Shown here: one piece after another, positions 1-64,000 of the stretch
How positions within the stretch are numbered: the first letter of the stretch is position 1
Layout of the letters: every line of letters starts with the position of its first letter
DNA from: an uncultured Dehalococcoidales bacterium
GTDB taxonomy: Bacteria; Chloroflexota; Dehalococcoidia; E44-bin15
Length of the DNA stretch: 64,000 nt
Reading direction: 5' to 3'
NCBI GenBank assembly: GCA_964443325.1
Contig: CAYUCL010000003.1
Location: 33,961 to 97,960 of the forward strand
Notes under the pieces: generated by a model
The model's input: the letters and a program-made list of their open reading frames with translations, nothing else
What the model was told of the DNA's origin: nothing
Database searches by the model: none
Translations under genes and position numbers: made by a program

Positions 1-594
1 GCTCCTGACGATGTACGCTGCCGGAAGGCCCAACACCAACACCATCACGCCTATGACTATCGATGCCGTACGCCAGCCGAAGTTGGTGATAAGCAAAGCC
101 AGCAAAGGCACCATTGCGGCACCACCCAAACCACCACCCGTGGTGATGAATGAGAGGGCACGGCTTCTCCTCTTGATGAACCAGTTCGCTGTGGCGGTAG
201 TTGTGGCATGGAAGAAGCCGGTTTCGAAACCCATGGTGACAAGGAGCCCAAAGATGAGGTAGAGACTCAGCACACTATTGACCGTACTAAGGGCCATAAA
301 CCCGATGCCGGTAAGGGTTACACCGATGAATATCAGCTTTCTGGCGCCGAATTTGTCAATCAGCCATCCAATGATGGGCCCCTCGATGCCCCCTTCTAAC
401 CTGGACAACGAATAGGCGCCAGACGTAATCGCCCTTGACCAGCCGAACTCGGCAACCATCGGGTTGAAAAAGGCGCTGAATCCGTAAAATACTGAACCTA
501 TGCCTAGAAAATAAAGGAAGCTGCCGGCGGCAACGACCCACCAGCCGTAGAAGACTCTCTTCGGTCTTGAGGCGAGTTCCTTTATGGTATTCAT
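1..594 (-). CDS. MFS transporter, OFA (oxalate/formate antiporter-like) family, N-terminal part; paralog of the 738..2075 gene. The gene runs off the window start.
   Basis: Reverse-strand translation from the ATG at 594 gives MNTIKELASRPKRVFYGWWVVAAGSFLYFLGIGSVFYGFSAFFNPMVAEFGWSRAITS..., closely matching the N-terminus of the 738..2075 protein (MNVITQIKARTNKVFYGWWIVAAGSSLYFLGIG...). No stop codon was met in the stretch translated (594 down to about 421); the ORF track does not list it. Confidence 0.55.
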   Translation of the reverse strand, partial: MNTIKELASRPKRVFYGWWVVAAGSFLYFLGIGSVFYGFSAFFNPMVAEFGWSRAITSGAYSLSRLEGGIEGPIIGWLIDKFGARKLIFIGVTLTGIGFMALSTVNSVLSLYLIFGLLVTMGFETGFFHATTTATANWFIKRRSRALSFITTGGGLGGAAMVPLLALLITNFGWRTASIVIGVMVLVLGLPAAYIVRS

Positions 595-737
595 CTAGAT
601 TGAGTGCTATTCCCTCCGTATGAGACGCATCATCCTTTCTGCAACTGCGAGATTTCACATGCAGCCCAAAAACCAGATTCCCTTACCGTCGCATCTCACC
701 GCGCAGCCTACTATGGTTACAGGAATAGTGTGCACAT

Positions 738-2075
738 TCACACTGGTCTTATACCCGTAGGTGCATCGGTAATGCTCGATGTCCGCTTCGGAAACCTTAC
801 AAGGAGGAATGCCAATCCTGACAAACTAACCAGCCCTATGAAGGCATAGAAGGCTATGCTGTAGCTGCCTGTGGTATCGTATATGTATCCAGCAAACACC
901 GGCGCGGCCACAGTGGCAATGGCGGTAAAAAACGATGTTAGTCCGCCCATAGTGGCGAATATCTTGCGCCCGAAAAGCTGTCCTCTGAGCGCTATCGTCA
1001 GCGGGATCGCCCCCCCATAACCAACACCGTAGACTGCTACAAACACGTATGCCGTCCAGAGGCTGTCAACGTTGATAAGGATCCATATTCCTGCTGCCTG
1101 AAGCGCTGATGAGACAAGCAGCAGCAGTCTCTTGTCAAATATGTCGCCCAGCCAGCCGAACAGAATCCTACCCGGAACACTTATGAGAACCATCGTGCCG
1201 AGAACAGCAGACGCAGCGGTGTAGGAGATCCCGACGTCAACCAGGTGAGGTATCTGGTGCACCACCAACGCGCTAAGGATGCAGGCACGTAGCATCATGG
1301 CGGGCATATAGGTCCAAAATGCAGTGCTTTTCAGGGCCTGCCTAACAGTGAGATTGATCTCGTCTTCCGGCATAGCCACCGATGATTGCCCTTCCACCTC
1401 AGCGGGAACCGCCTCAGGCCCCGCTTGTGGGCCTTTAGGAACCATAGCGCCGTCAGGCAGCATGCCTTTATCTTCCGGCCTGCTCCTCATCACATAGGCT
1501 AATGGAAGGCCGCCTATCAATAGCACCACACCGATGATTACACCGGCCAAACGCCAGCCATACTGAGTGATGAGGAAAGCGAGTAAGTTCACCATGACGA
1601 ACCCACCCAAACCCCCGCCAACGGTGATGAAGGCTAGGGCACGGCTTCTCTTTCTAATAAACCAGTTAGCAGCGGCGGTAGTGGTGGCATGGAAGAAACC
1701 AGTGTTGTACCCCATAGATATGAGGAGCCCGAAAATGAGGTAGAGGCTCAAGGTGTTGCTGATTGCAGGTAGACATATATACCCGATGCCGGCAAGTATT
1801 ACGCCAATGAATATCAGCTTCCTTGCCCCAAACTTGTCTATCAATGGCCCAATGATTGGCCCTTCAATGCCACCCTCCAGCCGAGAGAGTGAATAAGCGC
1901 CAGAGGTGGCTGCCCTCGACCAGCCGAACTCGGCAACCATTGGGTTGAAGAAGGTATTGAATCCATAGAAGATCGAACCTATGCCGAGGAAATAGAGGGA
2001 ACTACCTGCTGCGACGATCCACCAACCATAGAAGACCTTATTCGTTCTTGCCTTAATCTGTGTGATCACATTCAT
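738..2075 (-). CDS. MFS transporter, OFA family (12 TM predicted)
   Basis: 445-aa hydrophobic ORF. The N-terminal YGWWIVAAGSSLYFLG motif and the central cytoplasmic loop are typical of OFA-type MFS. It sits in tandem with the partial paralog at 1..594. Confidence 0.7.
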   Translation of the reverse strand: MNVITQIKARTNKVFYGWWIVAAGSSLYFLGIGSIFYGFNTFFNPMVAEFGWSRAATSGAYSLSRLEGGIEGPIIGPLIDKFGARKLIFIGVILAGIGYICLPAISNTLSLYLIFGLLISMGYNTGFFHATTTAAANWFIRKRSRALAFITVGGGLGGFVMVNLLAFLITQYGWRLAGVIIGVVLLIGGLPLAYVMRSRPEDKGMLPDGAMVPKGPQAGPEAVPAEVEGQSSVAMPEDEINLTVRQALKSTAFWTYMPAMMLRACILSALVVHQIPHLVDVGISYTAASAVLGTMVLISVPGRILFGWLGDIFDKRLLLLVSSALQAAGIWILINVDSLWTAYVFVAVYGVGYGGAIPLTIALRGQLFGRKIFATMGGLTSFFTAIATVAAPVFAGYIYDTTGSYSIAFYAFIGLVSLSGLAFLLVRFPKRTSSITDAPTGIRPV

Positions 2076-2459
2076 TGGATATATCTTATAGAAGGCGATG
2101 GGCGCCTTGCAAACAAGGGGCGGAGCCCGTCGTCCGAATCAGGCACCGCCCCTTCTATTTTAGATAATATCAGCTCTGAGGTCACAAATCAACACCACGC
2201 ATTTATTGAATTAGGCCCCAGACGGTGATGAAGGAAAACCAAGCACAGTATGTCAGACGACACACATTATACAGCTACGCTGCCTTTGGCACTCGGCACA
2301 CGACCAGCCTAATGTCTCGGCTTTAAACACAGTAAAGACACAATGTGGTAAACTTGCAGGAAAGGGTGAAGCAGCTAATATAAGCCCGTACCATTCAAAG
2401 TTTCCATGCGCTTTGCCCCTTGCTTATCGCCCTGTAGAATACCCAAAGGAGGAATGTAA

Positions 2460-3311
2460 GTGATGTATGAGACCATACTTTACGAGAAAAAAGGCAAGAT
2501 AACAACGATTACGCTCAACCGGCCAGAAAGAATGAATGCTATCCTCCCCTTCGTCACGCCCAAAGAACTGGAGTCAGCGGTCGGCGAGGCCAATGCAGAT
2601 CCCGATGTACATGTGATAATCCTCAAAGGTGCGGGGGGGTCGTTCTGTGCTGGCTTCGACATGGAGTTTGTTGCTGACCAGCCCGGTCCGGCTACCGACG
2701 AACCTTGGGATCCGTACCGGGACTTAATGTGGACAACATCCACCTGCGCCAGTTGGATGAGCATGTGGCGAGGCTCAAAGCCGGTTATCGCCCAGGTACA
2801 TGGCTGGTGCGTGGGAGGCGGCACTGATATGGCTCTGTGCTGCGACATCATCATTGCTGCCGAAGACGCCTATTTCGGTTACCCCCCAGCCCGGGTCTGG
2901 GGCTCGCCAACCAGCTTCATGTGGGTCTACAGGCTGGGTGCGAGCTGGGCCAAGTACTTGATGCTCACCGGCGATGCAGTAGATGGCAAAACGGCAGAGC
3001 GCATCGGCCTCATCCTCAGGGCCGTTCCCGCCAACAGGCTGGAGGATGAAGTGCTGTCTCTTGCTCAGCGGATGGCCCAGATCCCGCTGTCTCAACTTGT
3101 TACCATGAAGCTCATCGTTAACCAAGCCTACGATAACATGGGGCTCGTCAGCACCCAACTGCTAGGATGCATGGCTGATGGAGCCATGCGGCATACAGCG
3201 GAAGGGTTGGCCTTTACCAAATCGCTCATGGAGAGAGGTATGGCAGCCACGATCGCCGAGCGAGACGCCCCTCATCACGACTACAGTCAGCGTCCCAAGC
3301 GCAAGTCGTAA
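2460..3311 (+). CDS. enoyl-CoA hydratase/isomerase (crotonase superfamily)
   Basis: ITLNRPERMNAI and FCAGFDM oxyanion-hole motifs. RBS AAGGAGG lies 7-10 nt upstream. Confidence 0.8.
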   Translation: MMYETILYEKKGKITTITLNRPERMNAILPFVTPKELESAVGEANADPDVHVIILKGAGGSFCAGFDMEFVADQPGPATDEPWDPYRDLMWTTSTCASWMSMWRGSKPVIAQVHGWCVGGGTDMALCCDIIIAAEDAYFGYPPARVWGSPTSFMWVYRLGASWAKYLMLTGDAVDGKTAERIGLILRAVPANRLEDEVLSLAQRMAQIPLSQLVTMKLIVNQAYDNMGLVSTQLLGCMADGAMRHTAEGLAFTKSLMERGMAATIAERDAPHHDYSQRPKRKS

Positions 3312-3402
3312 GTCAAGGGACATATCGTAAAGTAGCCTTGGAAGGCATTAGATCCTTGGCAAAAATTAGCAAGGGCGCTAACCTTGCAAAGGAGAAAACA
3401 AC

Positions 3403-4251
3403 ATGGCAAAGGTCACCTACGAGAGACGAGGCAACATATTCCATATCACCATCAACCGCCCTGAGGTTCGCAATGCGGTCGACCCTGAGACCGGAGCTTT
3501 GATTACACAGGCCTACCTCGCTTTCCGTGATGACGACGATGCCTTGGTCAGCATCATCACTGGCGCTGGCAACGAGGCATTTTGTGCTGGTGCGGACTTA
3601 AAGGCGCTCTCAAAATTACCGCCAGACCGCCCCCTCGGTTTGGCCAGAGACGTGGACAAAGCCAGAACCGATATATACAACAACCTGGGCTTCATGGGCT
3701 ACACCCGAGGGGTAGATATCTTCAAACCCACCATCGCAGCTATCAACGGCTGGTGTGTAGCCGGCGGTCTTGAGCTTGCCACCTGGTGTGACCTGCGAAT
3801 CGCCGCAGACAACGCCAAGTTCGGTGTCCTCAACCGGCGCTTCAATGTCCCTCTGGTCGATGGTCTAACGGTTCGCCTTCCTCGTATTATCGGACTGGGG
3901 CGCGCCATGGACATGATTATTACTGGCAGAGTGATCGACGCTCAAGAGGCGCTACAATTCGGCCTGGTGAGCGCTGTAGCCCCCAGGGATAAGCTCATGG
4001 AACGAGCGACACAAACCGCCAAACAGATATGTGAGTATCCCCAGGGGTCTATCCGCACCGATAAAGAGTCCGTCCTGCGCAGCTACGGACACACCCTTAC
4101 CGAGGCCTATCTTATAGAAGCCGAATTGGGGGCCTTGACTCAAATTCGGGGTATCAACAGCCAGACAGGGGCAACTGCCTTTGCCGAGGGTAAGATTGGC
4201 CGACATGGCCACCGCACCACCGGCCATAAGTGGGACCGGCACGGATTGTAG
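3403..4251 (+). CDS. enoyl-CoA hydratase/isomerase (crotonase superfamily)
   Basis: ITINRPEVRNAV, FCAGADLKAL and GWCVAGGLELA motifs. Confidence 0.8.
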   Translation: MAKVTYERRGNIFHITINRPEVRNAVDPETGALITQAYLAFRDDDDALVSIITGAGNEAFCAGADLKALSKLPPDRPLGLARDVDKARTDIYNNLGFMGYTRGVDIFKPTIAAINGWCVAGGLELATWCDLRIAADNAKFGVLNRRFNVPLVDGLTVRLPRIIGLGRAMDMIITGRVIDAQEALQFGLVSAVAPRDKLMERATQTAKQICEYPQGSIRTDKESVLRSYGHTLTEAYLIEAELGALTQIRGINSQTGATAFAEGKIGRHGHRTTGHKWDRHGL

Positions 4252-4402
4252 CCTAGACACAAGGGGCCGACAGGTCTACGAACAAGACAACCTTACCATG
4301 CCAGACACAGCCTCCCTTGGGCGTCGACACCCAAATCCACATGCCCGCAGGCTCTATTGCCAAGCCACTGGGTGTGCTATTTCCTGCTGCCGACTGTTAA
4401 CC

Positions 4403-5380
4403 TCAGCTTCGTTCACGGTACAGCGCAGCGAGGTCAGATAGCGTATCCAGGTCGTTTTCTTCAGTAAAATCAGGCCACGACACCAGAACGTACGTGTTGT
4501 TATTCCATATCGGGTCGAGCCACATAATGTTGTTTTGTTCCTCGTCCTCATCCTTTACAAGTTGGTAGAGCTCACTGTTACTGGTAGGCTCGTACGAGTG
4601 CCCCATGTGTGTCATGTACCCTGTTCCGGTGTACTCAGCGCAGATATCAATGTCGCCGGCCTCCATTCCCTGCCGCAGAGTCGTAGTTGAGATGTCTGAG
4701 ACCAGATTAACTGTGAAGCCCCGGTCCTCCAGCAACTGCTTCATCATCTGACCAATGATGTACTGTTCGGTGAAGTTCTTGTTTCCTATGATAACTGTGC
4801 CGACCGTGGTCGCAGCTTCACCCGTGAGCAACTCCTTGTCCTCTAGGTAGCTCTGCGCAACCTCGTCTGGCTCCAACTTATCGATATCCACTTCCGCATT
4901 TAGTCCCTGCCACACACTCTGACAATCACTGATTATCTGCGCTGTCGCGTCCTGACCTCCGCCGGGAAAGGTTGCTACCAGCTCGTTCAAGATGTCCTCA
5001 AGCTCGGGATACTGGTCAAGTACATCCCCACGTACGTTGGGAGCGAGGTCATACGGGGGCCAGAACGACTTATCATCCGAGTAAACGTGCCATCCGTTCT
5101 CCGATATGGCCGCATCAGTCCCGAAAGCCATGGCTACATCACATTGATGGTTCTCCAGACCCAGTAGTGAGGCTCCGGGCGCGCCGGTCATCAGGCAGCC
5201 CTCCTCTACGTTGAAGTCATACGTCTGCTCAAGAGCGGGAAGTCCATCAGGGCGAGTAGAGAATTCGAAGCCAACATACATTTTGATTCCCTGCCCACAT
5301 CCTGCCCCGCAAGACACAGCCGTCATTAGCAGCGTGACAGCCAGCAACACCACTGTCGCCGCAGCAATCGTCTTTCTCAT
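4403..5380 (-). CDS. glycine betaine/choline-type ABC transporter substrate-binding lipoprotein (OpuAC/ProX family)
   Basis: Start reassigned to the internal Met (MRKTIAAATVVLLAVTLLMTAVSCG), which has a lipobox (AVSCG) and an AGGAGG RBS. The remaining sequence is typical of quaternary-amine binding proteins. Last gene of a four-gene minus-strand transporter cluster. Confidence 0.7.
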   Translation of the reverse strand: MRKTIAAATVVLLAVTLLMTAVSCGAGCGQGIKMYVGFEFSTRPDGLPALEQTYDFNVEEGCLMTGAPGASLLGLENHQCDVAMAFGTDAAISENGWHVYSDDKSFWPPYDLAPNVRGDVLDQYPELEDILNELVATFPGGGQDATAQIISDCQSVWQGLNAEVDIDKLEPDEVAQSYLEDKELLTGEAATTVGTVIIGNKNFTEQYIIGQMMKQLLEDRGFTVNLVSDISTTTLRQGMEAGDIDICAEYTGTGYMTHMGHSYEPTSNSELYQLVKDEDEEQNNIMWLDPIWNNNTYVLVSWPDFTEENDLDTLSDLAALYRERS

Positions 5381-5457
5381 TTCGTCCTCCTTATCTTTCC
5401 TGAATCCTGCCTCTCTGCCTCCATCGACAGCATATCCGCTCATATATTCTCCAGCTA

Positions 5458-6195
5458 TCACCCCCCTTGTTTAGTTTGCCCTTCGACTCTCAGGCCTCGC
5501 GGTGTTACCCACTTCTCAATCTGCTCCAACAGGAACCCAAGCGTAATCGCCATGAGCGCTGTAGGTGCCGCTCCCTGGAGTATCAGTAGCGGCTGGGAAG
5601 CCAATACACCCGTAAAGGTTATCCGACCCAACCCCTTGCCACCAACGAGAACAGCCAGTTCCGCCGTACCTACTGTTATAATGGTGCAAAGTCTGATACC
5701 AGCCATTATTACCGGCCTTGCTAAGGGCAACTCGATTTTTCGTGCGATTTGCCACCTGCTCATCCCCATGCCCTTCGCTGCTTCGATTACCGCCAGGTCG
5801 ATGTTGCTTATGCTGACATAGGAGTTCCTCACTATCGGCAATAACCCATATATAACAAGCGCTACAACCGCCGATTGCAAACCAAAACCCAGTAGCGGCG
5901 CCATGATAGCGATGATCGCCAGGCTGGGTATGCTCTGTCCTATATTGGCTCCTCCTATTACCGGGGCCGCCAGTTTCGTCAACCCTGGCCGGGTAACCAA
6001 ACCCCCCAGTGGCACCCCTATGATCGTAGCTATCAGGACAGCCATAAACACCATTTGCAGGTGGTTCCCCGCTTCGCTGAATATGTCTCCCCAGGTGAAG
6101 ACGTCGAAAATCCCTACCTTCTCCAGGCTTGTGATCCAGATGGTCAAGCCAATGAGAACCACTGAGAAAACGAGATAGACAACAAACCGTCTCAT
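5458..6195 (-). CDS. ABC transporter permease (OpuBB/OpuCB-like)
   Basis: Polytopic membrane ORF with the EAA-like loop of binding-protein-dependent permeases. ATGA overlap with the ATPase gene. Confidence 0.8.
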   Translation of the reverse strand: MRRFVVYLVFSVVLIGLTIWITSLEKVGIFDVFTWGDIFSEAGNHLQMVFMAVLIATIIGVPLGGLVTRPGLTKLAAPVIGGANIGQSIPSLAIIAIMAPLLGFGLQSAVVALVIYGLLPIVRNSYVSISNIDLAVIEAAKGMGMSRWQIARKIELPLARPVIMAGIRLCTIITVGTAELAVLVGGKGLGRITFTGVLASQPLLILQGAAPTALMAITLGFLLEQIEKWVTPRGLRVEGQTKQGG

Positions 6196-7304
6196 TCTGA
6201 CCCACTCTCAGACGCCTCTCTCAATCCTCTACGTATGTCGTCAAAGGACAGCACTCCTCGGAGTCTGTTGTCCTTGCCCACCACAGCTAAGACCATTACA
6301 CCACTGCTCAACATCATAGACAGCGCTTCATTCAGCACCATAGTCTCGCCTGCAACCATGGAGGATGGGGTCACTATGGCACCAGCCGTTGCGTCCTGCT
6401 TCACCTCAGCCTCGCCGACCCATCCAATAAACCTCCCGTTAGCATCTACCACCGCAACCACATCCCTCTTCCCTTCCTTGATAAGTTCATCAGCGCGTTT
6501 CACGTTCTCCTCTGCTTTTATAACCAGCGGAGAGGCATCCATAACCTCCGTCACCCGTATCAATTGCAATCCCTTGAGGGCCCTATCGGCACCGATGAAG
6601 TCTTCCACAAACCTATCCTTTGGTCTGTAAGTCAGATCAGCAGGTGTCCCATACTGCACCAGCCTTCCTTCCTTTAGCAAGGCTACCTTGTCACCCATCT
6701 TGATCGCTTCGTAGATGTCGTGTGTTACGAAGACGATGGTCTTTGATATCTCCTGCTGTATCTTGAGGAACTCGTTCTGCAGGTCTATCCTCGTTATGGG
6801 GTCGATGGCTCCGAACGGTTCATCCATTAGCAATGTTGGCGGGTCCACCGCCAGAGCACGAGCCAGACCGACTCGCTGCCGCTGTCCACCCGACAGTTCG
6901 CTGGGGTACTTGCCGAGCACCTCATCTGGGTCCAATCTGACAAGTCCAAGCAGCTCTCTCGCTCTTTCCCTGCGTTTCACTCTGGCCCAACCCTTTAGTA
7001 CGGAAACTGTTTCTATATTTTGCCCTACGGTCATATGGGGGAAGAGCCCAATCTCTTGAATAGCATAACCGATATTCCTCCGCAGTTCGTTCTCATTCAC
7101 CGTGGTCACATCGACCCCATCCAGGTATATCTTACCGCTTGTTATTGGGATGAGACGATTGATCATTTTCATGGTAGTCGTCTTCCCACAGCCCGACGGC
7201 CCCAGAAGCACGCAGAGTTCGCCTTGCTGAACCTCAAAGCTGACGTCATTGACCGCCTGAGTCCCATCAGGGTAGGCCTTAGTAACGTGCTCCAGCGTAA
7301 TCAT
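6192..7304 (-). CDS. quaternary-amine ABC transporter ATP-binding protein with C-terminal CBS pair (OpuCA/ProV-like)
   Basis: Walker A GPSGCGKTT, signature LSGGQRQRV, Walker B LLMDEP, followed by a roughly 120-aa CBS-domain tail. Confidence 0.85.
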   Translation of the reverse strand: MITLEHVTKAYPDGTQAVNDVSFEVQQGELCVLLGPSGCGKTTTMKMINRLIPITSGKIYLDGVDVTTVNENELRRNIGYAIQEIGLFPHMTVGQNIETVSVLKGWARVKRRERARELLGLVRLDPDEVLGKYPSELSGGQRQRVGLARALAVDPPTLLMDEPFGAIDPITRIDLQNEFLKIQQEISKTIVFVTHDIYEAIKMGDKVALLKEGRLVQYGTPADLTYRPKDRFVEDFIGADRALKGLQLIRVTEVMDASPLVIKAEENVKRADELIKEGKRDVVAVVDANGRFIGWVGEAEVKQDATAGAIVTPSSMVAGETMVLNEALSMMLSSGVMVLAVVGKDNRLRGVLSFDDIRRGLREASESGSE

Positions 7305-7308
7305 GGCG

Positions 7309-7986
7309 CTACCTCTTCTTCAGCCCTTTAGACGTAACGGTACTCTGCACCAGCGCCATGACACCGTCAGTTGCCAACGCGAGAAGGGAGACTGTGACGC
7401 CCCCAATGATAATCAAATCCATCCTGGCATTGCGCAGTCCTCTAAATATAGGTGTCCCCAGCCCACCGGCACCGACGAACACGGCTATTGTTGCGATCCC
7501 GATGAGAAGCATAAGTGAATTCCTAACGCCAGCCATTATCACAGGCAACGCGATTGGGAGCTTTACCCGAAGCAGTATCTGCCTTTCGGTCATCCCCATT
7601 CCCCTGCCAACCTCAATGAGCGCCAAATCAACCTGCCGTATCGCCGTATACGTATTGCGTATGATGGGAAGCTGTCCATAGATAACTAACGCAATAATGG
7701 CTGGGAGAAAACCAATGGATTTCAGCGTCATCGCGGCAAGAACAAGCATAAGCAGCCCAAACAGCGCCAGGCTGGGCACAGTCATCATGATCTCAGCCAA
7801 ATACAGGACGGTCTCCGCTAACCTTTCTCTCCCCCTGCCTGAGATGTATATTCCGACAACAAGGCCCAGAATAAGCGCTATGCTGCCAGCGACGAAGACG
7901 AGCCACACATGCCTGGTGGTCCACTCCGCCAGCAGCTCAGGGTGCCGCACGACGAATTCCCACGCCTCAACGATTGCTTCTAACAT
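7309..7986 (-). CDS. ABC transporter permease (second permease of an OpuC-type system)
   Basis: Paralog of the 5458..6195 permease. First gene of the transporter cluster on the minus strand. Confidence 0.8.
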   Translation of the reverse strand: MLEAIVEAWEFVVRHPELLAEWTTRHVWLVFVAGSIALILGLVVGIYISGRGRERLAETVLYLAEIMMTVPSLALFGLLMLVLAAMTLKSIGFLPAIIALVIYGQLPIIRNTYTAIRQVDLALIEVGRGMGMTERQILLRVKLPIALPVIMAGVRNSLMLLIGIATIAVFVGAGGLGTPIFRGLRNARMDLIIIGGVTVSLLALATDGVMALVQSTVTSKGLKKR

Positions 7987-8207
7987 TTCAGAATCCTGGC
8001 CTAGTTGCCCCCACTAACCGTTGGCTTTCCTTCACGTAGGGGACCTCGCGCTTCCTCGACGATCCCCCTTTCAAATCTACCACCGTTCTTTCAACCCAAT
8101 CCTGCCTCCGGCCACCCACAAGTTGCACCGAATCATATAATTTGTAGAAACGACAGTGCCAAACCGCCGCGAGCTTGTTGGTGTGCCAGCAAAATGTGCG
8201 AGCTCCG

Positions 8208-8720
8208 TCAACCGTCCCTCTCGCCATAGCTGTCATAGCATACTAGCTCGCTGAGTTCCACCCTGCCTTTCTCGGGTGATTCCGCTGCATATCCCAGCGA
8301 AATGAGGGATAAGATCCTTCTATCACGTGGGATGCTCAGGATTTCCTTGGCCCTCTCTTCGTAATCAGAGCCGTAGGAGCCAATCCAGCACGCACCCAGG
8401 TCTAAAGCGTGAGCAGCCAGAAGTATGTTCTGGGTTGCCGCCGCCCCGTCCTCGACAGGATGACTGGAGCCATGTGGGTCAATAACTACGGCGATGCCGA
8501 TAGGAGCTTGAGCAATAAATCTCCCAAAGGGAGCTACGCTTGCCAATTTATTCTTAATCTCTCCATCTCTAATAACTACGAATGTCCAGGGCTGCCTGTT
8601 GCTCGATGAGGGCGCCCACCGACCCGCTTCAAGGATTTGTGTCAGCTTTTCCTCCGGTACCGCTTTGACTTGATACTGCCTGATGCTTCTTCTTTCCCTT
8701 ATAGCCTCAAACACATCCAT
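8208..8720 (-). CDS. nitroreductase family protein (FMN-dependent)
   Basis: RRSIRQY...PSSSNRQPW nitroreductase motifs. The start lies 25 nt downstream of the upstream crotonase gene's stop. Confidence 0.75.
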   Translation of the reverse strand: MDVFEAIRERRSIRQYQVKAVPEEKLTQILEAGRWAPSSSNRQPWTFVVIRDGEIKNKLASVAPFGRFIAQAPIGIAVVIDPHGSSHPVEDGAAATQNILLAAHALDLGACWIGSYGSDYEERAKEILSIPRDRRILSLISLGYAAESPEKGRVELSELVCYDSYGERDG

Positions 8721-8745
8721 GCAAAACCTCCCTAACGCCTGGCTA

Positions 8746-9546
8746 TTACCGCGCCTCGAACTTTGGCTCCCTCTTTTCTAAGAATGCCCTCACCGCTTCG
8801 GCGTGGTCGGCACTGCGAAAGCAAGCATCAAGCCCCATTGTTTCGAACTTCATTTGCGTGCGAATGTCGGTATCCAACCCCTGATATAGACCTCGCTTTG
8901 CCATCTGGATGGCAAATGGAGGCAGTTTGGCAATGTTGCTTGCCATCTCCTGCGTGGCTTGCTTCAGTTCATCCGCTGGCACAAGCTGATTCAACAGGCC
9001 AATCTCATTAGCTTCAGCGGCACCGAATATGCGAGCAGTGAATACCAGCTCGCAAGCCTTGGCAATACCCACGATGCGAGAAAGAGTATAGGTCGACCCA
9101 AACTCGGGGATGATCCCAATCCGAGCAAACACCGCTCCAAAGCGCGCCTTCTCCGAAGCTATCCTTATATCGCAGTGAAGGCTGATGGTCATGCCGCCAC
9201 CGACGGCGACCCCACCGATGGAAGCAATGATCGGCTTCGATACCACTCGCATCTCCTCAACGACGGCCGGTATCGCGTCACGCCTTTCTTGTCGCACGGG
9301 CGCCTCCTCCTCTCTTTTATCTAGCGCCTGAGCAGAATCGCGTAAATCAGCGCCCGACGAGAACGCATCGCCGGCCCCGGTCAAGATAACCACCCTCACC
9401 TCCGGGTCGGCATCCACTTGGCGAAAAGCCTGCGCCAACTCCACCAGCATTGTGCTGGTCATGGCATTGAGTCTGTCGGGCCGATTCATGGTGATGGTTC
9501 CGATCCAGTCCTTCTTTCCCACCAGAAGTGTCTCATAGTTGTTCAT
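8746..9546 (-). CDS. enoyl-CoA hydratase/isomerase (crotonase superfamily)
   Basis: MNNYETLLVGKKDWIGTITMNRPDRLNAM and GAGDAFSSGADL motifs. Confidence 0.8.
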   Translation of the reverse strand: MNNYETLLVGKKDWIGTITMNRPDRLNAMTSTMLVELAQAFRQVDADPEVRVVILTGAGDAFSSGADLRDSAQALDKREEEAPVRQERRDAIPAVVEEMRVVSKPIIASIGGVAVGGGMTISLHCDIRIASEKARFGAVFARIGIIPEFGSTYTLSRIVGIAKACELVFTARIFGAAEANEIGLLNQLVPADELKQATQEMASNIAKLPPFAIQMAKRGLYQGLDTDIRTQMKFETMGLDACFRSADHAEAVRAFLEKREPKFEAR

Positions 9547-9675
9547 TAGAACCTCTCAGTCACTAAATATGCTTAACCACATTTCTCTCAATTGGTAGCA
9601 GTCATGGTTTTTTACTAAAAGCACTTGGTCACATGTTCCGCAGCGCCATTTAAAATGTTCCTCTACAGCACTCTG

Positions 9676-10476
9676 CTATCGCGACTCGAAATTTGGCTCC
9701 CTCTTTTCCAAGAACGCCTTCACTGCCTCGGCGTGGTCGGCGCTGCGGAAGCAGGCATCAAGCCCCATGGTTTCGAACTGCGTCTGCGTACGAATGTCGG
9801 TATTCTGCCCTTGATAAAGGCCTCGTTTTGCCATCTGGATGGCAAACGGAGGCAGTTTGGCGATGGAACTTGCCATCTCTTTTGTCGCCTGCTTCAGTTC
9901 TTCTGCGGGCACAAGCTGGTTTACCAGCCCAATCTCTTTAGCCTCAGCGGCATCGATTATGCGAGCGGTAAATACCAGCTCACAGGCCTTGGCGATGCCG
10001 ATAATACGAGAAAGAGTATAGGTCGAACCGTATTCGGGGATTATGCCCAAACGTGTGAAGACAGCGCCGAATCGGGCCTTCTCTGAAGCGATCCTTATAT
10101 CAGCACACAAGCCTAAAGTCAAAGCCATCCCAACACAGACACCGTTGATAGACCAGATGATTACCTTCCCCATCTCCCTCATGAAAGTCGGCATAGCGTT
10201 TATAGCCGATTCCGGTGCTGGACCTCCCGCTGGCATCTTCCCTCTCAACTCCAACCCGGCGGCAAAATCGTGTATATCTGCACCGGCAGAAAAGGCATCG
10301 CCTGCCCCAGTCATGACCACAACCCTAACATCGGGATCGCTTGCCATTTCCCGCATGGCTTGGGGAAACTCATCGCGCATCTTGGTATTGAAGGCATTTA
10401 ATCTTTCGGGACGATTGAGTGTGATGGTGCCAATCCACTCCTCCTTTTCCACCAGAAGTGTCTCATAGTTGCTCAT
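9676..10476 (-). CDS. enoyl-CoA hydratase/isomerase, tandem paralog of 8746..9546
   Basis: Start moved to the internal Met (MSNYETLLVEKEEWIGTITLNRPERLNAF), which has a GGGAGG RBS. About 75-80% identity with the downstream paralog along the whole length. Confidence 0.75.
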   Translation of the reverse strand: MSNYETLLVEKEEWIGTITLNRPERLNAFNTKMRDEFPQAMREMASDPDVRVVVMTGAGDAFSAGADIHDFAAGLELRGKMPAGGPAPESAINAMPTFMREMGKVIIWSINGVCVGMALTLGLCADIRIASEKARFGAVFTRLGIIPEYGSTYTLSRIIGIAKACELVFTARIIDAAEAKEIGLVNQLVPAEELKQATKEMASSIAKLPPFAIQMAKRGLYQGQNTDIRTQTQFETMGLDACFRSADHAEAVKAFLEKREPNFESR

Positions 10477-10782
10477 CAGTACCTCCCAGGTATTCGATTT
10501 AGGCAATCTAATTCTTGACCTGTTACACTGCAGGATTGTAGGTTGGCATGAGGCCAAAGTCAAGCAAGGTATCTCGGTCTGTTGCACACATTGGCGGTCT
10601 TACTGGGTTGCTAACTGCGGTGAAAGCTACGATCTGTCTCCATAAACTGTGAATACTGATAAGTTATAATGGAAGGCAAACACAACTAACCCTTGGTGGC
10701 CACCCGAACACAAGAAAGGCGGTGCAAAAGATGAATAGTTTATGTAATCATAGGTTCTCACAGTTGTATGCCCAGGTTTCAG

Positions 10783-12402
10783 CTAGCCATGGTGCTTGCG
10801 TAGCGGTATTTCTTTAATGAACATATTAGCTACCCAGGCGACGACGATGACTATGAAACCTATGAAGAAAATCTCCCCCAAGGCCGAACTGAGAGCCAGC
10901 TTGAGCGATTCTAATACCTCATCAAAGAGCGCTATCCCTTGCGTCCCCAACTGCTCAAACATATCCATCAACTGACTTTGGGCCTGAGGGCTCACAAGTG
11001 CCTGTGGATTATGCGCCAGTGTATTTAGCGCTTCTGGTGGTATGACCGCCTTTGCGGTATCGGATAGGCCACTGACGAACTCCGTAGCGAACCTATTGTT
11101 CAGCGCTGACCCATAAATGGCCAGCCCCAAAGCACCGCCAAAGGACCTAGCGAAGGCATTCGAAGACGTAGCCACTCCCATAACGGCATAAGGGACTGCG
11201 TTCTGTACCGCGATGGTATACAGAGGCATGATAATGCCCGCTCCAATGCCTGCAATAATTATGTAAACCACCGCTGTCGCATAGCTGGTCTCAACCGTCA
11301 TTATAGAGATTAGCCCGCAACCCACTGCCATGATTGCCAGTCCCACAACACCTTGCAACCGGTAATGTCCCCCTGTGCGTGATAGAACCTGCCCGGATAC
11401 AATGCTACCTGCCACCACCCCTAACATCATAGGCGTTAAGAAGCTACCGCTGGCAGTGGCTGATGTCCCCAGCACGCCCTGAAAGAAGAGCGGGATGAAG
11501 ATAATTGCCCCGAATGTGCCAAAACCGGTCAAAAAGGTAACGATCGTCGATACAGCTACAATCCGGTTCTTGAATATCCACAGAGGAATAATGGCCTCCT
11601 CGGCTCGGCTTTCGATCACCACGAAAAGGATCGCCATTGCCGCTGAGAAAACGAACGTGCCGATTATCGGGGCAGAAACCCATGGAAAATCGACGCCAGC
11701 CCACGATAGAGCCAGCATAGCTGGTACCACCGAGAGTATGAGTGTCACCAGGCCAAGGTAGTCGATCTTGCGCTTTAAAGCGGCTGGCTTCAACTGAGGG
11801 AAGAAGAATACGAATAGGCCAATGACCACGATTCCCAGAGGCACATTAACGAAGAAGACCCAGTGCCATGAGAGGCTGTCGGTTATGAATCCACCCAGCG
11901 TTGGCCCAATTACGGACGATATGCCGAACACCGCAACGGCTAAACCTTGGTACTTCCCTCTTTCAATCGCCGGAAAAAGGTCGCCAATGATGATGAATGC
12001 ATTGGCCATCATGATCCCGGCGCCTGCACCCTGCAGCCCTCGAAAGATGATGATTTGCAGCATTGTCTGGCTAAAGCCACAGAGGATGGAGCCGCCTATG
12101 AAGATCGCTATTCCCGCGGTATAGAACCACTTTCGACCGTATATATCGGTCAGTTTACCAGTGATTGGCACAGTGACGGTGGAGGCGATTATGTAGGCAG
12201 TGGTAATCCACGTGTAATGGGTAAATCCGCCGAGGTCAGCGACGATTCTCGGCATGGCAGTGCCGACTATCGTCTGGTCAAGTGAACCAAGGAACATGGC
12301 CAACATCATGCCGGCCATGGTGATGACTACTTGCTTCTTGGGCAGTGATCGCGGGCCACTAGTGTCTGCTGCTATTATCCCGTTTGCTTTCTCTTCTCCC
12401 AC
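10783..12402 (-). CDS. MFS transporter, DHA2 (EmrB/QacA) drug:H+ antiporter family, 14 TM
   Basis: 539-aa polytopic protein with MFS motif A-like GKLTDIYGRK and a DHA2-type length and topology. Confidence 0.7.
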   Translation of the reverse strand: MGEEKANGIIAADTSGPRSLPKKQVVITMAGMMLAMFLGSLDQTIVGTAMPRIVADLGGFTHYTWITTAYIIASTVTVPITGKLTDIYGRKWFYTAGIAIFIGGSILCGFSQTMLQIIIFRGLQGAGAGIMMANAFIIIGDLFPAIERGKYQGLAVAVFGISSVIGPTLGGFITDSLSWHWVFFVNVPLGIVVIGLFVFFFPQLKPAALKRKIDYLGLVTLILSVVPAMLALSWAGVDFPWVSAPIIGTFVFSAAMAILFVVIESRAEEAIIPLWIFKNRIVAVSTIVTFLTGFGTFGAIIFIPLFFQGVLGTSATASGSFLTPMMLGVVAGSIVSGQVLSRTGGHYRLQGVVGLAIMAVGCGLISIMTVETSYATAVVYIIIAGIGAGIIMPLYTIAVQNAVPYAVMGVATSSNAFARSFGGALGLAIYGSALNNRFATEFVSGLSDTAKAVIPPEALNTLAHNPQALVSPQAQSQLMDMFEQLGTQGIALFDEVLESLKLALSSALGEIFFIGFIVIVVAWVANMFIKEIPLRKHHG

Positions 12403-12630
12403 GTTTTCTCTTATTGCAGGCTCCAGAAATACCAGCGTCTATTCTACCATGTTTCCTCACTCGCAGACATGGAAACATGAACGAGAATATTTATGGGGGC
12501 CAGAGGTGTCTCTTCTCTGGCGGGGAGCTGTGGGTGTCCCCCAGAACCACAAATCAGGCCAGGCGGATGGGTTGGATTCCTTGACTCAACGATTGGAGGT
12601 GATGTACCCTTTATCGCGGAGGTGAATTGA

Positions 12631-13272
12631 GTGAAGAGATATTGTATACTGCTTATCGTTGCAGCGTCCCTGCTGGCTGTTAGCTGCGGTGGTGGAGAGA
12701 CCGCAACACCGACACCGACGCCAACACCAACGTCTATACCGACACTGACTCCAACGCCTACGCCAATGTATAAAACCTATTCAGAACCACCACCAATGAC
12801 AATCGATGAAAGCAAGCACTATACTGCTATCATTGAAACGGATAAGGGCGACCTGGTGCTGGAGCTATTCGCCGCTGACGTTCCAGTAACTGTCAACAAC
12901 TTCGTCTTCCTGGCTAATGATGGTTTTTACGATAACTGTACGTTCCACCGTGTAATACCAGGCTTTATGGCTCAAGGTGGAGACCCTACTGGAACCGGTA
13001 GTGGAACCCCCGGCTACTACATTCCCAACGAAATCACCGAGCATACCCATGTGGCTGGCGCCATATCGATGGCTAACTCCGGCGCGGATAGAAATGGCTG
13101 CCAGTTCTTCATTTGCTATGAGCCGCAGCCGTACCTCGATGGCAATTACTCCGTGTTTGGCCAGCTAATCGAAGGGATGGATGTCCTCGAATCACTTACC
13201 CCTAGAGACCCAACTCAGTACCCAGATTTCGAGGGCGATACCATAATACGGATAACTATAGAGGAAAGCTAA
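12631..13272 (+). CDS. peptidyl-prolyl cis-trans isomerase, cyclophilin type, lipoprotein with PT-repeat linker
   Basis: GTG start after a GGAGGTG RBS. Signal peptide plus lipobox LLAVSCG, then a (TP)n linker, then the cyclophilin core FHRVIPGFMAQGGDPTGTGSG. Confidence 0.8.
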   Translation: MKRYCILLIVAASLLAVSCGGGETATPTPTPTPTSIPTLTPTPTPMYKTYSEPPPMTIDESKHYTAIIETDKGDLVLELFAADVPVTVNNFVFLANDGFYDNCTFHRVIPGFMAQGGDPTGTGSGTPGYYIPNEITEHTHVAGAISMANSGADRNGCQFFICYEPQPYLDGNYSVFGQLIEGMDVLESLTPRDPTQYPDFEGDTIIRITIEES

Positions 13273-13377
13273 ACATCATCGCTGGATTTCAGAGACCGAG
13301 TGACCCGCCTTGTTGGCTATATCACCTATAATGGCAACAGGCGGTGACCTCGGCGAGGTAGGTCACTATCATCATTC

Positions 13378-14826
13378 TCATTGGTTGGGGCAATATAGAT
13401 AACCGACTTTTTGAGATTCGGTTTTATCATGATTACTGTAGTAGAACCTAGCAAAGAGTGGATCAACCTTTGCAATAGCGTCATAATCCCATGGCGGAGG
13501 TGCACATTCTGGACACCAATGCCCTGCTGTAACACATACAGGGGTAGCTTCCCATTCATGTCCGAACCAACATCTCCATGTGAGCTTGGACCCGATACCA
13601 CTAAACTCTGTTGAAAGGCATTGCCCACCCCTTGATTCAGCCAGTTCTCGCATATCATCTATTGTATAGTCCTCAGATGCCATTTCCTTACGACGTTCTG
13701 CTTGTTCACCAGGCTCTGCACAAATGTAATCGTGCCAACCGGGAATATTCTCCCATGCTTCACGGCTACCGAAAAAAGCCTTGATTTTCTCCTCTTCGTT
13801 GTTTTCTATCCATTTTAAGGGGTCTGCCATTCTCTTCATAAACGCCTTGGTGATATTGGTTGGCGCTATTGTAGCTCCTAATTTCAAATACAACGGGATG
13901 GCATCTTCCACCTGCCTGTAGTGGTCCTTAAGCGAATGACGCCAGTGACCCAGATATTCATTGAGAACCCAGCTATCCTCGTACCAACAGCAATGGAAGT
14001 TCCTCAAGGCGAACCAGTTGAGCGGCATTATCTTTCTATAATCCCCCAAACCGAAGATTCTCATCATTCGACCCAGATAATCCTTGTACACAACCCGGCA
14101 TGATGGGCCGCCTCCCATATTGTATACTCTGCCATAGAACTCATCGGGGGCCTCCAACGTTTGCACTAGCCCGTATCCTGCATCTTCCTTGGTAATAAGC
14201 TCAATGTGGGTATTTACAGGCTGGTGGAACATGATTGGGTCCAGAAGGGACAGTGCATTGGGGATAGCTATATAAGTCTGTCGCATTGAGCCCCAATATT
14301 TTAGACCTGATTCTATAACCGCTCTTTCCGCTGCTACTTTTGTCGTTGCATAGAAGTCCCCAACGCTTGGTTTGAGAGGATCGCCAACCCTCACCATATG
14401 GATAGGTGGAAGCCGATCCCCATATTCAGCTACGGTACCGATATAGACGAATCGAATATCGTCGCCATTGTTTGGCTGCTTCTTAATCGCAGCTATTATG
14501 TTTTCTGTGCCACCGAGGTTTATCTTGTTAGCAAGCGCAGGATTGTGGTCTGCCGCCGGTGCGATAAACGCAGCTGGATGGAGAACATGGTCTACTCCGT
14601 TAACCGCTTCCAATACATCATCGGGATTCTGCAAATCTCCCCAGACCACTTTAATTCTTTCCTGATTCTCATATTGTGCGAAATCCCTCTTCTCTTGCCT
14701 GGTAGGCCTGAGCAGAATTACAATGTCATATTTGTCTCTTCTTCTAAGCAGCTCTTTGAAAGCCTCGCCGCCCATTGAGCCGCTTGCACCGGTCAGAAGC
14801 ACTTTCTTCTTCGCCATTTTACCCAT
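13378..14826 (-). CDS. NAD(P)-dependent epimerase/dehydratase (extended SDR) with an extra Cys/His-rich C-terminal domain of about 100 aa
   Basis: N-terminal VLLTGASGSMGG Rossmann motif and an SDR-like core. The C-terminal WRCWFGHEWEATPVCVTAGHWCPEC segment is not part of the SDR fold. Confidence 0.6.
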   Translation of the reverse strand: MGKMAKKKVLLTGASGSMGGEAFKELLRRRDKYDIVILLRPTRQEKRDFAQYENQERIKVVWGDLQNPDDVLEAVNGVDHVLHPAAFIAPAADHNPALANKINLGGTENIIAAIKKQPNNGDDIRFVYIGTVAEYGDRLPPIHMVRVGDPLKPSVGDFYATTKVAAERAVIESGLKYWGSMRQTYIAIPNALSLLDPIMFHQPVNTHIELITKEDAGYGLVQTLEAPDEFYGRVYNMGGGPSCRVVYKDYLGRMMRIFGLGDYRKIMPLNWFALRNFHCCWYEDSWVLNEYLGHWRHSLKDHYRQVEDAIPLYLKLGATIAPTNITKAFMKRMADPLKWIENNEEEKIKAFFGSREAWENIPGWHDYICAEPGEQAERRKEMASEDYTIDDMRELAESRGGQCLSTEFSGIGSKLTWRCWFGHEWEATPVCVTAGHWCPECAPPPWDYDAIAKVDPLFARFYYSNHDKTESQKVGYLYCPNQ

Positions 14827-15057
14827 TCACTGTGCCATGGTTAGTTGCAGCCTAAAGGATATGCTAATTCATATAAGAAGCTTGGTCGTTGGCTAACGTT
14901 CTCAAATGCGCTAGCCCATCGTGGTTTATGCTGATGTACACGAATGCCCCGAAGTTCTTCATATTAGTAACGATACGGTGCATTTGTGTAAGCTTACTAT
15001 GATATATCTAATGCGTGGTATGCCCGGGCGCTGTGGATGTGTTTCGTAGCTCTGGCC

Positions 15058-15696
15058 TCACATGTCAAGGAGAAGCCGTTTCATGCCTGGAGAGCCCGTT
15101 TCCGCTTCGAAATCGGGATGCCTCTTCTCATCGACGACTTTGAAGCCGCATTTCTCGTAGGCATTCTGCGCCGGCGTATTGCCAATAAAAACGCCAACCT
15201 GGGCGAGGCCAAACCCTAGCCGCCGGCCCTTTTCAAGGACTTCCTCCAGTAATATGTTTATCACTCCCCGACGGCGGACCTCTGGCAGTGTAGCTACACT
15301 CTCAATAATCCACGCGCCTTCGGTCTCTTCGGGGTAACAGTACAAAATCGCCGCCACGCCCTTCTGGTTGTCCAACCTGCTGCTTCCATTCAACCCAAGC
15401 TTCTGGAACGCCTCCAGTAACGGCTGCCCCACCTCAGCCAATTGCTTGGGATCGTAGCCGCTGAGGGCAGCGACTGGGCGACCGTCCACCTCCGCTATTA
15501 TAAAGTCTGAGTAGTGGAACATATGATGCGCCTCTGTCACCGTTAGATGTTCAAGGAAGGTAATGCACTCGTTTTCTGGCATTCCAACGATAATATCCCA
15601 AACTCCTCTAGGGCAATGCGAGCGCCCTGCCGCGAAAATAACCCATCCCAGAAAGGAAGCATCGTCGGGCCGGGCCGTCCGGATTTCGATTTCCAT
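15058..15696 (-). CDS. GNAT family N-acetyltransferase
   Basis: Acetyl-CoA binding motif region RRRGVINILLEEVLEKGRRLGF, GNAT-like length. Confidence 0.6.
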   Translation of the reverse strand: MEIEIRTARPDDASFLGWVIFAAGRSHCPRGVWDIIVGMPENECITFLEHLTVTEAHHMFHYSDFIIAEVDGRPVAALSGYDPKQLAEVGQPLLEAFQKLGLNGSSRLDNQKGVAAILYCYPEETEGAWIIESVATLPEVRRRGVINILLEEVLEKGRRLGFGLAQVGVFIGNTPAQNAYEKCGFKVVDEKRHPDFEAETGSPGMKRLLLDM

Positions 15697-15701
15697 TTGT
15701 T

Positions 15702-16601
15702 CTACTCCCCTCTCATGTCTCGCTGGGACGAGCCTTTGCTAGATTGCTCACTGAATCCGATGCACTGTAGATAGAACCATTGAATCGAAGCCGCTGATGA
15801 TGCATCGTGTTCCCCAATAGTGTGAAGTAGTTCTTCCCAACTCAATGTGCCGACTTCGATTTGTTGAAGGGTGGGCTGAAACCAATCTTTATACCATTTT
15901 TCTTTCTTGACACCGAACTCATTCACTCGTTTTTTGACCTTCCTGTTTATCGAACTACGACTCATTGCCTTTTCGAACACGTTTCGGGCAATCTGAACCT
16001 GTGGAGCCAGTACATAATAGCAGAGACGGGACAAATCTGAAGGAGGACGGTCGGCACGTCTGAGAACCTCGGCGATGCAGGCAACAGTGCGAGCTGCCTG
16101 GTCAAAATATTTGGCGTTGGTAACACCAGGCGATAGCCCGCTGAATATCTTGGCTTCGAGCACCACCAGGTGTTTGGCGTCAGGCTGCAGCGACAGGTCG
16201 GCCTTGCCATTAGTGCCAACGTCAAAATGGCCGACCACAGCATCCACATGAGTCGAAGTCTCGGCTAATCGTGCTGCCTTGCCACTTCCAGTAAAGGTGG
16301 TGGGTAGTAATACCTCCGAGAACCACCGCCCCTTCTCCGTAACATTGAGTGGATGCCCTTCAATCGGGTGTGCTGAGAACCAGTCCAACATAAGCCGAAG
16401 CAACCATCTCTCATTGTAAATGGTCGTCGGTGGGAACACCGGCGATTTCGTTGCACATGATTGCATCATTGCTCCGATCCTCTTTGTTGCCAATGAAAGC
16501 CCATCCTGACGTACCGGCTGCCTGGATTTCATTGGCGCCCGTTCACGCGTCACACCGCGATGACTTGTTAGAGCACCTATTCTACTCCACGGGCCTTTCA
16601 C
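15702..16601 (-). CDS. hypothetical protein, possible PD-(D/E)xK nuclease-like fold
   Basis: No family recognised. Possible D...E-x-K motif (FDVGTNGKAD....LVVLEAK). Start codon uncertain (several in-frame Met). Lies 5 nt upstream of the GNAT gene. Confidence 0.3.
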   Translation of the reverse strand: MKGPWSRIGALTSHRGVTRERAPMKSRQPVRQDGLSLATKRIGAMMQSCATKSPVFPPTTIYNERWLLRLMLDWFSAHPIEGHPLNVTEKGRWFSEVLLPTTFTGSGKAARLAETSTHVDAVVGHFDVGTNGKADLSLQPDAKHLVVLEAKIFSGLSPGVTNAKYFDQAARTVACIAEVLRRADRPPSDLSRLCYYVLAPQVQIARNVFEKAMSRSSINRKVKKRVNEFGVKKEKWYKDWFQPTLQQIEVGTLSWEELLHTIGEHDASSAASIQWFYLQCIGFSEQSSKGSSQRDMRGE

Positions 16602-16898
16602 AATTGAGCCACTCCTATATTGTCAACTATCTATACCAACCAACATGACAACATGTAGAGGAGATTTCACGTACTAATTCCTCAGTAGACCTCATCGTCA
16701 TCCCATCTAGATTACAAGAAAAACCCCCTCAGAGTCAATAAGATGTATTTGCAGAAGTCACCACCATCCCCTTGCAGAGGGTAAACCCCTATGCACTACA
16801 CTTTTTCTTCCCACTCCCTTCAAAGATGGTATAATGCCATGATATAAACCGGCCTCCAGTGGCCACTATATCGAAATTAGACGCGGAGAGATACCAAT

Positions 16899-17474
16899 AT
16901 GAGTGTTTATGATACGGCTATTAAACGACGGTCGATCAGGCGATTCAAGGACATGCCAGTCCCTAAAGACGTTTTGGAGAAGTGTGTTGATGCGGCCAGG
17001 CTGGCACCATCGGGTGCCAACCTCCAGCCACTTGAGTATATCATTGTAGATGATGAGCAGCTAGTGCCCCAGGTGTTCTCCATTATAAAATGGGCGGCAT
17101 ACATCAGACCGGCAGGCGACCCGCCCCCGGGCCATGAGCCCAAGGCCTACATCGCTATACTCAAGGAAGCCAGCGCCACAGCGCCATGGACGGCGTACGA
17201 TATCGGAGGGGCGATGGATAATATCATGCTCGTGGCCCTGGAAGAGGGCGTTGGTTCCTGTGCCCTTCTCAATGTGGATTGGGACAAGCTGAGAACAATA
17301 TGTAGCGTCCATGATAGCTATGAAATTTCTCTGCTCATCGCCCTGGGCTATCCCGATGAAAGCCCGGTTGAGGAGCCTTTTGATGGGTCGGTGAAGTACT
17401 GGAAGGACGAGCAGGGCGTGCTTCATGTCCCTAAGAAGAAGCTGGAGATGGTTCTGCACTGGAATGCTTTCTAG
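16899..17474 (+). CDS. nitroreductase family protein
   Basis: KRRSIRRF...APSGANLQP motifs. Confidence 0.75.
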   Translation: MSVYDTAIKRRSIRRFKDMPVPKDVLEKCVDAARLAPSGANLQPLEYIIVDDEQLVPQVFSIIKWAAYIRPAGDPPPGHEPKAYIAILKEASATAPWTAYDIGGAMDNIMLVALEEGVGSCALLNVDWDKLRTICSVHDSYEISLLIALGYPDESPVEEPFDGSVKYWKDEQGVLHVPKKKLEMVLHWNAF

Positions 17475-17614
17475 TACCACTGTGTTCTGCCATCACTCAA
17501 AACAGCGTCCAGACTTGATAACGGGTGTTTGGGTGTGTACCCCAGCAATACCTCTCAGGTTATGTGTGTAGGTGGGATAATTAGAATCGACTTCTGAAGC
17601 AATATACTACAAAA

Positions 17615-18280
17615 ATGGCAGAGAAAGTTATTCTGGCATGGAGTGGCGGCAAAGATAGTGCCATCACGTTATATGAAATTCAACAAAGAACAGATTACCA
17701 GGTTGTCAGCCTGCTAACAACGCTAACTTCAGACTACGATAGGGTGAGTATGCACGGCGTCCGCCGCGCTCTATTGGAGCGGCAGGCAGAATCTCTCTCA
17801 CTACCACTCTATGAGGTATTTATCTCAAAAGAAGCAACCAACGAGGAGTATGCGTCCAAAATGCAAGCTGCGCTCACCGATTTTCAGAAGGCTGGAGTGT
17901 CCTCTGTTGTCTTCGGCGACATTTACCTGGAGGATGTAAGAAAATATCGAGAGGACAACCTGTCTAAGGTAGGAATGAATGCGGTTTTCCCCATCTGGGG
18001 AAGAGATACCGCCGAGCTAGCCAGAACTTTCGTAGATTTAGGGTTCAAGGCTATTATAACCTGCATTGATTCAAAGGTTCTCGATAATATGTTTGCCGGA
18101 AGGATAATCGATGATAGCTTCCTGGCTCAACTACCATCTAATGTTGACCCATGCGGCGAAAATGGCGAGTTCCATTCGTTTGTCTTTGACGGGCCAACAT
18201 TCAACAGTAGCATACAGTACACGTTAGGTCAGATCGTCCTCAGAGATTCATTCTACTTTTGCGACTTGATTCCGGCATAG
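17615..18280 (+). CDS. PP-loop ATP pyrophosphatase, MJ0570/Dph6-like (diphthine-ammonia ligase family)
   Basis: N-terminal SGGKDS PP-loop, length about 220 aa, and EFHSFVFDGP C-terminal region typical of MJ0570-type ATPases. Confidence 0.6.
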   Translation: MAEKVILAWSGGKDSAITLYEIQQRTDYQVVSLLTTLTSDYDRVSMHGVRRALLERQAESLSLPLYEVFISKEATNEEYASKMQAALTDFQKAGVSSVVFGDIYLEDVRKYREDNLSKVGMNAVFPIWGRDTAELARTFVDLGFKAIITCIDSKVLDNMFAGRIIDDSFLAQLPSNVDPCGENGEFHSFVFDGPTFNSSIQYTLGQIVLRDSFYFCDLIPA

Positions 18281-18429
18281 TAAAGCCTGATCACATGTTC
18301 CCCACGTGGTTTGGAGAACGGCGAAAACTTCGCCTCACCCCAGCCTTTCCCACCTACGAAAAGGAGACAGATCGAAACAGCGGCCGCCATCCGACGAACC
18401 GACGCCGACCGATGTATTCCTCGGGTAAT

Positions 18430-18488
18430 CTAGAGCATCTGCTCTAGGCATCGTTGGAGCCCTTCCCCTGAAGGGCTCCAACCTACCC
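18430..18488. repeat. compound palindromic element, copy A (CTAGAGCA-TC-TGCTCTAG followed by a GTTGGAGC...GCTCCAAC stem)
   Basis: Seen directly. Shares 18/18 and a flanking GGGTA..CTACCC arrangement with copy B at 31455..31508. The second stem differs but stays palindromic (compensatory). Confidence 0.55.
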
Positions 18489-18639
18489 ATGAGCTAGGCC
18501 CTGACTATCTCGGGTGAGACTTCAACCATGGCTCTGGCGAATGCCTTTCCTTTACACTGCAGTCGAACAATGCTATAGTGACAAAGAGAGCGGAGTGGAA
18601 GGGTGACCTACCACTCCTGCTAATTATAAAGGCAGGATA

Positions 18640-19620
18640 ATGGTTGAACAGATTTTACCCAACCTATACACAATCGAGGTTCCTCTTCCAGGAAGCCCTC
18701 TAAAAGCGACCAACTCGTACATAATAAAGGCTGATGATCGATCTTTGATTATCGACACGGGAATGAATCGGGAAGAATGCCTCTCCGTACTATCTGCTGG
18801 CTTGAAGGAACTTGATGTAAATCTAGCGCAGGCAGACTTCTTTATCACGCATATGCATGCTGACCATTCAGGTCTCATCTCAACTCTAGCCACAGAGACA
18901 TCAACAATCTACTTCGGTGAAACGGATGCTCCCAGTGGCGCTATGGCCGCCAAGCATAACTATTTTGAGCAGATTCCCAAAGTTGCTCGCATGCAAGGTT
19001 TTCCTGAGGACGAACTTCAAAAGGCTATTAAGAATCACCCCGGTTACAAATACAGTGCAAGAGGCCACTTAGAATTTCATTTTGTTAGAGACGGCGACAT
19101 AATAAGCATCGGCGACTATTCATTTATATGCATTGCAACCCCAGGCCATACTAACGGTCACATGTGTCTTTATGAGCCTAATAAGAAGATCTTTGTTGCC
19201 GGAGACCACATTCTTATTGATATTACCCCTAATATCTCATTGTGGTCTGAAGGTGATGAAAACCCTCTGGGTGATTACCTGGCCAGTCTGGACAAGGTCT
19301 ATGACCTAGACGTTGAGCTTGTATTACCTGGACATCGAAGACGTTTTAAGAACCACAAGCAGAGAATTGACGAATTGAAGAAGCATCACGAAACAAGAGC
19401 TAATGAAGTTCTCTCCATACTCAAACAAGGTAGTCAACATGCCTATCAGGTGGCATCGCAGATGACCTGGGATATGAGCTACGAGCACTGGCATGAATTC
19501 CCACCCTCGCAAAAATGGTTTGCCACCGGAGAGGCGCTTGCCCACCTCAAGTATCTTGAGGACGAGGGGAAAATACGAAGGGAAACCCACAATCAAACAG
19601 TATTCTTTTCACTGATATAA
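18640..19620 (+). CDS. MBL-fold metallo-hydrolase
   Basis: HMHADHSG metal-binding motif and downstream His/Asp ligands. Confidence 0.75.
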   Translation: MVEQILPNLYTIEVPLPGSPLKATNSYIIKADDRSLIIDTGMNREECLSVLSAGLKELDVNLAQADFFITHMHADHSGLISTLATETSTIYFGETDAPSGAMAAKHNYFEQIPKVARMQGFPEDELQKAIKNHPGYKYSARGHLEFHFVRDGDIISIGDYSFICIATPGHTNGHMCLYEPNKKIFVAGDHILIDITPNISLWSEGDENPLGDYLASLDKVYDLDVELVLPGHRRRFKNHKQRIDELKKHHETRANEVLSILKQGSQHAYQVASQMTWDMSYEHWHEFPPSQKWFATGEALAHLKYLEDEGKIRRETHNQTVFFSLI

Positions 19621-19625
19621 TACAA

Positions 19626-20915
19626 TCAGACAGGAATGTCTTTAGGCTCTTCCGTTCTTTCCTCTTTAATCACAAACATATAAGCAATTGTGTTTGCCTT
19701 GACATCAGCTATCAGCAACGTTAGACCTGCATAAGTTATCTGCTCCCCTTCTTTGGGAAGATGCCCAAAGAGGTGGAGGGCAAATCCACCAATAGTCTGA
19801 TAGTCGCCTTCGGGAATATCGAACTGGAGCTGCTCATTTACGTCGTCGATTCGCATGCCGCCCTCTATTTTATAGAGATGCTCTCCGACTACCTCAAATT
19901 CCTTTTTGGCTTCCGTCAGTTCTTCTCTCACCTCGCCCACAATTTGCTCGACTACTTGCTCGATGGTCACTATGCCCGAGGTACCCCCGTACTCGCTTAA
20001 CACAACTGCCATCAAATATCCTTCGTCCCTCATTTCGCCAAACAGTTCGCCAACTGTCTTGCTTTCAGGAATAAAATACACGGCGCGAGCCAGGTCGGTA
20101 ACCACATCCTGTCGCCCCATCGAGTCCTGTGACATGGCGGTAAGTACATCGCTGATGGAGAGCATACCTACCACATTGTCGTAGCTTTCCTCGTAAATGG
20201 GGTAACGCTGGGCAGGAGACTCACTGTATATCTTCAGGAAATCATCAAGCTTGATACCCTGCTCCAGCCAGACTACCTCGGTACGTGGAGTCATCACCTC
20301 CCGCACCTGACGTTCCCCCAACCTGACGACGCTGCGCAGCATTTGCGCTGAGGCCTCGTCGACAACGCCCTCCTCCTCCCCCATGGAGATTATTGTACCT
20401 AGCTCCTCCCGGCTAATTAGCTCCCCCGTTATAGTGCTCGAATGAGTCAGGTGTGTAAACCTGCCAGCGACCCAGCTCAACGCGATGACAACAGGGTGTA
20501 ACAGCCTGGAAAGTATCTCAATTGGCCTGACGTACAGCAGAGCGATTCTCTCCGGGTGCTGTGCAGCAATGGTCTTAGGAATCACCTTGGCGAATATGAG
20601 TAATACGATGGCTATGACCACAATAGCTACCGGCGTTCCTACGCCCTCACCCAACAGCGCAACGATGAATATCGTTCCCAGTGCAACGACGATGGTTTCG
20701 GCAAAGCTGAGGCCAGTGAGAACAACAGAGAGGAATCGCGACGGGTGTTCCATAATCCTGGCTACGCGGTCAGCGCCGTGAACTCCCTCCTCCTGTAGAT
20801 GCCTGAGCCTGAACCGTTGCAGGTTGATGAACCCTATCTCAGCGCTGGCAAAGAAAGCACAGATCAAGAGAAATAATATGGATAGCAGCAGATATAAAAT
20901 TTCTAAGGTTCCCAT
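19626..20915 (-). CDS. HlyC/CorC (CNNM) family transporter: DUF21 + CBS pair + CorC_HlyC domain
   Basis: Four N-terminal TM helices, a CBS pair, and a C-terminal transporter-associated domain. Confidence 0.8.
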   Translation of the reverse strand: MGTLEILYLLLSILFLLICAFFASAEIGFINLQRFRLRHLQEEGVHGADRVARIMEHPSRFLSVVLTGLSFAETIVVALGTIFIVALLGEGVGTPVAIVVIAIVLLIFAKVIPKTIAAQHPERIALLYVRPIEILSRLLHPVVIALSWVAGRFTHLTHSSTITGELISREELGTIISMGEEEGVVDEASAQMLRSVVRLGERQVREVMTPRTEVVWLEQGIKLDDFLKIYSESPAQRYPIYEESYDNVVGMLSISDVLTAMSQDSMGRQDVVTDLARAVYFIPESKTVGELFGEMRDEGYLMAVVLSEYGGTSGIVTIEQVVEQIVGEVREELTEAKKEFEVVGEHLYKIEGGMRIDDVNEQLQFDIPEGDYQTIGGFALHLFGHLPKEGEQITYAGLTLLIADVKANTIAYMFVIKEERTEEPKDIPV

Positions 20916-21030
20916 ACTTCCATCTTTGGTTAATCAGTTGTGTAATTCTACAATGAGATGGTCTAAACCACAAGAATGACCACCCTCTACTATGGCGAAT
21001 TATTGATCATGATATAATGGGCTGAAAGGT

Positions 21031-21744
21031 ATGGGTGAGAAAATGGAACGGAAAATATATCCACAGTGCCACAGATGTGAGAAGAGGGTCTGCTACCCTA
21101 CCATTGGAGTCGATGAAGAGCCCCCATTTAGTGAGGCGCCGGAATTCTGTCCCATGAGGCTTCATAGCGAGATCATACAAAGTGCGCTCTCCGAGTATGA
21201 CAGGAAGGATGTCAGAGAGTTTGCTCGGCTTGCCTCATTACAGGAGTTTGAATGTTATGAGTGGGTGCCAGAGGGCATAAGGACAAGGTTTCCGCGGGTG
21301 GAAGAGACCATACAGTTCGCCAAGAAAAATGGCTATAAGCGAATTGGCATAGCTTTTTGCATCGGTCTTATGAACGAGGTTCGCATGCTGGCACAAATCC
21401 TGGAGCGTAAGGGCTTCGAAGTTGTCTCTGTATGTTGCAAAGCGGGTGCAATCCCCAAGGAAAGAATAGGGTTGAGGGCGGAGGAGAAGATTCCAGGCCC
21501 GGCAATCTTCGAGTCGATGTGCAGTCCGATAACCCAGGCTGAAATCTTGAACGCAGAAGAGGTCGATTTTGTCATCCAACTGGGCCTTTGTGTAGGACAC
21601 GATACCCTTTTTATGAAGTATTGCCGCCTACCCATGACAGTGCTTGCGGTTAAAGACCGGGTTTTAGGACATAACCCGCTAGCTGCGCTGTATCTATCTA
21701 CTTCGCCCTATTACTCCAGGCTTAGGTCTCGAAAGACGGATTGA
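21031..21744 (+). CDS. DUF1847 family metal-binding protein
   Basis: N-terminal Cys cluster PQCHRCEKRVCYP and the overall pattern recalled for DUF1847. Based on recall only. Confidence 0.5.
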   Translation: MGEKMERKIYPQCHRCEKRVCYPTIGVDEEPPFSEAPEFCPMRLHSEIIQSALSEYDRKDVREFARLASLQEFECYEWVPEGIRTRFPRVEETIQFAKKNGYKRIGIAFCIGLMNEVRMLAQILERKGFEVVSVCCKAGAIPKERIGLRAEEKIPGPAIFESMCSPITQAEILNAEEVDFVIQLGLCVGHDTLFMKYCRLPMTVLAVKDRVLGHNPLAALYLSTSPYYSRLRSRKTD

Positions 21745-21799
21745 CGCAATGGAATTCACCGATCATTGTCCTATCACCAAAGCTTAGAGATGTACTCAT

Positions 21800-23659
21800 A
21801 TGAGCGATACTGTTGAAAATTTGGCACCACTTGTCTTGAAACTGGACGTCATGGGACGCCTGGGAGAGGCCTTAGCCTGGAGTAATAGTACTAAGGTATT
21901 CGTCTTTGGAGGTATCCCCGGCGAAGAAGTGCTGGCTGAGGTAGTGCGGCAGCACCACAATCGTATCGCCGCGCGAGTGGTCAAGGTGATAGTTTCCTCT
22001 TCCCAGCGGGTGGAACCGCCATGCCCCTATTTCGGGTCGTGTACCGGGTGTCAGTGGCAACACATCCGCTATGAGCACCAGTTGGAGCTTAAGCACATGA
22101 TGGTCAAGGAGGCCATGGAAGCGATGGGAGGGATGGTCCACGCTCCGGTGGCCCCTGTTGTCCCTGCACCCCAGACCCTGGGCTACCGCAACCACGCCCG
22201 CTTCACCGTGGGGCCAGAGGGCGCCCTCGGTTTCGTCAACCGCGAGAGCCGCCGCTTTGTCCACATCGACCAATGTCTACTCATGCACCCATCGATCAAC
22301 GAAGCACTATCCCAGCTTCAGGGCCGCTGCGCAGAGACTACCCAGCTCTCTATCCGCTATGGAGTAAATACCGGCCAGTGGCTGATTCAGCCCACCCTCA
22401 GAAGGCCTGAAGTTCCTCTATCATCTGGCCAGAAAAGCTACGAGGAGGCTCTTCACAGTAAACTCTTCCGCATATCTGCTGCCTCTTTCTTTCAGGTGAA
22501 CACAGCCCAGGCGGAAAGAATGGCTGAGCTGGTGCGGGAGCGCCTCGCATTGACCGGCGAGGAACTGCTTGTAGACGCCTACGCTGGTGTAGCCACCTTC
22601 GCTGTTCTCTTCGCCCCGTACGCCAGCAAGGTCATCGCCATCGAGGAGTCGGCCTCTGCTATCAAGGATGCCCAGGTCAACATCCAGGGTTTGACTAACA
22701 TTGAGCTTGCCCAGGATAAGACGGAAAAGTTGCTACAGTCCCTCCCGCAAGTACCTGATGCCCTGATTCTGGACCCACCGCGCACCGGATGCCACCCCAC
22801 AGTCCTGCAGACCATCCTGCATCGGCCGCCGCAGCGGATAGTGTATGTCTCGTGTGACCCGTGGGCTCTGGCCCGCGACCTGCGAGTGTTATGCCACGGG
22901 CCTTTTGTTCTGGAAGAGGTGCTACCCATTGACCTCTTTCCCCAGACTCACCACATCGAGTGCATCGCCACCCTATCTTATAGCCCAGAAAGGCAGTATG
23001 CCTTCCAATCACGCCAACAGCTTGTGCTGGCTTCCGAATCCCCCAGGCGGCAGGAGATCATGGCCACCATGGGCCTCACCTTCCAAACAATACCATCGAA
23101 GGTTGATGAGACTCCACCATCCTATGGTGATCCGGTAGCTATTGCCCAGAAAGAGGCCCTCGACAAAGCCCTGGCTGTGGCATCTGACCTGCGCGAGGGA
23201 ACGGTTATCGGAGCCGACACTGTGGTTGCCGATGGGGATGATATCCTGGGCAAGCCTGCAACGGAGGAAGAGGCCTATGCCATGCTGCGCAGGCTTCGTG
23301 GTAAGGAACATCGGGTTATCACCGGGTTAGCCCTGGTAGACGCTGCCAGTGGCGAACAGCTCAGCGGCTACCGCATCAGCCACGTGCGCATGCGAGAATA
23401 TAGCGATGAAGAGATCACTGCCTATATCGCCGCCGGTGATGCCTGGGACAAGGCTGGTGCCTACGGCATCCAGGATACCCAGTTTCATCCCGTGGCTAAG
23501 GTGATGGGCTGCTACCTGAACGTTGTCGGTCTTCCCCCCTGCATACTGCTGCGTCTACTACACCGAATGGGCATATATCCAGCCATCGACCCCAACTGGG
23601 TCCCACCAGGGAAATGCCGCGATTGCCATCGCCTGGCCAGAGATGCCAGGGATAAATGA
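21800..23659 (+). CDS. bifunctional fusion: RNA (uracil-5)-methyltransferase (RlmD/RumA family, TRAM + 4Fe-4S + SAM MTase) fused in frame to a Maf nucleotide pyrophosphatase
   Basis: aa 1-about 395: TRAM region, CPYFGSCTGCQWQH cluster, DAYAGVATFA SAM motif, LDPPRTG and the family C-terminus VYVSCDPWALARDL. aa about 403-600: Maf signature LASESPRRQEIM...IGADTVV.DG.ILGKP...LSG..H.V.TGLAL...AGAYGIQ. There is no stop between the two. Confidence 0.7.
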   Translation: MSDTVENLAPLVLKLDVMGRLGEALAWSNSTKVFVFGGIPGEEVLAEVVRQHHNRIAARVVKVIVSSSQRVEPPCPYFGSCTGCQWQHIRYEHQLELKHMMVKEAMEAMGGMVHAPVAPVVPAPQTLGYRNHARFTVGPEGALGFVNRESRRFVHIDQCLLMHPSINEALSQLQGRCAETTQLSIRYGVNTGQWLIQPTLRRPEVPLSSGQKSYEEALHSKLFRISAASFFQVNTAQAERMAELVRERLALTGEELLVDAYAGVATFAVLFAPYASKVIAIEESASAIKDAQVNIQGLTNIELAQDKTEKLLQSLPQVPDALILDPPRTGCHPTVLQTILHRPPQRIVYVSCDPWALARDLRVLCHGPFVLEEVLPIDLFPQTHHIECIATLSYSPERQYAFQSRQQLVLASESPRRQEIMATMGLTFQTIPSKVDETPPSYGDPVAIAQKEALDKALAVASDLREGTVIGADTVVADGDDILGKPATEEEAYAMLRRLRGKEHRVITGLALVDAASGEQLSGYRISHVRMREYSDEEITAYIAAGDAWDKAGAYGIQDTQFHPVAKVMGCYLNVVGLPPCILLRLLHRMGIYPAIDPNWVPPGKCRDCHRLARDARDK

Positions 23660-23664
23660 TGCTT

Positions 23665-25392
23665 CTACGGCTTTACCCGAAGCGTGCGCAACCGATTTAC
23701 CGCGGCAGCCAACTCCTGCGCTCTGAAGCCTACAAGGTCGGGAGGGTATAGAATGTGAGATATCCCATCGAGTCCCGCCTGTTGCACATCACGTTGGACC
23801 CGCCCTAATATCTCTCGAAGAGGCGTACTACCATCCATGTAGCGCTGTCGTGCGTATGCCATGGCGTATCCGATGGCCTTCACCTGTCCGTCCTCAACAA
23901 CCTGCTCCACATGGGAGAGGTCAATCTCGTCGCGCCCGAACAGAAGCGTACGCGTTCCTCTAGCCTTCAAATTCACCTCACGCCGCCCCTTCCTTGGGTC
24001 CAGGCTCTCCGCAAGAGGAATGCGCTTCGGGATAGGTCCGAAGTGGTCTCCACCCTCTAATGTCCGGTCAGTGGGATACTTTAACGCTATTGCCCTTGCC
24101 TCCTCGGCCACCTCCTGGGGCACGTACTCTACCATTGCGATAACCGTATCCGCCACATCGAAATAGTCCCCCGAACCTCCCATAACCAGCACGGTCGAGA
24201 CTCCGTGGTCTTTATATAACCTCTGCACCTGGTCGACGAAGGGAGTTATTGGCTCATGTCGCTTTTCGACCAAGGCTTGCATCCTTCGATCGCGGATCAT
24301 GAAGTTGGTGGCCGAGGTGTCTTCGTCCACTAGTAGAAGACGGCTTCCCGCCTCCAGCGCCTCAGCGATGTTGGCCGCCTGAGAGGTCGAGCCACTGGCG
24401 TTTTCCGTGGTAAACCATCGGGTGTCCACACCACCCGGCAGCCGATCGATAAATGGCGAGATGTCAACGCCAACCACGCTACGCCCGTCCTCCGCCCGTA
24501 CCTTAAAAGCGGTGGGATCAGAGACCACCAGCTCTCGGCCGTCACCAGGTACGTGATTGTATACCCCACGCTCAAACGCCCGCAGCAGCGTGGACTTCCC
24601 ATGAAAACCGCCCCCAACGATAAGCGTAACACCTTGAGGCATACCCATACCTGTCACGGCACCTCGGCTGGGCGCCCCTATCGTCACCCGCAGGCGTTCC
24701 GGCGAGCGGAATGGAACAGCCCGTGCCAAGGGCCGGTCGTCTACCCCGCTACGGCGTGGGAGCACGCTATCATCAGCGACAAATGCCACCAGCCCGAGTG
24801 TCTCAAGACTTGCCCGCAGTGCATCGGTATCCTCAGAGGCTTCCACATGCTCCCACAGCGCTTTGTGGTCCAGATTTTTAAAGTAAAGTGCCGCTTCCAC
24901 GATGACAGGCAGCGCCTGCACCAGCATATCCTCAGCCTCAACCCCCAGGATACGGCGCCCGGCCGCTGGCAGCCCGACGAAGAAGCGCAGTTCCACATAG
25001 TCTTGGTTCACCTGGCATGCGCTGCGCTCCAGGATCTCCTGCCCTGGAGCGTCAACAAATAGCTGACCGCTCTTGCCTGAACCGCGGCGCTCCGAAACAT
25101 GCCGCGCCTCCCGGGCGAAGGCCCTTACCAGAAAGTCCCGAAGGGCGACCCCCCGCGAGCGGTTGGAAAAGGTCTCTGGCGGAAAATCCGCCACCCCCTG
25201 AGGCACGAGGACGTGGAAACGGCTTGGGGCAGCAAATGGATCCCCTTGAATATGGTCCACTACAAGCTCGAAGCCCGGGAATTGAAAGCGCTGCCTTTCC
25301 AGGTCTTTGTAGGCTTTGTAGCCACGACCATCGATGCGATGCAGGATCTCCCGAAGCCGATTCATCTCAATCAGAATATCCTTTTGCTGCAA
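23665..25392 (-). CDS. ABC-class ATPase domain protein (COG3044-like, P-loop GGGFHGKST)
   Basis: 575-aa ORF with a single Walker A in the middle and the characteristic length of the predicted 'ATPase of the ABC class' family. Its stop is only 5 bp from the stop of the convergent rlmD-maf ORF. Confidence 0.5.
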   Translation of the reverse strand: MQQKDILIEMNRLREILHRIDGRGYKAYKDLERQRFQFPGFELVVDHIQGDPFAAPSRFHVLVPQGVADFPPETFSNRSRGVALRDFLVRAFAREARHVSERRGSGKSGQLFVDAPGQEILERSACQVNQDYVELRFFVGLPAAGRRILGVEAEDMLVQALPVIVEAALYFKNLDHKALWEHVEASEDTDALRASLETLGLVAFVADDSVLPRRSGVDDRPLARAVPFRSPERLRVTIGAPSRGAVTGMGMPQGVTLIVGGGFHGKSTLLRAFERGVYNHVPGDGRELVVSDPTAFKVRAEDGRSVVGVDISPFIDRLPGGVDTRWFTTENASGSTSQAANIAEALEAGSRLLLVDEDTSATNFMIRDRRMQALVEKRHEPITPFVDQVQRLYKDHGVSTVLVMGGSGDYFDVADTVIAMVEYVPQEVAEEARAIALKYPTDRTLEGGDHFGPIPKRIPLAESLDPRKGRREVNLKARGTRTLLFGRDEIDLSHVEQVVEDGQVKAIGYAMAYARQRYMDGSTPLREILGRVQRDVQQAGLDGISHILYPPDLVGFRAQELAAAVNRLRTLRVKP

Positions 25393-25636
25393 ATAGTAAC
25401 GTTCGTATTGACTGCAATATTAGCACTGGGCTATTAATAGAGCAATCTGCACAAATTAACACAACCGCGCTTGTTACAGGTCTTGACAGCCTCCGAGCAG
25501 GCGTTTAGCATACCCGCACCAGCAGATACGGGAAATCCCTGTATATGGAGAAAACGGTGGCTGTGATTAAATGCCGAGCTATTATAGATATCATATGTAG
25601 CTGCCCTACCATCAAGAAGCGAAAGAGGTTTTCTTT

Positions 25637-26500
25637 ATGAACGATAAGCTGAAGATTGCTGCGGTGCAGATGGAACCCAAGATCCTGGAGAAGGATAGGA
25701 ACCTGACAAGATGCCTCGAGCTGATTCAGGTCACCGCCAGGGAGAGCGCTCAGCTTATTGTCTTTCCTGAATGCGCTTTGACTGGGTACGTATTTACCAG
25801 CCTTGAGGAAGCACTGCCCCTTTGCGAATCTATCCCAGGTACCAGCACCGGAAAAATCATTAGCGTGTGCCGTGAACTGAATGTATATGTGGTACTTGGT
25901 TTGTTAGAAAGGGAGGCTGACAAATACTACAATGCCGCAGTCCTTCTGGGCCCTGGGGGAGTGCTCGCCAAATATCGCAAGATCCACCTTCCCTATCTAG
26001 GGGTTGACCGCTTCTTGAACCATGGCGACCTACCACCAACTGTATGTCAGACAGAGATAGGCAGGATAGGGATAGGCATCTGCTATGATATAAATTTTCC
26101 AGAACACGCACGTGTTATGGCATTGCAGGGAGCAGATATCATCGTTCTCCCAACGAACTGGCCTTTGCACAGGGAGTTCGTCCCAGAGCATATTGTCCCG
26201 GCAAGAGCCGCTGAGAACCTGGTCTTCGTTGTTGCTGTCAATCGTGCTGGTGAGGAACGAGGCATAAGGTTTATCGGTCGCAGCAAGATCGCCCATTGGT
26301 CCGGAGGGATAGCTCTGGCTGAAGGGAAGCCCTATGAAGAAGATGTCCTTTATGCTAATATCGAACCAGCAACAGCCAGGGAGAAGCACTTGGTATTCAC
26401 TCCTGGAGAGTTTGAGGTGGACATCTTCAAGGACCGAAGGCCAGAGCTATACGGTGTTATCACTAAGCCCTTGGATGATCCTTCTCGCATTAGGAAGTGA
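25637..26500 (+). CDS. carbon-nitrogen hydrolase (nitrilase superfamily)
   Basis: Glu-Lys-Cys triad context: IAAVQME, FPECALTGY, and a Cys in the IGIGICYD region. Confidence 0.8.
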   Translation: MNDKLKIAAVQMEPKILEKDRNLTRCLELIQVTARESAQLIVFPECALTGYVFTSLEEALPLCESIPGTSTGKIISVCRELNVYVVLGLLEREADKYYNAAVLLGPGGVLAKYRKIHLPYLGVDRFLNHGDLPPTVCQTEIGRIGIGICYDINFPEHARVMALQGADIIVLPTNWPLHREFVPEHIVPARAAENLVFVVAVNRAGEERGIRFIGRSKIAHWSGGIALAEGKPYEEDVLYANIEPATAREKHLVFTPGEFEVDIFKDRRPELYGVITKPLDDPSRIRK

Positions 26501-26738
26501 TACAGCGTCCTAGACTAGGCTACCCGTGATAGGATATTGGACGTATTCCAAGTCCATGTATCTGGTGGCTAGGTGGCATTGCCAGTGAAGGTATCAATTG
26601 ATAAAGACTATACCCCAAGGCTGGTGGCGCGATCCCAGATGCCAGTTTGGTGAACTCAGCCTGTTCCTGTAGGGGCATTCAATTGAACGTCCCTACAAAG
26701 CAACAGGTTTCATAATATTTTCATAGGAGGTGACAACC

Positions 26739-28172
26739 ATGGCGAAATCTGCCGAACTCGCTTTCCTTGACGCTATTGCCCAGGCAGGCCTGGTGCGGCG
26801 GAAGGAGGTCAAGCCAATCGAACTTGTGGACGCGGCCATTGAGCGGATCGAGCGCCTCAATCCTACCCTCAATGCAGTGATCACGCCAATGTACGAACAG
26901 GCTCGCACCGCTGCCAACAGCGCACTTCCCGAGGGACCCTTCACCGGGGTGCCCTTCCTGCTCAAGGACGTCATTGCCAGCTATGCTGGCGTGCGAATGA
27001 CGTTTGGGTCGAGTTTCCTGCGCGACCACGTACCGGACCACGATAGCGAGCTGGTGTCACGGCACAAGCGTGCCGGTCTGATCGTCCTCGGCAAGACCAA
27101 CGCTCCCGAGTTTGGCATACTTCCTACCACCGAGCCGCATCTCTTTGGTCCTACGCATAATCCATGGGATACGAGCCGAACCTCAGGCGGGTCCAGCGGT
27201 GGCTCGGCCGCGGCTGTTGCCGCTGGCATGATACCCATGGCCCATGGCAATGACGGCGGTGGCTCTATTCGTATTCCCGCCTCCTGTTGTGGTGTCTTCG
27301 GTCTCAAGCCCACTCGAGGGCGTACGTCGCTTGGCCCTGACTTCGGCGACCTGATAGGCGGCTTTGTCGAGGAGCACGCCCTCACCCGGACGGTGCGGGA
27401 TAGCGCCGCCCTGCTTGACGCCAACGCAGGCCCTTCCATTGGCGACCCCTACTGGGCGCCCAAACCTGCCCGTCCCTTCCTTGAGGAGGTGGGCGCCGAT
27501 CCAGGGCGTTTGCGCATCGCCTTCACTACCGAAACGGCTACCGGCGTCGCGGTCCAACCCGACTGCGTCGCCGCCGTCCACGACGCAGCCAAGCTCTGCA
27601 GCGACATGGGCCACGACGTGGTGGAGGCCAACATGTCACTGCCTGGTGATTCGCTCGTTCAAGCTTTCATAACCGTTTGGTGTGCCATGGTAGCCTGGAC
27701 CATTGATGGCATGGCTCTCATCACCGGTCGTACGCCATCCGCCGACCAGTTTGAGCCGCTCACCTGGGCATTGTACGAAGCGGGCCACCAGAGAACCGCG
27801 TCAGAGTACCTGTTGGCGGTGACGACACTCCAGTTGATTTCCCGTGAGATCGCTCGCTTCCGCGCCGACTACGACGTGATTCTGACCCCCACCCTGGCCG
27901 AGCCCCCACCACCGCTGGGCACCTTCGATTCACCTCCGGACAACCCGTGGCAGGGTCTCTTTCGATCCGCTGAATTCATGCCCTTCACCCCGCTGTGCAA
28001 CTTCACCGGTCTACCTGGCATGTCCATGCCTCTCTTCTGGAACTCGGAGGGAATCCCCATCGGCACGCACTTCGTAGGACGTTACGGTGACGAAGCCACT
28101 CTCTTTCGCCTTGCGGCACAGCTTGAGGAGGCGCATCCATGGGCCGAGCGCCTACCTCCGGTGTCAGCTTGA
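26739..28172 (+). CDS. amidase (amidase-signature family, GatA-like)
   Basis: AS signature [15 protein letters not shown] and the Ser-cisSer-Lys context. ATG at 26739 is preferred over the tool's GTG at 26730 because AGGAGG sits 8 nt upstream. Confidence 0.8.
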
Positions 28173-28282
28173 GCAGCACTGCGGGCGGTCTTGGAATAAC
28201 ACCAGAAAATATGAATTAGGCGAACTCAGAGTTCGTCCGTACTACTTGTTAGGTGAAATCATCCCTAACATAAGGAGACACT

Positions 28283-28792
28283 ATGAAAACCGTTGTCGTT
28301 CTTGCCATGCATGGCGCACCGCCAAATGACTTTCCCAAACACAAACTGGCTGAATTCTTTTCATTATATGGCGGTCCTGGACATACATCTGAGACAGATT
28401 CCGTAGCGCCTAAACACCGCTATGCCGAGCTGGAGGCTAGTATGCGCGCGTGGCCACGTACAGAACAGAATGATCCCTTCTACCATGCTTCACAGGACCT
28501 GGCAATACACCTAAGCCGAGCAACAGGACATGAGGTGATTGTTGGGTTCCACGAATTTTGTGCACCCGATTTGGATGAGGCGCTTGAACATGCGATAAAA
28601 CATGGAGCCGATAAGGTCATCGTCATTACACCAATGATGACCCGCGGTGGCGAGCATTCCGAGGTGGACATTGCTGCCACGGTAGAACGCGCGAAAACGC
28701 TACACCCTGATATCCCTATCACCTACGCATGGCCGTTTGAGGTCTCCGAAATAGCGCAGTTTCTTGCCTCACAGATAGCCCGGTTTGCTTGA
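28283..28792 (+). CDS. CbiX/SirB-type sirohydrochlorin chelatase-like protein
   Basis: Small protein with N-terminal VVVLAMHGAP and a second His in the VIVITPMMTRGGEH region, as in the CbiX small form. Confidence 0.45.
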   Translation: MKTVVVLAMHGAPPNDFPKHKLAEFFSLYGGPGHTSETDSVAPKHRYAELEASMRAWPRTEQNDPFYHASQDLAIHLSRATGHEVIVGFHEFCAPDLDEALEHAIKHGADKVIVITPMMTRGGEHSEVDIAATVERAKTLHPDIPITYAWPFEVSEIAQFLASQIARFA

Positions 28793-28959
28793 CAGACCAC
28801 GTCTCTTACCCCAATAGCGTGTTACATCTCCTATAATCACACCCACTTTACGGTCTGATCGATCGTCCTCAATTACCTGAATAGCGCCGCTTCTATTCTC
28901 CACTATTAATCTATATCAAGTCCTCGTATGTGATCTGTACTTCTCTCTCTAAATATGTG

Positions 28960-28988
28960 TTGACAACGAGACATATACTTGGTATAAT
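28960..28988 (+). promoter_or_regulatory. consensus sigma70-type promoter: TTGACA, 17-bp spacer, TATAAT, upstream of the MarR-epimerase operon
   Basis: TTGACA at 28960-28965, TATAAT at 28983-28988. The palindrome TTACAGTAA at 29003-29011, just downstream, is a candidate MarR operator. Confidence 0.5.
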
Positions 28989-29066
28989 ACAAATAGTTAG
29001 CCTTACAGTAATAGATTGTGTTACCAATAATATGTGCCTTATTCAAATAAAGCTAGGAGGCGCTAC

Positions 29067-29552
29067 ATGACAGTGGAGCATCAAAACGAGGAACTTGTCG
29101 AACATGTGCTCGAGCTCGGGGCCAAGATATTCCACGAGTTGCTTCCCATAATACCAAAAGAGGTGCTTCAATTCGACCTGACCATGCCCCAGCTCAAGGT
29201 CGTCCTTCTTCTCTTCTTAAATGGGCCGATGCGCATGAGTGATTTAGCCTCTGGGTTGAGCGTCAGCCTGGCTACAGTAACGGGAGTGGTAGACCGATTA
29301 GTTGAAAGAGACGTCGTGTTGCGGGAGAGCGAGCCCACGGATCGCCGGGTGGTGTTGTGCCGTCTATCGGAGAAAGGCCAGGAGCTGACAGATGTGCTGT
29401 GGAAATCGGCCCGCGACAGAACAAGGGAGCTGCTTATGGCAATGACCGTACCCCACCTGCAGTTGCTCAACGAAGCGCTCGAGGCGCTGCTACAGGCCGG
29501 TACAGCAAAGAAAGATGACTTACAGCAGGTAAGGGTAAATGATATTCAATGA
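29067..29552 (+). CDS. MarR family transcriptional regulator
   Basis: Winged-helix region MSDLASGLSVSLATVTGVVDRLVERDVV. ATG at 29067 with an AGGAGG RBS is preferred to the upstream GTG. Confidence 0.75.
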   Translation: MTVEHQNEELVEHVLELGAKIFHELLPIIPKEVLQFDLTMPQLKVVLLLFLNGPMRMSDLASGLSVSLATVTGVVDRLVERDVVLRESEPTDRRVVLCRLSEKGQELTDVLWKSARDRTRELLMAMTVPHLQLLNEALEALLQAGTAKKDDLQQVRVNDIQ

Positions 29553-29579
29553 GTCTAATACCCACGCAAGGAGGACCGA

Positions 29580-30536
29580 ATGCGTGTGCTGATTTCGGGT
29601 GGAGCGGGACGATTGGGGATCAGTGTCTGCCGGACCTTTTTACAACAGGGATTCCAGGTGCGCGTATTCGACCTAAACACGGAACGCAACAGAAAGAGCG
29701 TCAAAGAGCTTGGGCCCCAAGCGGAGATCTTTTGGGGAGATATCACACAACCCCATTCGGTGCGGGAGGCTATGGAAGGAGTGGACGCAGTGGTTCACAT
29801 GGCCGCCATCCTACCCCCTGTTGCCTACGAGAAACCTGAACTGGCCAGTAAGGTTAATGTGGGAGGTACCAAAATAGTCGTTGACCTGCTAAAAGAAAAA
29901 GGTGGCCATATCCCATTCGTGTTCACATCCTCGGTGGCAGTGTTTGGCCCCTCTCCCAACGCCACTGAACCTATCAGCCCGGAGAAGAATGTGCCGCATC
30001 CCAAAGGGCCATACGGTGAGACCAAACTTCAAGCCGAAAACCTTATCAAAGAAGCAGGGATTAACTATGTGATCTTGCGCCTGACGGCTACTATGTACCT
30101 CGCTTTTGGGACAAGCGACCTCAAGCGCTTGTATAGTGTCTCGCTTGACAATCGCATCGAGTTCTGTCATCCAGATGACACCGCTGTGGCGATACGTAAC
30201 GCCATCAATAATTTTGACGCCGTAAAAGATCAGACGCTGGTGATTAGCGGAGGGCCTGGTCAGCAAATGCTGTACAAGGACATGATTCGTCGCATCCTGC
30301 GAATTATGGGGTTGCCAGTGCCGCCAACCCACAAATTCACCAAGGAGCCATATTATCTGGACTGGTATGACACCAGCAAGTCTGAAAAACTCCTTTGCTT
30401 CCAGCGAACCACGTTTGCTGACTACCTTAAGGACTATTCCCGAGGGCTAACCAAGCAGTACTCCGCACTGTTCCTGCCTTTCATGCTCTACTTTGTAGGA
30501 CCTCTTTTTGGCAAGATTATTGTTCATTTCATTTAA
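29580..30536 (+). CDS. NAD-dependent epimerase/dehydratase (extended SDR)
   Basis: MRVLISGGAGRLG Rossmann motif, a YxxxK-like region, 318 aa. Lies 27 nt after the MarR stop. Confidence 0.7.
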   Translation: MRVLISGGAGRLGISVCRTFLQQGFQVRVFDLNTERNRKSVKELGPQAEIFWGDITQPHSVREAMEGVDAVVHMAAILPPVAYEKPELASKVNVGGTKIVVDLLKEKGGHIPFVFTSSVAVFGPSPNATEPISPEKNVPHPKGPYGETKLQAENLIKEAGINYVILRLTATMYLAFGTSDLKRLYSVSLDNRIEFCHPDDTAVAIRNAINNFDAVKDQTLVISGGPGQQMLYKDMIRRILRIMGLPVPPTHKFTKEPYYLDWYDTSKSEKLLCFQRTTFADYLKDYSRGLTKQYSALFLPFMLYFVGPLFGKIIVHFI

Positions 30537-30665
30537 ACCATAGCACTGCTTCTAGATTGCAACACTAGCGCACATAGCGTAATTCCAAATGAAATCGCCT
30601 ATATAGTCAGCAAATCAACTAAGTCGCATTTGTAAGTCGATCGAAACCTCGTAGCAGATTACTAA

Positions 30666-30698
30666 AGAGAGGATGCCATATATAATGGCATCCTCTCT
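30666..30698. terminator. bidirectional hairpin (14-bp perfect stem AGAGAGGATGCCAT / ATGGCATCCTCTCT, loop ATATA) between convergent genes
   Basis: Seen directly. Located between the epimerase (+, ends 30536) and the zinc-ribbon gene (-, ends 30727). There is no strong U-tract. Confidence 0.5.
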
Positions 30699-30726
30699 CA
30701 TAGCATTGCCCTTCTTAAGTGACGGC

Positions 30727-31017
30727 TTAGCGCCTCATTTTAGAATAACAGTCGCTGCAGTACACTGGTCGCCCTTGTCGGGGCTCGAAAGGTACCTGAC
30801 ACTGAGCGCCACAAGATGCACACACAGCGTCATACATCTGCCTCGGTCGACCATAGCCGTAGCCACCACGTTGCTGTTTCCTGGCTTCTCGGCATTGAAG
30901 ACACCGCTTGGGCTCATTAGTGAAGCCCCTGCTGGCGAATAGCTCCTGCTCGTCCGCACTAAAGACGAATTCCGCACCGCACTCTACACAAGTTAGAGTC
31001 TTATCCTCGTAGTCCAT
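30727..31017 (-). CDS. small zinc-ribbon protein (two CxxC pairs)
   Basis: Start moved to the internal Met (MDYEDKTLTCVECG...) with an AGGAGG RBS. Pairs CVECG / CLQC and CASCG / CSDC, with a Gly/Tyr-rich linker. Confidence 0.5.
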   Translation of the reverse strand: MDYEDKTLTCVECGAEFVFSADEQELFASRGFTNEPKRCLQCREARKQQRGGYGYGRPRQMYDAVCASCGAQCQVPFEPRQGRPVYCSDCYSKMRR

Positions 31018-31454
31018 GGATAACCTCCTTTCTAAAGCACTCGGTTGCCGTTTGGTCATCCATGGCCCAGGGAATTCGTGAGGAATCGCTCGGGGTGGGA
31101 TTTGCAAACCTTCAACCAGAGGAATAGTCTACCATAGAATTGTATGCATGTCAAGCCAGCGTACTCGTTCAGGTGACCGGTATCACCTCACCCTCCCCAC
31201 TTTCCTTGTTATTTTGACATGAACTCCTTCCTTGTCATTCTGAGTGCAGCAAAGAATCCCATGGCGCTCAGGACAGGCTCCGGCGAAGAATCTCGGTTTG
31301 GTAGAGACCCTTATGCATGCCCAGTGAAACAGTAGTGGCGGGTTTTAAACCCGCCCCTACAAAATGACATCCGCCCAATTAATTGGGCAACTACACTTAT
31401 CAACTCATACAATTGCCGTAGTTGCCTGATTTATCCGAAACATTGGCAAACAGG

Positions 31455-31508
31455 GTAGCCTAGAGCATCTGCTCTAGGCTTGGTTGGAGCATATGCTCCA
31501 ACCTACCC
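31455..31508. repeat. compound palindromic element, copy B, immediately 3' of the HpaB-family gene stop
   Basis: GGGTAGC-CTAGAGCATCTGCTCTAG-GC-TT-GGTTGGAGCAT/ATGCTCCAACC-TACCC. On the minus-strand transcript it is followed by UGUUUG. Confidence 0.55.
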
Positions 31509-31515
31509 CATTGTT

Positions 31516-33003
31516 TTAGATGTCCACCTCTGGTGGCCATTCTGGCAGGTCCTTAAGTTCAGGGTGTTCCTTCCACCCAGGTATACCGGCAATTCTCTTA
31601 GCAATGGCTTTATACCTTGGCCAATCAGCAGAAGCGTAAAGAGCCATCCTTTGTGCTGCTAGAGAGCCTTCAGCATGAATAACGGTAGCGTCATGGCTAT
31701 CACCGGTCAGATCCTTTACCAGCCTTATAGCGCGAAGCCGATGTTCAGTTGGTACGCCACCCTTGGCGGCAAGATATTTGTCAATAAAAGGCTTTTCTTC
31801 AGGGTTCATCCAATCTTTGTAGCCAAAGACGGTTGTTGTGACTCCACCCGTGATATCGGCAAGAAGCTTGGAAGCCTCGTGCTGACCATTGGCAAACATG
31901 AACTTGGCTATATTGGTATACATCAGGTTGGGAGCAGCCAAGCCAATATCTTCATACATGTCAGGGTGCTCACAAGCTGCCTTGGCCATGGTATCGTTTA
32001 TCTGGCAATGCATGGCAAGCCATGCCAATTTCTCCTGGATATGAGGATACTTATCCAGACCATTGTATTCAGCCATCAGCGCCGCCGCGCCGGCAGTTTG
32101 CTCCAGTGATATCACTTTGTGAGTAGTGCCAAAGAGACGGTGGAAAACGCCAAAGGTCCAGGCAATATCTCTGGAAAACTGCCATTCGCCACACATAAAC
32201 ACCCTGTTCCAGGGGACAAAAACATCATCAAATACAATCATGCACTCACTAATCCCCGCAGAACGTCCGGTGAGAGGCCAATTCCACTGGGCTTCCTCAC
32301 CCGTTTCCGTAAAATGCGGTGGAGTGGTTATTAATGTGATGCCTTTAGCATTTATGGGAGTGGCAAAGACTAGTGCATAGTCCTTGTCTTCTTCACGGTG
32401 AGCCCGACATGGCGAAATGATCAGTTCGTTGGCATCGGGGGTAGCGCTTATGTGCGTCTTGGCTCCTCGCACTACTATGCCGTCTTTTTGCCTATCAACA
32501 ACCCTGACATAGAAATCCTGATGCTGTTCCTGCGCTGAGGGTCGAAGGCCCCTGTTGCCCTTAACATCGGTAATGGCTCCGGTGATAGCCGGGTCCGCTT
32601 TTTTCAGGTGCTGGCGATAATCCTCAACAGCATCCATATAATGCGTGCCTAATTCCCGATCCATTCTTGTAGCGACAACACCTGCGGCAGCCAGGGCATC
32701 AGGACCCATACCACTAATGCCTGCTCCTACCCGGAGAGCGGTTATATAAACATCCCTTCGTCTTATAAGGTCTTCAGCGGTTTTGGGCTGATTCCACAGG
32801 AACATGACTCTTTCCCCGTCCTCCTCCATGGTAATCAGGTCTCGATATTGAGGATCATTAGCAAGAACATAACCCATGGCTCTACGCTGGATGGCTCCCT
32901 TCATAAGGGGATGCTTCGTTATGTCGGGTATCTTCTCCCCCATAAGATAAATCACTCTTCCGTCATTCAAGCTTTCTATATACTGCTGTGGTGTCCTAAT
33001 CAT
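31516..33003 (-). CDS. HpaB / 4-hydroxybutyryl-CoA dehydratase family flavoenzyme (4-hydroxyphenylacetate 3-hydroxylase-like fold)
   Basis: 495 aa with acyl-CoA-dehydrogenase-like HpaB architecture. Paralog of 45345..46784. No CxxxC / H-x6-C Fe-S ligand pattern of AbfD was noticed. Confidence 0.65.
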   Translation of the reverse strand: MIRTPQQYIESLNDGRVIYLMGEKIPDITKHPLMKGAIQRRAMGYVLANDPQYRDLITMEEDGERVMFLWNQPKTAEDLIRRRDVYITALRVGAGISGMGPDALAAAGVVATRMDRELGTHYMDAVEDYRQHLKKADPAITGAITDVKGNRGLRPSAQEQHQDFYVRVVDRQKDGIVVRGAKTHISATPDANELIISPCRAHREEDKDYALVFATPINAKGITLITTPPHFTETGEEAQWNWPLTGRSAGISECMIVFDDVFVPWNRVFMCGEWQFSRDIAWTFGVFHRLFGTTHKVISLEQTAGAAALMAEYNGLDKYPHIQEKLAWLAMHCQINDTMAKAACEHPDMYEDIGLAAPNLMYTNIAKFMFANGQHEASKLLADITGGVTTTVFGYKDWMNPEEKPFIDKYLAAKGGVPTEHRLRAIRLVKDLTGDSHDATVIHAEGSLAAQRMALYASADWPRYKAIAKRIAGIPGWKEHPELKDLPEWPPEVDI

Positions 33004-33176
33004 GACAACCTCCTTTAATTAGATTTCAACTCCGCTACCTGCTCCATGACTTTTATACTATACAACCTTCTTCACCTCCAACAAGTTAAATTCTACTAAT
33101 GCTTAATACGAAAGACTGCATAACATAGAATATATATTCCCTCTTTCATGTCAAGTGAAAACGAAAGCGCAAGTGC

Positions 33177-34127
33177 CTACTCTGCACCCGCCAATGAGCC
33201 AAAACTCAGGCAAATAGCCATCGCTTCTTCTATCAGTCTCGTTACTATTTGTTCAGCACTCTCGATTTCTGTGATCATCCCGCCAACCTGCCCTGCTGTC
33301 ACGCTTACATCCGATCTGCTCCTGCGTTTCCTCTTAATCTGACTGGCCAGGTCTTCAAGCTCTTGGGCTGTTGCACCTTCTCTCTGTCTACGAAACCACT
33401 GCTCCAACTCAGGGCTTTTGAGCACTCGAACATTTCTACCGGTGAAAATCGGCGTAGGGACTGTGTCTTCTTCTGAAGCTTCAAGTATCTTCTGTTTTTG
33501 TTCAAAGCTAGCCCCACTCTCATGGGTAGCTAAGAAACGAGTTCCCATTTGGACCCCACAGGCTCCTAGCGCCAAAGCAGCAACAAAGCCACGAGCATCG
33601 CCTATCCCCCCTGCGGCAACCACTGGGATCTTCACCGCGCTAACCACCTGAGGAATTAAAGGCAAGCTACAAACTGTCCCCACATGCCCCCCAGCCTCCA
33701 TGCCAGACGCTATAACTGCGTCAGCTCCTTCCTTTTCCATTCGTACAGCGTGCCTTACGGCGGCCACCACCGGCAGAACGGTAATACCACGTCCCTTCAG
33801 CAAGGATACGATGGGCTTCTTGGGATCTCCACGTCCTGTGGTAACTATGGTAACTCCCTCTTCAACAGCCACCTTTGCCACGCGGCTGACAAAGGCTGGC
33901 TTAGCAGCATAGATGTTGAGGCCGAAAGGTTTGTCGGTGAGAGCCCGGGTTTGACTTATCTCCTCTCGCAATTGCCCAGTAGTCAAACCGAAAGACGCTA
34001 AAACCCCCAAAGCTCCTGCATTGGAGACGGCTGCTGCCAAGAGATGCCCGCCACTAACACCACCTAAGGCACCCTGAATAACAGGGTATTTGATTCCAAG
34101 CAGGTCACAAAGCTTCGTGTGAAACAT
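33177..34127 (-). CDS. nitronate monooxygenase / FabK-like FMN-dependent oxidoreductase (NMO family)
   Basis: N-terminal LLGIKYPVIQGALGGVS motif and TIM-barrel FMN pattern, 316 aa. Confidence 0.7.
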   Translation of the reverse strand: MFHTKLCDLLGIKYPVIQGALGGVSGGHLLAAAVSNAGALGVLASFGLTTGQLREEISQTRALTDKPFGLNIYAAKPAFVSRVAKVAVEEGVTIVTTGRGDPKKPIVSLLKGRGITVLPVVAAVRHAVRMEKEGADAVIASGMEAGGHVGTVCSLPLIPQVVSAVKIPVVAAGGIGDARGFVAALALGACGVQMGTRFLATHESGASFEQKQKILEASEEDTVPTPIFTGRNVRVLKSPELEQWFRRQREGATAQELEDLASQIKRKRRSRSDVSVTAGQVGGMITEIESAEQIVTRLIEEAMAICLSFGSLAGAE

Positions 34128-34396
34128 ACTATATATAATGCAATAGGAAGCTAGTCTTCAGAGCGCTCATACTGCCATCTCCCACATCCCCAGGCACCCT
34201 TCATCCAGCACCTGAATGTGAACATCAAAAGCCTACTACCCTGCTTATGAACTGTCAATGGGAGGGGGTCGATTGCGAGTTTCAAAAAGGATGAAGATGT
34301 TATATTATTGGAAGTTAAGATACTAGCTTAATGGCTAGTTGTGTAGATGGGAAGGTTGTTCATCGGAGTTTATTTTAGTCAGCTAGGGGGAATAGA

Positions 34397-35521
34397 ATGG
34401 CTATCGCTATTCTATATCGAGAAGAACTAAAAGAGTATGATTTTGGTCCAGCTCATCCGTTTCGAGGAGATCGGTATGAAGCATTTATTCACCTGCTAAA
34501 GGACAGTTTGACTGAGGACGATATCTATAGGATTATCGAATCAGATTGGGCCACTGCGAAAGACCTGCTGCGAATATGCGATAGTGATTACATAGATTTC
34601 ACCACTGAGTTCTACAAAGCAGCCAATCTAGGACTGGACTATGGTGGGCCATTTAGTCAATTCCACTCCGACGATAATGCACCGGGCGGCATAACAGGGA
34701 AGGTAGAGGAGGCAGCCAGGCTGGTCATCGGGCAGGCTGAACTAGCTTGCGATCTGGTTGAGCGCGGTGAATTCAAAAAGGTAGTGTCCATCGGCGGAGG
34801 GCTACATCATGCCCAGAAAGACTATGGGGAAGGCTTTTGTCTCTATAACGATGTTGCCTTTTGCGCTACATATTTGATGGAAAGCTACGGTTTGGAAAGG
34901 ATTTTAATTTTGGACACCGATGCCCATGCCGGAAATGGAACCAGCGCCTATTTCTACCAGACCTCAAAGGTACTGTTTATCGACTTGCACCAGGATCCCT
35001 TAACGCTATATCCCGGTACTGGGTTTGCCCATCAAATCGGCGAAGGAGACGGAAAAGGTTTCACAATAAATGTGCCTCTCCCGGTTTTTGCCGGCTATGA
35101 CTCCTATAAACTGGTCTTCGACGAGATAGTCCAGCCGGTAGTTAACGAGTTTGGGCCTCAGATTATCATTAGGAACGGGGGCTCCGACCCCTATTTTGAC
35201 GATGGATTGACTAGCCTGGGTCTAACCGTAGTCGGGTTCCGGATGATAGGAGAGATAGTCGCTCAGTTGTCTGCCCAGCTCTGCCAGGGTAGGGTTATCG
35301 ATTTAATCGCCTCTGGGTATAACAAGCGAGCCTTACCTTACGCCTGGCTAGCATTGATTTGTGGATTGGCTGGCATACAAATCTCTATCGCTGACCCTGA
35401 GCCGATTCCTCAAAGATTCACCAAAGATCCTTCATTCGAGGATACCAGGACAGTAGTAGGGGAGGTTAAGGGGAACCTAAAAGATTTCTGGCGCTGTTTC
35501 AGCACGGCTCAATCGCTTTAG
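34397..35521 (+). CDS. histone deacetylase-family amidohydrolase (AcuC / acetylpolyamine amidohydrolase-like)
   Basis: GGGLHHA, FCLYNDVA and ILDTDAHAGNGT zinc-site motifs. Confidence 0.8.
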   Translation: MAIAILYREELKEYDFGPAHPFRGDRYEAFIHLLKDSLTEDDIYRIIESDWATAKDLLRICDSDYIDFTTEFYKAANLGLDYGGPFSQFHSDDNAPGGITGKVEEAARLVIGQAELACDLVERGEFKKVVSIGGGLHHAQKDYGEGFCLYNDVAFCATYLMESYGLERILILDTDAHAGNGTSAYFYQTSKVLFIDLHQDPLTLYPGTGFAHQIGEGDGKGFTINVPLPVFAGYDSYKLVFDEIVQPVVNEFGPQIIIRNGGSDPYFDDGLTSLGLTVVGFRMIGEIVAQLSAQLCQGRVIDLIASGYNKRALPYAWLALICGLAGIQISIADPEPIPQRFTKDPSFEDTRTVVGEVKGNLKDFWRCFSTAQSL

Positions 35522-35834
35522 GGCATCCATCTTTTCCCTGCTATCCAATCTCGACCTTCGTACTGCATTCCCGGGAAAAGCAATCCTTCCATCGTATGTA
35601 TCACGATCGGTGGCGAACGGATGCCCATCTTTGCCGCCTTGAAGCGGTAGATTTGCAATGCATTTCTTAGGTGAGCGGTTTTTCTCCCTCATTATCGCAC
35701 TATGAGATATGCTATTTAATGAATACACCTTGACTTGCGTCCCTACCTATTGTTGATTAAAATATTATCAGCACCATGAAAGTCGAAGCAACAATGACAA
35801 GCGACAATGCCAAGGTAGAGCGAGGTGTAGGATA

Positions 35835-36530
35835 GTGGAAACCGGGGATGAAAGAATACGATATGCCATTGAACACACAGCGGTGTTGAGATTCCCCAGG
35901 CAATCTCTGGCTACATTCGGCACTACCAATGTGAACTACTACTTATTAACCAAACCGGTGTATGCCGAGATGGTAGATAAAGAAGAGACTGTCATAAGGG
36001 AGGGGAGAGTCAGTGCAGAAAGACCGAAGATAATAACACCTTCTTATCTTACCAGACTTGAGGGTTTTGGCGAAAATGCCAGGAGATACCTTGAAGTTGT
36101 AGTGAGAGAGTATGGGCCTCATGCTCCTGGGCTTCTCTATAGCTATAAAAATGAGCCGAAAGGGCTCTCAACTGTATCCGACGGATTGGGCGTAGTAGTC
36201 GGAAGATTAAATGAGAGAATAGACAAGGAAGAAAATAGGCTGGCAGCGATTATACAAGGCATTGATGAACTGTGGGACGTATCGCTACTCAAGTTCATAA
36301 AGGAGTTAACAGAGGGGTCACTTAGAAGCAACCTTGCCGAATTAGGTAGTAGAGGCCTCCTCGACATAGACTACGCCGGTGTTCCAAGAGATGCAAGATA
36401 TCGAATTGAGCTACTTTTTCAGCAGGTCGCAAGCGGTGAACGAGACCCATCGGAACTGAAGAGAGAGCTTGATAGATGGGAGCTGTTCCCTGAATACGAG
36501 GACCGATTCCTCGGCCTATTTAGCAAATAG
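35835..36530 (+). CDS. hypothetical protein
   Basis: GTG start. No family recognised. A promoter-like TTGACT...TAAAAT lies upstream. Confidence 0.3.
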   Translation: METGDERIRYAIEHTAVLRFPRQSLATFGTTNVNYYLLTKPVYAEMVDKEETVIREGRVSAERPKIITPSYLTRLEGFGENARRYLEVVVREYGPHAPGLLYSYKNEPKGLSTVSDGLGVVVGRLNERIDKEENRLAAIIQGIDELWDVSLLKFIKELTEGSLRSNLAELGSRGLLDIDYAGVPRDARYRIELLFQQVASGERDPSELKRELDRWELFPEYEDRFLGLFSK

Positions 36531-36569
36531 GCACATCCCTTCACCGCCGCGGTGGCGCAAATCTGCTGA

Positions 36570-37772
36570 TTACAGTATCGCCCCTTCTTCCTTCATCGCG
36601 ATGATGTCATCCCAGGTGTACCCCAAGTCGAGAAGTATCTCTTCGGTATGCTGGCCCAACTCGGGCGCCTGCTCTCGCACCATGCCCGGCGTCTCGCTCA
36701 GGTCGAGATTGACCCCAACCACCTTGGCCTCGCCGACGCCCGGATAGTCGATGGTCACCAGATAGTCATTCTCTATCACCTGCGGGTCGGAGGCCAGCTC
36801 GGTGAAAAGCTGCACTGGCGCCCACGGGAACTGCCACGGCTCCAGGCACTCGATCCACTCTCTCTGTGTTTTGGTGAGGAACAACTCGTCAAGGATGGAC
36901 ACCAGAGCATCGCTGTTCTCCCGCCTTGCTTCGTAGGCCCCGAAGCGGGGGTCCTCCTTCAGGTACTCTATCCCCACGGCTTCGCAGAACTGTGCCCAGC
37001 TCGCGTCGTCGTGCATAACCGCAATCTGGATGAACCTGTTGTCCTTGGTCTCATAGATGTTGTACAGGGAGCCCTCTTGCACGTGTGACTTGCCATACAT
37101 GTCCTGATTGGCGTATAGAGAGGCATCGACACTACAGGCCGCCATCTTCATGAAGGCGCCAAGAAGTGAGGTGTGCACCAGTTGCCCCCTGCCGCTTCTC
37201 TCGCGGTGATAAAGGGCGAGCATAACTCCGTAAACTAGGTATGTCGCTGCTATGTAATCACCCAGTGCTGGCGGCCACACCGCGGGGCGAACCCCGCGCT
37301 CGACGAAGCTCGTTAGCATCCCGGACCCCGCAACTCCGGTCACCTCGAAGCCGCCACGATTACGGCCCGGCCCCTTCAGCCCCCACCCGGTGCCCAAGGC
37401 ATATATGAGCCTGGGATTCATGTGGGACAGCGTATCGTAGTCCACTCCCAAGCGCTCAAGACCCCCCATCCGCAGGTTTGTTACGAAGATATCTGCATCC
37501 CCCACCAGCTTGTACATCACCTGCCTTGCACTCTCGAAGTGCAGGTCGAGCGTCATGCTCTTCTTTCCACGCTGGATCTGGTCGAAGTACGAATTGAATC
37601 CGTTTGACGGCACGCCGCGCAGGATATCCACCCCTCGCAAAGGGTCACCGCCGCGGGGAGTCTCAATCTTAATCACCTCCGCCCCCATCTCGGCAAGGTA
37701 TTCTGAGGTTCGCGGGCCGAATGCCTGTATGGTGAAATCAACGACCCGTATGCCCTCCAGTGGTGCACTCAT
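36570..37772 (-). CDS. family III CoA-transferase (CaiB/BaiF family)
   Basis: N-terminal LEGIRVVDFT..GP.....LAEMGAEVIKIE motif, 400 aa. Confidence 0.8.
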   Translation of the reverse strand: MSAPLEGIRVVDFTIQAFGPRTSEYLAEMGAEVIKIETPRGGDPLRGVDILRGVPSNGFNSYFDQIQRGKKSMTLDLHFESARQVMYKLVGDADIFVTNLRMGGLERLGVDYDTLSHMNPRLIYALGTGWGLKGPGRNRGGFEVTGVAGSGMLTSFVERGVRPAVWPPALGDYIAATYLVYGVMLALYHRERSGRGQLVHTSLLGAFMKMAACSVDASLYANQDMYGKSHVQEGSLYNIYETKDNRFIQIAVMHDDASWAQFCEAVGIEYLKEDPRFGAYEARRENSDALVSILDELFLTKTQREWIECLEPWQFPWAPVQLFTELASDPQVIENDYLVTIDYPGVGEAKVVGVNLDLSETPGMVREQAPELGQHTEEILLDLGYTWDDIIAMKEEGAIL

Positions 37773-37805
37773 CTATGCCTTCTCCTCTCCATGGTATGCC
37801 AGCTC

Positions 37806-39008
37806 TCAGAGTACTGCACCCTTCTCCTTCATCACAATTATGTCATCCCATGTATAGCCCAGTTCCAACAGAATCTCTTCCGTTTGTTGACCCAGTTCTG
37901 GAGCCTTGCCTCTTATCTGGCCTGGCGTCTTGCTTAGATCGATAGCAGTCCCCACTACTTTGACTTCACCAACCTCCGGATCATCCAAAGTAACAATATA
38001 ATCATTTTCAATAATTTGTGGGTCCGAAGCTAGCTCGGTAAAGTACTTAACTGGCGCCCATGGAAACTGGTATTTCTCGAGGCGCTCGATCCATTCGCTC
38101 TGGATTTTAGTGAGAAATACTTCGTCCAATATAGTAATAAGAGCCACATTATTTTCACGTCTGGCCTCTGGAGAGTTGAATCTGGGGTCATCATTTAAGT
38201 GCTCAAGGCCCATTGCTTGACAGAATTCAACCCAACTGCGGTAGTCCTGAACCACTGCCAATTGTATCCACCTCTTGTCCTTAGTCTGGTACATACTATA
38301 CAGAGCGCCATCACCTTCATGGGGCAATCCAAACATGTCCTTCCCCGCAGCAATGGAAGTATCAATAACAGCGGACATAACCTTCATACAAGTACCCAGA
38401 AGTGATACATGTACCATCTGACCTTCTCCGGTTCGTTCCCGGTGAAAAAGGGCGAGCATTATGCTATATGCCAGAAATGTTGCCGCCGTATAATCACCAA
38501 AAGCCGGCGGGCACAGCGGTGGGCGGGAGCCAGGCTCAACAAAACCCGACACTAATGCAGATCTGGCAAAACCGGTAGCCTCAAAAGCACCCCGGTTCCG
38601 TGCTGGGCCCTTCAGGCCCCACCCAGTGCCAATAGCATAGATTAGCCTGGGATTGACTCTGGATAGAGTCTCATAATCCATTCCCAGCCTTTCCAATCCA
38701 CCCATCCTCAGGTTCGTTACAAAAACGTCTGACTTCTCAATGAGTTTGTATGCTACCTCGCGTGCTTTCTCATGATGTAAATCCATGGCAATGCTTTTCT
38801 TCCCCCGATTGGTTTGCTCAAAATAAGCCTTAAACTTGCCAATTGGCACTTCCCTCATGTTATCTATCCAGCGAATAGGCTCACCGCTTTGGGGATTCTC
38901 TATCTTGGTCACCTCAGCTCCCATTTCAGCGAGATAGGCAGCAGTCTGAGGGCCAAAAGCATATTGGGTCAAATCCAGAACCTTGATTCCTTCTAGAGGC
39001 ATGCTCAT
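37806..39008 (-). CDS. family III CoA-transferase (CaiB/BaiF family), tandem paralog
   Basis: LEGIKVLDLTQYAFGP..AAYLAEMGAEVTKIE motif. About 60-65% identical to the downstream paralog, separated by 33 nt. Confidence 0.8.
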   Translation of the reverse strand: MSMPLEGIKVLDLTQYAFGPQTAAYLAEMGAEVTKIENPQSGEPIRWIDNMREVPIGKFKAYFEQTNRGKKSIAMDLHHEKAREVAYKLIEKSDVFVTNLRMGGLERLGMDYETLSRVNPRLIYAIGTGWGLKGPARNRGAFEATGFARSALVSGFVEPGSRPPLCPPAFGDYTAATFLAYSIMLALFHRERTGEGQMVHVSLLGTCMKVMSAVIDTSIAAGKDMFGLPHEGDGALYSMYQTKDKRWIQLAVVQDYRSWVEFCQAMGLEHLNDDPRFNSPEARRENNVALITILDEVFLTKIQSEWIERLEKYQFPWAPVKYFTELASDPQIIENDYIVTLDDPEVGEVKVVGTAIDLSKTPGQIRGKAPELGQQTEEILLELGYTWDDIIVMKEKGAVL

Positions 39009-39351
39009 CTATGTTTCCTTCTCCTTTCCGTCACTATGTTATTTGGCTAGAATCGTTATCCGCCATTTAATATTCCAATTCTTAACGCGAAGCTGTCCAT
39101 TCCTACCTTCTACGCAAACGTGAGTTTTTTGAACCTTTTGCCCCTAAGAGCCAATCTGCAGGTTTATATAGAATCACCTATCTTTGTTCCGCGAACTTTG
39201 CCAGAATGGTTTGGGGAGAAACCAAAGCAAGAACTGCCACGAATCAGCGGGACAGGCAGGTACAATTTCACAGATGCTTGTTTTGTGTTTACTTTATTCA
39301 GCTTCTCAGATCGTCCAAAGGTGCTACTCTAAATGCCGTGCTTCCAATTTA

Positions 39352-39675
39352 TTAATAGGGAGAACGCTCGTTATCATAATACTTATTCACGAATGCAATA
39401 TATTCATCAAGCAAGGTTGCCGCTTTACCGTTGTCGCCATTATGTATAGCCTTAATTGCGCTTTCCAATATTCCAATTTCCATATCAATCAGCGAGGATA
39501 TATTGCAAAGATTGCCAACGCAGGAACCCATATCGCTTCGCCACATATGCGATTGCTTTATGTCTACTAGCTTTTTTATATCGGCAAGACACTCCTCTTT
39601 TGTTTGAGGGTTAGCCAGTTTTTCTTTGGTAGCAGCCATGGATGCTTCGACATCCCCCTTATCCATCATCAACAT
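39352..39675 (-). CDS. hypothetical small protein (107 aa)
   Basis: No family recognised. Divergent from the LexA-box promoter region. Confidence 0.3.
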   Translation of the reverse strand: MLMMDKGDVEASMAATKEKLANPQTKEECLADIKKLVDIKQSHMWRSDMGSCVGNLCNISSLIDMEIGILESAIKAIHNGDNGKAATLLDEYIAFVNKYYDNERSPY

Positions 39676-39812
39676 TTCGCTTCTCTCTCCTGCTATTGAA
39701 GTTAAAAATTATTCAACACCCTTTTAACATTATAAGGCTAACTAACGCAATTGCCAAGGGGCTTGAGGCACGCAATCAGCTCGCGAGCTTAAGATAGCAA
39801 ACAAAAAGGCTC

Positions 39813-39841
39813 TTGACTTGCACTCCCATTAGATGTATAAT
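39813..39841 (+). promoter_or_regulatory. consensus sigma70-type promoter (TTGACT, 17-bp spacer, TGTATAAT extended -10)
   Basis: TTGACT at 39813-39818 and TATAAT at 39836-39841, preceded by TG. Confidence 0.5.
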
Positions 39842-39842
39842 T

Positions 39843-39856
39843 AGAACAAATGTTCT
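39843..39856 (+). promoter_or_regulatory. LexA (Cheo-type) box AGAAC-AAAT-GTTCT overlapping the transcription start of the small-ORF / dnaE operon
   Basis: GAAC-N4-GTTC with perfect inverted 5-bp arms, located immediately 3' of the -10 hexamer. Confidence 0.55.
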
Positions 39857-39877
39857 TACTGCCTCGATCTTCTTTCC

Positions 39878-40126
39878 ATGAGCAGAATCATTTTAGAGAA
39901 GGTATTACTCTATCGAAAGGACGGAATGGTTCCCCAGGCCTTCATCTGGCGGGGCCGAGTCTACCGCATCACCAGCGTCATAAACTGGTGGCGAGAGCCC
40001 GGAGCCTGGTGGGAGGGGGAACCAGTACGCTCTTTTCTCCGGGTCACTGCTAAGAGGGAGACCGAAGGCGTATGCGACCTGTGCAGGGTGGGACAAGATT
40101 GGCTGCTGTACCGAATTTACGACTGA
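39878..40126 (+). CDS. small conserved-looking hypothetical protein (82 aa, Trp/Arg-rich) translationally overlapping the dnaE start
   Basis: MSRIILEKVLLYRKDGMVPQAFIWRGRVYRITSVINWWREPGAWWEGEP... Its stop at 40124-40126 lies inside the first codons of the DnaE ORF. Confidence 0.4.
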   Translation: MSRIILEKVLLYRKDGMVPQAFIWRGRVYRITSVINWWREPGAWWEGEPVRSFLRVTAKRETEGVCDLCRVGQDWLLYRIYD

Positions 40127-43100
40127 AGGAGTTCATTCACCTCCATGTCCATTCCCCATACAGCTTTCTCGACGGCGTATCCCCTATCGAGCGCCTTCTA
40201 CAGAAAGCAAAGCATTTCGGCATGCCTGCTATGGCCCTAACCGACCATAATAGCCTGACCGGAGCCATTCGCTTCTACGATAGGGCAAGGGAAATGGGCA
40301 TCAAGCCTATTATCGGCGCTGAGGTCGATGTCGAAGGTGGTTATCACCTGACCATTCTAGCCCAGGGTATCGAGGGGTATGCCAACCTGTGCCATCTTCT
40401 TTCCGAAGCCCACCTGGCCAAGCTCGATCCCCACCCGGCGGCTACCAAGGAGATGCTGGCCAGGCATTCCAGTGGTCTCACAGTCCTCTCCGGTTGCAAC
40501 AAAGGCGAGATTCCTAGCCTGGTCGCCAGGGGCCTCCCGGAAAAAGCGAAGGAAGCTGCAGCATTTTACCAGAGCATCTACCCGGACCGCTTCTACATCG
40601 AGCTTGTCTACCACCCCAACAGGGATGGCAGGCGCTCCATATATCGACTGCTGGAGTTCGCCAGGGAGCTATGTCTTCCCGTCGTCGCCACCAACGACGT
40701 TCACTATGCTGAGATGGAGGAATACGCCGTCCACGAACTCCTGGAATCTATCCGGCAGATTATTCCCATAGAGCAACTTCCGGGCCCCAGGACGGTGGAG
40801 CAGTACCTCAAATCCCCTACCGAGATGGCCGCCCTTTTCAGGGATATCCCTGAAGCCCTAAGCAACACGGTAGCGGTGGCCGAGCAATGCAATCTTGATC
40901 TCCCCCTGGGCGAGCCCAAGTTTCCCGTTTTCTCTCCTCCTGCCGGATACAGCGCGCAGAGTTACCTGAGGGAACTGACATATCAAGGAGCCTCGCGTAG
41001 GTATGGAAATCCCAGCACGGTGATCCTGGATCGCCTGAAGCACGAGTTTGAGGTTATTAGCCTACTGGACTTTGAGACCTATTTCTTAGTGGTGTGGGAT
41101 ATTGCCCGCTTCGCCAGGGAAAGAGGCATCCGCTACCAGTGCCGGGGCAGCGCCGTCAATAGCCTTGTAGTCCACTGCCTGGACATCAGCAATGTGGACC
41201 CGTTGGAGTACGATCTGCTCTTTGAGCGCTTCATGCACAAGGAGCGCCGCGAGATGCCAGATATCGATCTCGACTTTCAGCGCACCAGGCGGGATGAGGT
41301 GAAGGAATACATTACCAGCAAGTACGGCAGGAACAGCGTGGCGGCAGTGGCTACCATCAACACCTTCCAGGCCAGGAGCGCCATCCGGGAGGCAGCCAAA
41401 GCTCTCAACCTGCCTAAAAGTGCTTTAATAGGGCTTCAGGCAGGCGTCCGATGGCAGTCGGTAAAGGAGCTTGCAGCGTGCACCAATACTCTCCCCGAAT
41501 TGAAGACTAACCGAGCCCTCAGAAACCCGGTGTTCAGGGATTTTCTAAAGCTGTGCTCAGCCCTGGACGGTCTGCCCCGGCACCTGTCGGTGCACCTGGG
41601 TGGTCTGGTTATCAGTCCAGGCAGTCTTGCCGACTGGGTGCCACTGCAATGGTCCAGCGGCGGCGATGTCATCACTCAGTTCGAAAAGGACGACATCGAG
41701 CGTCTGGGCCTCATCAAGATGGATATCCTGGCCGTTCCCACACTGGACGTCATCGAGGACACGGTGGCTGAGGTGAAAAGAATCCGGGGCGTCGAGGTAA
41801 ACGTAGACTCCATCCCCCGAGACGATCCCGCAGTCTTTGCCATGCACCGGGAGGGGGACACCATCGGCTGCTTTCAGGTGGAGAGCCCGGCGCAACGGGA
41901 GATGGCAGGTAGGCTGCTTCCCGAATGCTTCGATGACCTGATACTGCTACTGGCTCTCATCCGGCCAGGACCCATGAAATCGAGGATGCACGAGAAATAC
42001 CTTAAAGTGAGACAGGGGCAACAGCCGCTGACCTATCTGGACAAAAGGCTGGAACCAGTGCTCAAGGAGACCCTGGGCCAGTTGGTCTACCAGGAGCAGG
42101 TGCTCCCACGAACTGGCGGGGATGAGCTACGCCGATGCCGACGGGCTGAGGCGGGCCATGACCCATGGACGCTCTCCCGAAGAGATGGAAAAGATACGCG
42201 AGGCTTTTATCTCCTCATGTCTGAGCAACAGCGTATCTAAGACAATTGCCCAGACAGCTTGGCAAGAGGTCTCAGCCTTTGCTGCATATGGCTTCCCCAA
42301 GGGTCATGCCGCCTCCTATGCCATTCCTGCCTATCAAACCTTGTGGCTTAAGTGCCATTATCTGCCGGAGTTCCTGGTCAGCGTCCTCAATAACCAACCC
42401 ATGGGCTATTATCCACCCTGGGTGTTGGTGCAGTATGCCGGGTGGAAAGGAATCGAGGTGCTGCCACCCGACATCAACATGTCCATGGATCGCTATTCCT
42501 TAGAGGATCGAGCTATCAGGATGGGGCTGTCTCAACTCAAGGGGGTCTCTAACCCAGCCTTGGCTTCTATACTCAGCGCCAAAAATAAGGATGGGCAATT
42601 CCGCAGTGTGGGGGACTTTCTGCTGCGAACAAACGTGCCCAAGTCAACCACTGAGGATCTCATCAAGGTGGGGGCCTTCGACTCCATTTGTGGTAACCGG
42701 TGCCAGCTTATATCCCAGCTAGATTCCCTGCTTACGAACAAGCAGAGGCGCAGGCATGGTACGCAGAATGAAATGATTCCCTTTGGCGAAGTTGGCAAGG
42801 AAAATCTCACCGATGCCTCAACTCCACCCATCGATGCTGCTCTGTGGCAGCACTACGAGCTTGACCTGCTGGGTCTTCCCATTAGCGGACACCCTCTGGA
42901 TTCGCTGGATGGCCGGATTAAGGGCATCACCAAAATCAAAGACCTGAAGGGGTTGCTAGCCAACCACCGGGTAAAACTTGCAGTGGGGGTTATCAGATAC
43001 CAGACCCCGCCTATCTGGGATGGAACCAGAGTTGTCTATATCTGCGCCGCGGACGAAACGGGCATTGTGGATATAACTCTCTTCTCGGACGCCCAGGAAC

Positions 43101-43246
43101 GCTCAGGTGAAGCTCTCTTCAAGGCAGGATGGCTCTTGGTTGAGGGAATTGTGCAGCGTCGAGGACTCCACGCACTGTCAGTGATAGCTTATCGTGTTGC
43201 CACCTTACAGCCCCCCGCTTCAAGTCAACGTAAAAAATGTTTTTAA
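40072..43246 (+). pseudogene. dnaE: DNA polymerase III alpha subunit (DnaE family, short form ending after the OB fold) interrupted by a +1 frameshift near 42100-42112
   Basis: ORF 40072..42240 carries the PHP domain (HLHVHSPYSFLDG) and polymerase core up to ...VYQEQVL. DnaE homology then continues in the +1 frame (HELAGMSYADADGLRRAMTHGRSPEEMEKIR..FAAYGFPKGHAASYAIPAYQTLWLKCHYLPEF..) as ORF 42122..43246. The combined length is about 1055 aa. Confidence 0.75.
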
Positions 43247-43483
43247 TTTGGCAACTATCCCTTGAAGGTAGGTATAATACAATGATAATGGGTAAAACAA
43301 ATAGGCTGGAGACCTTGCTCATTGCCTCTCAACCTATTTGCTATTGGGTTCTATATTACAGTCGATTGCTTTCCCATCAAGCTACCGCCCCACCAAGATT
43401 ATAGCACTATGATAAAATTTTTGACTAGAGAGCAATAAAATGATATGCTGACTTCCCTGAAAGGCCAAGAAGGGAGGCGCAGT

Positions 43484-44305
43484 ATGTCATTGGGTATAGT
43501 ATTCAAGGGACCCGAAGGCATTGTTTTAGCTGCTGATAGTAGGGTTACGCTTAACGCACATTTGCCAAACCAAAATTTAATCATTTCAGCTACGTTTGAT
43601 AATGCTACTAAGCTACTCAGAGTTAAGGGGCAAGATTATATCGGAGCAGTCACCTATGGGATGGGAGCTCTAGGAGAAGGAACTCCTCGAACCGCTCACA
43701 GTTTTATCCCAGAATTTGAGGCTAAGTTAAGTAATGAATCAGGGGATAGATTGAGTGTCCCAGATTTTGCAGATAAGATTAGTGAGTTTTTCTTGTCTCA
43801 ATGGACAACAAGCATGCCCAACAATTATCAAGGACCAGATATGGTATTTCTGGTAGGTGGGTTTGACGAAGGTTCTCCGTATGGGCGAGCCTTTGAGATT
43901 GGGATACCCTCTCGACCAACACCAAAAGAATGGCACGTAAATACTTTTGGGCCTGTATGGGGTGGGCAGCGAGAGTTCACAGACCGTTTAATACAAGGAT
44001 TTGACCCAAGAGTGCTAGATATAGTTAAGGATACATTTGGCTTATCTAATGACCAGCAGGTTGAATTACAAGATAAACTTAAACCGCTCAGCGTGCAAAT
44101 CCCTTATCCTTTTCTACCATTGCAGGACTGTGTTGACTTGTCTATCTTTTTAGTGAGAACTACTATGACTATTCAAACATGGCAAGTAGGTGTGCGGGGC
44201 GTAGGTGGTGCAATAGATGTCGCTACTATTACTCGAACTGATGGATTCAAGCCTGTGCAACTGAAAAGAGTAAGAGGTGAATCATCCAGTATGGAGGAAG
44301 ATTAA
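43484..44305 (+). CDS. proteasome beta-subunit-type Ntn-hydrolase homologue with Ser at the nucleophile position
   Basis: Start at the internal Met, which has a GGGAGG RBS. MSLGIVFKGPEGIVLAADSRVTL aligns with proteasome beta / HslV / Anbu N-termini (TTIVGV.YKDGVVLAADTRAT). Asp17 and a Lys about 40 are retained, and there is a C-terminal extension. Confidence 0.5.
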   Translation: MSLGIVFKGPEGIVLAADSRVTLNAHLPNQNLIISATFDNATKLLRVKGQDYIGAVTYGMGALGEGTPRTAHSFIPEFEAKLSNESGDRLSVPDFADKISEFFLSQWTTSMPNNYQGPDMVFLVGGFDEGSPYGRAFEIGIPSRPTPKEWHVNTFGPVWGGQREFTDRLIQGFDPRVLDIVKDTFGLSNDQQVELQDKLKPLSVQIPYPFLPLQDCVDLSIFLVRTTMTIQTWQVGVRGVGGAIDVATITRTDGFKPVQLKRVRGESSSMEED

Positions 44306-44306
44306 A

Positions 44307-44504
44307 GTGGAAGTTCTAACAAATGGAGTGGGAACAAAAGAATGGGAGGAAATAAGTAAGGATTGGTATATTTACGCATATGTGCCAGGTTCTCCTATAG
44401 GTGATGTAACCGAAGGGTTATCTTCAGAAGAACAGGATAGTGTTTTCACGAAACAAGACTCTGAAAAAGTACTCAAAGAAGTTAGCCGCAAAATTAAGAA
44501 GTAG
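44307..44504 (+). CDS. small hypothetical protein (about 65 aa) translationally coupled to the proteasome homologue
   Basis: GTG at 44307, 1 nt after the TAA stop of the upstream gene, with GGAGGAAG 7 nt upstream. No family recognised. Confidence 0.3.
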   Translation: MEVLTNGVGTKEWEEISKDWYIYAYVPGSPIGDVTEGLSSEEQDSVFTKQDSEKVLKEVSRKIKK

Positions 44505-44665
44505 TTATTTGGCCTAGAACAGTCTTGAACATAGCTCTTTCATCTTTCCTATGATTGTATCGAAAGGTGTATTCGTCTAGACATGATTGGAGATACTTAG
44601 GTGATATAGCATGATAGACATCAGAAATACCACGCTTAACCAAAGACCAGAAACCCTCAATGCTA

Positions 44666-45181
44666 TTACTGCTGAGAATCCTTCTCCATCTCCTCCAGGA
44701 TGATTCTGGTTGTGAGCCTGGCTGTTTCCCCAACGAGCTTTGAGCAATAATCGAACATACCAAACTTCGTGGCTTCTTGTAGCTCATTAGGGTCATACAG
44801 GTTGAAAGTCCTGCCCATAAGCCTTTCTTGAATGTCGTAACACCGGCAAGTGCCATATTTTTCAACAAACTCGTCATGCAACCTTTTTGACAGTATATAG
44901 GATTTCAGCGGCTTCATCATATCGGCAAAATCCTTCCTTTCCCTGCCAAAAAGATAGCCTATCACTATAGCCCCTGCCGTGAGAGACCCACAAGTCCCAT
45001 CTCCGGTTAGCCCCAGCCCGTCAGCTAAACCACTCGCCGCCTTGAAAACATCTTCATTGTCAATATCAAGAGCATCGAAAATTCCCGCAATCGTAGTCTG
45101 TGCGCATCCAGTACATTCCCTTTCATACTTGCGCCCCCGCTCAAAGGCCTTATTTGAAATCTCTTCGATTGACTTTCCCAT
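44666..45181 (-). CDS. C_GCAxxG_C_C family (putative redox-active) protein
   Basis: CTGCAQTTIAGI motif plus downstream Cys residues. Start moved to the Met with an AAGGGGG RBS. Confidence 0.6.
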   Translation of the reverse strand: MGKSIEEISNKAFERGRKYERECTGCAQTTIAGIFDALDIDNEDVFKAASGLADGLGLTGDGTCGSLTAGAIVIGYLFGRERKDFADMMKPLKSYILSKRLHDEFVEKYGTCRCYDIQERLMGRTFNLYDPNELQEATKFGMFDYCSKLVGETARLTTRIILEEMEKDSQQ

Positions 45182-45344
45182 ATAATTCCCCCTTACTGTT
45201 TTTTCAAACAACATACTTCGATGAGAAATACTTATCTATGCCACACATAATTGTACCATCTCACCAGCATTAATGACCAAGCTAAATGCCCAGGATCTAC
45301 CACCGCTTATTCTAATCCCCTTGCACGGCCAAGCGTCCACATGC

Positions 45345-46784
45345 CTATGGCAACTTATACACTGGCTCTGTAGGTAGATCCTTGAAATCAGGATGGTCCG
45401 TAGGAAGTCCCAGAGAATGCCTGGCCGCAGCCTTATATCGCTCCCAATCGGCCTGCATATAAACCGTCATTCGCTGAGCCGCCAAAGACCCCTCAGCATG
45501 AATGGTAAGCGCTCCCATGAAAGACGAGCCCTCACGGTTTACCGCATTCATAAGTTGTATCCTCTCCTCAGCAGGATACTCCGCAGCGCCCTGAAGATAC
45601 TTCTCCAGATAAGGACGGATTTCGGGATTGTCCCAGTCCTTCAGCGAAGGCATGGTTGCTGGAAGCCCACCAGTTATGTCCTGGAGATACTTGACTGCCT
45701 GATGCCAATTTTCGGCAAACCAGAACTTAGCACAATTGCTATAGACCGGATTGGGCGCCGCCAGACCTATCTCCGGGTCTATTGTAGCGTCTAAAGCTGC
45801 TGCCTTGCCCAGAGCCTCATTTATCTCAGCATACATAGCAAGCCAGGCTAGCATGTCCATAATACGGGTAGCACGAGTGAGTCCATTGTGTTCTGCCATT
45901 AACATGGCAGTCCCTGCAAGCGTCTGGAGCATAACCGTCTTGTAGGTGGCGGCAGTAAGTCGATGGTATCGCGCGAATGACATCGCTACCTCCCTTGAAA
46001 ACTGCCACTCCCCGGCGAGGAAAACCTTGTCCCAGGGAACAAAAACATCGTCAAAGACAATCATCGGGTGTGCCCCAGGCTGCCCCTGATCCGACATAGT
46101 CCCAATAAAAACAACCCCTTTGGCGTTGCATGGTACGGCACAGGCCACAGCATAATCTTTGGCCGGCTCATTGTGGTTGCGTGAGGGCAATACTACTAGC
46201 CAATTGGCATAAATGGCGTCGGTGATGTGAACCTTGGCACCCCTGATGACGATACCATCGCTGCTTCGGTCAACGATCCTGACATAGAAATCTGGATTCG
46301 CTTGCCTTGGGTCTTCGGGGTGCAAGCTCCTGTTGCCTTTCACATCGGTCATTGTAGCAACAATGCCAGGGTCATGTTTCTGACAATAATTGCGGAATTC
46401 TTCAACGTGCTCGGCATAATTGGTGCCTATCGCCAGGTCCATCTTCCTGGCGCTGTAGGCAATTCCGTTCAGTCCATCAATTCCGGTGAACTTCGTACCT
46501 CCGGCAGCCGAGCGAAACAGCGTCTGAATGATCAGTCTCCGTCTCTGAAGATCTTCACCAGTCTTAGGCACGTGATAAACAAAAGGATACTCTTCCCCAT
46601 CCTTCACCACATTGAACAGCTCACGGTTCTCAGGCTGCAAAGCTATATAGTATTCTGAAGCTGCGTGCTCCACTGCTCTCTTGTAAGCTGGAAGGGAAGG
46701 TACATCCGATACCCTCTCCCCATCCTGGTAAACTACCCTTCCATCTCTCAGGTCTTCTACAAACTGCTCAGGCGTCCTAAGCAT
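45345..46784 (-). CDS. HpaB / 4-hydroxybutyryl-CoA dehydratase family flavoenzyme, paralog of 31516..33003
   Basis: 479 aa. Conserved blocks DFYVRIVDRS.DGIVIRGAK.H.T, IVFDDVFVPW.KVF..GEWQFSR and TIHAEGSLAAQRM are shared with the other copy. AAGGAGG RBS. Confidence 0.65.
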   Translation of the reverse strand: MLRTPEQFVEDLRDGRVVYQDGERVSDVPSLPAYKRAVEHAASEYYIALQPENRELFNVVKDGEEYPFVYHVPKTGEDLQRRRLIIQTLFRSAAGGTKFTGIDGLNGIAYSARKMDLAIGTNYAEHVEEFRNYCQKHDPGIVATMTDVKGNRSLHPEDPRQANPDFYVRIVDRSSDGIVIRGAKVHITDAIYANWLVVLPSRNHNEPAKDYAVACAVPCNAKGVVFIGTMSDQGQPGAHPMIVFDDVFVPWDKVFLAGEWQFSREVAMSFARYHRLTAATYKTVMLQTLAGTAMLMAEHNGLTRATRIMDMLAWLAMYAEINEALGKAAALDATIDPEIGLAAPNPVYSNCAKFWFAENWHQAVKYLQDITGGLPATMPSLKDWDNPEIRPYLEKYLQGAAEYPAEERIQLMNAVNREGSSFMGALTIHAEGSLAAQRMTVYMQADWERYKAAARHSLGLPTDHPDFKDLPTEPVYKLP

Positions 46785-47046
46785 GATACCTCCTTAGTCT
46801 GTTCTTAATTATGCACATATTTTTAAAAAACAACCCTAACGTTATTTTCGCGATATGACCCCCTCCCTTCATGTATCTCTATGAGTCAAGGCATCGATAT
46901 TGTGGTATTTCCAAGTTGCCTTGTCAATTATTTGTATTTACCCACACCAACGTTATACTATCATACCACTATCCGAAATCTTTTTAAAAAAAGAATGAGC
47001 CCCCCGACTTCACCGGAGGGCCCCATTCAATATTCCCAGCCTATCT

Positions 47047-49578
47047 CTAGCCCAGTCCTTGCACTGTCCTCTGGATAATATTGTCCTGTGTCTTGCGGCT
47101 GATGTCCACAAAATGGGCGCTGTACCCAGCCACCCGCACTATCAACTCCTGGTACTTCTCCGGCTCCCGCTGCGCCGCCCGCAACGTGGCATCATCTACC
47201 ATGTTGAACTGCACATGGTCCAGCCCCAGGTCAGCCCATGTCTTCATGTACGCCTTCCATAGCTGATACCCCTTCTCCCCCGCTAGCTGCGTCGGAGAAA
47301 GCCGCTGGTTCAACAGGAACGCCCGGCCATCGCTGATGTGGTTTATCTTGCCGCATGACTTCAGCACCGCTGTTGGCCCCTTCTTGTCAAGTCCAGGGCC
47401 TGGTGAAAGGCCTCCGTCGTAGAGGGCGTCGCCCAGCCTCCTGCCATTGGGCAAGGCATGTACCCTATTGGAGAAATGGATGTTGCCGCTCACATTCTCC
47501 GGCAGCACCGGCCATGGGTTTCCGCAAGGGTCCTTCAACTCGTGGGAGTGTCGGCTTATTTCGTGCAAGCAGCGCACCATTATATCGTCCACGTAGTCTT
47601 CATCATTGCCCCACTTGGGAGCTCTCTTGACGAAGTCAAGCCGTATTTCCTCGTAGCCCTCCCAGTTGGCTTCAAGGGCGGTTATCAACTGGTCCATTGA
47701 GTACTTCTTATCTTCAAATACGAGCTTCTTCACCGCCGCCAGAGCATCTACATTCTCTACCCATGTGAAGAAGGTAACCCAGCTATTGCCTCGCTCACCA
47801 GACCTTGGGTCGACTGTGTCCCAACCGCTGTCCACCGACCTCTCGGAGATGCCCGACAAGAATGGACGACCGAAACTCTTATAGGAATTCGCCCGCCCGG
47901 CGTTAACGATGCGCACCCCAAAGTTCATCAACCACTCCATCTGTTTGACCCACGCCTCAAACAATTGCTCAAAGTCGGTGAACTGACGCGCATCGCCAGT
48001 CTTCGGCCCTATCTGCATCTGCATACAATGGTCATATCCATTATGGAGGGCATACTCGATCATCTTTGCGGCGTTCATAGTCGCCGATGCCATTCGGCAC
48101 GGCTGATAGCCATACTTGGTGGTGGGAGCGGGCGACATGCACGCCTGGTGCACCCATGTCCTCATCTCCTCCAGAGGGTGATTATGCCAGTACATCCCAT
48201 TTTGAATCAGGATGGGGTCATTGCGAATCGAGGGATAGCCCAGACCATGCCTGATACACTCGAATATCTCCCGCATTACCTCATCTTTTACCTGAGGATG
48301 CCAGCGGAAGCCAAAGGTAGGGTTGGACACCCGCACCATCCTCGCCGCCTGCAGGAACGCTGTCGTCAGGTCGGTACATGCATCACTACCATCCTTATTT
48401 ACCCCACCCAGAGTCCACACCCAGGTGCCTACTATGCCCTGCAGCGCTTCGGCTCCACCTCGGCCTAAAAAGTGGCCCATTTCGTAGGCTCGGATGAGGG
48501 ACTCCCCTACCAGGTCGAGCGCTTCGTCCTTGGTGAGTGTCTTATCTATATTCACATCCTTGTTGTAATAGGGCCAGCCATAGTAGTCCGGTCGTGTAGG
48601 CCACGCCGACTCAAATTCCTCCAGTCTGGTCCAGGTTTGTATGAAGTGCTGCATCTGCAAATGCTCCTGGAAGGTTCTGGCCGGCTTCGCCGGCACCCGC
48701 TCGCAGGTTTCGGCGACCTTCAGCAGCTCCTCCTTGCGCCTGGCATCCGGTTCATAGTTCTCCGCTATAATCCGCGCCAGCCTTGCATATCGCTTAGCGT
48801 GATTGATGCAACCCTCCAGTGCGATCTGCATCGCCTCCCAGTTGGGCAGCTTCTCGTAAATGTCAAGCTCAGCACCATCGGGCGTGCCATCTAGCTGATC
48901 CTCACCCTCATCGATCTTCACCTGGATGTCGTTGATCATATCCTCGAATCCCTTGCCACCACCCACCTCCTGGTTCTTACCAAATATGTACTCATAATCT
49001 TTACCGGAATAACCATAGCTGCCACCGAAAGGAAAACCCCACATGAGCGCCCCTGTAATGTACTTCCCCACATCCTCAGACCTGAGAATCTTGAACATCT
49101 CCTTTATATGACCCTGAGTGCCCCAGTAGTTGGCGACATCAGACATAATCTGTAAGGATTCCTCCTTCGGCTCAGGGATGATGATCGGATCATTGTAGAT
49201 CTCACCACCCATCATCTGCGCATTGGCATACAGGGTGTTCGGAAGGTTACCCTCAGTAGCTACAAGCTGTGCATGATCGCTTATGAAAACAGTCCTGTTT
49301 TCCATCATATAGGCCAGAGCCTTCGCCCTCCTCAGCATGAGGGGGTTACCTTCGCTCGCCTTCCAGCCCTCGGTGTATAGCTGTGGGCTTTCCAGGTCAA
49401 TCTTTAGACCCTGTTCATACGCCCCTCCCCTTCGCCCCTTTTTCCACACCGCTTTCCTCAGGTAGTCCAGCCTCGGCGACCTCTTCTTCTCCGCCGCCCA
49501 CCACCACGCCCTTTCCGTCTCGAGCTCATCTACAGACTTATCTGGCGCTGCACTTTGCTTTGCTATTATTTCCGCCAT
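47047..49578 (-). CDS. glycyl radical enzyme, X-succinate synthase (fumarate-adding enzyme, BssA/AssA-like) catalytic subunit candidate
   Basis: 843 aa. Glycyl radical loop RVAGYSAHFVDI at the C-terminus, Cys loop HQACMSPAP, GND(E)D block, and multiple blocks recalled as BssA-like (see findings). Confidence 0.7.
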   Translation of the reverse strand: MAEIIAKQSAAPDKSVDELETERAWWWAAEKKRSPRLDYLRKAVWKKGRRGGAYEQGLKIDLESPQLYTEGWKASEGNPLMLRRAKALAYMMENRTVFISDHAQLVATEGNLPNTLYANAQMMGGEIYNDPIIIPEPKEESLQIMSDVANYWGTQGHIKEMFKILRSEDVGKYITGALMWGFPFGGSYGYSGKDYEYIFGKNQEVGGGKGFEDMINDIQVKIDEGEDQLDGTPDGAELDIYEKLPNWEAMQIALEGCINHAKRYARLARIIAENYEPDARRKEELLKVAETCERVPAKPARTFQEHLQMQHFIQTWTRLEEFESAWPTRPDYYGWPYYNKDVNIDKTLTKDEALDLVGESLIRAYEMGHFLGRGGAEALQGIVGTWVWTLGGVNKDGSDACTDLTTAFLQAARMVRVSNPTFGFRWHPQVKDEVMREIFECIRHGLGYPSIRNDPILIQNGMYWHNHPLEEMRTWVHQACMSPAPTTKYGYQPCRMASATMNAAKMIEYALHNGYDHCMQMQIGPKTGDARQFTDFEQLFEAWVKQMEWLMNFGVRIVNAGRANSYKSFGRPFLSGISERSVDSGWDTVDPRSGERGNSWVTFFTWVENVDALAAVKKLVFEDKKYSMDQLITALEANWEGYEEIRLDFVKRAPKWGNDEDYVDDIMVRCLHEISRHSHELKDPCGNPWPVLPENVSGNIHFSNRVHALPNGRRLGDALYDGGLSPGPGLDKKGPTAVLKSCGKINHISDGRAFLLNQRLSPTQLAGEKGYQLWKAYMKTWADLGLDHVQFNMVDDATLRAAQREPEKYQELIVRVAGYSAHFVDISRKTQDNIIQRTVQGLG

Positions 49579-49678
49579 TTACCTTACCTCCCGGTTTTTA
49601 CTCACGCCCCTGCAATCAGGGTAATCACCACTAGACTGCCACCAGCTTGCTCTTTTCTCGCTACCCCCCAACCCTGCG

Positions 49679-50035
49679 TCACTTCATCAACTGCCTTTGG
49701 TGACGACTATACCGCGGGTCGAATGCCTCTCCAATATCAGTGTCGATAAGCTCCATCTCTTTATAATACTTACACTTGCTGGCATCCATCTTTATATCTG
49801 ACATCAAGTTCACTTCACCATCCAGCACAAACACCGGCGGCTCGCTCTCAATCTGAGAACCCATTTTCAAAACGAGACAGTGACCGGCGGTAAGTCCGGC
49901 AGAAGCGAAAAAGTTCTTGCATTTCCCGCATGCCTTTTCGGGTATATACTCCCTCTCTTCTACAGTTTTGCCCAGCTCTTGCATACTCAAATAGCCCTGC
50001 TTCACCTGATCCCATTCACTCTTTCTCCTCGGCAT
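49679..50035 (-). CDS. small Cys-containing protein (118 aa), candidate Fe-S small subunit (BssC/AssC-like position) of the GRE
   Basis: ATG at 50035 with an AAGGAGG RBS. Four Cys residues (CGKC...GHC...SKC). Immediately upstream of the GRE gene on the same strand, 101-nt gap. Confidence 0.35.
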   Translation of the reverse strand: MPRRKSEWDQVKQGYLSMQELGKTVEEREYIPEKACGKCKNFFASAGLTAGHCLVLKMGSQIESEPPVFVLDGEVNLMSDIKMDASKCKYYKEMELIDTDIGEAFDPRYSRHQRQLMK

Positions 50036-50080
50036 GCCACCCTCCTTTCCGTTATCTCCATATATCAAAACTGTAATGCT

Positions 50081-50110
50081 ATTTTGAAATAACCATGCTG
50101 GCTTGTCAAT
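50081..50110 (-). promoter_or_regulatory. candidate promoter for the small-subunit/GRE operon (minus strand TTGACA, 18-bp spacer, CAAAAT)
   Basis: TGTCAA at 50105-50110 and ATTTTG at 50081-50086 on the plus strand, about 45 nt upstream of the ATG at 50035. Confidence 0.3.
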
Positions 50111-50255
50111 TCTTTCCTATTAGCTAAGCCAATATTAAATGATTTTGTCATAATCTAACTATTCTGGATAAATGTGATGTGAGGTCAAGGCATTAACACT
50201 TGAGGTTGGGTTTCTAACTGCTATTCACATTTCCCTTAGATTTGAGGCCTTGTTG

Positions 50256-51434
50256 CTACTGCCGGCTTAGCTCGACGAACCCGGTCTCCTCCACACAGGT
50301 ATCCGTGCCATATATCCGCTTCTTCCAACGGACACTACCACCGACCACCCGCAGCGCACCGGCATACAGTGCAGCCAGATAAAGAAATGAGAATCCAAAC
50401 GGGTGCAGTAGAGTCGAAACAGGCGACTCCTTGAAGCGATTGTGCACAAGCCAGCGCATACTTATTATGGCAACCACCTGAAAAAATATAACGCCTCGTA
50501 TTTCAATTGGAGTAGCATTCAAAACAAGTACGTTCCAAAGCGAGTAGAAGGGAGCTAAAAAGAAAATGTAGCCCGCTACAAACATCCCAACATACCCCAC
50601 CGGCGATATTGCTGCTATTGGATAAAGCGACCTGACAAGCCCCTCCCACATCGCTCCTACGCTCCGGTACATATTGCATGAAACCACCGGCGATAAATCA
50701 ATTGCCATATGCCGCCCGCCATGTCGGCAGACCTCCGCACCCAGCCAGACATCTTCAATTATTTTGGACTTCACCGCCTCATGTCCGCCAATGTGCCAGT
50801 ATGCCTCTGTCGGGAAAAGCATGAACTGACCTATAGCCAGTGACGGTTTCGGCTTCTTGCAGCGCTGAAGCCACCACAATGGTAACCAGCTCATGATAAT
50901 AAAGTATATGACTGGAATTGCCACCTTCTGAGGTAAAGAAGTGGTAAGCTGACGGGGAAGCCCAGATAACAGCGCAGGTTTTGATTTAAGAGCCAAGGCA
51001 AGCACACTGCGTAGCATATGGGGAGCATGAGTGGTATCAGCATCGATAAACAGCAGCCATGAACCTCCAGCCACCTTGGCCAATTGGTGGCAGGCGAAGG
51101 GCTTGCCTGCCCAGCCTTCATCACGAGGTTCGCCCCTGAGCAGTCGGATACGGCTGTCAGTAGCCGCCATCTGTTGCACGATATGAGCCGTATTATCCGA
51201 GGAGTCGTCATCCAGCACCAGAATCTCAAAATTGGGATAATCCTGTTTCTTCAGACACTCTAGACAGTTCCCGATGTTCGCTTCCTCATCCCTGGCGGGA
51301 ATAAGAACAGATATGAGAGGTGCTGGATCGGCTATGACGCCATCAGCCAGTGGTCTCTTGAGGGATCTCAAATTGAGAACAAGATTAAACACAAAGATAA
51401 GGAGGCCTGCGGCTATGACCATCTGATATATCAT
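50256..51434 (-). CDS. glycosyltransferase family 2 membrane protein
   Basis: SVLIPARDEE...LDDDSSD...FIDADT GT2 motifs, with N- and C-terminal TM helices. Confidence 0.7.
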   Translation of the reverse strand: MIYQMVIAAGLLIFVFNLVLNLRSLKRPLADGVIADPAPLISVLIPARDEEANIGNCLECLKKQDYPNFEILVLDDDSSDNTAHIVQQMAATDSRIRLLRGEPRDEGWAGKPFACHQLAKVAGGSWLLFIDADTTHAPHMLRSVLALALKSKPALLSGLPRQLTTSLPQKVAIPVIYFIIMSWLPLWWLQRCKKPKPSLAIGQFMLFPTEAYWHIGGHEAVKSKIIEDVWLGAEVCRHGGRHMAIDLSPVVSCNMYRSVGAMWEGLVRSLYPIAAISPVGYVGMFVAGYIFFLAPFYSLWNVLVLNATPIEIRGVIFFQVVAIISMRWLVHNRFKESPVSTLLHPFGFSFLYLAALYAGALRVVGGSVRWKKRIYGTDTCVEETGFVELSRQ

Positions 51435-51457
51435 GCTCTCGTCCTGCGATTGCTAAC

Positions 51458-52084
51458 TCAGGTTTCTCGCCCCTTTATTTGAAGCCAACCAATCAGCCTT
51501 CCGTTAAGGCTGGGAATAGTCTGCAACTCACGATAATGCTTCAGTGCCAATATTGCAAGCACACACAGCATGAACAACGATTCCCAGGGTCTTGCCCCCA
51601 TAATTGCAAGGCAAGCCAATGAACCCGCTGCGGTGAGTATGACTGCCCATGCGTCAGTACGTACGAAAAGGAAAGCTAACACCATTAGGACGGTAAACGT
51701 AGCCAGTATCTCGTACTGAGGCAGCGCCAGCATGACACCAAAAGTGATAGCTATCGCTTTACCCCCTCTGAAGCGGAGCAGGGGGGAGAAGGCATGTCCC
51801 AATATCGCACTCACTGCGACCGCCATAACTGCCGGCTCTGACAAACTAAAAAACCAGTGCGCCAGCGCTACGAATGGCACACCTTTCAATATGTCCAAGC
51901 CCAATGCAAGGGAACCAAGCTTACGGCCTCCAGATCGGAACACATTGGCAGAACCGGGATTGCCATCTCCGTAATCTCTTATATCTTTACCCAGGCGCCA
52001 CCGGCCAATCCACACCGAAAACGGGCATGCACCTAGCGAGAAGGCGCCCAGAGCTAGCAGTAGAAAACAGAATAAATCCCCCAT
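51458..52084 (-). CDS. plsY: glycerol-3-phosphate acyltransferase PlsY
   Basis: DGNPGSANVFRSGG and LDILKG signature, 208 aa, five TM helices. Confidence 0.8.
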   Translation of the reverse strand: MGDLFCFLLLALGAFSLGACPFSVWIGRWRLGKDIRDYGDGNPGSANVFRSGGRKLGSLALGLDILKGVPFVALAHWFFSLSEPAVMAVAVSAILGHAFSPLLRFRGGKAIAITFGVMLALPQYEILATFTVLMVLAFLFVRTDAWAVILTAAGSLACLAIMGARPWESLFMLCVLAILALKHYRELQTIPSLNGRLIGWLQIKGRET

Positions 52085-52648
52085 TTGAATGCTCTCGATA
52101 GAAATTGCTCAGATACCTTGCTTTTCTACGCGTAACATAAACCATAACCCCATTGTTAGTCAATAGCAGAAAAGGTACCTTAATCCGTGGATTCTTCTTG
52201 AGGGCTGAGGGAGTCCTCTCCCTCAGCTTTCGTGAAGGAATCCTTCACAGAAGGACCTTCACGCCTCAGAAAAAACCAACTAACAGACGAGTCTTTTGAA
52301 TCCGAACTCACAGACCAAGGAGGTAGGTGCCAGAGATATTTTGCCAACCATAAACCGGGCCATAATGACAGATAACACCTTATATCTTAAGATAACTTTA
52401 TACGGTTAATAGGAGCGTAGGCTGTTCTCTCGGACCACTTTCGGCCAGTTTGTGAGACCCCATGCTGCCGATGCCACCTGGTATGTTGAATGTGCTATAA
52501 TTCCGCGAGGGGCTTAAGGCAGAGTGTTTTGCATTCTGCCACTACGAACGACCAGGCATGCAAAATCTACGCTTGATAGCGTGTCAAAGCTATACAAGCA
52601 GGCAGAGCTTGGTCAGTATTGCTACATATACAACGGGGGGCTGATTGT

Positions 52649-53542
52649 ATGAATCATAAATGGCAGCATCGTTTTGTGAATACAAATGGAATCCGTATGC
52701 ACTACGTTGAGCAGGGAGAGGGTTTCCCCGTGCTCCTCCTCCATGGTTTTCCCGAGCTTTGGTATTCATGGAGATACCAGATACCGGAGTTGGCCAATGC
52801 CGGCTTCCACGCCATTGCACCCGACCTGCGCGGCTATGGTGAGACAGACAAGCCTGAGGGCATCGAGTCCTATGACATCCATCATTTGATTGGAGACCTG
52901 GTAGGTTTACTTGATGCTCTTGAGTTGGAGCGCGCAGTGATTGTAGGGCATGATTGGGGTGGCATTATTACCTGGCAGATGGCTTTGATATGTCCAGAGC
53001 GCGTTGAGCGAGTGATCTCACTGAATACTCCTTTCCAACTTCACGGCCCCGTGCGGCCAACAGAGGCCTTCAGCCAAACCCCTGACGGCCGGTTCAACTA
53101 TATCATCTATTTTCAGCAGCCGGGACAGGCCGAAGCGGATATTGAGCCTAATATAGAGGCCTTTTTGGAAACGACGATGCGCCGTCTCGCCACAGAAGAA
53201 AGCTTCATTACCGAGGAGACCCTCAAGGTCTTTTCTAATGCCTTCCACAAAGGGGGCCTAACTGGCCCGATTAATTACTATCGCAACTTCGACCGCAACT
53301 GGGAGACAACCGCTCATCTCACAGGCCGCAAAGTCACTATGCCCGCACTCATGATTTGCGCCGAAAATGACTCGATACTCACACCACAAATGACGAATGG
53401 TATGGAACGTCATGTTCCCAATCTCACCACTCGCCTGGTTAAGAATTGCGGGCACTGGACCCAGCAAGAGCGACCCGACGAGGTCAACCGCCTGATCATA
53501 GAATTCCTTCACGACCTGAAGAGGAGGCGAGACAATGTTTGA
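52649..53542 (+). CDS. alpha/beta hydrolase, epoxide hydrolase / haloalkane dehalogenase-like
   Basis: HGFPELWYSWRYQ motif and GHDWGG nucleophile elbow. The start at the internal Met is preceded by a G-rich RBS. Confidence 0.75.
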   Translation: MNHKWQHRFVNTNGIRMHYVEQGEGFPVLLLHGFPELWYSWRYQIPELANAGFHAIAPDLRGYGETDKPEGIESYDIHHLIGDLVGLLDALELERAVIVGHDWGGIITWQMALICPERVERVISLNTPFQLHGPVRPTEAFSQTPDGRFNYIIYFQQPGQAEADIEPNIEAFLETTMRRLATEESFITEETLKVFSNAFHKGGLTGPINYYRNFDRNWETTAHLTGRKVTMPALMICAENDSILTPQMTNGMERHVPNLTTRLVKNCGHWTQQERPDEVNRLIIEFLHDLKRRRDNV

Positions 53543-54563
53543 ACTAATATTTGATGAAAAGAAATGCTTGGCTTGCCAGACTTGTGATTGTCTCACCAAG
53601 TGCCAGTATATGGATATAGACATAGATACAGCGAAAACAGAGATGAGGAAGATAATCAACGGTGAAGATTCTTTCGTATTACACCAGTGCGTAACATGCT
53701 ATGCCTGCGAGGAATACTGCAAAATGGGGAACCACCCCTTCTATCTAATCGCTGAGCGCCAGGAAGAACTGGGCATACCGCCTACGCCCAAGCCTGTTAT
53801 CAGGCAATGGGTTCAATTGGCTATCCCGCAGATGGGAGAACTCAAGATTGAACAGGTTAAGGAGCCGGTTCTCAGTATGTGCATGTTCGGTCAGCTTGCT
53901 GGTTCAATCCAGGGGAAACTGTTTGACGGTGTCTCCATTCTACCAAGGGAGAATCAAGAAGGGATGCAATTCTTCTGTCAGTTGATGTACCTGCACTTTG
54001 CCAGGACTTCCGTAATAAAAGAGAGGCTCCCGAGGATAATAGAGAACATCACCAAGCACAATATCACAGAGCTCATATGCTTCCACGACGAGTGCTACGG
54101 TACCTTTACCTCATACGCACCTGCCGTGGGCATCGAAGTCCCGTTCAAACCAATTCATTTCTTTGAGTATCTGTACAACAGGCTAGTGGAACTCAAGGAC
54201 GACATAAAACCGCTGAATTTGAAGGTGGCTTATCAGCGTCCCTGCTCGTCCAGGCTTTCCCCAGAAAAACTCCACTTCGTCGACGATATCTTCAACCTGA
54301 TAGGGGTGGAGAGCGTCAAAAGAGAGTATGTTGGCGAGAATGCCCTATGCTGCGGAGCACCTATCAGAGGACAGAGAAAGGAAGGAAGCCGTCAACTCGC
54401 TATTGATTTGCAGCGGAGAAACATACAGGATATGATTGACGCTGGGGCCGAATTCTGCGTTTTCAACTGCCCCTATTGCTTCCTTACCCTGTCGGAGCGC
54501 GTTACCAAGAGCGGCTTGAAGCCCGTCTTTATGGGCGACCTTTGCCGGCTCGCCGTTGGCTAG
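53535..54563 (+). CDS. Fe-S oxidoreductase with two ferredoxin-type Cys clusters and a C-terminal CCG domain (HdrD/GlpC/LutA-like)
   Basis: CLACQTCDCLTKC, CVTCYACEEYC, LCCGAP and CVFNCPYC motifs. ATGTTTGA overlap with the upstream hydrolase gene. Confidence 0.7.
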   Translation: MFELIFDEKKCLACQTCDCLTKCQYMDIDIDTAKTEMRKIINGEDSFVLHQCVTCYACEEYCKMGNHPFYLIAERQEELGIPPTPKPVIRQWVQLAIPQMGELKIEQVKEPVLSMCMFGQLAGSIQGKLFDGVSILPRENQEGMQFFCQLMYLHFARTSVIKERLPRIIENITKHNITELICFHDECYGTFTSYAPAVGIEVPFKPIHFFEYLYNRLVELKDDIKPLNLKVAYQRPCSSRLSPEKLHFVDDIFNLIGVESVKREYVGENALCCGAPIRGQRKEGSRQLAIDLQRRNIQDMIDAGAEFCVFNCPYCFLTLSERVTKSGLKPVFMGDLCRLAVG

Positions 54564-54588
54564 AAACTAGCATAATGGAGATGATACT

Positions 54589-55968
54589 GTGGATTCAATA
54601 TTTAAATCATTAGCTGAAATAGTTGGAGAAAGTCACGTCTCCAGCCAACCAGAGGAGCTTTATATCTATTCTTATGACCTTGGCACGACTGAGCCTCATC
54701 GTCCGGACTATATAGTGGCGCCGAGGACGACTCATGAAGTGCAAGAAATAGTTAAGCTAGCAAATAGGGGGAAAATCCCGGTGGTTCCTCTTGGAGGCGG
54801 GTTGTCCCTAGCTGGTCTGGCTGTGCCTCAGCGGGGAGGCATCGTGCTGGACCTAAAGAGGATGGACACAATAATAGAGGTAAATGGAAAGGCAAGGTAT
54901 GTAGTTGTCGAGGCTGGCGTTTCACAGGGGCAGCTAATATCCTACCTGGAGAAGTACCACCCCAAACTGAGACACTCAGAGCCACAGGCACCAGGTCCAG
55001 CCACGATTGCGGGCAATGTAGCGATACACGGTCAAGGCGATCTGGCTCAGCCGTATGGCTTCAATTCCGATATGGTGAACGGGCTAGAGGTTGTCTTACC
55101 AACAGGAGAGTTGTGCAAAATCGGCTCCTGTTCAGTATCTCCCATTTGGTTCACCCTACACCCCTTGCCCGATTTAGGTCTCTTCCTCGGATGGTCTGGC
55201 ACCACGGGCATCATTACCAAGCTGTCGCTTAAGCTTTTCCCATCGAAAAGGATCAGGGAAGTGGAGCAGTTTATAGTCGAGGATGCGGAGCTGGTTCCAG
55301 AAATTATATACAAAATCAGTCACACAGAGATGGCTGAAGATATATTCGCCGGAACTCAAACGACCATTCCTGCTCGTATGGGTCTCCACCATGTAACTAT
55401 GTATATCACCGCTGATTCGGAAAAGGAACTCGAATTCAAGACAGGGTTAATCTGGGATGACGCACTCGGGGAATATATTCGGAATGGAGATGGGGGGTTC
55501 GTCGATTTACCACCCCCTATAAAAGCTCGCTTTACCGAGAGACCCAGTATGCTGCTGTCTACAGTCGCTGATGCCAAAGAGGGTGGAGGCTTTGAATATG
55601 TCGGGGGCATTATGCCAATGGAAACCTACCCTGAGTGCTGCAAGCGAGGGGCTGAGATCTGTTCCAGACACGATATTCCTCAACTGTTGATCGCGCGGGT
55701 TATTGGACGGTCTCACTCTATGATGTTTGCCTGGGCATATGTATTCAATCGCGCTGACCTTGAGAGCATCAGGCAAGCGAGGGAAGCCGTACATGAAACG
55801 GACGACCTTGTCCTGGAGTTGGGTGGGGCTATCTGGAAACCCGGCGTTTATGGACAGAGGCTAATGATGCAACGAATTGACCCTACTACTCTCAAACTCA
55901 TGGAGATGGTAAAGGGGCTTCTCGACCCTAACGGCATTATGAACCCTGGAAATTGGGAGGCAGTATAA
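54589..55968 (+). CDS. FAD-linked oxidase (GlcD / D-lactate dehydrogenase family)
   Basis: FAD_binding_4 region PRTTHEVQEIVKLANRGKIPVVPLGGGLS and a C-terminal FAD-oxidase_C region. GTG start. Confidence 0.8.
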   Translation: MDSIFKSLAEIVGESHVSSQPEELYIYSYDLGTTEPHRPDYIVAPRTTHEVQEIVKLANRGKIPVVPLGGGLSLAGLAVPQRGGIVLDLKRMDTIIEVNGKARYVVVEAGVSQGQLISYLEKYHPKLRHSEPQAPGPATIAGNVAIHGQGDLAQPYGFNSDMVNGLEVVLPTGELCKIGSCSVSPIWFTLHPLPDLGLFLGWSGTTGIITKLSLKLFPSKRIREVEQFIVEDAELVPEIIYKISHTEMAEDIFAGTQTTIPARMGLHHVTMYITADSEKELEFKTGLIWDDALGEYIRNGDGGFVDLPPPIKARFTERPSMLLSTVADAKEGGGFEYVGGIMPMETYPECCKRGAEICSRHDIPQLLIARVIGRSHSMMFAWAYVFNRADLESIRQAREAVHETDDLVLELGGAIWKPGVYGQRLMMQRIDPTTLKLMEMVKGLLDPNGIMNPGNWEAV

Positions 55969-56147
55969 TTGTTCTTGCAGACCGGTAAGATCTCTGCCTG
56001 CCGCACAGAGACAATAGCAGGTAGCCAACCCCTTGAATTCGTAGAATAATTTGACATAGTATTGTTCTCTGATAGAATGGTGCTGCTTGCCAGTTAGGAT
56101 ATTGCAGTAGTCTATCAATGTAGTAACACAAGCGAGGGGGTGAATTC

Positions 56148-57194
56148 ATGTATGAATTAAAATTTGATGAGAGGAAATGCATAGCCTGTAAGACTTGTGA
56201 TTGCCTCACCAAGTGCCAGTATATGGATATAGACAGGGATACAGCAAAAACAGAGATGCGCAAAATAATCAATGGTGAGGATTCCTTTGTATTACATGAT
56301 TGCGTAACATGCTATGCCTGCGAGGAGTACTGTAAAATGGGCAACCACCCCTTCTATTTGATCGCTGAACGCCAGGAAGAACTAAATATACCGCCTATGC
56401 CCAGGCCTCTTATCAAACAAGCTGTCCAATTGGGCATCCCCTGGAGGGGAGATCTCAAGATTGAGGAGGTCAAGGAGCCTGTGCTAAGTATGGGTATGTT
56501 CGCTCCGCTTGCCAATTTAATACAGGGGAAGCTTTTTGAAGGTCTCTCTCTCCTATCAGTGGATCCTCGAACGGCGGTTCATCTTTTTTGTCAGCTCATG
56601 TACCTGCACTTCGCCAGGACATCGGTAATAAAGGAGAAATTGCCAGGCATCATAGAAACTATCGCCAAACACAATGTCAAAGAGGTCATATTTTTCCATG
56701 ACGAGTGCTACGGTACCTTTACCTCATATGCCCCTGCGGTTGGCATTGAAGTCCCGTTCAAATCTATTCATTTTCTCGAGTATCTCTACAACAGGCTAGT
56801 GGAACTCAAGGATGATATCAAACCGCTGAATCTTAAAGTGGCTTACCAGCGCCCCTGCTCATCCCGTCTTTCCTCGGATAAGCTCCACTTTGTCGATGAT
56901 ATCTTCAACCTGATAGGGGTAGACGGCGACAGAGAGTATGTTGGCGAGAATGCCCTGTGCTGTGGAGGTACGATCATAGGGCAAAGATATGAAGGAAGAT
57001 ATGAACTCGCTGCTGATGTACAAAGGAGAAATATTGAAGATATGGTGAACGCTGGCGCTGAGCTTTGTGTCTTTAATTGCCCTGCTTGCTACGATACCCT
57101 AAGACGTTTGGTCACCAGAAATGGCATATGGCCCATATTTATGAGCGATCTTTGCCGACTCGCCATAGGCGAGCAACCTGCAGGATGGAGGTGA
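56148..57194 (+). CDS. Fe-S oxidoreductase with CCG domain, paralog of 53535..54563
   Basis: Same Cys motifs, about 80% identical. Confidence 0.7.
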   Translation: MYELKFDERKCIACKTCDCLTKCQYMDIDRDTAKTEMRKIINGEDSFVLHDCVTCYACEEYCKMGNHPFYLIAERQEELNIPPMPRPLIKQAVQLGIPWRGDLKIEEVKEPVLSMGMFAPLANLIQGKLFEGLSLLSVDPRTAVHLFCQLMYLHFARTSVIKEKLPGIIETIAKHNVKEVIFFHDECYGTFTSYAPAVGIEVPFKSIHFLEYLYNRLVELKDDIKPLNLKVAYQRPCSSRLSSDKLHFVDDIFNLIGVDGDREYVGENALCCGGTIIGQRYEGRYELAADVQRRNIEDMVNAGAELCVFNCPACYDTLRRLVTRNGIWPIFMSDLCRLAIGEQPAGWR

Positions 57195-57198
57195 TATT

Positions 57199-58569
57199 AT
57201 GGATTCCATATACAAAGCCCTGGTTGAAATAGTGGGGGAGGACCATGCTTCCACCGAGCAGGAGGAGCTTTACATCCATTCTCGCAGTCTAGGGACGGTA
57301 GAGCCCCACCAGCCCGACTATGTAGTGGCGCCGAGGACAACAGAGGAAGTTCAACAAATAGTTAAGCTGGCAAATAGAGAGAAAATTCCCGTAGTTCCAC
57401 TGGGGGGTGGATTATCTCTAACCGGTCTAGTCATGCCTCTGCGAGGAGGCATTGTGCTAGACATGAAAAGGATGGATACAATAATAGAGGTAAACGAAAA
57501 GGCAAGGTATGTAATTGTCGAGGCTGGCGTTTCACAGGGTAAACTAATATCCTGCCTGGAGAGGTATCATCCTAATCTGATGCACTCAGAGCCTATGGCA
57601 CCAGCCCAAGCCACAATTGCGGGCAATGTGATGATACATGGTCAAGGTGACCTGGCGCAGCCGTATGGTTTTAACTCTGACATGGTTAACGGACTTGAGG
57701 TTGTACTACCAACAGGAGAGGTGTGTAAAATAGGCTCCTGTTCGGTATCTCCCTATTGGTTCACAGCACACCCTTTACCTGATTTAGGGCTCTTCCTCGG
57801 ATGGTTTGGCACCACAGGCATCATTACCAAGCTGTCGCTTAGGCTTTATCCCTGCAAAAAGATAAACGGTGTAGATCGATTCTTGGTAGAGGATGCTGAG
57901 CTAATTCCAGAGATCCTACTCAAGATCACTCACACAGAGATGGTGGGAGATCTGGTTTCTTCCATCCAAGGACTCCCACTTGCGGTTAGGGGAATCCACA
58001 TCATAACAATCAACATAAACGGAGATTCCGAGAAGGAGATCGAGTTTAAGAGGCAATTGATCCGCGAAGATATCCTAGGGGAATATATTCGGAATGGGGA
58101 TTGCGGATTTATGGGTACGACGCCAGATTTGAGAACAGGGCAACAGAGACCTACGATTACAACGGTCGCTGACATTAAGAGGGGTGGTGGATTTGAATAT
58201 GTTGGAGCAATACTACCGGTGGATACATATCCCGAGTGTTGCAGAGAAGGTGAGGCGATCTCTTCAAGACACGACATTATCTACACTTTAGGAGGACGAG
58301 TTATCGGAAGGTCTCACGCCATGATGTTTTTCTGGTCATATGCATTCAATCGAGCAGACCCAGAAAGCGTCAGACAGGCAAGGGAAGCACTACATGAATC
58401 AGATGAGCTTGCCCTTAAACTAGGAGGGGTCCCCTGGAAGCCAAGTGTTTATGGACAGAAGTTAATTATGGAGAAGATGGAACCAAATACCCTCGAATTG
58501 ATGAGGAAAATAAAGGAGCTTCTCGACCCTAACGGAATTATGAACCCTGGAAATTGGGAGGTAATGTAA
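57199..58569 (+). CDS. FAD-linked oxidase (GlcD family), paralog of 54589..55968
   Basis: About 75% identical, same domain layout. Confidence 0.8.
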   Translation: MDSIYKALVEIVGEDHASTEQEELYIHSRSLGTVEPHQPDYVVAPRTTEEVQQIVKLANREKIPVVPLGGGLSLTGLVMPLRGGIVLDMKRMDTIIEVNEKARYVIVEAGVSQGKLISCLERYHPNLMHSEPMAPAQATIAGNVMIHGQGDLAQPYGFNSDMVNGLEVVLPTGEVCKIGSCSVSPYWFTAHPLPDLGLFLGWFGTTGIITKLSLRLYPCKKINGVDRFLVEDAELIPEILLKITHTEMVGDLVSSIQGLPLAVRGIHIITININGDSEKEIEFKRQLIREDILGEYIRNGDCGFMGTTPDLRTGQQRPTITTVADIKRGGGFEYVGAILPVDTYPECCREGEAISSRHDIIYTLGGRVIGRSHAMMFFWSYAFNRADPESVRQAREALHESDELALKLGGVPWKPSVYGQKLIMEKMEPNTLELMRKIKELLDPNGIMNPGNWEVM

Positions 58570-59759
58570 TGGCTCTTGCAGATTATAAATACAAAGATGT
58601 CATACACAGGTGCTTCAGGTGTGGCTACTGTAAGTTTCCAAGTAACTGGATGGAGGTGAATAACTGCCCAGCTTATGCCAGATTCCGTCTGGAAAGCTAC
58701 TCCACAGGGGGGCGGTTGTGGCTGATAAGAGCCTGGCTAAATGATGAAATAGAGTGGACGGACCATCTTGCCCAGATTGTATATTCATGCGCCGCATGTA
58801 AAAACTGTGTTGAGCAATGCCCATATCGCTTCCATGATGATATCGTCGACATGATCATAGCAGCAAGGAGTGAGATGGTTGAGAGAGGTTCAATACCATC
58901 TGTTGTCAAGGAGTTTTTAGAGAATATTCAGAGGCAGGGAAATCCGTATGGGAATGCTAGATCAAAGAGGGGCGAATGGGTTGAGGGAATGGGAATAAAG
59001 CAATATGAGGGACAGGAATATCTGTATTATGTTGGCTGTGTAGGGTCGTATGATACCAGAGCCAAAGAGACAGCGAGAACGCTTGGAGAGGTGCTGCTAA
59101 AAGCCGGCGTATCTTTTGGGGTGATGGGCAATGATGAAAATTGCGATGGTAACGAGGTGAGCAAGCTCGGCGAGGAGAGTTTATTCCAGTCATTAGCTGA
59201 GGACAACATCCAGCAATTCAAAGATTTAGGGGTAGAGAAGATTGTTGCCCTCTCTCCGCATTCCTACAACGCCATTAAAAACGACTATCCTATGTTTAAT
59301 GGTAGCTTTGAGGTATTTCACTACACACAACTTCTTCGAGACCTTATCAAAGGGGGAAGGCTAGATATTTCCAGTGGATTCGATGCCAGGGTTACCTACC
59401 ATGACCCCTGTTTCCTCGGCCGGTGGAACAAGGAGTATGAAGCTCCAAGACAAGTGCTAAACGCTATTCCTGGAGTCGAACTGGTAGAGATGGAGAGGAG
59501 TAGAGAGGGCGCCCTGTGCTGTGGTGGCGGCGGCGGCAACTTCTATACCGATTTTCTTGGCGGGAGCGAGGATAGCCCGGCAAGAATCAGAATCCGCGAA
59601 GCCTGCGCTACGGGAGCCAGCATAGTTGCGACAGCCTGTCCCAACTGTATGACCATGCTGGAGGATGCTGTCAAAGCGGAAGGGCTTGAAGAGAGTATTA
59701 AAGTAAAGGATATCTCTGAAATTGTAGCTGAGGCTTGCCTGGCAAAAAGGGCTGATTAG
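58569..59759 (+). CDS. GlcF-like Fe-S protein (two 4Fe-4S ferredoxin motifs plus two CCG domains)
   Basis: CFRCGYCKF...NCP, CAACKNCVEQCP, CCGGGGGNF and CPNCM motifs. ATG at 58569 with a GGAGGT RBS (TAATG overlap with the upstream gene). Confidence 0.7.
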   Translation: MALADYKYKDVIHRCFRCGYCKFPSNWMEVNNCPAYARFRLESYSTGGRLWLIRAWLNDEIEWTDHLAQIVYSCAACKNCVEQCPYRFHDDIVDMIIAARSEMVERGSIPSVVKEFLENIQRQGNPYGNARSKRGEWVEGMGIKQYEGQEYLYYVGCVGSYDTRAKETARTLGEVLLKAGVSFGVMGNDENCDGNEVSKLGEESLFQSLAEDNIQQFKDLGVEKIVALSPHSYNAIKNDYPMFNGSFEVFHYTQLLRDLIKGGRLDISSGFDARVTYHDPCFLGRWNKEYEAPRQVLNAIPGVELVEMERSREGALCCGGGGGNFYTDFLGGSEDSPARIRIREACATGASIVATACPNCMTMLEDAVKAEGLEESIKVKDISEIVAEACLAKRAD

Positions 59760-59837
59760 CTAATTACGGAATAGATTTCCTTTAGTAACCATATTCCCCG
59801 TATCAAATCATCCTTCTTTCTTAGCAGGAGATTAATC

Positions 59838-60620
59838 ATGGATATAGTGGTAGCTATAAAACAGGTGCCAGATACTTCAGAAGCGGTGGATGTAGTGGAA
59901 ATCGATGCATCCGGAAGGGATATAAATAAAGAGGCGCTGGTTTCCAAGATAAACGATTGGGACGAGTACGCTTTAGAGGAAGCAGTACAGTTGAAGCAGA
60001 AGCTAGGAGGAACTGTTACCGCGGTAACGGTGGGAGCAAGTGAATGGGATGATATCCTGAGAAGAGCATTAGCTATGGGTGCTGACAGGGCGATTAGAAT
60101 CGATGAAGATGCAGCTTCCATGGACTCCAACACTGTAGCCAAGATTCTGACAGCCGTTATCATCCATTTGCCCTATGACCTAGTAATCTTCGGTGCACAA
60201 TCAGAAGATTTCGGTAGCGGTCAACTTGGCTGCATGGTTGCTGAGATGCTTGATATTCCGCATGCCACCCTCGTGGTCAGCCTCCAGATGGATGAGGGAG
60301 AGGTTCGAGTAAGCCGAGAGCTAGAGGGTGGCGCGCTTGAGTTGTATACCCTGAAGCTTCCTGCGCTTCTGACTATCCAGACTGGTATCAATCGGCCAAG
60401 GTATGTCTCCTTTGCCAGCATTAAAAAGGCAAGGGAGAAGGAATTGAAGGTGATCTCGCTCAACGAGCTGGGCTTGTCCCGCGATGCATTAACTCCACTG
60501 GTAATATTGGAGAAATTAGAGTTAACGCCCACAGGTAAAAAGGCAGAGCTAATATCCGGTTCGGCTGAAGAGACTGCGGGCAAACTGGCGATGATCCTGA
60601 ATGATTCGGGGGTTATCTGA
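59838..60620 (+). CDS. etfB: electron transfer flavoprotein beta subunit
   Basis: MDIVVAIKQVPD N-terminus and EtfB fold length of 260 aa. Confidence 0.85.
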   Translation: MDIVVAIKQVPDTSEAVDVVEIDASGRDINKEALVSKINDWDEYALEEAVQLKQKLGGTVTAVTVGASEWDDILRRALAMGADRAIRIDEDAASMDSNTVAKILTAVIIHLPYDLVIFGAQSEDFGSGQLGCMVAEMLDIPHATLVVSLQMDEGEVRVSRELEGGALELYTLKLPALLTIQTGINRPRYVSFASIKKAREKELKVISLNELGLSRDALTPLVILEKLELTPTGKKAELISGSAEETAGKLAMILNDSGVI

Positions 60621-61595
60621 GTGGCTGAGATACTGGTAGTTGTCGAACATAGAAATGAAAATTTGGCCGATGTTTCTCTTGAGATGCTTTCCAAAGGGAG
60701 GCATTTGGCTGACCACGTTAGTGCTGAATTGCTGGCCGTCATCATCGGCAAGGATGTTAACAGGTATGCGCCACGGCTTGCCCAGTGGGCAGACAAGGTC
60801 CTCGCAGTGAAGAATGATGAACTGGAGGATTCGCAAGCTGAGCCCTACCAGAAGACATTGGCTCCCATCATAAAAGAGAGAAAACCAAAGCTTGTCTTGA
60901 TAGGTCATAGCTCCTTTGGAATGGATTTGGCTCCCGCACTGACGGTCGATGTGGGAGCACCCCTGGCTACAGATTGCACAAATATAGCTGTAGAAAACGG
61001 AACGATTACGGTAACAAGGGCGATATACAATGGCAAGGTGAATGCGGTCTACTCATTTGCTCCATCTGAAACGGTGATAGTTACTGGTCGTCCGGGTGAA
61101 TTCCCCGTTGAGGAGGGTCAGAAAGGGGGCAGTGTGGAGGAAATTGATTACCTCCTGGACGAAGAGTTTGATTACAAGAGTTTCGAGGGATACATTGAGC
61201 CTGAGGTAAGTGATATAGATATTACCAAATCAGAGGTCTTGATCGCCGTCGGCAGGGGAATAAAAGATAAGGGAAATATCGAATTGGCCGAGGAGTTAGC
61301 CAACGCATTGGGAGGAGTGCTCGCCTGTTCCAGGCCATTGGTAGATTATGGATGGTTACCGTCTGGTCATCAGGTAGGCCTGTCCGGCAAGACGGTAAAG
61401 CCAAAGCTCTATATTGCACTCGGCATAAGCGGTGCCTTCCAACACATGGTTGGTATGAGGGGCTCGAAGATGATTGTGGCCATCAACAGGGATGCAAAGG
61501 CTCCCATTTTTGCCGATGCTAACTACGGGATAATAGATGACATCCTCAAGGTTGTTCCCATCCTCACACAAAGAATAAACGACCTCAAATCCTGA
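60621..61595 (+). CDS. etfA: electron transfer flavoprotein alpha subunit
   Basis: C-terminal FAD-binding signature [17 protein letters not shown]. Directly abuts etfB. Confidence 0.85.
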
Positions 61596-61767
61596 ACAAA
61601 ACGCAACTCGACAGCGTGCCCCTCCCATTTGAGCTACCGCCTTAGCTACTCAAAAAACGATGGATTTCACACAATTTTAGCTGAATATGACTGACACAAG
61701 AGCGGACACCGCCGTTAAAGCCAGACCTGGAGCCCTATTTAAATGCTAGTCTGAAACTGGCCCTGCT

Positions 61768-62664
61768 TCACCACTTGGACAGTACATCATTCCAGAAAGC
61801 GTATATCCCCTTCTTTCCCTTCCCTCCTCTATATCCAGCCCGTATCATCGCCCTTACCAGGGGATGAAGGCGACCTTTGTCCGGACCGAGCTCCCTTATC
61901 CTATCTTCCTCCGACCAGTCCGACAGTCCCCAGACCCCAATTATATCGGCAAGCTCAAGAGGCCCGATGGGCAGATTGTAGCCCATCTTGACCGCCTTAT
62001 CTATGTCCTCTGGGGTTGCAACTCTCTCCCACACCATCTGAACCGCCTCTCCAGTCATACGACCGTATACACGGTTGGCCAGAAAGCCGTAACTTACATC
62101 TTTGCACACCACCGGCTCTTTCCCCAACTTCCTAGATAAATCACAAGCGAACTGCACCACCTCATCGGAGGTATGAGCCCCCCTCACCACCTCCACCAGC
62201 CTCATTATGGCCACGGGATAGAAAAAGTGCATTCCTACCACCTTATCGGGGCGGCTTGTGACTTCGCCCATCTCCGTTATGTTAAGACCAGAGGTATTAG
62301 AGGCCAGAATTGCATGCTGCGGAGCACTCGCATCTAGCTTCTTGAAAACATCTTTTTTTACACCCAGGTTCTCCACAACCACCTCAATGACGAAATCAAC
62401 GTCCTTTACCGCTTCCTCTATACTTGTGCTACATCTTATTCGGTCCAATGTAGCCTTCTTTTCCTCCACCGTCAGAGTACCTTTAGAGACGAAATAACGC
62501 TCCAACCTTTCTTCAATCGCCCGCAGTCCATTACTCACCAGTTCATCACTCATATCCACCATATGCGTCTCATAACTCCCCAGACGGGCAAGGATTTCAG
62601 CTATTTGAGAGCCCATGGTACCTGCACCTATCACCGCAACTTTCTTAATATCTTCGACCTTCAT
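61768..62664 (-). CDS. 3-hydroxyacyl-CoA dehydrogenase (NAD-binding, Hbd-like)
   Basis: VAVIGAGTMGSQIA Rossmann motif and an HCDH C-terminal domain. Start at the internal Met with an AAGGAG RBS. Confidence 0.8.
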   Translation of the reverse strand: MKVEDIKKVAVIGAGTMGSQIAEILARLGSYETHMVDMSDELVSNGLRAIEERLERYFVSKGTLTVEEKKATLDRIRCSTSIEEAVKDVDFVIEVVVENLGVKKDVFKKLDASAPQHAILASNTSGLNITEMGEVTSRPDKVVGMHFFYPVAIMRLVEVVRGAHTSDEVVQFACDLSRKLGKEPVVCKDVSYGFLANRVYGRMTGEAVQMVWERVATPEDIDKAVKMGYNLPIGPLELADIIGVWGLSDWSEEDRIRELGPDKGRLHPLVRAMIRAGYRGGKGKKGIYAFWNDVLSKW

Positions 62665-62795
62665 ATATCTCCTTTCTTCAACTCTTTGGTAGCATGTCAA
62701 ATAACTGACACGCTTTTAAGCAGCCTCGTCTTGCAATTTACCTCGCATTGCAGGGCACCATCAAAACCCGGCAATAGTCCTCGGCCACTACTAAC

Positions 62796-63026
62796 TTACC
62801 TGAACAACCTCAGCACGACGTTGATCAAAATGGTCAGCACAAGGCTGATAATGATGCAAGTTACCACTGGGATAAATAAGCTGAAGCTGCCTCTCTGGAT
62901 CATAAAGTTACCAGGAAGCTTCGCCAGAAAAGGGATACGTTCCCAGAAAATTAAAAACAATCCAAACAGGATAAGAAAAACCCCGGCAAGGATTAAGAAC
63001 TTCCCTACCCCACTAAAGGCAAACAT
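62796..63026 (-). CDS. DUF2905-like small membrane protein
   Basis: 76 aa with two TM helices flanking LAKLPGNFMIQRG. Confidence 0.45.
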   Translation of the reverse strand: MFAFSGVGKFLILAGVFLILFGLFLIFWERIPFLAKLPGNFMIQRGSFSLFIPVVTCIIISLVLTILINVVLRLFR

Positions 63027-63145
63027 CTCGTGTCCTCGCCTGTTTCCATTTTGAAATTAGACTTTATGCTATGTTTGTGCGGCTTCATCGCATTTCCACA
63101 GCAACCACCACCCTACGCTCGAAGCCAAAACACTACCATGCAACT

Positions 63146-63772
63146 CTACTTCGCCCCCGTTTTCAACCCTTCTATTATTCTGGCGAATTCCTCACTATAT
63201 CTCTTCTCGTGCTGAGAAAGGAACTCTCGCCACTGGGGGTTGCGTTTCACCGCCTCATCTGCACTCAATTGCACCATCGCCGTATTCTGACCTTGTTTCA
63301 CCTGCTCCATCCTTAATCGAGGATCCCTTTCTACCTGTGCTCTTAGCTCGTCATAGGCACGTTGCACTTCCTCGCCATATCTTCTTTGTAATTGTTCAAT
63401 TGAATTCAAACCCGCCTCAAGCACCGGCGTATTCTGTTGCTCCTTTAGAGTCTCTACAGCCAAAATGCCCTCTTTTCGTTTCTGAATCTCCTCTAGCCCA
63501 CTACTAAAACTGAGGGAATCAATCAGCTTTAACTGGACTTCTTTCAGTAGCTGTCCTTTCCCTTGGTCTCCATATTCTTTCAGTGCGGTCCACAATCCCT
63601 CAGATGTAAGCTCCTCTGTATAGAATTCTGAAAGCAATGAATCCAACCTCTCGGAATCTTTCATCCGTTCCTTCTCTTCACTGGTCAATTCGCCTGCTTT
63701 CGCCAGCCTCTCTCTCACTATCGGGGGCAGCTTTTCTTCCCAGTCTGTCATCTTTTTACCTCCCATTGCCAT
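63146..63772 (-). CDS. hypothetical coiled-coil protein
   Basis: Charged, helical, E/K/Q-rich sequence. No family recognised. Confidence 0.3.
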   Translation of the reverse strand: MAMGGKKMTDWEEKLPPIVRERLAKAGELTSEEKERMKDSERLDSLLSEFYTEELTSEGLWTALKEYGDQGKGQLLKEVQLKLIDSLSFSSGLEEIQKRKEGILAVETLKEQQNTPVLEAGLNSIEQLQRRYGEEVQRAYDELRAQVERDPRLRMEQVKQGQNTAMVQLSADEAVKRNPQWREFLSQHEKRYSEEFARIIEGLKTGAK

Positions 63773-63840
63773 TATGGTATGACTCTATCTGTGTCGAAAT
63801 GGATACATCTATCACCCAGTACACGGCTTAACTCACTAGC

Positions 63841-64000
63841 TATCAGTTTCGGCCTGGGTCTCTTTTTCGGTTTCAGTCTCACTCTCGGGTTGACCCTCCG
63901 TCTCACGCGCCCTAATCCAGCGTTTAATCTCATCTAAGGCAGGCGGGGCAATGTAGAAAACCTGTATATCGGACGGAAACTGAACCTGATGCCCTTCTCT
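63841..64000 (-). CDS. C-terminal fragment of a gene that continues beyond the window end
   Basis: The reverse-strand frame reads ...GHQVQFPSDIQVFYIAPPALDEIKRWIRARETEGQPESETETEKETQAETDS and stops at TAG 63841-63843. Confidence 0.3.

Follow-up and report, generated by a model that had tools for sequence, protein, structure and literature searches.

We analysed a 64-kb stretch of DNA (the window) in which the genes for a flavoenzyme of the HpaB/AbfD superfamily and for a small C_GCAxxG_C_C protein follow the gene for a glycyl radical enzyme (GRE). The best overall explanation, to which we assign a probability of about 0.6, is that both are independent genes that came to lie beside the GRE gene by rearrangement, and that the flavoenzyme would be an O2-independent, acyl-CoA-type enzyme without an iron-sulfur cluster. 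Judged by its residues, the flavoenzyme is a member of a large clade from anoxic-sediment bacteria which lacks both the [4Fe-4S] site of AbfD and the residues for phenol binding and hydroperoxyflavin stabilisation of HpaB.

The flavoenzyme gene (45345..46784, minus strand) encodes a protein of 479 aa with an HpaB_N domain (4.9e-63) and an HpaB C-terminal domain (4.2e-49). A ribosome binding site (AAGGAGG; 46789..46795, minus strand) was read from the sequence 4 nt ahead of the ATG at 46784. An earlier sequence-only reading of the window had placed an HpaB-family protein of 479 aa and a C_GCAxxG_C_C protein 3' of the GRE and co-oriented with it, and Pfam and the coordinates bear this out. AbfD-type proteins also carry both HpaB domains, so that the domain pair does not discriminate between the two types. 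Sequence searches against the PDB and comparisons of the fold both gave the best matches to the 4-hydroxybutyryl-CoA dehydratases/vinylacetyl-CoA delta-isomerases (4HBD) of N. maritimus (6VJR, 189 bits) and C. aminobutyricum (AbfD, 1U8V, 167 bits), with 27-28% identity, and HpaB of T. thermophilus (2YYG) scored 126 bits. The AF2 model (pLDDT 91.1) has the acyl-CoA dehydrogenase (ACAD)-like fold of the 4HBD type, with Foldseek TM scores of 0.86-0.87 to 6VJR and 1U8V and of 0.80-0.84 to HpaBs. Length and domain order equal those of AbfD/4HBD, and a TDxKGxR motif is common to both. The HpaB oxygenase components (T. thermophilus 2YYG, E. coli 6EB0, TftD, and HadA) have both Pfam HpaB domains and the same fold.

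The [4Fe-4S] ligands of AbfD, reportedly described by Martins et al. in 2004, are taken here to be Cys99, Cys103, Cys299, and His292 (1U8V numbering). Its catalytic residues are presumably Glu257, Tyr296, and Glu455, which Zhang et al. are said to have reported as catalytic in 2015. In the alignment, the three cysteines correspond to G95, F99, and Y281 of the flavoenzyme, which is therefore without the canonical [4Fe-4S] site, and they are also absent throughout the 119 closest homologs. The histidine ligand is kept as H274, and T190 and K300 of AbfD are conserved as well, the latter as K282. The sequence-only reading had seen no AbfD-type Cys/His ligands, which is confirmed for the cysteines. 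Glu257 and Tyr296 are replaced by H239 and A278, and Glu455 has no counterpart, which makes a role as an AbfD-type dehydratase unlikely. For HpaB of T. thermophilus we assume that Arg100, Tyr104, and His142 serve phenol binding and hydroperoxyflavin stabilisation. These residues are T100, G104, and A143 in the flavoenzyme, and the same Thr, Gly, and Ala are found in 80-113 of the 119 clade members (T100 in 113). The alignment to AbfD and HpaB that had been suggested as a check therefore finds neither the cluster cysteines of the former nor the Arg/Tyr/His set of the latter. Scores of 146.8 bits for TIGR02309 (HpaB-1; cut-off 480.2) and 81.2 bits for TIGR02310 (cut-off 885.2) also place the protein outside both equivalog families.

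Among the matches listed, about 120 were homologs from this clade, at 47-95% identity. The named members come from metagenome-assembled genomes (MAGs) of Desulfobacterota, Dehalococcoidia, and Thermodesulfobacteriota, which are groups generally regarded as anaerobes. Each of H274, K282, and E431 is found in 113-119 of the 119 homologs, and E431, which takes the position of Ala460 of AbfD within an 'EGS...QR' motif, is invariant in the clade. The distribution of this glutamate was determined in the superfamily using representatives of the 95 nearest clusters at 50% identity. It occurs in none of the 47 representatives with both cysteines and in 21 of the remaining 48, in which the set is incomplete or absent, and the canonical cysteine triad is present in 46 of the 47 cysteine-bearing representatives and in both solved 4HBDs. 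The clade defined by H274-Y281-K282-E431 accounts for 20 of the 95 representatives.

The sequence E431-G-S-x3-Q-R aligns with the catalytic-base motif of ACADs, E-G-T-x4-R, in a short and weak profile alignment (E 0.024), and the equivalence of E431 and the ACAD base is drawn from this alignment and the similarity of the motifs, not from structural superposition. ACADs of the MCAD/SCAD type have the superfold in common with the flavoenzyme (Foldseek E ~1e-10; hhalign probability 66% over 237 columns). However, the flavoenzyme is approximately 100 residues longer, its N-terminal domain is of the HpaB type, it has an insertion in the C-terminal part, the TM score is only ~0.48, and the protein is not recognized as a Pfam ACAD. 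We propose that Glu431 of the flavin-bound enzyme would take the alpha (or gamma) proton from an acyl-CoA thioester, and that the outcome would be an enoyl-CoA isomerase, or a dehydrogenase, that depends neither on O2 nor on a cluster. The vinylacetyl-CoA isomerase half-reaction of AbfD is air-stable, and at most such cluster-independent, isomerase-type chemistry could be common to AbfD and the flavoenzyme. An O2-independent enzyme of the acyl-CoA isomerase/dehydrogenase type is thus, as far as we infer from its residues, what the gene most likely encodes. The suggestion of the sequence-only reading that the enzyme is of a dehydratase or isomerase type and acts on a CoA ester holds in part, as a CoA-ester substrate is plausible from the gene neighbourhoods and the Glu431 motif and an AbfD-type dehydratase is unlikely. 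More tentatively, and at somewhat less than even odds, the H274-Y281-K282-E431 clade may form a functional class of its own, the third in the HpaB/AbfD superfamily. Its members would be enoyl-CoA isomerases or unusual dehydrogenases that act on acyl-CoA thioesters through an ACAD-like glutamate base and need neither O2/FADH2 nor Fe-S. Such a class would be widespread in sediment Desulfobacterota and Dehalococcoidia and may precede the radical chemistry of 4HBD or derive from it. The searchable literature contained no characterised cluster-less AbfD homolog and no assayed member of the clade.

The genes surrounding clade members were counted in 88 loci. Recurrent neighbours are SDR (14), acyl-CoA ligase (13), MarR (12), family-III CoA-transferase (9-11), alpha/beta-hydrolase (9), ECH (8), ACAD (7), ADP-forming acyl-CoA synthetase (7), and TetR (6) genes. 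Of the 63 clade loci with flanks of 3 kb or more, 31 have a CoA-type neighbour. This enrichment is modest, and the background rate is high because these genomes are rich in beta-oxidation genes. An aromatic or phenolic substrate would likewise be consistent with the MarR and alpha/beta-hydrolase genes.

Of the other explanations, the one that survives best, although it is improbable, is that the flavoenzyme is an HpaB-type flavin monooxygenase of the two-component kind, dependent on O2 and divergent in its active site, which would act on an aromatic or phenolic substrate under micro-oxic conditions. The HpaB domain pair, the Foldseek TM scores of 0.82-0.84 to HpaBs, and the recurrence of MarR, TetR, and alpha/beta-hydrolase genes agree with this possibility, E. 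coli HpaR being a MarR-type regulator, and in one clade locus (L086) a Flavodoxin_2/FMN_red gene is located 5 kb away. However, the HpaB residues are replaced in most of the clade, the scores are far below both NCBIfam HpaB cut-offs, and the clade is nearer to the 4HBDs than to the HpaBs in bit score and in the TDxKGxR motif. In addition, no HpaC-type flavin reductase recurs among the neighbours in the 88 loci, the genes adjacent to the flavoenzyme gene in the window are those for the GRE and the C_GCAxxG protein, and the named members are from MAGs of presumed anaerobes. The earlier view that an oxygenase would be incongruous here is supported by these residues, the TIGR02309 score, and the lack of an adjacent flavin reductase gene.

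The GRE gene (47047..49578, minus strand) encodes a probable alkylsuccinate synthase alpha subunit of the MasD/AssA type (843 aa, PFL-like/Gly_radical) which matches MasD (9o8u_A) over its full length with 1193.7 bits and has conserved glycyl (RVAGYS) and cysteine (ACMSP) motifs. It is preceded by a homolog of the accessory subunit MasB (MASS beta; 49679..50068, minus strand; 9o8u_B, 1.2e-14), which is a subunit of alkylsuccinate synthase (PMC12358834) and adjoins the GRE in 49 AssA loci. The full-length alignment to MasD and the adjacent MasB relate the genes to the MasBCDE/AssABC systems ((1-methylalkyl)succinate synthase), but the order here is masB-masD only. MasC, MasE, and an activase (MasG/AssD) were not found in the 64-kb window, where the activase was searched for by a scan for its N-terminal CxxxCxxC motif. 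A stricter motif scan of the AssA loci returned only four hits and was too crude to use. The GC3 value is 0.68 for the GRE gene and 0.54 for the flavoenzyme gene, a contrast that, on a heterogeneous backbone, lends weak support to a foreign origin of the GRE.

The intergenic gaps are long, and that between the GRE and flavoenzyme genes is 262 nt. Directly 3' of the GRE stop codon, a predicted intrinsic-terminator-like hairpin (46987..47023, minus strand; 12 pairs, 8 of them GC, loop of 3, MFE -24.5 kcal/mol) is followed by ATTCTTTTTTT with a T7 run. A promoter-like site, TTGACA-17-CACAAT (46899..46927, minus strand; 10 of 12 consensus matches), precedes the flavoenzyme gene. In the closely related locus L087, the stem of the hairpin is maintained through changes of the U.G to U-A type and the T7 run is kept, and both promoter hexamers are identical although the spacer region is ~85% identical. 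The flavoenzyme and C_GCAxxG genes are thus probably transcribed separately, as two independent genes outside a GRE operon, although both signals are predicted from sequence patterns and read-through or co-regulation may still occur. This in silico result argues against the co-transcription with the GRE that the sequence-only reading had assumed. The reading itself had named a lack of co-transcription as evidence against its proposal.

A slightly less probable alternative than the monooxygenase is that the flavoenzyme was recruited to the alkylsuccinate pathway together with the C_GCAxxG protein as a redox partner, co-expressed with the GRE, for example to isomerise or dehydrogenate an enoyl-CoA derived from alkylsuccinyl-CoA. 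The genes are adjacent and co-oriented, and L087 and L070, the closest relatives (94-96% identical), have the same order (GRE-HpaB-CGCA). Two family-III CoA-transferase genes are located ~6 kb away, and CoA esters are the probable substrates of the clade. Against recruitment, and in addition to the predicted terminator and promoter and the GC3 contrast, none of 78 AssA loci has a gene for an HpaB-like or C_GCAxxG protein within 10 kb. From the side of the flavoenzyme, only 2 of the 88 loci have any GRE and one has a C_GCAxxG gene, and the arrangement of the window recurs only in the near-identical L087, which is of the same lineage. The other locus with a GRE (L113) contains a PFL2-type GRE and its activase; this one convergent locus, in which the GRE is of another type, was taken as coincidence. 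L001 has the ortholog (87% identical) at this site but no GRE, the order being PlsY-GT2-HpaB-like-ACAD-Fer4/NTR. In L171, the order is GT2-ACAD-Fer4/NTR-AMP-thiolase-AMP-CGCA-small-CoAT-CoAT-p231-DUF763-HDAC-NMO-zf, so that the CoA-transferase and C_GCAxxG genes are present at a locus with neither the GRE nor the flavoenzyme gene. The product of MasD/AssA is free alkylsuccinate and not a CoA ester (PMC12358834). Together with the AssA counts and the absence of the GRE from this site in L001 and L171, this argues against the idea that the two proteins act on a CoA-ester product of the GRE, and the conservation of the neighbourhood, which had been proposed as a check, does not extend beyond the lineage. 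On any connection of 4HBD-like genes with alkylsuccinate pathways, the literature searched had nothing relevant.

The synteny of L001, L171, and L087 instead indicates that the adjacency to the GRE is a by-product of insertion and deletion. The region 3' of the PlsY-glycosyltransferase pair is variable in this Dehalococcoidia lineage, and, according to the synteny, a two-gene masB-masD cassette was recently inserted between the glycosyltransferase gene and the resident flavoenzyme gene. A block of five genes 3' of the flavoenzyme gene (ACAD, Fer4/nitroreductase, acyl-CoA ligase, thiolase, and acyl-CoA ligase) was then lost, which brought the C_GCAxxG gene beside it. A search for direct or inverted repeats flanking the masB-masD cassette, as a mark of a mobile element, returned only short matches at chance level.

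Two further explanations concern the flavoenzyme itself. It is very unlikely to be a non-catalytic or decaying paralog, for which a precedent exists in the Msed_1220-type paralog of archaeal 4HBD with an activity listed as ND (PMC7078158), as clade members are 60-75% identical across phyla, the alignment of 119 sequences has 78 columns with at least 97% conservation, the open reading frame is intact with a strong ribosome binding site, and the model is confident (pLDDT 91). Least probable of all is a genuine 4-hydroxybutyryl-CoA dehydratase with its cluster bound by other ligands, since, for all that the two 4HBD structures are the best PDB matches and the flavoenzyme keeps the His ligand and K300, the cysteines and the catalytic set of AbfD are missing, the canonical triad is kept by nearly all cysteine-bearing relatives, and the cysteines at positions 134, 183, 215, and 219 are partly conserved with none invariant.

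A true link to the GRE would have added steps to anaerobic alkane degradation. With an adjacency that stems from insertion and deletion, annotators should keep the flavoenzyme and C_GCAxxG genes out of ass/mas clusters. The labels "4-hydroxyphenylacetate 3-hydroxylase" and "4-hydroxybutyryl-CoA dehydratase" are probably wrong for the clade because it is without the defining residues of both and has a Glu at the position of the ACAD base, which in the superfamily representatives is never combined with a complete Fe-S ligand set. This matters where 4HBD homologs serve as marker genes of 4-hydroxybutyrate carbon-fixation cycles. The clade also offers a simple, testable case of one fold switching between acid-base and radical chemistry.

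A second HpaB-family gene (31516..33003, minus strand; 495 aa), noted in the sequence-only reading, was confirmed as a paralog with both HpaB domains and 46% identity. It has the cluster-less signature with His in place of Y281, and promoter-like and terminator-like sites of its own. Relative to L171 it is a single-gene insertion between an NMO gene (33177-34127) and a zf gene (30730-31017). The NMO was considered as a partner of the paralog and rejected, as L171 has the NMO gene at the same backbone position without the paralog. With 46% identity, and each copy a single-gene insertion or deletion relative to L171, the presence of two copies within 15 kb does not indicate the importance for a pathway that had been suggested.

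The C_GCAxxG_C_C protein belongs to PF09719 (3.9e-21; 75.8 bits, cut-off 27). The open reading frame (44666-45214) spans 182 aa, and the probable start is the ATG at 45181, which gives a product of 171 aa (44666..45181, minus strand). This start is preferred because a ribosome binding site (AAGGGGG, 45188-45194) precedes it and because most of the best 120 homologs, which are 65-92% identical and from bacteria and archaea, are 171-173 aa long. The strong ribosome binding site that the sequence-only reading had given to each gene thus applies to the flavoenzyme gene, but not to a C_GCAxxG start at 45214. The gene follows the flavoenzyme gene after about 160 nt, with a weak promoter-like site in between (TGGTCA-18-TACAAT with TG; 45250..45279, minus strand; 9 of 12 matches). 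Cysteines C26, C64, C112, C114, and C146 do not vary among 121 sequences, and the product, which is small and highly conserved, contains five or six cysteines and has a putative redox or metal role. It resembles PF09719/TIGR01909 (DVU_1555 subfamily) in its cysteine pattern, but the scores are under the NCBIfam cut-offs, narrowly for TIGR01909 (45.0 vs. 47.4) and clearly for a second model (47.7 vs. 103), and its motif reads C-x-GCAQTT, with T for the second G. The literature searched held nothing relevant on its function, and a search for conserved partners in different phyla yielded no more than loosely recurring DUF763 and transglutaminase-core genes. In near relatives, the gene lies directly 3' of an acyl-CoA ligase gene and ahead of two family-III CoA-transferase genes. 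In the window, its stop codon is abutted by the C-terminal remnant of an IS1595-family transposase (44497..44676, minus strand; DDE_Tnp_IS1595, 2.6e-09, covering just positions 113-153 of the 153 in the profile), which is absent in L087 and L171.

The sequence-only reading had placed an HpaB-family ORF and a C_GCAxxG_C_C ORF behind the glycyl radical enzyme (GRE) on one strand, and both Pfam matches and gene order agree with this. The minus strand carries a 129-aa ORF homologous to MasB (49679-50068), the 843-aa GRE (47047-49578), the 479-aa HpaB-like ORF (45345-46784; Pfam HpaB_N 4.9e-63 and HpaB C-terminal domain 4.2e-49), the C_GCAxxG_C_C ORF (listed as 44666-45214; PF09719, 3.9e-21) and, abutting the stop codon of the latter, a transposase remnant of IS1595 type that comprises the C-terminal tail. 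The C_GCAxxG ORF, listed with its start at 45214, probably begins at the ATG at 45181, which has an RBS (AAGGGGG) and gives a protein of 171 aa, in agreement with ~171-173 aa in most of the 120 nearest homologs. The second HpaB paralog (31516-33003) was likewise confirmed as a member of the same family, with 46% identity to the 479-aa protein.

The GRE and HpaB-like genes are separated by 262 nt, and a further spacer precedes the C_GCAxxG ORF. Directly past the GRE stop codon sits a terminator-like hairpin with T-run (46987-47023, minus strand; 12 pairs of which 8 are GC, followed by ATTCTTTTTTT; MFE -24.5 kcal/mol). About 70 nt beyond the hairpin lies a promoter-like site on the same strand (TTGACA-17-CACAAT, 46899-46927), and the HpaB-like gene has an RBS (AAGGAGG, minus strand) 4 nt ahead of its ATG. 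L087 is the locus of a relative with 96% identity. Its spacer matches the window's at only ~85% of positions, yet the hairpin stem is preserved via changes of the U.G to U-A type, and neither the T-run nor either promoter hexamer differs from the window. This predicted terminator and promoter, kept in L087, argue in silico against co-transcription with the GRE and are the kind of evidence that the sequence-only reading had itself named as refuting.

Family models gave only dehydratase-type matches to the GRE, all of them sub-threshold. Among solved structures it aligned end-to-end with MasD (9o8u_A, 1193.7 bits), with both the glycyl motif (RVAGYS) and the cysteine motif (ACMSP) kept, and the ORF upstream is a homolog of MasB (MASS beta; 9o8u_B, 1.2e-14), a subunit whose role has been described (PMC12358834). 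Because of the MasD alignment, the motifs and the MasB homolog, the GRE is predicted to be a fumarate-adding, alkane-activating enzyme of the MasD type, the catalytic subunit of a (1-methylalkyl)succinate synthase, with a free alkylsuccinate as predicted product. Since MasC, MasE and an activase were not seen in a motif scan of the 64-kb window, masB-masD (47047-50068) is an 'orphan' two-gene cassette. The nearest GRE relatives are from Dehalococcoidia/Dehalococcoidales MAGs (79-94% identity). Several assA copies per genome are already known in such Dehalococcoidia MAGs (PMC7673041), and the Dehalococcoidales MAGs with the closest GRE homologs have an assA copy on each of several contigs.

The history of the locus was deduced from relatives within this Dehalococcoidia group; the relatives are metagenomic contigs, and 'absent' holds for the respective locus only. 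In L001 (ortholog 87% identical) the order is abhydrolase <- PlsY - GT2 - HpaB-like - ACAD - Fer4/nitroreductase, with neither a GRE nor a C_GCAxxG gene at the locus. The L171 locus (77-80% amino-acid identity), which lacks both a GRE and an HpaB-like gene, reads 3HCDH - GT2 - ACAD - Fer4/NTR - acyl-CoA ligase - thiolase - acyl-CoA ligase - C_GCAxxG - small ORF - CoA-transferase - CoA-transferase - p231 - DUF763 - HDAC - NMO - zf. The window, L087 and another relative's locus (L070) have PlsY - GT2 - [MasB - MasD] - HpaB-like - C_GCAxxG - [IS tail, 286-aa ORF, split DnaE] - small ORF - CoAT - CoAT - p231 - (DUF763 remnant) - HDAC - NMO - [HpaB paralog] - zf. Comparison of these orders shows that masB-masD was inserted between GT2 and an HpaB-like gene already resident there, and that both HpaB-type genes behave as single-gene indels. 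The ACAD, CoA-ligase and thiolase genes of the five-gene ACAD-to-ligase block matched nothing in the window, and it is because this block is missing that the C_GCAxxG gene lies next to the HpaB-like gene. The difference in GC3 (GRE 0.68 vs HpaB-like gene 0.54) lends weak support to the insertion.

Several other features were observed along the locus. A frameshift or sequencing error divides the DnaE-type polymerase gene (40072-43246) into ORFs of 722 and 374 aa that overlap; L087 has the gene, and L171 lacks all of it at this position. Region 43445-44676 holds a 286-aa ORF of low GC3 (0.34) with no Pfam/NCBIfam match, adjoining the IS1595 tail, and is a recent small insertion, since L087, collinear apart from this, has neither element. 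The tandem family-III CoA-transferase paralogs (36570-39008; 62% identical, GC3 0.74 vs 0.47) are both kept in L171, where the locus has no GRE. The DUF763 gene (35480-35641), intact in L171 and a further relative (L169), is reduced to its last 54 codons. A block at 53535-61595, flanked by alpha/beta-hydrolase and 3HCDH genes and not at that position in L001, consists of two tandem pairs of a CCG-domain protein and an FAD-linked oxidase, a third Cys-rich CCG protein and EtfB/EtfA-like genes.

In 78 AssA/MasD loci of GTDB genomes, each covered with as much as 10 kb of flank, no HpaB-like or C_GCAxxG homolog was found; 49 of these loci have a MasB-like ORF. Among 88 loci of the HpaB-like clade, a GRE occurred only in L087, which is of the window's lineage, and in L113, and a C_GCAxxG gene only in L087. 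The proposal that both genes act with the GRE, on the CoA-ester product of its pathway, is thus opposed by synteny, by the AssA loci and by the predicted transcription signals, and is not upheld. In L113 (1562-6135) a TetR gene lies upstream of the clade member, and a GRE of a different, PFL2/dehydratase type, accompanied by its own activase, faces it in convergent orientation.

The best solved relatives of the 479-aa protein were 4-hydroxybutyryl-CoA dehydratases (6vjr, 189 bits; 1u8v, 167 bits), followed by T. thermophilus HpaB (126 bits), and its AF2 model (pLDDT 91.1) gave TM scores of 0.86-0.87 to the former and 0.80-0.84 to HpaBs. Active-site residues were mapped using the AbfD and HpaB numbering of the structure papers. 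HpaB R100, Y104 and H142 correspond to T100, G104 and A143, and AbfD C99, C103 and C299 to G95, F99 and Y281. Among the 119 nearest homologs (47-95% identity; those named are from Desulfobacterota, Dehalococcoidia and Thermodesulfobacteriota MAGs), 80-119 share the mapped states, and the protein is therefore not a canonical HpaB and not a canonical AbfD. Furthermore, AbfD E257 and Y296 are H239 and A278, E455 is without counterpart, and H292 and K300 are retained as H274 and K282. The earlier failure to see AbfD-type Cys/His Fe-S ligands was therefore correct for the three cysteines and not for the histidine.

Within the AbfD/HpaB fold, the 479-aa protein is a well-defined variant whose signature, a Glu in place of the cluster, is distinctive. 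Of 119 homologs, 118 have Glu at position 431 (AbfD Ala460), within the motif I-H-A-E-G-S-x3-Q-R. For a superfamily survey, all 1.84 billion cluster representatives were searched, and those of the best 150 that were full-length, 95 in number, were aligned. Of these 95, 47 carry Cys in the C103 column as well as in the C299 column, and 46 of the 47 also have the third Cys; at column 431 none of the 47 had Glu and 46 had A/G/S. Glu431 was found in 21 representatives, all among the other 48 and none with the full cysteine set; the 20 that are Cys-free kept H274 and Y281 in 17 cases and K/R282 in 18.

In profile alignments, E431-G-S..Q-R falls on, and resembles, the catalytic-base motif E-G-T..R of acyl-CoA dehydrogenases (ACADs). 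The global alignment pairs only the G-S..R part, and a short, weak local C-terminal alignment (E 0.024) pairs Glu with Glu; we infer the equivalence from these profile alignments and the likeness of the motifs. The glutamate would act as base on the acyl-CoA alpha-proton, as in ACADs, replacing Fe-S/radical chemistry. The isomerase activity of AbfD outlasts air exposure, and ACAD glutamates support 3-enoyl/2-enoyl isomerisation; for these reasons, the clade most likely comprises putative enoyl-CoA isomerases or unusual dehydrogenases. No assayed member of the clade was found in the searched literature.

Neighbours in the 88 clade loci included SDR (14), acyl-CoA ligase (13, at times directly adjoining), MarR (12), family-III CoA-transferase (9-11), alpha/beta-hydrolase (9), enoyl-CoA hydratase (8), ACAD (7) and ADP-forming acyl-CoA synthetase (7) genes. 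A CoA-type neighbour was present in 31 of the 63 loci having at least 3 kb flank, which hints at a CoA link, but such genes form a high background in these genomes. Four enoyl-CoA hydratase/isomerase-like paralogs (2460-4251 and 8746-10587, judged by eye from translations) and nitroreductase-like genes (8208-8720 and 16899-17474) suggest that genes of CoA-ester metabolism abound in this genome, which raises the background for these counts.

The C_GCAxxG protein is not GRE-linked. Proteins of 171-173 aa from Dehalococcoidia, Desulfobacterota, Bathyarchaeia and Freyarchaeota share 65-92% identity with it, with C26, C64, C112, C114 and C146 invariant and C23 nearly so. It is a conserved small protein, rich in cysteine and probably redox- or metal-binding. 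In near relatives its gene lies 35 nt behind an acyl-CoA ligase gene and ahead of two CoA-transferase genes; elsewhere its surroundings differ from locus to locus, and DUF763 and transglutaminase-core genes show a loose recurrence. A DUF763 gene adjoins C_GCAxxG genes in three unrelated contigs (L176-L178).

An NMO/FabK-like gene (PF03060) lies downstream of assA, at ~4-10 kb and mostly 6-8 kb, in 15 of the 78 AssA loci (L014, L019, L032, L043, L044, L048, L049, L051, L059, L060, L062, L065, L068, L072 and L076). These genes, including that of Smithella SCADC, are 33-39% identical to the one at 33177-34127 in the window, and ass clusters may include the NMO/FabK-like gene as a conserved component.

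Follow-up and report, generated by a model that had tools for sequence, protein, structure and literature searches.

MASS, the (1-methylalkyl)succinate synthase of the denitrifying betaproteobacterium Azoarcus/Aromatoleum HxN1, is the closest described counterpart of the locus reported here, and its genes, masBCDE and an activase gene, lie in one cluster. The structure of this X-succinate synthase (XSS) published in 2025 gives each accessory subunit a role and describes a MasB-type beta subunit without sequence similarity to the beta subunit of benzylsuccinate synthase (BSS-beta); work cited in the same paper found delta and beta to be required for activity in E. coli (PMC12358834). The assA (alkylsuccinate synthase) loci of sulfate-reducing and syntrophic Desulfobacterota usually bring activase, gamma, alpha, beta and delta genes together. 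Dehalococcoidia MAGs with multiple copies of assA have been described from cold-seep sediments (Dong et al. 2020, Nat Commun, PMC7673041).

The locus described here lies in a 64 kb stretch of DNA from an uncultured Dehalococcoidia bacterium (the window) and differs from the HxN1 cluster in that it consists of a beta gene upstream of an alpha gene, with gamma, delta and activase genes missing from the entire window. We favor, with a probability of roughly 0.85, a model in which this alpha protein is an Ass/Mas-type XSS catalytic subunit that pairs with a MasB-type beta subunit, the two forming a paralogous module that is served from elsewhere in the genome. The locus agrees with the assA genes of Dong et al. 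2020 in host class, in gene family and in that single genomes contain several assA variants; a beta-alpha-only architecture is not described in the passages of that report considered here (PMC7673041).

The catalytic gene and its relatives

The initial annotation had proposed that an 843-aa minus-strand ORF encodes a catalytic subunit related to Bss and Ass, from a glycyl radical enzyme (GRE) of the fumarate-adding kind. The ORF and every motif quoted for it were recovered (Table 1): RVAGYSAHFVDI spans residues 815-826, with RVAGYS at 815-820; HQACMSPAP spans residues 477-485, with ACMSP at 479-483; and the other blocks fall within residues 247-301, 388-405, 438-454, 522-543, 617-661 and 732-823. 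The gene opens with an ATG 8 nt downstream of a GGGAGG ribosome-binding site, and its product matches the Pfam PFL-like (PF02901, E 1.6e-119) and Gly_radical (PF01228, E 1.4e-28) domains and has all the hallmarks of the GRE superfamily, namely the PFL-like barrel, the RVxG[YF] loop and the Cys loop. This 843-aa protein is likewise called in NCBI and JGI assemblies. Against close relatives its dN/dS is 0.05-0.16, which indicates purifying selection, in comparisons that for both alpha and beta reach a dS of ~1.4. The intact frame, ribosome-binding site, domains and purifying selection argue that alpha is a real gene and no chance ORF. Taken together, the sequence evidence indicates that it is a genuine, intact XSS catalytic subunit of the Ass/Mas type.

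Table 1. Features of the masB-masD locus (positions within the window)
Feature	Position	Strand	Remarks
Sigma-70-like promoter match, TTGACA-17-CAAAAT, upstream of masB	50081..50109	minus	10/12 consensus positions; consensus match only
masB-like beta gene, 118 aa, HiPIP-like [4Fe-4S] protein	49679..50035	minus	9o8u_B match, Cys ligands
masD/assA-like alpha-subunit gene, 843 aa	47047..49578	minus	Domains, MasD match, fold, conserved residues, dN/dS
Intrinsic-terminator-like hairpin, 12 bp stem, 8 G-C pairs, T-run	46987..47023	minus	24 nt past masD stop
Second promoter-like site, TTGACA-17-CACAAT	46927-46899		Past terminator, ahead of next gene

The best match of alpha to a solved structure in a profile search is MasD (PDB 9o8u), at 1193.7 bits; BSS scores 493.9, and no other GRE exceeds about 330. 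Scoring against the other GRE classes, a check the initial annotation had called for, thus placed the non-fumarate-adding enzymes far lower. Alpha is 60.7% identical to MasD over 833 residues and 35.5% identical to TutD; among the AssA proteins of Desulfobacterota, whose signature residues are identical to those of alpha, identity is 64-68% for Desulfoglaeba (D. alkanexedens) and Desulfatibacillum and 60-62% for Smithella. An AlphaFold2 (AF2) model of alpha (pLDDT 80.9, poor at the Gly loop, where residues 806-833 fall below 50) gave only GRE structures as Foldseek matches, led by 9o8u_A (TM 0.90/0.92) and with BssA/TutD (4pkf/5bwe) at TM 0.84. The predicted structure added little to the solved structure of the 61%-identical MasD.

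The functional residues were taken from the MASS structure paper (Andorfer et al. 2025, PMC12358834; PDB 9o8u), and the aligned MasD and TutD sequences from the printed HMMER alignment with their lengths checked; TutD numbering in that alignment is the literature number minus one. Radical-site Gly818 of alpha corresponds to MasD G814 and thiyl Cys480 to MasD C477. Arg495 aligns with the fumarate-binding arginine that follows the catalytic Cys at a fixed distance, Arg492 in MasD and Arg508 in TutD, which is invariant in all 99 aligned Ass-type sequences. MASS residues W185, Y194, T598, F600 and E690 are conserved in alpha as Trp180, Tyr190, Thr602, Phe604 and Glu694. Alpha thus has in common with MasD of HxN1 the fold, the Gly and Cys loops, the fumarate arginine with its Tyr/Thr/Glu environment, the channel-gating Trp, the Phe600 equivalent and an adjoining gene for a MasB-type [4Fe-4S] beta subunit. 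Of the residues named for the MASS site only MasD Phe192 differs, being Tyr188 in alpha; many different residues, among them G, F, Y and V, occupy this position in the family. With BssA/TutD alpha shares the XSS class, the Gly/Cys radical relay and the fumarate-binding arginine, but its accessory beta is of the MasB type and the positions of BSS Asn615, Ile617 and Gln707 hold Thr602, Phe604 and Glu694, as in MASS. A BssA-type identity was rejected on these missing BSS pocket residues and the low identity to TutD. The score against MasD, the fold and the pocket residues together uphold the proposed assignment to the fumarate-adding GREs, and the arginine and substrate pocket that the initial annotation had suggested looking for are both present in the alignment, the pocket being of the MASS type.

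Phylogeny and host

A neighbor-joining tree of 101 sequences and 831 columns, rooted on TutD and with NmsA, HbsA and IbsA left out, places alpha in a clade of 18 Chloroflexota/Dehalococcoidia sequences (bootstrap 100) that is nested within the Ass/Mas radiation. MasD of HxN1 and the AssA proteins of Desulfoglaeba, Desulfatibacillum and Smithella all branch outside this clade, and its sister clade comprises sequences from Thermodesulfobacteriota and Spirochaetota MAGs, some of them from tar biofilm. The suggestion that the protein may belong to a lineage outside the characterized Bss, Ass, Nms and Hbs enzymes was not borne out, given this nesting and the MASS-type Thr/Phe/Glu in place of Asn/Ile/Gln; alpha is a member of a known enzyme family and no new enzyme class.

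Identical or at least 90% identical proteins belong to named Dehalococcoidia MAGs, and cold-seep "CSMAG" genomes are among the closest relatives found. A GTDB Dehalococcoidales contig runs colinear with the window and shares 90.8% nucleotide identity with it. Housekeeping genes lie on the same contig as masB-masD, and the presence of the alpha-beta pair together with Dehalococcoidia housekeeping genes on one contig, reported as 164.9 kb, argues against mis-binning. Composition lends no support to recent horizontal transfer of masD, an idea we set aside: its GC (0.547) and GC3 (0.677) lie within the spread of the window's genes.

The beta gene and the subunits missing locally

The beta gene lies directly upstream of alpha, its ATG (position 50035) preceded by AGGAGG. 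Its product matches MasB (9o8u_B, E 1.2e-14) and is also detected by tblastn; Cys36, Cys39, Cys53 and Cys88 align with the MasB cluster ligands Cys32, Cys35, Cys51 and Cys86, and a dN/dS of 0.11-0.19 indicates purifying selection. The gene is called at 118 aa in public assemblies, and a longer ORF of 129 aa with a TTG start at 50068 is probably not used. In the query clade the loop before the third cysteine, Cys53, is altered (in the present protein it is two residues shorter than in MasB), and the beta subunit lacks a fifth cysteine found in the four canonical-type betas aligned (HxN1, Smithella, Desulfomonile and the Dehalococcoidia locus L025). This loop corresponds to the part of MASS-beta that has been described as a plug of the substrate channel (PMC12358834). 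The masB and masD genes appear to form a co-transcribed two-gene unit.

The remaining subunits were searched for by tblastn with three gamma, four delta and two Ass activase queries, the canonical subunits coming from Smithella, Desulfosudaceae and Desulfomonile loci. Within the window there was no match at E<=1 to a MasC-type gamma (~55-60 aa, [4Fe-4S]), which these queries do detect in other loci, nor to a MasE-type rubredoxin-like delta (~71 aa), and a motif scan of the window found no Cys-rich small ORF. A PflA-type activase was likewise absent from the window, both as a tblastn match and as a radical-SAM ORF with a CxxxCxxC motif. An identical NCBI contig (L088) added 7.6 kb on the 3' side, and gamma, delta and PflA-type activase genes were missing from this extension as well. 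Two candidates found there were set aside: a radical-SAM protein 0.5 kb past the window's end carries CxxxxCxxC as its motif and does not resemble PflA, and a second GRE is a PFL2/dehydratase-family enzyme rather than an XSS. The proposal that this organism is able to activate hydrocarbons thus needs qualification, since activase, gamma and delta are missing from the window.

The same pattern recurs in relatives. Across the Desulfobacterota-type Ass loci compared, gamma is present in 32 of 42, delta in 30 and activase in 27, whereas none of the six query-clade loci carries any of the three. Query-clade relatives have instead a beta gene with one to three tandem alpha genes (arrays of two to three in L004, L005 and L010), in a beta-alpha order that is conserved across several genomes and contexts, and a sister-clade Spirochaetota MAG has an array of at least eight alpha genes. 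Delta is present in other Dehalococcoidia loci, L084 and L025. One MAG, CSMAG_2522, contains both a query-clade beta-alpha locus (L011) and L084, in which a gamma remnant at the contig edge is accompanied by alpha, two delta-like genes and two PflA-type activase genes.

Proposed function and alternative explanations

Since gamma, delta and activase are missing locally, the masB-masD pair is most likely one of several paralogous catalytic modules. We envision a scenario in which these modules rely on a canonical gamma-alpha-delta-activase cluster at another genomic site, an arrangement seen in the related Dehalococcoidia MAG CSMAG_2522. By analogy with the family, a radical-SAM activase encoded elsewhere would place a radical on Gly818, from which it would move to Cys480; the resulting thiyl radical would take a hydrogen from a saturated hydrocarbon in a hydrophobic pocket formed by Trp180, Tyr188 and Phe604. 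The alkyl radical would then add to fumarate held by Arg495, Glu694, Tyr190, Thr602 and the oxyanion hole of the Cys loop, and the product, an alkylsuccinate, could be processed further by CoA activation and by enzymes of the beta-oxidation type. The beta subunit would presumably control how substrate enters, a role that has been proposed for MASS-beta. No member of the Dehalococcoidia is known from experiments to produce alkylsuccinates.

The alpha sequence does not reveal the substrate. It is possible, if not the explanation we prefer, that the enzyme adds fumarate to something other than a medium- or long-chain n-alkane, such as a gaseous, iso- or cycloalkane or another aliphatic C-H donor, with each of the many paralogues serving a different substrate. 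The tandem alpha arrays, the high variability of the MasD Phe192 position and the altered channel-plugging loop of beta are all consistent with this idea, and Dong et al. 2020 likewise take multiple assA variants to reflect multiple substrates (PMC7673041). However, all fumarate-contact and alkane-site residues of MASS other than Phe192 are identical in alpha, and no sequence feature points to any specific alternative.

A second and rather doubtful explanation is that the query and sister clades represent a differently organized XSS, in which catalytic subunits have been amplified and are accompanied by a beta subunit at most. The one to three, and up to at least eight, tandem alpha copies may reflect such an amplification, and two forms of it can be considered. 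Alpha and beta may make up a minimal complex that works without gamma and delta, or a single gamma, delta and activase set encoded in trans may serve many alpha isoforms. The latter, if true, would mean that fermentative or syntrophic bacteria outside the Desulfobacterota activate hydrocarbons with a modular system suited to multiple substrates.

It is highly improbable that the pair is a redundant or decaying, non-functional paralogue cut off from its activase, gamma and delta. The absence of these genes from the window, the transposase remnant downstream of masD and the fact that some clade members (P0007-P0009) end before the Gly loop are what decay might leave behind, but the frame is intact, all catalytic residues are retained, and the low dN/dS values of both genes hold up to a dS of ~1.4. 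Good ribosome-binding sites precede both genes, promoter-like and terminator-like sites flank the pair, and the beta-alpha arrangement has been kept in several genomes and contexts.

Finally, a GRE that does not add fumarate (a dehydratase, lyase, decarboxylase or PFL) is effectively refuted: despite the generic NCBI name "pyruvate formate lyase family protein" and matches to NCBIfam dehydratase and lyase models at E 1e-90 to 1e-124, all 12 of 12 NCBIfam matches to named non-XSS enzymes (PFL, CutC, HypD, glycerol/propanediol dehydratase, HPAD and the isethionate/sulfopropanediol enzymes) fall below their cut-offs, the top equivalog score being 416 bits against a cut-off of 1000, the Cys loop reads ACMSP and not GCVE or CC, and the MasD score is about 3.6 times that of any non-XSS GRE.

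An intact alpha-beta pair on a long contig with Dehalococcoidia housekeeping genes adds weight to the published view that Dehalococcoidia, abundant in sediments, are able to initiate the anaerobic degradation of alkanes through fumarate addition. Their beta-alpha-only organization matters because the 2025 MASS structure assigns roles to the accessory subunits; genomes with this organization are a natural setting for testing which subunits are required and whether paralogous catalytic subunits can share them.

Genomic surroundings

The gene directly downstream of masD encodes an HpaB/4-hydroxybutyryl-CoA-dehydratase-like protein. We rejected it as a member of the unit since terminator-like and promoter-like sites intervene (Table 1), and it does not adjoin alpha in other relatives. 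From the alkylsuccinate pathway, we found neither methylmalonyl-CoA-mutase-type nor carboxyltransferase genes in the window. It does encode four enoyl-CoA hydratases, a 3-hydroxyacyl-CoA dehydrogenase, ETF and two family-III CoA-transferases. The remnant of an IS1595 transposase is located 2.2 kb downstream of masD.

An alpha subunit of the Ass/Mas type

The masD/assA-like gene (query) lies in a window of 64,000 bp and 50.8% GC and is preceded by a ribosome-binding site (GGGAGG) 8 nt 5' of its start. Its product carries a Cys loop, HQACMSPAP (residues 477-485), and a Gly loop, RVAGYSAHFVDI (residues 815-826), and every peptide block quoted in the initial annotation was found in the order given there. 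Pfam detects PFL-like (E 1.6e-119) and Gly_radical (E 1.4e-28) domains. [quoted passage not shown] HxN1. TutD of benzylsuccinate synthase (BSS) ranked second (493.9 bits) and other glycyl radical enzyme (GRE) classes each reached about 330 bits or below; BLASTP identity was 60.7% versus MasD and 35.5% versus TutD. An AlphaFold2 model from a 50-sequence alignment (mean pLDDT 80.9, pTM 0.85; of low quality around the Gly loop, residues 806-833) has a predicted fold that appears closest to 9o8u_A, ranked first by Foldseek (TM 0.90/0.92, 60% identity), with BSS next (TM 0.84). Assignment to a named dehydratase, lyase, decarboxylase or PFL was ruled out, since all 12 GRE models matched in NCBIfam, which is without an Ass/Mas model, scored far under cut-off (at most 416 bits, where the cut-off is 1000).

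The cryo-EM study of MASS identified Cys477 as catalytic and Arg492 as fumarate-binding, and named residues that set fumarate and hydrocarbon binding apart from BSS (PMC12358834). These include Tyr194, Thr598 and Glu690, equivalent to Ser199, Asn615 and Gln707 in BSS, and Phe600 (PMC12358834), which aligns with BSS Ile617 in our alignment; Trp185 gates the substrate channel and Phe192 lies at the distal end of the alkane cavity (PMC12358834). At the MASS functional positions of a 101-sequence MAFFT alignment, the query carries Cys480, Arg495, Tyr190, Thr602, Glu694, Phe604, Trp180 and Gly818. The three discriminating sites are Asn, Ile and Gln in TutD and Thr602, Phe604 and Glu694 in the query. 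The sole change among the named positions is MasD Phe192 to Tyr188; in the family as a whole, this position varies more than any other in the set (G, F, Y, V and others). Loss of the fumarate-binding residues would count against a fumarate-adding enzyme; we looked for it and found them kept, which removes that objection. The top match to MasD and the conserved MASS residues support the original reading of a fumarate-adding GRE alpha subunit, and the query is a new Ass/Mas-type alpha subunit from a host class in which such genes have been reported before.

Phylogenetic position and host

A protein search with the query returned 589 matches at E<=1e-50. A protein 100% identical to it is present in both NCBI and JGI, on contigs of up to 164,919 bp; below it come graded metagenomic relatives (87-75% identity), and cultured or named AssA proteins from Desulfothermus naphthae, Desulfoglaeba alkanexedens and Desulfatibacillum are about 64-70% identical. 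The three closest sequences belong to 90% clusters whose members are named as Dehalococcoidia or Chloroflexota MAGs. In a scan of GTDB species genomes, all matches of at least 75% identity, bar one partial fragment, were Dehalococcoidia, Dehalococcoidales or Chloroflexota MAGs, cold-seep 'CSMAG' and 'tar_biofilm' genomes among them. Window positions 48123-52156 (PlsY, glycosyltransferase, masB, masD) are colinear with a Dehalococcoidales contig, L076, at 90.8% nucleotide identity. Nine of ten other window proteins looked up are on record, all on that same 164.9 kb NCBI contig, and their named cluster mates are Dehalococcoidia in all but one case. These matches, the colinearity and the housekeeping genes in the window, which include dnaE and plsY, establish masD as truly part of a Dehalococcoidia genome.

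The suggestion that the protein may represent a lineage outside the characterised enzymes found no support. In a neighbour-joining tree (distance-based, 831 columns, 100 bootstraps, TutD as single outgroup, without NmsA, HbsA and IbsA), the query falls in an 18-sequence clade (100% support) of named Chloroflexota/Dehalococcoidia or unnamed metagenomic members, itself within a clade of 29-32 sequences (93-96% support) that adds Thermodesulfobacteriota and Spirochaetota MAG sequences. The larger clade lies inside the Ass/Mas radiation, with MasD of HxN1 and the Desulfoglaeba, Desulfatibacillum and Smithella AssA proteins all outside it, and this nested position places the query inside the characterised Ass/Mas group. 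Dong et al. 2020 described assA in cold-seep Dehalococcoidia MAGs, often in more than one variant per MAG, and proposed that these organisms degrade alkanes syntrophically (PMC7673041). Ass-type enzymes in Dehalococcoidia are thus already published, and the query gene is a further, well-anchored example.

A predicted beta-alpha unit and a reduced gene set

The masB product matches the HiPIP-like [4Fe-4S] beta subunit of MASS, MasB, and keeps all four cluster ligands (Cys36, Cys39, Cys53 and Cys88). From the layout of genes and signals (table), masB-masD is a predicted two-gene unit. Against relatives, alpha gives dN/dS values of 0.05-0.16 and beta values of 0.11-0.19, leaving out one 58-codon fragment (L011) with a value of 0.64. 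In the beta subunits of the query's clade (masB and its counterparts in L076, L085, L016, L012, L005 and L010), DTDGTEC has become DTDIGEA with loss of the fifth Cys; the loop ahead of the third cluster Cys (Cys53) is altered, and is two residues shorter in the closest relatives. The matching region has been described as plugging the MASS substrate channel (PMC12358834). We found no description of the beta-alpha-only architecture, the altered loop before Cys53 or the lost fifth Cys in the available text of the literature compared.

Within the window, a motif scan found no radical-SAM CxxxCxxC protein, and there is no Cys-rich small ORF besides MasB. Canonical gamma, delta and activase queries from Smithella, Desulfosudaceae and Desulfomonile loci, which find such genes in other loci, gave no tblastn match there at E<=1. 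We counted subunit genes within 4 kb of those alpha genes that have 1.5 kb or more of sequence to either side. Canonical Ass loci carry gamma in 32/42, beta in 29/42, delta in 30/42 and activase in 27/42; in the query's clade the counts are 0/6, 4/6, 0/6 and 0/6, and the reduced gene set is thus a feature of this clade. Two of its loci (L005, L010) have beta followed by two tandem alpha genes, and another, L004, which begins at its first alpha, has three in tandem.

The complete machinery does occur in Dehalococcoidia. In the MAG CSMAG_2522, a beta-alpha locus of the query's clade (L011) coexists with a second locus, L084, where a gamma remnant at the edge of the contig is accompanied by an alpha gene, two delta-like genes, two genes for PflA-type activases and one for a MoxR-like ATPase; in Dehalococcoidia Kmv37 (L025), beta-gamma-alpha-delta come after a partial activase gene. 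Read most economically, masB-masD would be a satellite catalytic module using gamma, delta and activase encoded in trans.

A Spirochaetota MAG contig of the sister clade, JAXHTS010000064.1 (L092, 1-22523), holds at least eight near-tandem AssA-like alpha genes of about 840 aa each, an extreme case of catalytic-subunit amplification. No gene for a small subunit or an activase lies between them; the interspersed genes include one for a DctP solute-binding protein and a few unrelated ones. Proteins P0007-P0009, 83% identical to the query and found on four independent contigs (L006-L009, e.g. L006 10001-12367), stop after 788-790 aa, short of the glycyl radical loop, and are probably gene remnants; the stretch 3' of these genes may, by eye, be tRNA-gene-like.

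Genomic surroundings

Features of the masB-masD region and its surroundings
Feature	Position	Strand	Remarks
masD/assA-like alpha gene	47047-49578	-	ATG start, 843 codons
masB (118 aa, beta)	49679-50035	-	ATG after AGGAGG; 100 bp upstream of masD; 9o8u chain B, E 1.2e-14
Promoter-like site TTGACA-17-CAAAAT	50109-50081	-	5' of masB; consensus match only
Hairpin, 12-bp, G+C-rich, with T-run	about 47023-46997	-	3' of masD; consensus match only
Second promoter-like site			3' of masD hairpin, 5' of next gene; consensus match only
Four enoyl-CoA hydratase/isomerase genes	2460-4251; 8746-10587	+; -	within 8 kb
Family-III CoA-transferase pair	36570-37772; 37806-39008	-	adjacent paralogues, 400 aa each
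HpaB-family proteins	45345-46784; 31516-33003	-	JGI name: 4-hydroxybutyryl-CoA dehydratase/vinylacetyl-CoA isomerase
C_GCAxxG_C_C redox protein	44666-45214		after HpaB gene
CCG-domain protein and FAD-linked oxidase pair, twice	53535-55968; 56148-58569	+	
Fe-S/CCG protein	58554-59759	+	after second CCG/FAD-linked oxidase pair
ETF beta/alpha	59838-61595	+	after Fe-S/CCG protein
dnaE (DNA polymerase III alpha)	40072-42240; 42122-43246	+	two overlapping ORFs, different frames
IS1595 remnant ORF	44494-44877	-	2.2 kb downstream of masD
L088 genes past window end	L088 5459-11678		about 0.5-7.6 kb beyond 64000

The window encodes four enoyl-CoA hydratases, a 3-hydroxyacyl-CoA dehydrogenase, ETF alpha/beta, two family-III CoA-transferases and two HpaB/4-hydroxybutyryl-CoA-dehydratase-like proteins, an acyl-CoA metabolism that could process alkylsuccinates and is not specific to them; no classical-pathway mutase or carboxyltransferase was seen in it. 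The enoyl-CoA hydratase cluster, which has MFS transporters and a glycine-betaine-type ABC transporter on its flanks, points to a region rich in acyl-CoA metabolism genes. The CoA-transferase paralogues (64% identical; codon-position-3 GC very different, 0.74 versus 0.47) form a pair reminiscent of the two-subunit succinyl-CoA:benzylsuccinate CoA-transferase. One HpaB-family gene lies directly 3' of masD, with terminator-like and promoter-like sites between them, and the layout at 53535-61595 resembles that of a 2-hydroxyacid or acyl dehydrogenase module coupled to ETF.

The NCBI contig L088, 100% identical to window 59078-64000 over its positions 1-4923, continues for 7.6 kb past the window end. 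Its radical-SAM protein was rejected as a GRE activase: the motif is CxxxxCxxC, it is not PflA-like and has no similarity to Ass activases, and it weakly matches methyltransferase/MiaB-type models. A second, unassigned GRE there (773 aa, Gly loop RVAGFSARF), under every NCBIfam equivalog cut-off, belongs to the PFL2/glycerol-dehydratase family and was rejected as an X-succinate synthase. L088 also encodes a DUF5658 membrane protein, a 101-aa ORF and two further family-III CoA-transferases.

The first dnaE ORF holds PHP, pol3-alpha and finger and the second the finger end and HHH_6, a split that reflects a frameshift, an assembly error or a pseudogene. Over its C-terminal 40 residues, the IS1595 remnant ORF aligns with the C-terminal end of transposases of the IS1595 family (E 7e-10).

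Follow-up and report, generated by a model that had tools for sequence, protein, structure and literature searches.

A beta-alpha gene pair of the alkylsuccinate synthase kind without a neighbouring activase or further small subunits

The window, by which we mean the whole 64-kb stretch of DNA that was analysed, carries on its minus strand two adjacent genes for an alkane-type, fumarate-adding glycyl radical enzyme (GRE): one for the catalytic alpha subunit and, upstream of it, one for a small beta subunit of the MasB type (Table 1). Neither an activase nor a gamma or delta subunit was found in the window by motif, Pfam, pairwise or profile searches. We lean towards the reading that this is a beta-alpha module whose activase, and probably also its gamma and delta subunits, would act in trans. 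What is new here is the gene organisation; the kind of enzyme is already known.

Table 1. Features of the beta-alpha locus, in window coordinates.
Feature	Coordinates	Strand	Basis
Sigma-70-like promoter candidate TTGACA-17-CAAAAT, 5' of the beta gene	50081..50109	-	Consensus match only
RBS AAGGAGG, 5 nt 5' of the beta ATG	50041..50047	-	Read from sequence
Beta subunit gene, MasB/MASS-beta type, 118 aa; Cys C36, C39, C53 and C88 are predicted [4Fe-4S] ligands	49679..50035	-	Homology
Beta-alpha spacer, 100 bp, carrying the alpha RBS GGGAGG	49579..49678	-	Sequence
Alpha (catalytic) subunit gene, predicted alkyl-type X-succinate synthase, 843 aa; Gly818, Cys480, Arg495	47047..49578	-	Pfam, PDB alignment
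Intrinsic-terminator-like hairpin and U-tract; 12-pair stem with 8 G-C pairs	46987..47023	-	Motif scan, folding
Gap from alpha to the next gene, 262 bp, without a small-subunit ORF; holds the terminator-like hairpin, a promoter-like site and an RBS	46785..47046	-	ORF listing, profiles
Second promoter-like site, 5' of the HpaB-like gene	46927..46899	-	Consensus scan

The catalytic subunit and its beta partner

The alpha protein has a PFL-like domain (PF02901, 1.6e-119) and a Gly_radical domain (PF01228, 1.4e-28). In a PDB sequence search its best match is MasD, the alpha subunit of (1-methylalkyl)succinate synthase (MASS; 9O8U), at 1193.7 bits, against 493.9 bits for the benzylsuccinate synthase alpha BssA/TutD and at most 328 bits for every other GRE; no NCBIfam equivalog cut-off was reached. 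The radical site, Gly818, lies within an RVAGYS motif, and a Gly is conserved there in every aligned sequence that covers the position.

Active-site residues were mapped from the printed alignment, in which the PDB chain numbering equals the native numbering plus 12 (verified on Cys477 and Arg492), and the roles of the MASS residues in catalysis and substrate binding were taken from PMC12358834. On this mapping the catalytic, thiyl-forming Cys477 of MASS corresponds to C480 of the window's alpha, the fumarate-binding Arg492 to R495, the fumarate-contacting Glu690, Tyr194 and Thr598 to E694, Y190 and T602, respectively, and Phe600 and Trp185, which shape and gate the alkane pocket, to F604 and W180. 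The sole change among the MASS active-site residues checked is a conservative one, Phe192 to Y188. Residues C480, R495, E694, Y190, T602, F604 and W180 do not vary among the 14 alphas of the window's clade (see below) and hardly vary in 73 canonical alphas, and the protein carries the MASS-specific pocket residues rather than their BSS counterparts. From the conserved active-site residues and Gly818 we therefore take the alpha to be an intact alkyl-type X-succinate synthase; as judged by its sequence, it is the catalytic subunit of a fumarate-adding GRE of the alkyl type (MASS/ASS), and its substrate is probably alkane-like. The proposal that this GRE adds fumarate, made in an earlier sequence-only reading of the locus, is thus borne out by the MasD score and by the retained active site.

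The small ORF upstream (49679..50068, minus strand) gives 129 aa from its first TTG and 118 aa from the ATG at 50035. We place the start of beta at this ATG because the aligned homologs begin there: 26 of them, 114-123 aa long, start level with it, most with MPRR or MPRK. The sequence-only reading had chosen the same ATG behind the same AAGGAGG RBS and had described a 118-aa four-Cys protein (CGKC..GHC..SKC) preceding the GRE, and both descriptions hold. The protein contains exactly four Cys, C36, C39, C53 and C88, which are invariant across 27 homologs.

In a PDB sequence search, residues 4-116 of this protein match residues 3-114 of chain 9O8U_B (MasB) at E 9.7e-15, its four Cys aligning with C32, C35, C51 and C86 of MASS-beta, and it scores 166 bits against the beta profile. 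The MASS-beta encoded by masB is HiPIP-like and holds a [4Fe-4S] cluster by Cys32, Cys35, Cys51 and Cys86 (PMC12358834); by homology, the window's beta is predicted to bind a [4Fe-4S] cluster via C36, C39, C53 and C88. An AlphaFold2 model built from the 27-sequence alignment (mean pLDDT 54, pTM 0.40) was too poor for a fold search. No Pfam and no NCBIfam model matched the protein. Its family is very small. Among 5.8 billion proteins it forms 44 clusters at the 90% identity level, and 1.84 billion proteins yield 28 representatives at the 50% level; the named database entries are all 'hypothetical protein'.

The possibility that the small protein is a BssC-like gamma was rejected on three counts: it has no match to PF08201 (BssC_TutF), it is twice the length of a gamma, and its similarity to MasB is full-length. 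As a positive control, the canonical gamma of locus L008 matches PF08201 at 5.9e-13. In the PDB sequence search, none of the BSS small-subunit chains was matched at E up to 10. By homology, then, the 118-aa protein is the cognate MASS-beta-type (MasB) accessory subunit and not a gamma. Comparison with known small subunits, which the sequence-only reading had proposed as a check, therefore turned out in favour of a small subunit of this enzyme group (9O8U_B, no BssC_TutF match), whereas the bss template which that reading had applied, with gamma before alpha and beta after it, has to be given up: the protein upstream is a MasB-type beta and the template is that of mas/ass.

Comparison with characterised enzymes leads to the same template. 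MASS of Azoarcus sp. HxN1 is encoded by masBCDE and masG, and its cryo-EM structure was reported in 2025 (PDB 9O8U; PMC12358834). The window's alpha shares with MASS the Gly and Cys loops, the fumarate Arg, the fumarate-contacting Glu, Tyr and Thr and the alkane-pocket Trp and Phe; homology between the window's beta and MasB spans the whole protein and takes in the CX2CXnCXnC ligands; and the beta gene lies upstream of alpha in both. In contrast to MASS, the window has no gene for gamma (masC) separating beta from alpha, none for delta (masE) following alpha and none for the activase (masG) in 64 kb, Tyr188 stands in place of Phe192, the plug loop of beta, which runs from the second to the third Cys, has 2 residues fewer, and the host is likely a Dehalococcoidia-like member of the Chloroflexota, whereas the MASS host is a betaproteobacterium. 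BSS (bssDCAB/tutEFDG; PDB 4PKC, 5BWE) belongs to the same chemistry class, hydrocarbon addition to fumarate, and is likewise a multi-subunit GRE with HiPIP-like Fe-S subunits and a requirement for an activase, but the window's alpha reaches only 494 bits against it, and no sequence similarity was detected between the small protein and either BssB or BssC.

Extent of the locus and the genes missing from it

The promoter candidate in front of beta matches 10 of 12 consensus positions in a consensus-based motif scan, in a region where 8 promoter-like sites were observed against 3.7 expected from shuffles. A TTGACA/CAAAAT candidate promoter had been read here before; the site is present, at 50109..50081, and its spacer is 17 nt rather than the 18 nt first given. 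At the other end, the stem of the terminator-like hairpin starts about 18 nt past the alpha stop codon, UUCUUUUUUU comes next, and the folding energy is -22.7 kcal/mol (z = -2.06 against shuffles). The next gene, HpaB-like, has an AAGGAGG RBS of its own. Beta and alpha, and no other gene, are thus bracketed by a promoter-like site and a terminator-like hairpin, with two RBSs in between, and these consensus-level predictions suggest a bicistronic unit. Positions 49679..50255 comprise the minus-strand small ORF together with the stretch upstream of it as far as the end of the glycosyltransferase gene. Rfam, tRNA and GC-composition scans gave nothing relevant.

A functional tie to the downstream HpaB-like and C_GCAxxG_C_C genes was considered and rejected. 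Across 12 loci compared, eight of them with a different beta-alpha pair, these genes lie downstream only in the identical metagenome contigs; the link was rejected also because the terminator-like hairpin and a separate promoter-like site part them from alpha. The genes flanking the pair in the window are not common to the eight non-identical beta-alpha loci compared.

Alkane-type enzymes have three accessory subunits (beta, gamma and delta) and an activase (PMC12358834). Because the template has three, two small subunits, gamma and the rubredoxin-like, MasE-type delta (CxxC...CxxC), are missing from the window and not one. The 100-bp spacer between beta and alpha leaves no room for a gamma of about 58 aa, whose gene takes up some 170-200 bp in canonical operons. 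The 262 bp following alpha, previously described as holding no beta-sized ORF, indeed contain on the coding strand no ORFs longer than 31 and 21 aa, neither with a CxxC.

Wider searches of the window had the same outcome. Activase, beta, gamma and delta sequences and a further conserved small protein, 's62', from L008 (a canonical deltaproteobacterial operon) and L003 (a Chloroflexota operon) were used as queries, and phmmer --max against the six-frame translated window returned only beta (1e-31) and alpha (E = 0), with everything else no better than E = 0.14. Iterated profiles built from 94 loci (65 beta, 55 gamma, 86 delta-like, 32 s62 and 51 activase sequences) found no gamma, delta, s62 or activase in the same translation. 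The only CxxxCxxC motifs in frame segments of at least 80 aa belong to two CCG-domain proteins and one antisense segment, and Pfam detected no Radical_SAM and no Fer4_12 in the window's ORFs of at least 150 aa, a few overlapping shadow ORFs aside. When metagenome contigs were scanned with an activase alignment, the matches listed (at least 600 stretches) included none from the three samples that contain the exact alpha, nor did they include any new operon of the window's clade. The statements of the sequence-only reading that the 64 kb contain no radical-SAM activase and no second small subunit agree with the searches of the window, and its core interpretation, including its two explanations (an activase encoded elsewhere or a reduced system), is supported.

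Misassembly could in principle have removed the activase and other subunits of a real operon. The window comes from an uncultured organism, and the tandem identical alphas of one locus (L016) point to possible collapse or duplication in assemblies of this gene family. Yet three short metagenome contigs (L013, L014 and L015), from three JGI samples, encode 100% identical proteins, the exact alpha among them, and together give the order PlsY, GT2, beta, alpha, HpaB-like, so that the GT2-beta-alpha and alpha-HpaB-like junctions are repeated independently; the concern of the sequence-only reading that the assembly might be rearranged is answered by these contigs. Furthermore, the beta-alpha layout is found in at least 8 other assemblies. 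The layout is not an assembly artefact, and we regard loss of an operon's other genes in this way as very improbable.

A silent or decaying remnant, that is, a paralogous beta-alpha pair that has dropped out of use or is not activated any more, would likewise leave no activase, gamma or delta within 64 kb, and would sit well among flanks that hold unrelated housekeeping and other functions and are not syntenic with relatives. Against this stand the integrity of both ORFs, with all catalytic and cluster-ligand residues kept, the joint conservation of the pair with that of L010 (87% for alpha and 84% for beta), the good RBSs of both genes, the promoter-like site and terminator-like hairpin that flank the pair, and the identical copies in three metagenome samples. 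We consider decay improbable.

The clade of the window and supply in trans

The loci compared were those with beta homologs and 78 more from GTDB representative genomes scanned with an alpha alignment. The nearest alpha relatives in GTDB representative genomes, with 79-89% identity, come from Dehalococcoidales, Dehalococcoidia and Chloroflexota MAGs. In a neighbour-joining tree of 91 alphas, rooted on GREs of 43% identity, the window's alpha is placed in a basal clade. The clade comprises 14 alphas, which share 66-87% identity with the window's and come mostly from Chloroflexota/Dehalococcoidia MAGs, with a few from Thermodesulfobacteriota, Spirochaetota and 'Deltaproteobacteria' MAGs. Beta adjoins alpha in most loci of this clade, neither gamma nor delta is adjacent to any of the 14 alphas, and the flanks of several loci extend over 5-10 kb without showing an activase. 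Among canonical alphas with enough flank, gamma lies directly upstream in most.

The canonical order of ass clusters in Desulfobacterota, Desulfatibacillum alkenivorans and Desulfosarcina alkanivorans included, is activase-(beta)-gamma-alpha-delta-(beta)-zinc-ribbon protein, and a MoxR-like ATPase often comes next; in contrast, the window retains beta and alpha only. In the ass clusters of D. alkenivorans and other Desulfobacterota (L028, L061, L027 and others), alpha is 62-70% and beta 41-49% identical to that of the window, and these genomes likewise tend to hold several alpha copies. For the alphas of Desulfatibacillum and Desulfosarcina genomes the identity is 65-69%. Closer to the window are L003 and L021 (Chloroflexota MAG67, GCA_034189315.1), members of the same clade with 78% identity in alpha and 63-65% in beta and with the same beta-alpha order, without a gamma in between. 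L003 is the only locus of the clade with an activase adjacent to alpha; it reads beta-alpha-activase and then a conserved 117-aa zinc-ribbon protein, whereas in the window alpha is followed by the terminator-like hairpin and the unrelated HpaB-like gene. A 109-aa four-Cys protein near L003 is weakly gamma-like (E about 1e-3 to 1e-5 against gammas, with no PF08201 match), and no MasE-type delta was found at this locus. The idea that the 117-aa protein of L003 is a novel delta fusion was rejected: full-length homologs in many canonical operons mark it as a conserved gene.

Installing a glycyl radical takes a radical-SAM activating enzyme. Since the radical is impossible without an activase, and since L003 carries one and the window's clade therefore does use one, the enzyme of the window must depend on an activase encoded elsewhere. 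On the explanation that we favour, the locus would be a self-contained bicistronic beta-alpha module for an alkylsuccinate synthase of the MASS/ASS kind, the activase would act in trans from another place in the genome, and a complete operon would probably provide gamma (solubility) and delta (gating of the glycyl-radical domain) in trans as well; paralogs could share activase, gamma and delta.

Genomes of related bacteria hold both kinds of gene set. The locus L055, in a Dehalococcoidia MAG, is a canonical complete operon, and one Dehalococcoidales MAG has the beta-alpha loci L018 and L022 together with L041, with a gamma among several alpha copies. We counted these co-occurring complete and partial sets for supply in trans. 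The lack of an adjacent gamma at all 14 alphas and the activase-free flanks of 5-10 kb weigh the other way, for they would also fit a lineage without gamma and delta.

Such a lineage, with a truly reduced two-subunit alpha-beta alkylsuccinate synthase for which only the activase is encoded elsewhere, or adjacently as in L003, is a possible but less likely reading. It would explain why beta adjoins most alphas of the clade and gamma or delta none, whereas canonical alphas mostly have gamma upstream; why L003, the sole member with an activase, lacks a MasE-type delta and offers only the weak gamma-like candidate; and it would suit the basal position of the clade relative to canonical operons in the neighbour-joining tree. 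However, without gamma, recombinant MASS and BSS alphas end up in inclusion bodies, and activity in E. coli depends on masE (PMC12358834, PMC13450708). Moreover, L003 retains the zinc-ribbon and gamma-like proteins, and partial modules are also common among canonical paralogs: outside the window's clade, genomes with several alpha copies often hold orphan alphas and gamma-alpha pairs, and at least nine alpha loci were counted in one MAG. The alphas themselves tell against a reduced enzyme as well. Only 3 fixed substitutions and one 1-residue insertion (G186) separate the alphas of the window's clade from canonical ones, and with so few fixed changes nothing points to a remodelled or lost hydrophobic gamma-binding patch. 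Clade-specific remodelling of alpha as the cause of gamma loss was rejected on the same count.

Supply in trans, which we prefer, leaves the question of why beta alone travels with alpha. In MASS, loop 40-47 of beta plugs the hydrocarbon channel, and the N-terminal helix of beta sits on the helix-loop-beta(-1) gate of alpha (PMC12358834). By analogy, the window's beta may gate the hydrocarbon channel of its alpha. The beta loop between the second and third Cys (C39-C53) differs in length from homolog to homolog, with the shortest form in the window's subgroup, and the identities of beta and alpha co-vary (Spearman 0.79, 48 pairs). Channel gating in MASS, co-variation with alpha and a variable plug loop together fit a subunit that is matched to each alpha, and we propose that beta stays with alpha because it would have to match the substrate channel of each alpha paralog.

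Meaning for accessory subunits and their hosts

The only structurally characterised alkane-activating GRE has three accessory subunits, and the beta-alpha layout amounts to a natural experiment on the roles of these subunits. For benzylic- and allylic-type succinate synthases, other subunit numbers have not yet been found, according to a 2026 review (PMC13450708). That alpha-beta enzymes without gamma and delta form a natural lineage, basal to the ass/mas operons and found mainly in Chloroflexota/Dehalococcoidia, we hold to be rather doubtful; if it were true, beta would be the only accessory subunit obliged to co-evolve with the catalytic subunit, and the pair would offer a minimal system for reconstituting anaerobic alkane activation. 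Reconstitution of active enzyme is described as a major bottleneck in the 2026 review of the superfamily (PMC13450708).

The recurrence of the beta-alpha layout makes two ideas testable: that beta is a specificity or gating partner matched to each alpha, and that gamma, delta and the activase are either common to several paralogs or dispensed with. Annotation is affected as well: neither Pfam nor NCBIfam has a model for MasB-type beta subunits, and all the named entries that we found call them 'hypothetical protein'. Several assA variants per Dehalococcoidia MAG have already been published (PMC7673041). The locus described here adds to the evidence that Dehalococcoidia-like bacteria of anoxic sediments hold several alkylsuccinate-synthase paralogs.

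Small zinc-ribbon and four-Cys proteins in ass/mas operons and in the window

A conserved protein of roughly 90-130 aa, with a zinc ribbon at its N terminus and a helical C-terminal part, recurs in ass/mas operons at the three loci tabulated and about 30 others. Its position is after delta in the majority of canonical ass/mas operons and after the activase in L003, the Chloroflexota MAG67 locus of beta-alpha-activase order whose alpha (the alkyl-type glycyl radical enzyme subunit) falls in the same clade as that of the window. No Pfam family covers this protein, and in the structural work on (1-methylalkyl)succinate synthase it lies outside the gene products assigned as subunits (PMC12358834). 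L003 also encodes, near its operon, a four-Cys protein with weak similarity to gamma subunits and a long C-terminal extension; it may be a divergent gamma. A 110-aa ORF in the window has four CxxC pairs, a pattern typical for small zinc-ribbon proteins, and a profile search revealed no relationship between it and delta.

Coordinates of features in the window and in comparison loci
Feature	Locus	Position	Strand	Remarks
Conserved zinc-ribbon protein	L003	11524..11877		
Conserved zinc-ribbon protein	L028	12881..13237		
Conserved zinc-ribbon protein	L034	12792..13289		
Four-Cys protein, 109 aa	L003	12458..12787		CGYC...GIC...QCPKF
Enoyl-CoA hydratase/isomerase genes (four)	window	2460..3311, 3403..4251, 8746..9546, 9676..10587		
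110-aa ORF	window	30730..31128	-	CVEC, CLQC, CASC, CSDC
HpaB/4-hydroxybutyryl-CoA-dehydratase-family gene 2	window	31516..33003	-	
Family III CoA-transferase genes (two, neighbouring)	window	36570..39008	-	400 aa each
DnaE ORF 1	window	40072..42240	+	PHP, DNA_pol3_alpha, finger domains
DnaE ORF 2	window	42122..43246	+	HHH_6
286-aa ORF	window	43445..44305	+	Proteasome-beta/Ntn-hydrolase-like N-terminal motif (GIVFKGPEGIVLAADSR)
C_GCAxxG_C_C redox protein gene	window	44666..45214	-	After HpaB-family gene 1
HpaB/4-hydroxybutyryl-CoA-dehydratase-family gene 1	window	45345..46784	-	Directly after terminator-like hairpin of alpha
CCG-domain protein + FAD-linked oxidase, copy 1	window	53535..54563 + 54589..55968	+	
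CCG-domain protein + FAD-linked oxidase, copy 2	window	56148..57194 + 57199..58569	+	
ETF beta + ETF alpha	window	59838..61595		Downstream of CCG/Fer4_8 protein
3-Hydroxyacyl-CoA dehydrogenase gene	window	61768..62700		

Multiple activase-like and alpha genes in other loci

Tandem pairs of activase-like genes occur in many canonical operons (L029, L036, L039, L042, L043, L045, L056, L061, L063, L094-L098, L100, L108); against the activase profile, the second gene of a pair scores about half as high as the first. Most of these operons also have a short zinc-ribbon ORF of delta-like type that sits just ahead of the first activase gene or overlaps it, giving the order delta-like ORF, two activase-like genes, beta, gamma, alpha (d-E-E-b-g-A). 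Alpha itself can be present in many copies: one deltaproteobacterial MAG, CSMAG_2994, holds at least nine alpha loci (among them L054, L060, L062, L066, L067, L069, L074 and L082), mostly with no accessory genes nearby. In L016 the C-terminal 700 residues of two tandem alphas are identical; the copies could have arisen by recent duplication, or the assembly could have produced them artificially.

HpaB-family genes and other window ORFs

Both HpaB-family genes of the window fall under every NCBIfam cut-off. Among 12 loci compared, the order alpha, HpaB-family gene, C_GCAxxG_C_C gene was repeated only in identical metagenome contigs, and the arrangement of the latter two genes was absent beside eight other beta-alpha pairs. 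Elsewhere in the window, DnaE (DNA polymerase III alpha) appears in the form of two overlapping ORFs (40072..43246); the split could be genuine, or it could stem from a frameshift or from an error in sequencing. The 286-aa ORF has no Pfam match at 1e-5.

Redox and acyl-CoA genes of the window

The pair of CCG-domain protein and FAD-linked oxidase is duplicated in tandem and followed by a CCG/Fer4_8 protein (53535..59759, +); together with the ETF genes, the set appears to form a module of electron-bifurcating or lactate/glycolate-oxidase-like type. Genes of beta-oxidation type are abundant in the window. The two CoA-transferases resemble BbsE/BbsF, which activate benzylsuccinate, and by analogy alkylsuccinates might be candidate substrates for activation by the window pair.

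Follow-up and report, generated by a model that had tools for sequence, protein, structure and literature searches.

What can two tandem copies of an iron-sulfur protein and flavoenzyme pair, followed by a third iron-sulfur protein and by both subunits of an ETF, do together? The question is raised by a locus located in a window of 64,000 nucleotides (the whole stretch of DNA that was analysed), which comes from an uncultured anaerobe, probably one of the Dehalococcoidales. The locus is an uncharacterised variant built of known parts, and its gene order, its cluster ligands, the type of its ETF and the company that its genes keep in other genomes all bear on the answer.

Layout of the locus

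The genes follow one another on the + strand in the order sEH-type epoxide hydrolase, A1, B1, A2, B2, C, EtfB, EtfA (Table 1). The seven open reading frames from A1 to EtfA, which the initial annotation had read as duplicated modules of a CCG-type Fe-S protein and an FAD oxidase, followed by a GlcF-like protein and EtfBA, are all found where it had placed them, and their Pfam domains bear this architecture out. The operon, however, begins one gene earlier, with the epoxide hydrolase homologue, first gene of an upstream unit made of the hydrolase, A1 and B1.

Table 1. Features of the locus, numbered along the window.
Feature	Position	Strand	Basis
sEH-type epoxide hydrolase homologue (alpha/beta hydrolase)	52649..53542	+	Pfam Abhydrolase_1, E=8e-36
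A1, HdrD-like Fe-S protein	53535..54563	+	Pfam CCG, E=6e-10; HdrB matches in PDB
B1, FAD-dependent VAO/PCMH superfamily enzyme	54589..55968	+	FAD_binding_4, E=6e-34; weak FAD-oxidase_C
Promoter-like site TTGACA-16-TAGAAT, TG upstream	56051..56078	+	in B1-A2 spacer
A2, second HdrD-like Fe-S copy	56148..57194	+	77% identity to A1; same invariant Cys/His
B2, second FAD enzyme copy	57199..58569	+	70% identity to B1; same Pfam domains
C, soluble EtfD/HdrD-like Fe-S protein	58569..59759	+	Fer4_8 + two CCG stretches (Pfam)
EtfB, small ETF subunit, predicted AMP-type (non-bifurcating)	59838..60620	+	Pfam ETF
EtfA, large ETF subunit, FAD-binding domain	60621..61595	+	Pfam ETF + ETF_alpha

Short or overlapping junctions had been described. 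They are real, as read from the sequence, at ATGTTTGA, an 8-nt overlap between the stop of the hydrolase and the start of A1, and at TAATG, where the stop of B2 overlaps the start of C, which sets the latter at ATG 58569; EtfB and EtfA meet at TGAGTG. The description needs correcting between B1 and A2, separated by 179 nt that contain a promoter-like site. This site agrees with 11 of 12 consensus positions and tops a 10-kb scan, as a consensus match only, and the region has no more such sites in total than shuffled sequence would lead one to expect.

The hydrolase has the C-domain of human soluble epoxide hydrolase as its best PDB match (E=1e-81), the motifs HGFPE.WYSWRYQ, GHDWGG and YYRN being aligned between the two. 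While the mechanical open reading frame runs from TTG 52619, it is ATG 52649 that is preceded by a G-rich stretch resembling a ribosome-binding site. Elsewhere a hydrolase homologue stands 5' of A1 in two loci only (L005 and L006), the link being confined to three closely related genomes.

The tandem duplication of the A-B pair is confirmed: A1 and A2 are 77% identical as proteins and 77% as DNA, B1 and B2 70% and 74%, over a DNA baseline of about 48% given by shuffled sequence, and a repeat finder sees the two copies in register, 2601-2613 nt apart. Between copies, identity is 55-64% at third codon positions and 82-89% at first and second positions. Third positions being far more diverged, the duplication is old and under purifying selection. 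Both copies retain almost all the residues conserved in their families, which suggests that both are probably active. In a neighbour-joining tree B2 goes with the second copy of L005 and with L019, apart from the clade of B1, and the arrangement A2-B2-C-EtfBA also occurs in other genomes. Transmembrane segments are found in none of the proteins of the cluster, whose Pfam domains comprise neither a ferredoxin nor an NAD(P)-binding module. An acyl-CoA dehydrogenase is absent from the operon in the window; just downstream, still within the window, lies a gene for a 3-hydroxyacyl-CoA dehydrogenase.

The flavoenzyme and its iron-sulfur partners

Judged from its sequence, B is an orphan clade of the VAO/PCMH flavoenzyme superfamily. 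It reaches no NCBIfam equivalog, all being far below cut-off (115-121 bits with the GlcD model, for a cut-off of 568). In fold it is no nearer to LDHD (D-lactate dehydrogenase) than to PCMH (p-cresol methylhydroxylase) and VAO, with identities of about 20%, and LctD (7qh2_C) is among both the structural and the sequence matches (TM about 0.75, 20% identity). When aligned to mouse LDHD, B has neither the His/His/Glu metal ligands nor the catalytic histidine of LctD, LDHD and GlcD, residues His377, His384, Glu422 and His423 having no equivalent. Nor do the oxidases cluster with glycolate oxidase operons, a possibility that had been considered: they are set apart because there is no GlcE. Database names for the A, B and C families are generic, and none of the three attains the cut-off of an NCBIfam equivalog.

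The gene for A invariably stands immediately 5' of that for B. In A1 and A2 alike Pfam scores one CCG domain, beside an N-terminal di-cluster region with eight cysteines. In A1 these eight invariant cysteines are predicted to hold two [4Fe-4S] clusters, the first CCG-like domain is degenerate and the second intact; the AF2 model (pLDDT 86) has a fold that matches HdrB, EtfD and LutA. Residues invariant over 81 sequences are C11, C14, C19, C23, C52, C55, C58, C62, C148, H154, H184-D-E-C187, C237, C272-C273, C312 and C315. With its 8+5 invariant cysteines, A appears to be a dedicated HdrD-like partner of B, carrying a pair of cubane clusters and a single cluster of CCG type.

The sole PDB sequence match of C is EtfD of M. 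smegmatis (9ojn, residues 407-735, E=8e-62), which upholds the resemblance to Etf-oxidising Fe-S oxidoreductases proposed at the outset. Its invariant residues (68 sequences) are C15, C18, C21, C33, C74, C77, C80, C84, H231, C281, C317, C318, C357 and C360, and mapping of ligands places there two [4Fe-4S] sites and one His-ligated, noncubane-type CCG site (PMC13083937). Of the two cubane and two CCG sites initially ascribed to C, both cubane sites are present but the first CCG domain is degenerate, CPHC having become (S/D)PH(A/S) and CCG/CTG xDG. All ligands of EtfD cluster D2 are invariant in the C family, including the histidine by which this cluster is fully coordinated and 'non-catalytic' in EtfD (PMC13083937). 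C is a homologue, devoid of any membrane part, of the soluble portion of mycobacterial EtfD.

An ETF of predicted canonical type

Bifurcating ETFs display the signature DGDTAQ and an invariant Gly123 (PMC8958531, PMC12630350). EtfB has DFGSGQ in place of the former and a phenylalanine at the position of Afe-Gly123, two features conserved in 12 of 12 module-linked EtfBs. Equivalents of Thr94 and Thr97, the threonine pair of the second FAD, are also missing, and mutating both turns a bifurcating ETF to AMP binding (PMC8958531). A non-bifurcating type of Etf, which the initial annotation had itself named as speaking against its reading, is largely borne out. The best PDB match of EtfB is the AMP-type W3A1 ETF (158 bits), most bifurcating ETFs scoring 98-106 and the other two lower. 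As for EtfA, its alignment begins at residue 4-5 where LctC and CarE are at residue 72-74, so that the N-terminal ferredoxin domain is absent; truncation of this domain of LctC abolishes confurcation in A. woodii (PMC9232219). We predict from these signatures that the ETF of the locus is canonical and non-bifurcating. A close EtfBA relative (62% identity) is found in locus L087 beside an acyl-CoA dehydrogenase and without A-B-C, which suggests that this subfamily is a general carrier.

Distribution of the A-B-C unit

A, B and C come in the same order in 83 of 83 related loci, spread over Dehalococcoidia, Desulfobacterales, Syntrophorhabdus, Archaeoglobi, Bathyarchaeia and Asgard archaea, with 50-60% identity between archaea and bacteria. 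EtfBA directly follows C in 12 of the 61 informative loci, mostly in Dehalococcoidia, and no Etf lies within 9 kb in the other 49; C may therefore have partners other than Etf in some lineages, or Etf may not serve it everywhere. Beyond A-B-C no neighbour recurs in more than nine loci, acyl-CoA synthetases being the commonest variable neighbour (nine loci). What is conserved is the trio A-B-C, which Etf accompanies inconstantly.

Electron path and direction

We propose that the genes specify an FAD/Fe-S oxidoreductase of several subunits, soluble and connected to a canonical non-bifurcating ETF, with two A-B modules for one C-Etf, and we favour the oxidative direction; we give this proposal an even chance of being right. 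B would carry the substrate-facing FAD and C would be the adaptor to EtfAB. Single electrons would travel along the path B-FAD <-> A <-> C <-> Etf-FAD within a putative complex, with no NADH/ferredoxin bifurcation at Etf. A and B were duplicated together while C and Etf remained single, a sign that A-B is the specific module and C-Etf the shared one: two old paralogous modules would be served by one C and one EtfBA, and the earlier idea of two modules feeding one Etf fits this layout. In the window each B would oxidise an organic substrate and reduce Etf. The unit with A1 and B1 would be translationally coupled to the epoxide hydrolase homologue, and the substrate of B1 may plausibly be a product of the hydrolase. 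Reduced Etf would then hand its electrons to another Etf-dependent enzyme. A precedent for electrons going from a VAO-type dehydrogenase to a canonical ETF is the Ldh-ETF-Bcd system of F. nucleatum (PMC12630350). Several observations count against this proposal: flow in EtfD, from ETF into the Fe-S chain, runs opposite to the direction that we favour; conservation of A-B-C from archaea to bacteria suits a core redox complex more than a peripheral catabolic dehydrogenase; Etf is missing near most loci; and the link to the hydrolase does not extend beyond close relatives.

The same wiring might be run in reverse, from acyl-CoA dehydrogenases to Etf, C, A, B and finally a soluble acceptor of fairly high potential, making a soluble, quinone-independent outlet for beta-oxidation. 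A-B-C would then do the work of EtfD, of ETF-QO or of the syntroph 'Fe-S oxidoreductase', in hosts where these electrons do not enter a quinone pool. This agrees with the homology of C to EtfD, where electrons go from ETF through Fe-S to the acceptor (PMC13083937), with the dominance of degraders of fatty acids, aromatics and alkanes among the hosts (Syntrophorhabdus, Syntrophus, Desulfobacterales, Archaeoglobi, Ca. Alkanophaga, Bathyarchaeia), with the acyl-CoA synthetase neighbours, with the acyl-CoA dehydrogenase next to the same Etf subfamily in L087, with the 3-hydroxyacyl-CoA dehydrogenase just downstream, and with the pairing of EtfAB and 'Fe-S oxidoreductase' that papers on metagenome-assembled genomes routinely invoke for such a role (PMC6478937, PMC7082340). 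Yet no acceptor can be named, and the duplication of A-B and the coupling to a hydrolase more naturally suit substrate-specific catabolic modules. Furthermore, VAO/PCMH enzymes are overwhelmingly dehydrogenases or oxidases, and many hosts, Desulfobacterales among them, are generally known to have menaquinone and membrane complexes. We hold the reverse direction to be unlikely.

Two further schemes seem to us improbable, each to a like degree. In the first, which follows an 'HdrD/GlcD' idea found in papers on archaeal metagenome-assembled genomes, the flavoenzyme would take electrons from lactate or a comparable donor while the HdrD-like subunits reduce a disulfide (CoM-S-S-CoB in archaea, DsrC or another disulfide in bacteria), Etf being an accessory in few lineages. 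A and C do have the architecture of HdrD, the invariant H184-D-E-C187, C148 and H154 of A form a site near its intact CCG cluster that could be catalytic, and the trio is present in Archaeoglobi, Bathyarchaeia and Nezhaarchaeota, for which published work assigns this role to pairs of this sort (PMC6421429, PMC6474303). However, two complete CCG motifs are found neither in A nor in C, while HdrB works with a pair of noncubane clusters, and C keeps the histidine of the fully coordinated 'non-catalytic' D2 cluster of EtfD (PMC13083937). B, for its part, is devoid of the lactate dehydrogenase residues. Most carriers, besides, are bacteria, which as a group are not known to make CoM or CoB. In the second scheme A-B-C would itself be a three-site bifurcating or confurcating enzyme, with the FAD of B between two Fe-S arms, one through C towards Etf at high potential, the other through A towards a partner of low potential, for instance ferredoxin. 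One flavin subunit is indeed always accompanied by two different HdrD-like subunits, one above the need of the GlcD/GlcF type, and the hosts, strict anaerobes, are of a kind usually taken to live close to the thermodynamic limit; but bifurcation at the FAD of a VAO-type enzyme has no known precedent, and the cluster lacks any ferredoxin or NAD(P)-binding module.

There is, finally, very little chance that the locus codes for what the initial annotation had proposed, an LctBCD-type, Etf-dependent D-lactate or 2-hydroxyacid dehydrogenase confurcating electrons from its substrate and from reduced ferredoxin onto NAD+: a GlcD-superfamily FAD enzyme does share an operon with etfBA and LctD does figure among the matches of B, but every sequence feature tested contradicts this identity, which we reject (DFGSGQ and closeness to the AMP-type ETF in EtfB, no ferredoxin domain in EtfA, neither metal site nor catalytic histidine in B, two Fe-S proteins invariably present that Lct systems do not have, and an Etf that most loci do without).

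Comparison with known systems

Ldh-EtfAB of Acetobacterium woodii (LctBCD, 7qh2) resembles the locus by its FAD_binding_4-type dehydrogenase encoded in one operon with etfB-etfA. The window differs by the non-bifurcating signatures of its Etf, an EtfA without ferredoxin domain, the metal site and catalytic histidine of LctD that B lacks, and the two Fe-S/CCG subunits that intervene. GlcDEF and the GlcD/GlcF-like, Dld-II-type pairs of anaerobes also associate an FAD subunit from this superfamily with another subunit, which bears two [4Fe-4S] sites and CCG domains; here GlcE is missing, two different HdrD-like subunits replace one, catalytic residues are not conserved and model scores are far below cut-off, 115-121 for 568 with GlcD and 43 for 333 with GlcF.

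In the Ldh / canonical ETF / Bcd system of Fusobacterium nucleatum a VAO-superfamily dehydrogenase likewise goes with an ETF of canonical type; the beta subunit of this ETF carries the same phenylalanine at the bifurcating Gly123 position as EtfB of the window (PMC12630350). There, Ldh is a genuine D-lactate dehydrogenase, kinetically shown to reduce ETF, and the six-gene cluster has no Fe-S subunit (PMC12630350), whereas A and C are interposed here. The closest solved relative of EtfB, aligned over its full length, is the ETF of Methylophilus methylotrophus W3A1 (1o94/3clr), AMP-containing and non-bifurcating (PMC12630350). Both share the context of a G-x-Q-S-x-D motif; the zipper residues are DQAYAS in W3A1 and DFGSGQ in the window, and the W3A1 partner is trimethylamine dehydrogenase, unlike here.

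EtfD (Rv0338c, and its M. smegmatis counterpart 9ojn) has in common with C two cubane [4Fe-4S] sites and identical ligands, histidine included, for the noncubane cluster D2. Ligands of its linear [3Fe-4S] cluster D1 are missing throughout the C family, and C is devoid of the transmembrane/heme b domain and of the long C-terminal tail. Whereas EtfD reduces menaquinone via its membrane domain, C is never encoded without the flavoenzyme B and a further protein of HdrD type, A. C adjoins etfBA in the window and in 11 other loci, and the related system of syntrophs is that of the 'Fe-S oxidoreductase' partners of EtfAB (EMO, DUF224).

Organization of the operon

Eight tightly packed open reading frames occupy the region between 52.6 and 61.6 kb, on the forward strand. 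They code for an sEH-type epoxide hydrolase homologue (Hyd), two HdrD-like Fe-S/CCG proteins (A1, A2), each followed by an FAD enzyme of the VAO/PCMH superfamily (B1, B2), an Fe-S/CCG protein related to mycobacterial EtfD (C) and the subunits of an electron-transfer flavoprotein (EtfB, EtfA). The initial annotation had described this layout and its duplication, which ORF coordinates, Pfam domains, pairwise identities and a repeat finder now confirm, the operon starting one gene earlier than proposed, with Hyd. Both of the junctions that had been quoted are read in the sequence: in ATGTTTGA the stop of Hyd overlaps the start of A1, and in TAATG the stop of B2 overlaps the start of C. The 179-nt spacer separating B1 from A2 contains the region's best promoter-like site, a match to the consensus only. 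A search for a riboswitch or another RNA element that would name the substrate (Rfam scan of 51900-62000, E<=1) returned a chance snoRNA-like match only, with no RNA element in the 560-nt leader of the operon. None of the eight proteins displays a membrane-anchoring or hydrophobic segment.

Genes of the operon and genes upstream of it (window positions; domains according to Pfam)
Feature	Position	Strand	Domains
Hyd	52649-53542	+	alpha/beta hydrolase
A1	53535-54563	+	CCG
B1	54589-55968	+	FAD_binding_4 and weak FAD-oxidase_C
A2	56148-57194	+	CCG
B2	57199-58569	+	FAD_binding_4 and weak FAD-oxidase_C
C	58569-59759	+	Fer4_8 and two CCG stretches
EtfB	59838-60620	+	ETF (E=1.8e-42)
EtfA	60621-61595	+	ETF and ETF_alpha (E=2e-34)
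Genes upstream of the operon	31516-33003, 45345-46784, 47047-49578, 44666-45214, 36570-39008	-	

The first gene encodes a predicted sEH-type epoxide hydrolase of the alpha/beta hydrolase fold: Hyd matches the C-domain of human EPHX2 (E=1e-81), with the HGxP oxyanion motif, the Asp nucleophile of GHDWGG and the cap Tyr aligned. We have here a close homologue of mammalian sEH in a presumed strict anaerobe, translationally coupled to A1, an arrangement present elsewhere only in two related Dehalococcoidales MAGs (loci L005 and L006). Further upstream are encoded two HpaB/4-hydroxybutyryl-CoA-dehydratase-like proteins, an 843-aa glycyl-radical enzyme (PFL-like + Gly_radical) with no glycyl-radical activase seen adjoining it, and a C_GCAxxG_C_C redox protein together with two tandem family III CoA-transferases. 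Elsewhere in the window DnaE, the alpha subunit of DNA polymerase III, is apparently split between overlapping forward ORFs, 40072-42240 (PHP, DNA_pol3_alpha NTPase domain and finger domain) and 42122-43246 (HHH_6), which could reflect a frameshift, misassembly or a pseudogene.

The conserved A-B-C unit

A search of one genome per GTDB species yielded 79 loci, to which four metagenome loci were added, and gene order was compared using phmmer of all ORFs. As far as contigs reach, A, B and C are adjacent, co-oriented and in the same order in all 83 loci. These belong to at least seven lineages at phylum level, with Dehalococcoidia, Desulfobacterales (including the cultured Desulfatitalea alkaliphila), Syntrophorhabdus, Syntrophus and a Leptospirales MAG as bacterial hosts, and Archaeoglobi, Bathyarchaeia, Heimdallarchaeota, Nezhaarchaeota and Ca. 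Alkanophaga as the others. EtfB and EtfA directly follow C in 12 loci, mostly from Dehalococcoidia; in 49 others, with 900 nt or more 3' of C, no Etf lies within 9 kb, and the remaining 22 of the 83 are uninformative for this linkage. The conserved unit is A-B-C, not an oxidase with its Etf.

All-against-all clustering of the ORFs of the 83 loci detected, apart from Etf, no neighbouring family in more than 11 of them and no recurring membrane subunit. Acyl-CoA synthetases, with 9 loci the commonest of the variable neighbours, and a CoA-disulfide-reductase/NADH-oxidase-like (CoADR/Nox-like) flavoprotein (4 loci) occur too sporadically for a pathway to be defined, and an apparent B-C fusion in locus L048 is an artefact of N-masked sequence. 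The CoADR/Nox-like flavoprotein, which carries a single active-site Cys, is encoded in four lineages, Dehalococcoidales, a deltaproteobacterium, Desulfosalsimonas and Nezhaarchaeota (loci L009, 13413-14747; L014, 14932-16587; L044, 5306-6670; L081, 12562-13902). Seven Desulfobacteraceae/deltaproteobacterial loci (L063, L066, L067, L072, L077, L079 and L082) possess a second, more distant B paralogue, placed divergently just 5' of the trio, upstream of A on the opposite strand (phmmer 450-470 bits). Finally, in several unrelated genomes a recurring set of genes adjoins A-B-C or its Etf: DUF134, AF_2379 (PF27306), Nitro_FeMo-Co (PF02579), CbiA/ParA-type ATPases with ferredoxin domains, and DUF5320 (loci L001, 8005-8711; L003, 15051-16175; L087, 200-7903; L088, 712-5234). 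This set may comprise a regulator and a cluster for Fe-S/cofactor maturation.

All individual parts of the locus come from known superfamilies. Relatives of A and B bear generic database names ('FAD-binding oxidoreductase', 'glycolate oxidase', '(Fe-S)-binding protein'), none of the NCBIfam equivalogs approaches its cut-off, and a full-text literature search found no characterisation of the trio. As far as the literature, NCBIfam and the PDB show, the combination of an orphan VAO-type flavoenzyme with two different HdrD-like proteins, of which one is an EtfD homologue lacking the membrane part, and an optional canonical Etf is uncharacterised.

An Etf probably of the one-FAD kind

The initial annotation had considered that the flavoprotein might take part in electron confurcation, and the bifurcating-type motifs for a second FAD were not found in it. 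The best solved relative of EtfB is the AMP-containing, non-bifurcating W3A1 ETF (158 bits), compared with 109 bits for human ETF and 98-106 for most bifurcating ETFs, two being lower. In bifurcating EtfBs the zipper reads DGDTAQ (G 95%, T 100%, Gly123 position), and Thr94 and Thr97 (Rpa numbering) bind the second FAD, their mutation turning a bifurcating ETF into an AMP binder (PMC8958531). Aligned to the bifurcating EtfB of C. difficile (5ol2_B), the protein of the window has DFGSGQ in place of DGDTAQ and SMDSntV in place of GADTwaT, with Phe and Val at those positions conserved in 12 of the 12 EtfBs encoded directly after C. A bulky residue at the position of Gly123 of Afe-EtfB blocks the isoalloxazine of the second FAD, and Phe at this place marks an experimentally canonical ETF that is partnered with D-lactate dehydrogenase (PMC12630350); it is Phe that the EtfB of the window has there, as do the 11 related module-linked ones without exception. 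EtfA is 324 aa long, its residue 4 aligning with residue 74 of LctC and residue 72 of CarE, and it is devoid of the ferredoxin domain of these two proteins. In A. woodii this N-terminal [4Fe-4S] domain of LctC is required for confurcation (PMC9232219).

From these features the Etf is predicted to hold one FAD and to act as a non-bifurcating carrier. Its DFGSGQ does not match the group-1 zipper consensus, D-D-D-x-N-Q (PMC8958531), so that no numbered ETF group is assigned to it; the atypical W3A1 ETF, with its DQAYAS, is nearer to EtfB than the human/Paracoccus type is. In another locus, L087 (8138-10760), an EtfBA 62% identical to that of the window lies beside an acyl-CoA dehydrogenase and a CoA-transferase, both downstream, without A-B-C, which makes this Etf subfamily a general carrier. 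A C_GCAxxG_C_C-glutaredoxin fusion and a 46-aa ORF stand there where A-B-C would be.

Subunits C, A and B

The sole PDB sequence match of C is EtfD of M. smegmatis (9ojn, residues 407-735, E=8e-62). EtfD is a membrane protein linking ETF to menaquinone, in which cubane clusters D3 and D4 lead to heme b. Two more clusters sit in its two CCG domains: D1, a linear [3Fe-4S] cluster, and D2, a noncubane [4Fe-4S] cluster that is non-catalytic, a His replacing the bridging Cys of HdrB (PMC13083937). Over 68 sequences of the C family the eight cubane Cys are invariant, and so are the D2 ligands, His included (C281, C317, C318, C357, C360 and H231). The D1 site (Cys503, Cys538, Cys581 and Cys584 in EtfD) is gone from the family: at the positions of Cys581 and Cys584, 68 of 68 sequences have S/D and A/S, CPHC becoming (S/D)PH(A/S), and the positions of the two other ligands are still Cys in 49 and 43 of the 68. 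The five-helix N-terminal membrane domain of EtfD, with its heme b and menaquinone site, is absent from C, the alignment beginning at EtfD residue 407; the maximum hydropathy of the 396-aa protein is 1.19 (Kyte-Doolittle, 19 residues). Because the cubane and D2 ligands are kept, and the D1 site and membrane domain are missing, C is predicted to be a soluble, EtfD-like electron-transfer module. Its ligand pattern makes it an unlikely disulfide reductase.

A is weakly related to C (26% identity over the second CCG domain), and its AlphaFold model (AF2, pLDDT 86) resembles HdrB, EtfD and LutA. Eight of its Cys, enough for two cubane clusters, are invariant, and its second CCG motif (C237, C272-C273, C312, C315) is intact, Pfam scoring one CCG. 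The first CCG-like domain is degenerate, yet strongly conserved: C148, H154 and H184-D-E-C187-Y are invariant in 81 of 81 sequences (residues 148-188 of A1, about 53976-54098; counterpart in A2, about 56589-56711). This His/Cys/Asp/Glu motif differs from every described CCG cluster-ligand pattern with which we compared it, and might serve to bind a metal or a substrate.

With B, matches to solved structures are mostly limited to the FAD-binding domain, and an AF2 model (pLDDT 74) is equally like mouse LDHD and the p-cresol methylhydroxylase/vanillyl-alcohol oxidases, at about 20% identity. The family profile aligns with mouse LDHD end to end (residues 3-448), and there H398, H405 and E442, which bind the metal, and the catalytic H443 become R/A, A and K-P, in a cap-domain alignment of low confidence. 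In LctD of A. woodii the corresponding residues are His377, His384, Glu422 and His423 (PMC9232219). The EHGxG and H-x6-H motifs are plainly missing from the B sequence, where 'GRSHSMMFAW' and the invariant 'WKP..YGQ' replace 'GHxGDGNxH' and 'EHGxG'. No motif for covalent flavinylation was seen, the loop PLGGGLSLAG having no His. B, with its invariant GGGFEYVG and WKP..Y.Q motifs, forms an orphan clade of the VAO/PCMH superfamily, whose substrate is not readable from known motifs.

Two old modules upstream of a single C and Etf

The repeat finder detects the duplication in register. A1 and A2 are 77% identical as proteins, B1 and B2 70%; at the DNA level the figures are 77% and 74%, against about 48% for shuffled sequence. 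Third codon positions are 55-64% identical between copies. In NJ trees A1 and B1 make a separate clade with their orthologues from L005 and L006, and the downstream copies cluster with genes that other Dehalococcoidia have in single copy; the second copies in loci L005 and L006 are not mutual closest relatives. Third-position divergence and tree placement thus make the two modules old paralogues, and rule out a recent tandem duplication. Among the 83 loci the Hyd-A1-B1-A2-B2 arrangement is shared only by those two closest MAG loci; the nearest relatives, Dehalococcoidales MAGs, are 92% and 87% identical to B1. An EtfB identical to that of the window exists in NCBI assembly GCA_034430535.1 and in a JGI metagenome.

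Only two family-conserved positions are altered per B copy, and none or one per A copy. Nearly every such residue being kept in both modules, the idea of a neofunctionalised or decayed copy is rejected, and neither module looks like a pseudo-enzyme. One position alone is altered in both B copies, the Lys preceding the GGGFEY motif (residue 331 of B1, about 55579-55581; residue 328 of B2, about 58180-58182); the B1 clade has Glu there, the B2 clade Arg. This gives a weak hint of altered specificity, with the residue as candidate determinant. A and B occur twice, as a duplicated pair, and C and EtfBA once, which suggests that specificity resides in the A-B module and that C-Etf is shared. The initial proposal of two substrate specificities feeding one Etf is thereby supported in form.

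Direction of electron flow

The best-supported picture is that of a soluble relay in which single electrons would pass from the FAD of B through the three clusters of A and the three of C to the FAD of Etf, with no bifurcation at the latter. We favour the oxidative direction in the window, because the superfamily of B consists almost entirely of dehydrogenases, because the upstream module is translationally coupled to the strong sEH-type homologue, and because canonical ETF is a known acceptor of VAO-type dehydrogenases (PMC12630350). Against this direction stands a serious rival, reverse flow, where Etf reduced by acyl-CoA dehydrogenases would be drained via C, A and B to a soluble acceptor. 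The homology of C with EtfD speaks for it, as do the hosts, which are degraders of fatty acids, aromatics and alkanes, and the high conservation of the trio.

A further idea, proposed in MAG papers, sees in 'HdrD/GlcD' a lactate:heterodisulfide system (PMC6421429, PMC6474303). It is weakened here: A and C both fall short of two complete CCG motifs, C bears the EtfD-type His, and the lactate-dehydrogenase residues are missing from B. The trio is also present in bacterial groups that are not known to make CoM or CoB.

Significance

Known outlets of ETF are quinone-reducing membrane proteins, ETF-QO, EtfD/EMO and FixCX, and how anaerobes oxidising fatty acids, aromatics or alkanes dispose of relatively high-potential ETF electrons is only partly understood. 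The locus displays an EtfD-type Fe-S module without its membrane domain, always (83 loci) accompanied by an orphan flavoenzyme and a second HdrD-like protein. It is conceivable, if rather improbable, that A-B-C is a hitherto unrecognised, widespread soluble redox complex of strict anaerobes, bacteria and archaea alike, with the EtfD-like subunit joining a soluble substrate or acceptor to the pool of ETF, without membrane or quinone step. If so, it would be a cytoplasmic alternative to ETF-QO, EtfD or FixCX, disposing of or supplying electrons of the beta-oxidation level; the second Fe-S arm, A, might give energy coupling, and many 'HdrD/GlcD' lactate:heterodisulfide annotations of archaeal MAGs would need reinterpretation. 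Knowing the substrate would give a function to a family of thousands of members, test that annotation, so common in archaeal metagenomics, and might reveal a quinone-independent ETF route. The locus exposes a very widespread, putative ETF-linked soluble complex that is directly testable. It also calls for caution: a GlcD-like gene beside etfBA is insufficient to infer electron confurcation.

Comparison with known systems

The lactate/2-hydroxyacid dehydrogenase of the LctBCD type that was initially proposed does not fit, B having, in the LDHD profile alignment, neither the His-His-Glu metal site nor the catalytic His; nor does confurcation, with EtfB lacking the bifurcating signature and EtfA the ferredoxin domain. 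GlcDEF comprises two FAD_binding_4 subunits, GlcD and GlcE, together with GlcF, whereas a GlcE-type gene is missing here; with a cut-off of 568 the GlcD models reach 115-121, and the GlcF model scores 43 against 333, so that C is not a typical GlcF. HdrD and HdrBC possess two complete CCG motifs, with paired noncubane [4Fe-4S] clusters at the disulfide site, unlike A and C, which each keep the second complete motif only. With EtfD, C shares the soluble HdrD-like module, its two cubane clusters and the D2 ligands, D1 and the membrane domain being missing. The canonical ETF, finally, is a beta/alpha heterodimer with an FAD-binding ETF_alpha domain, and this is present in the window.
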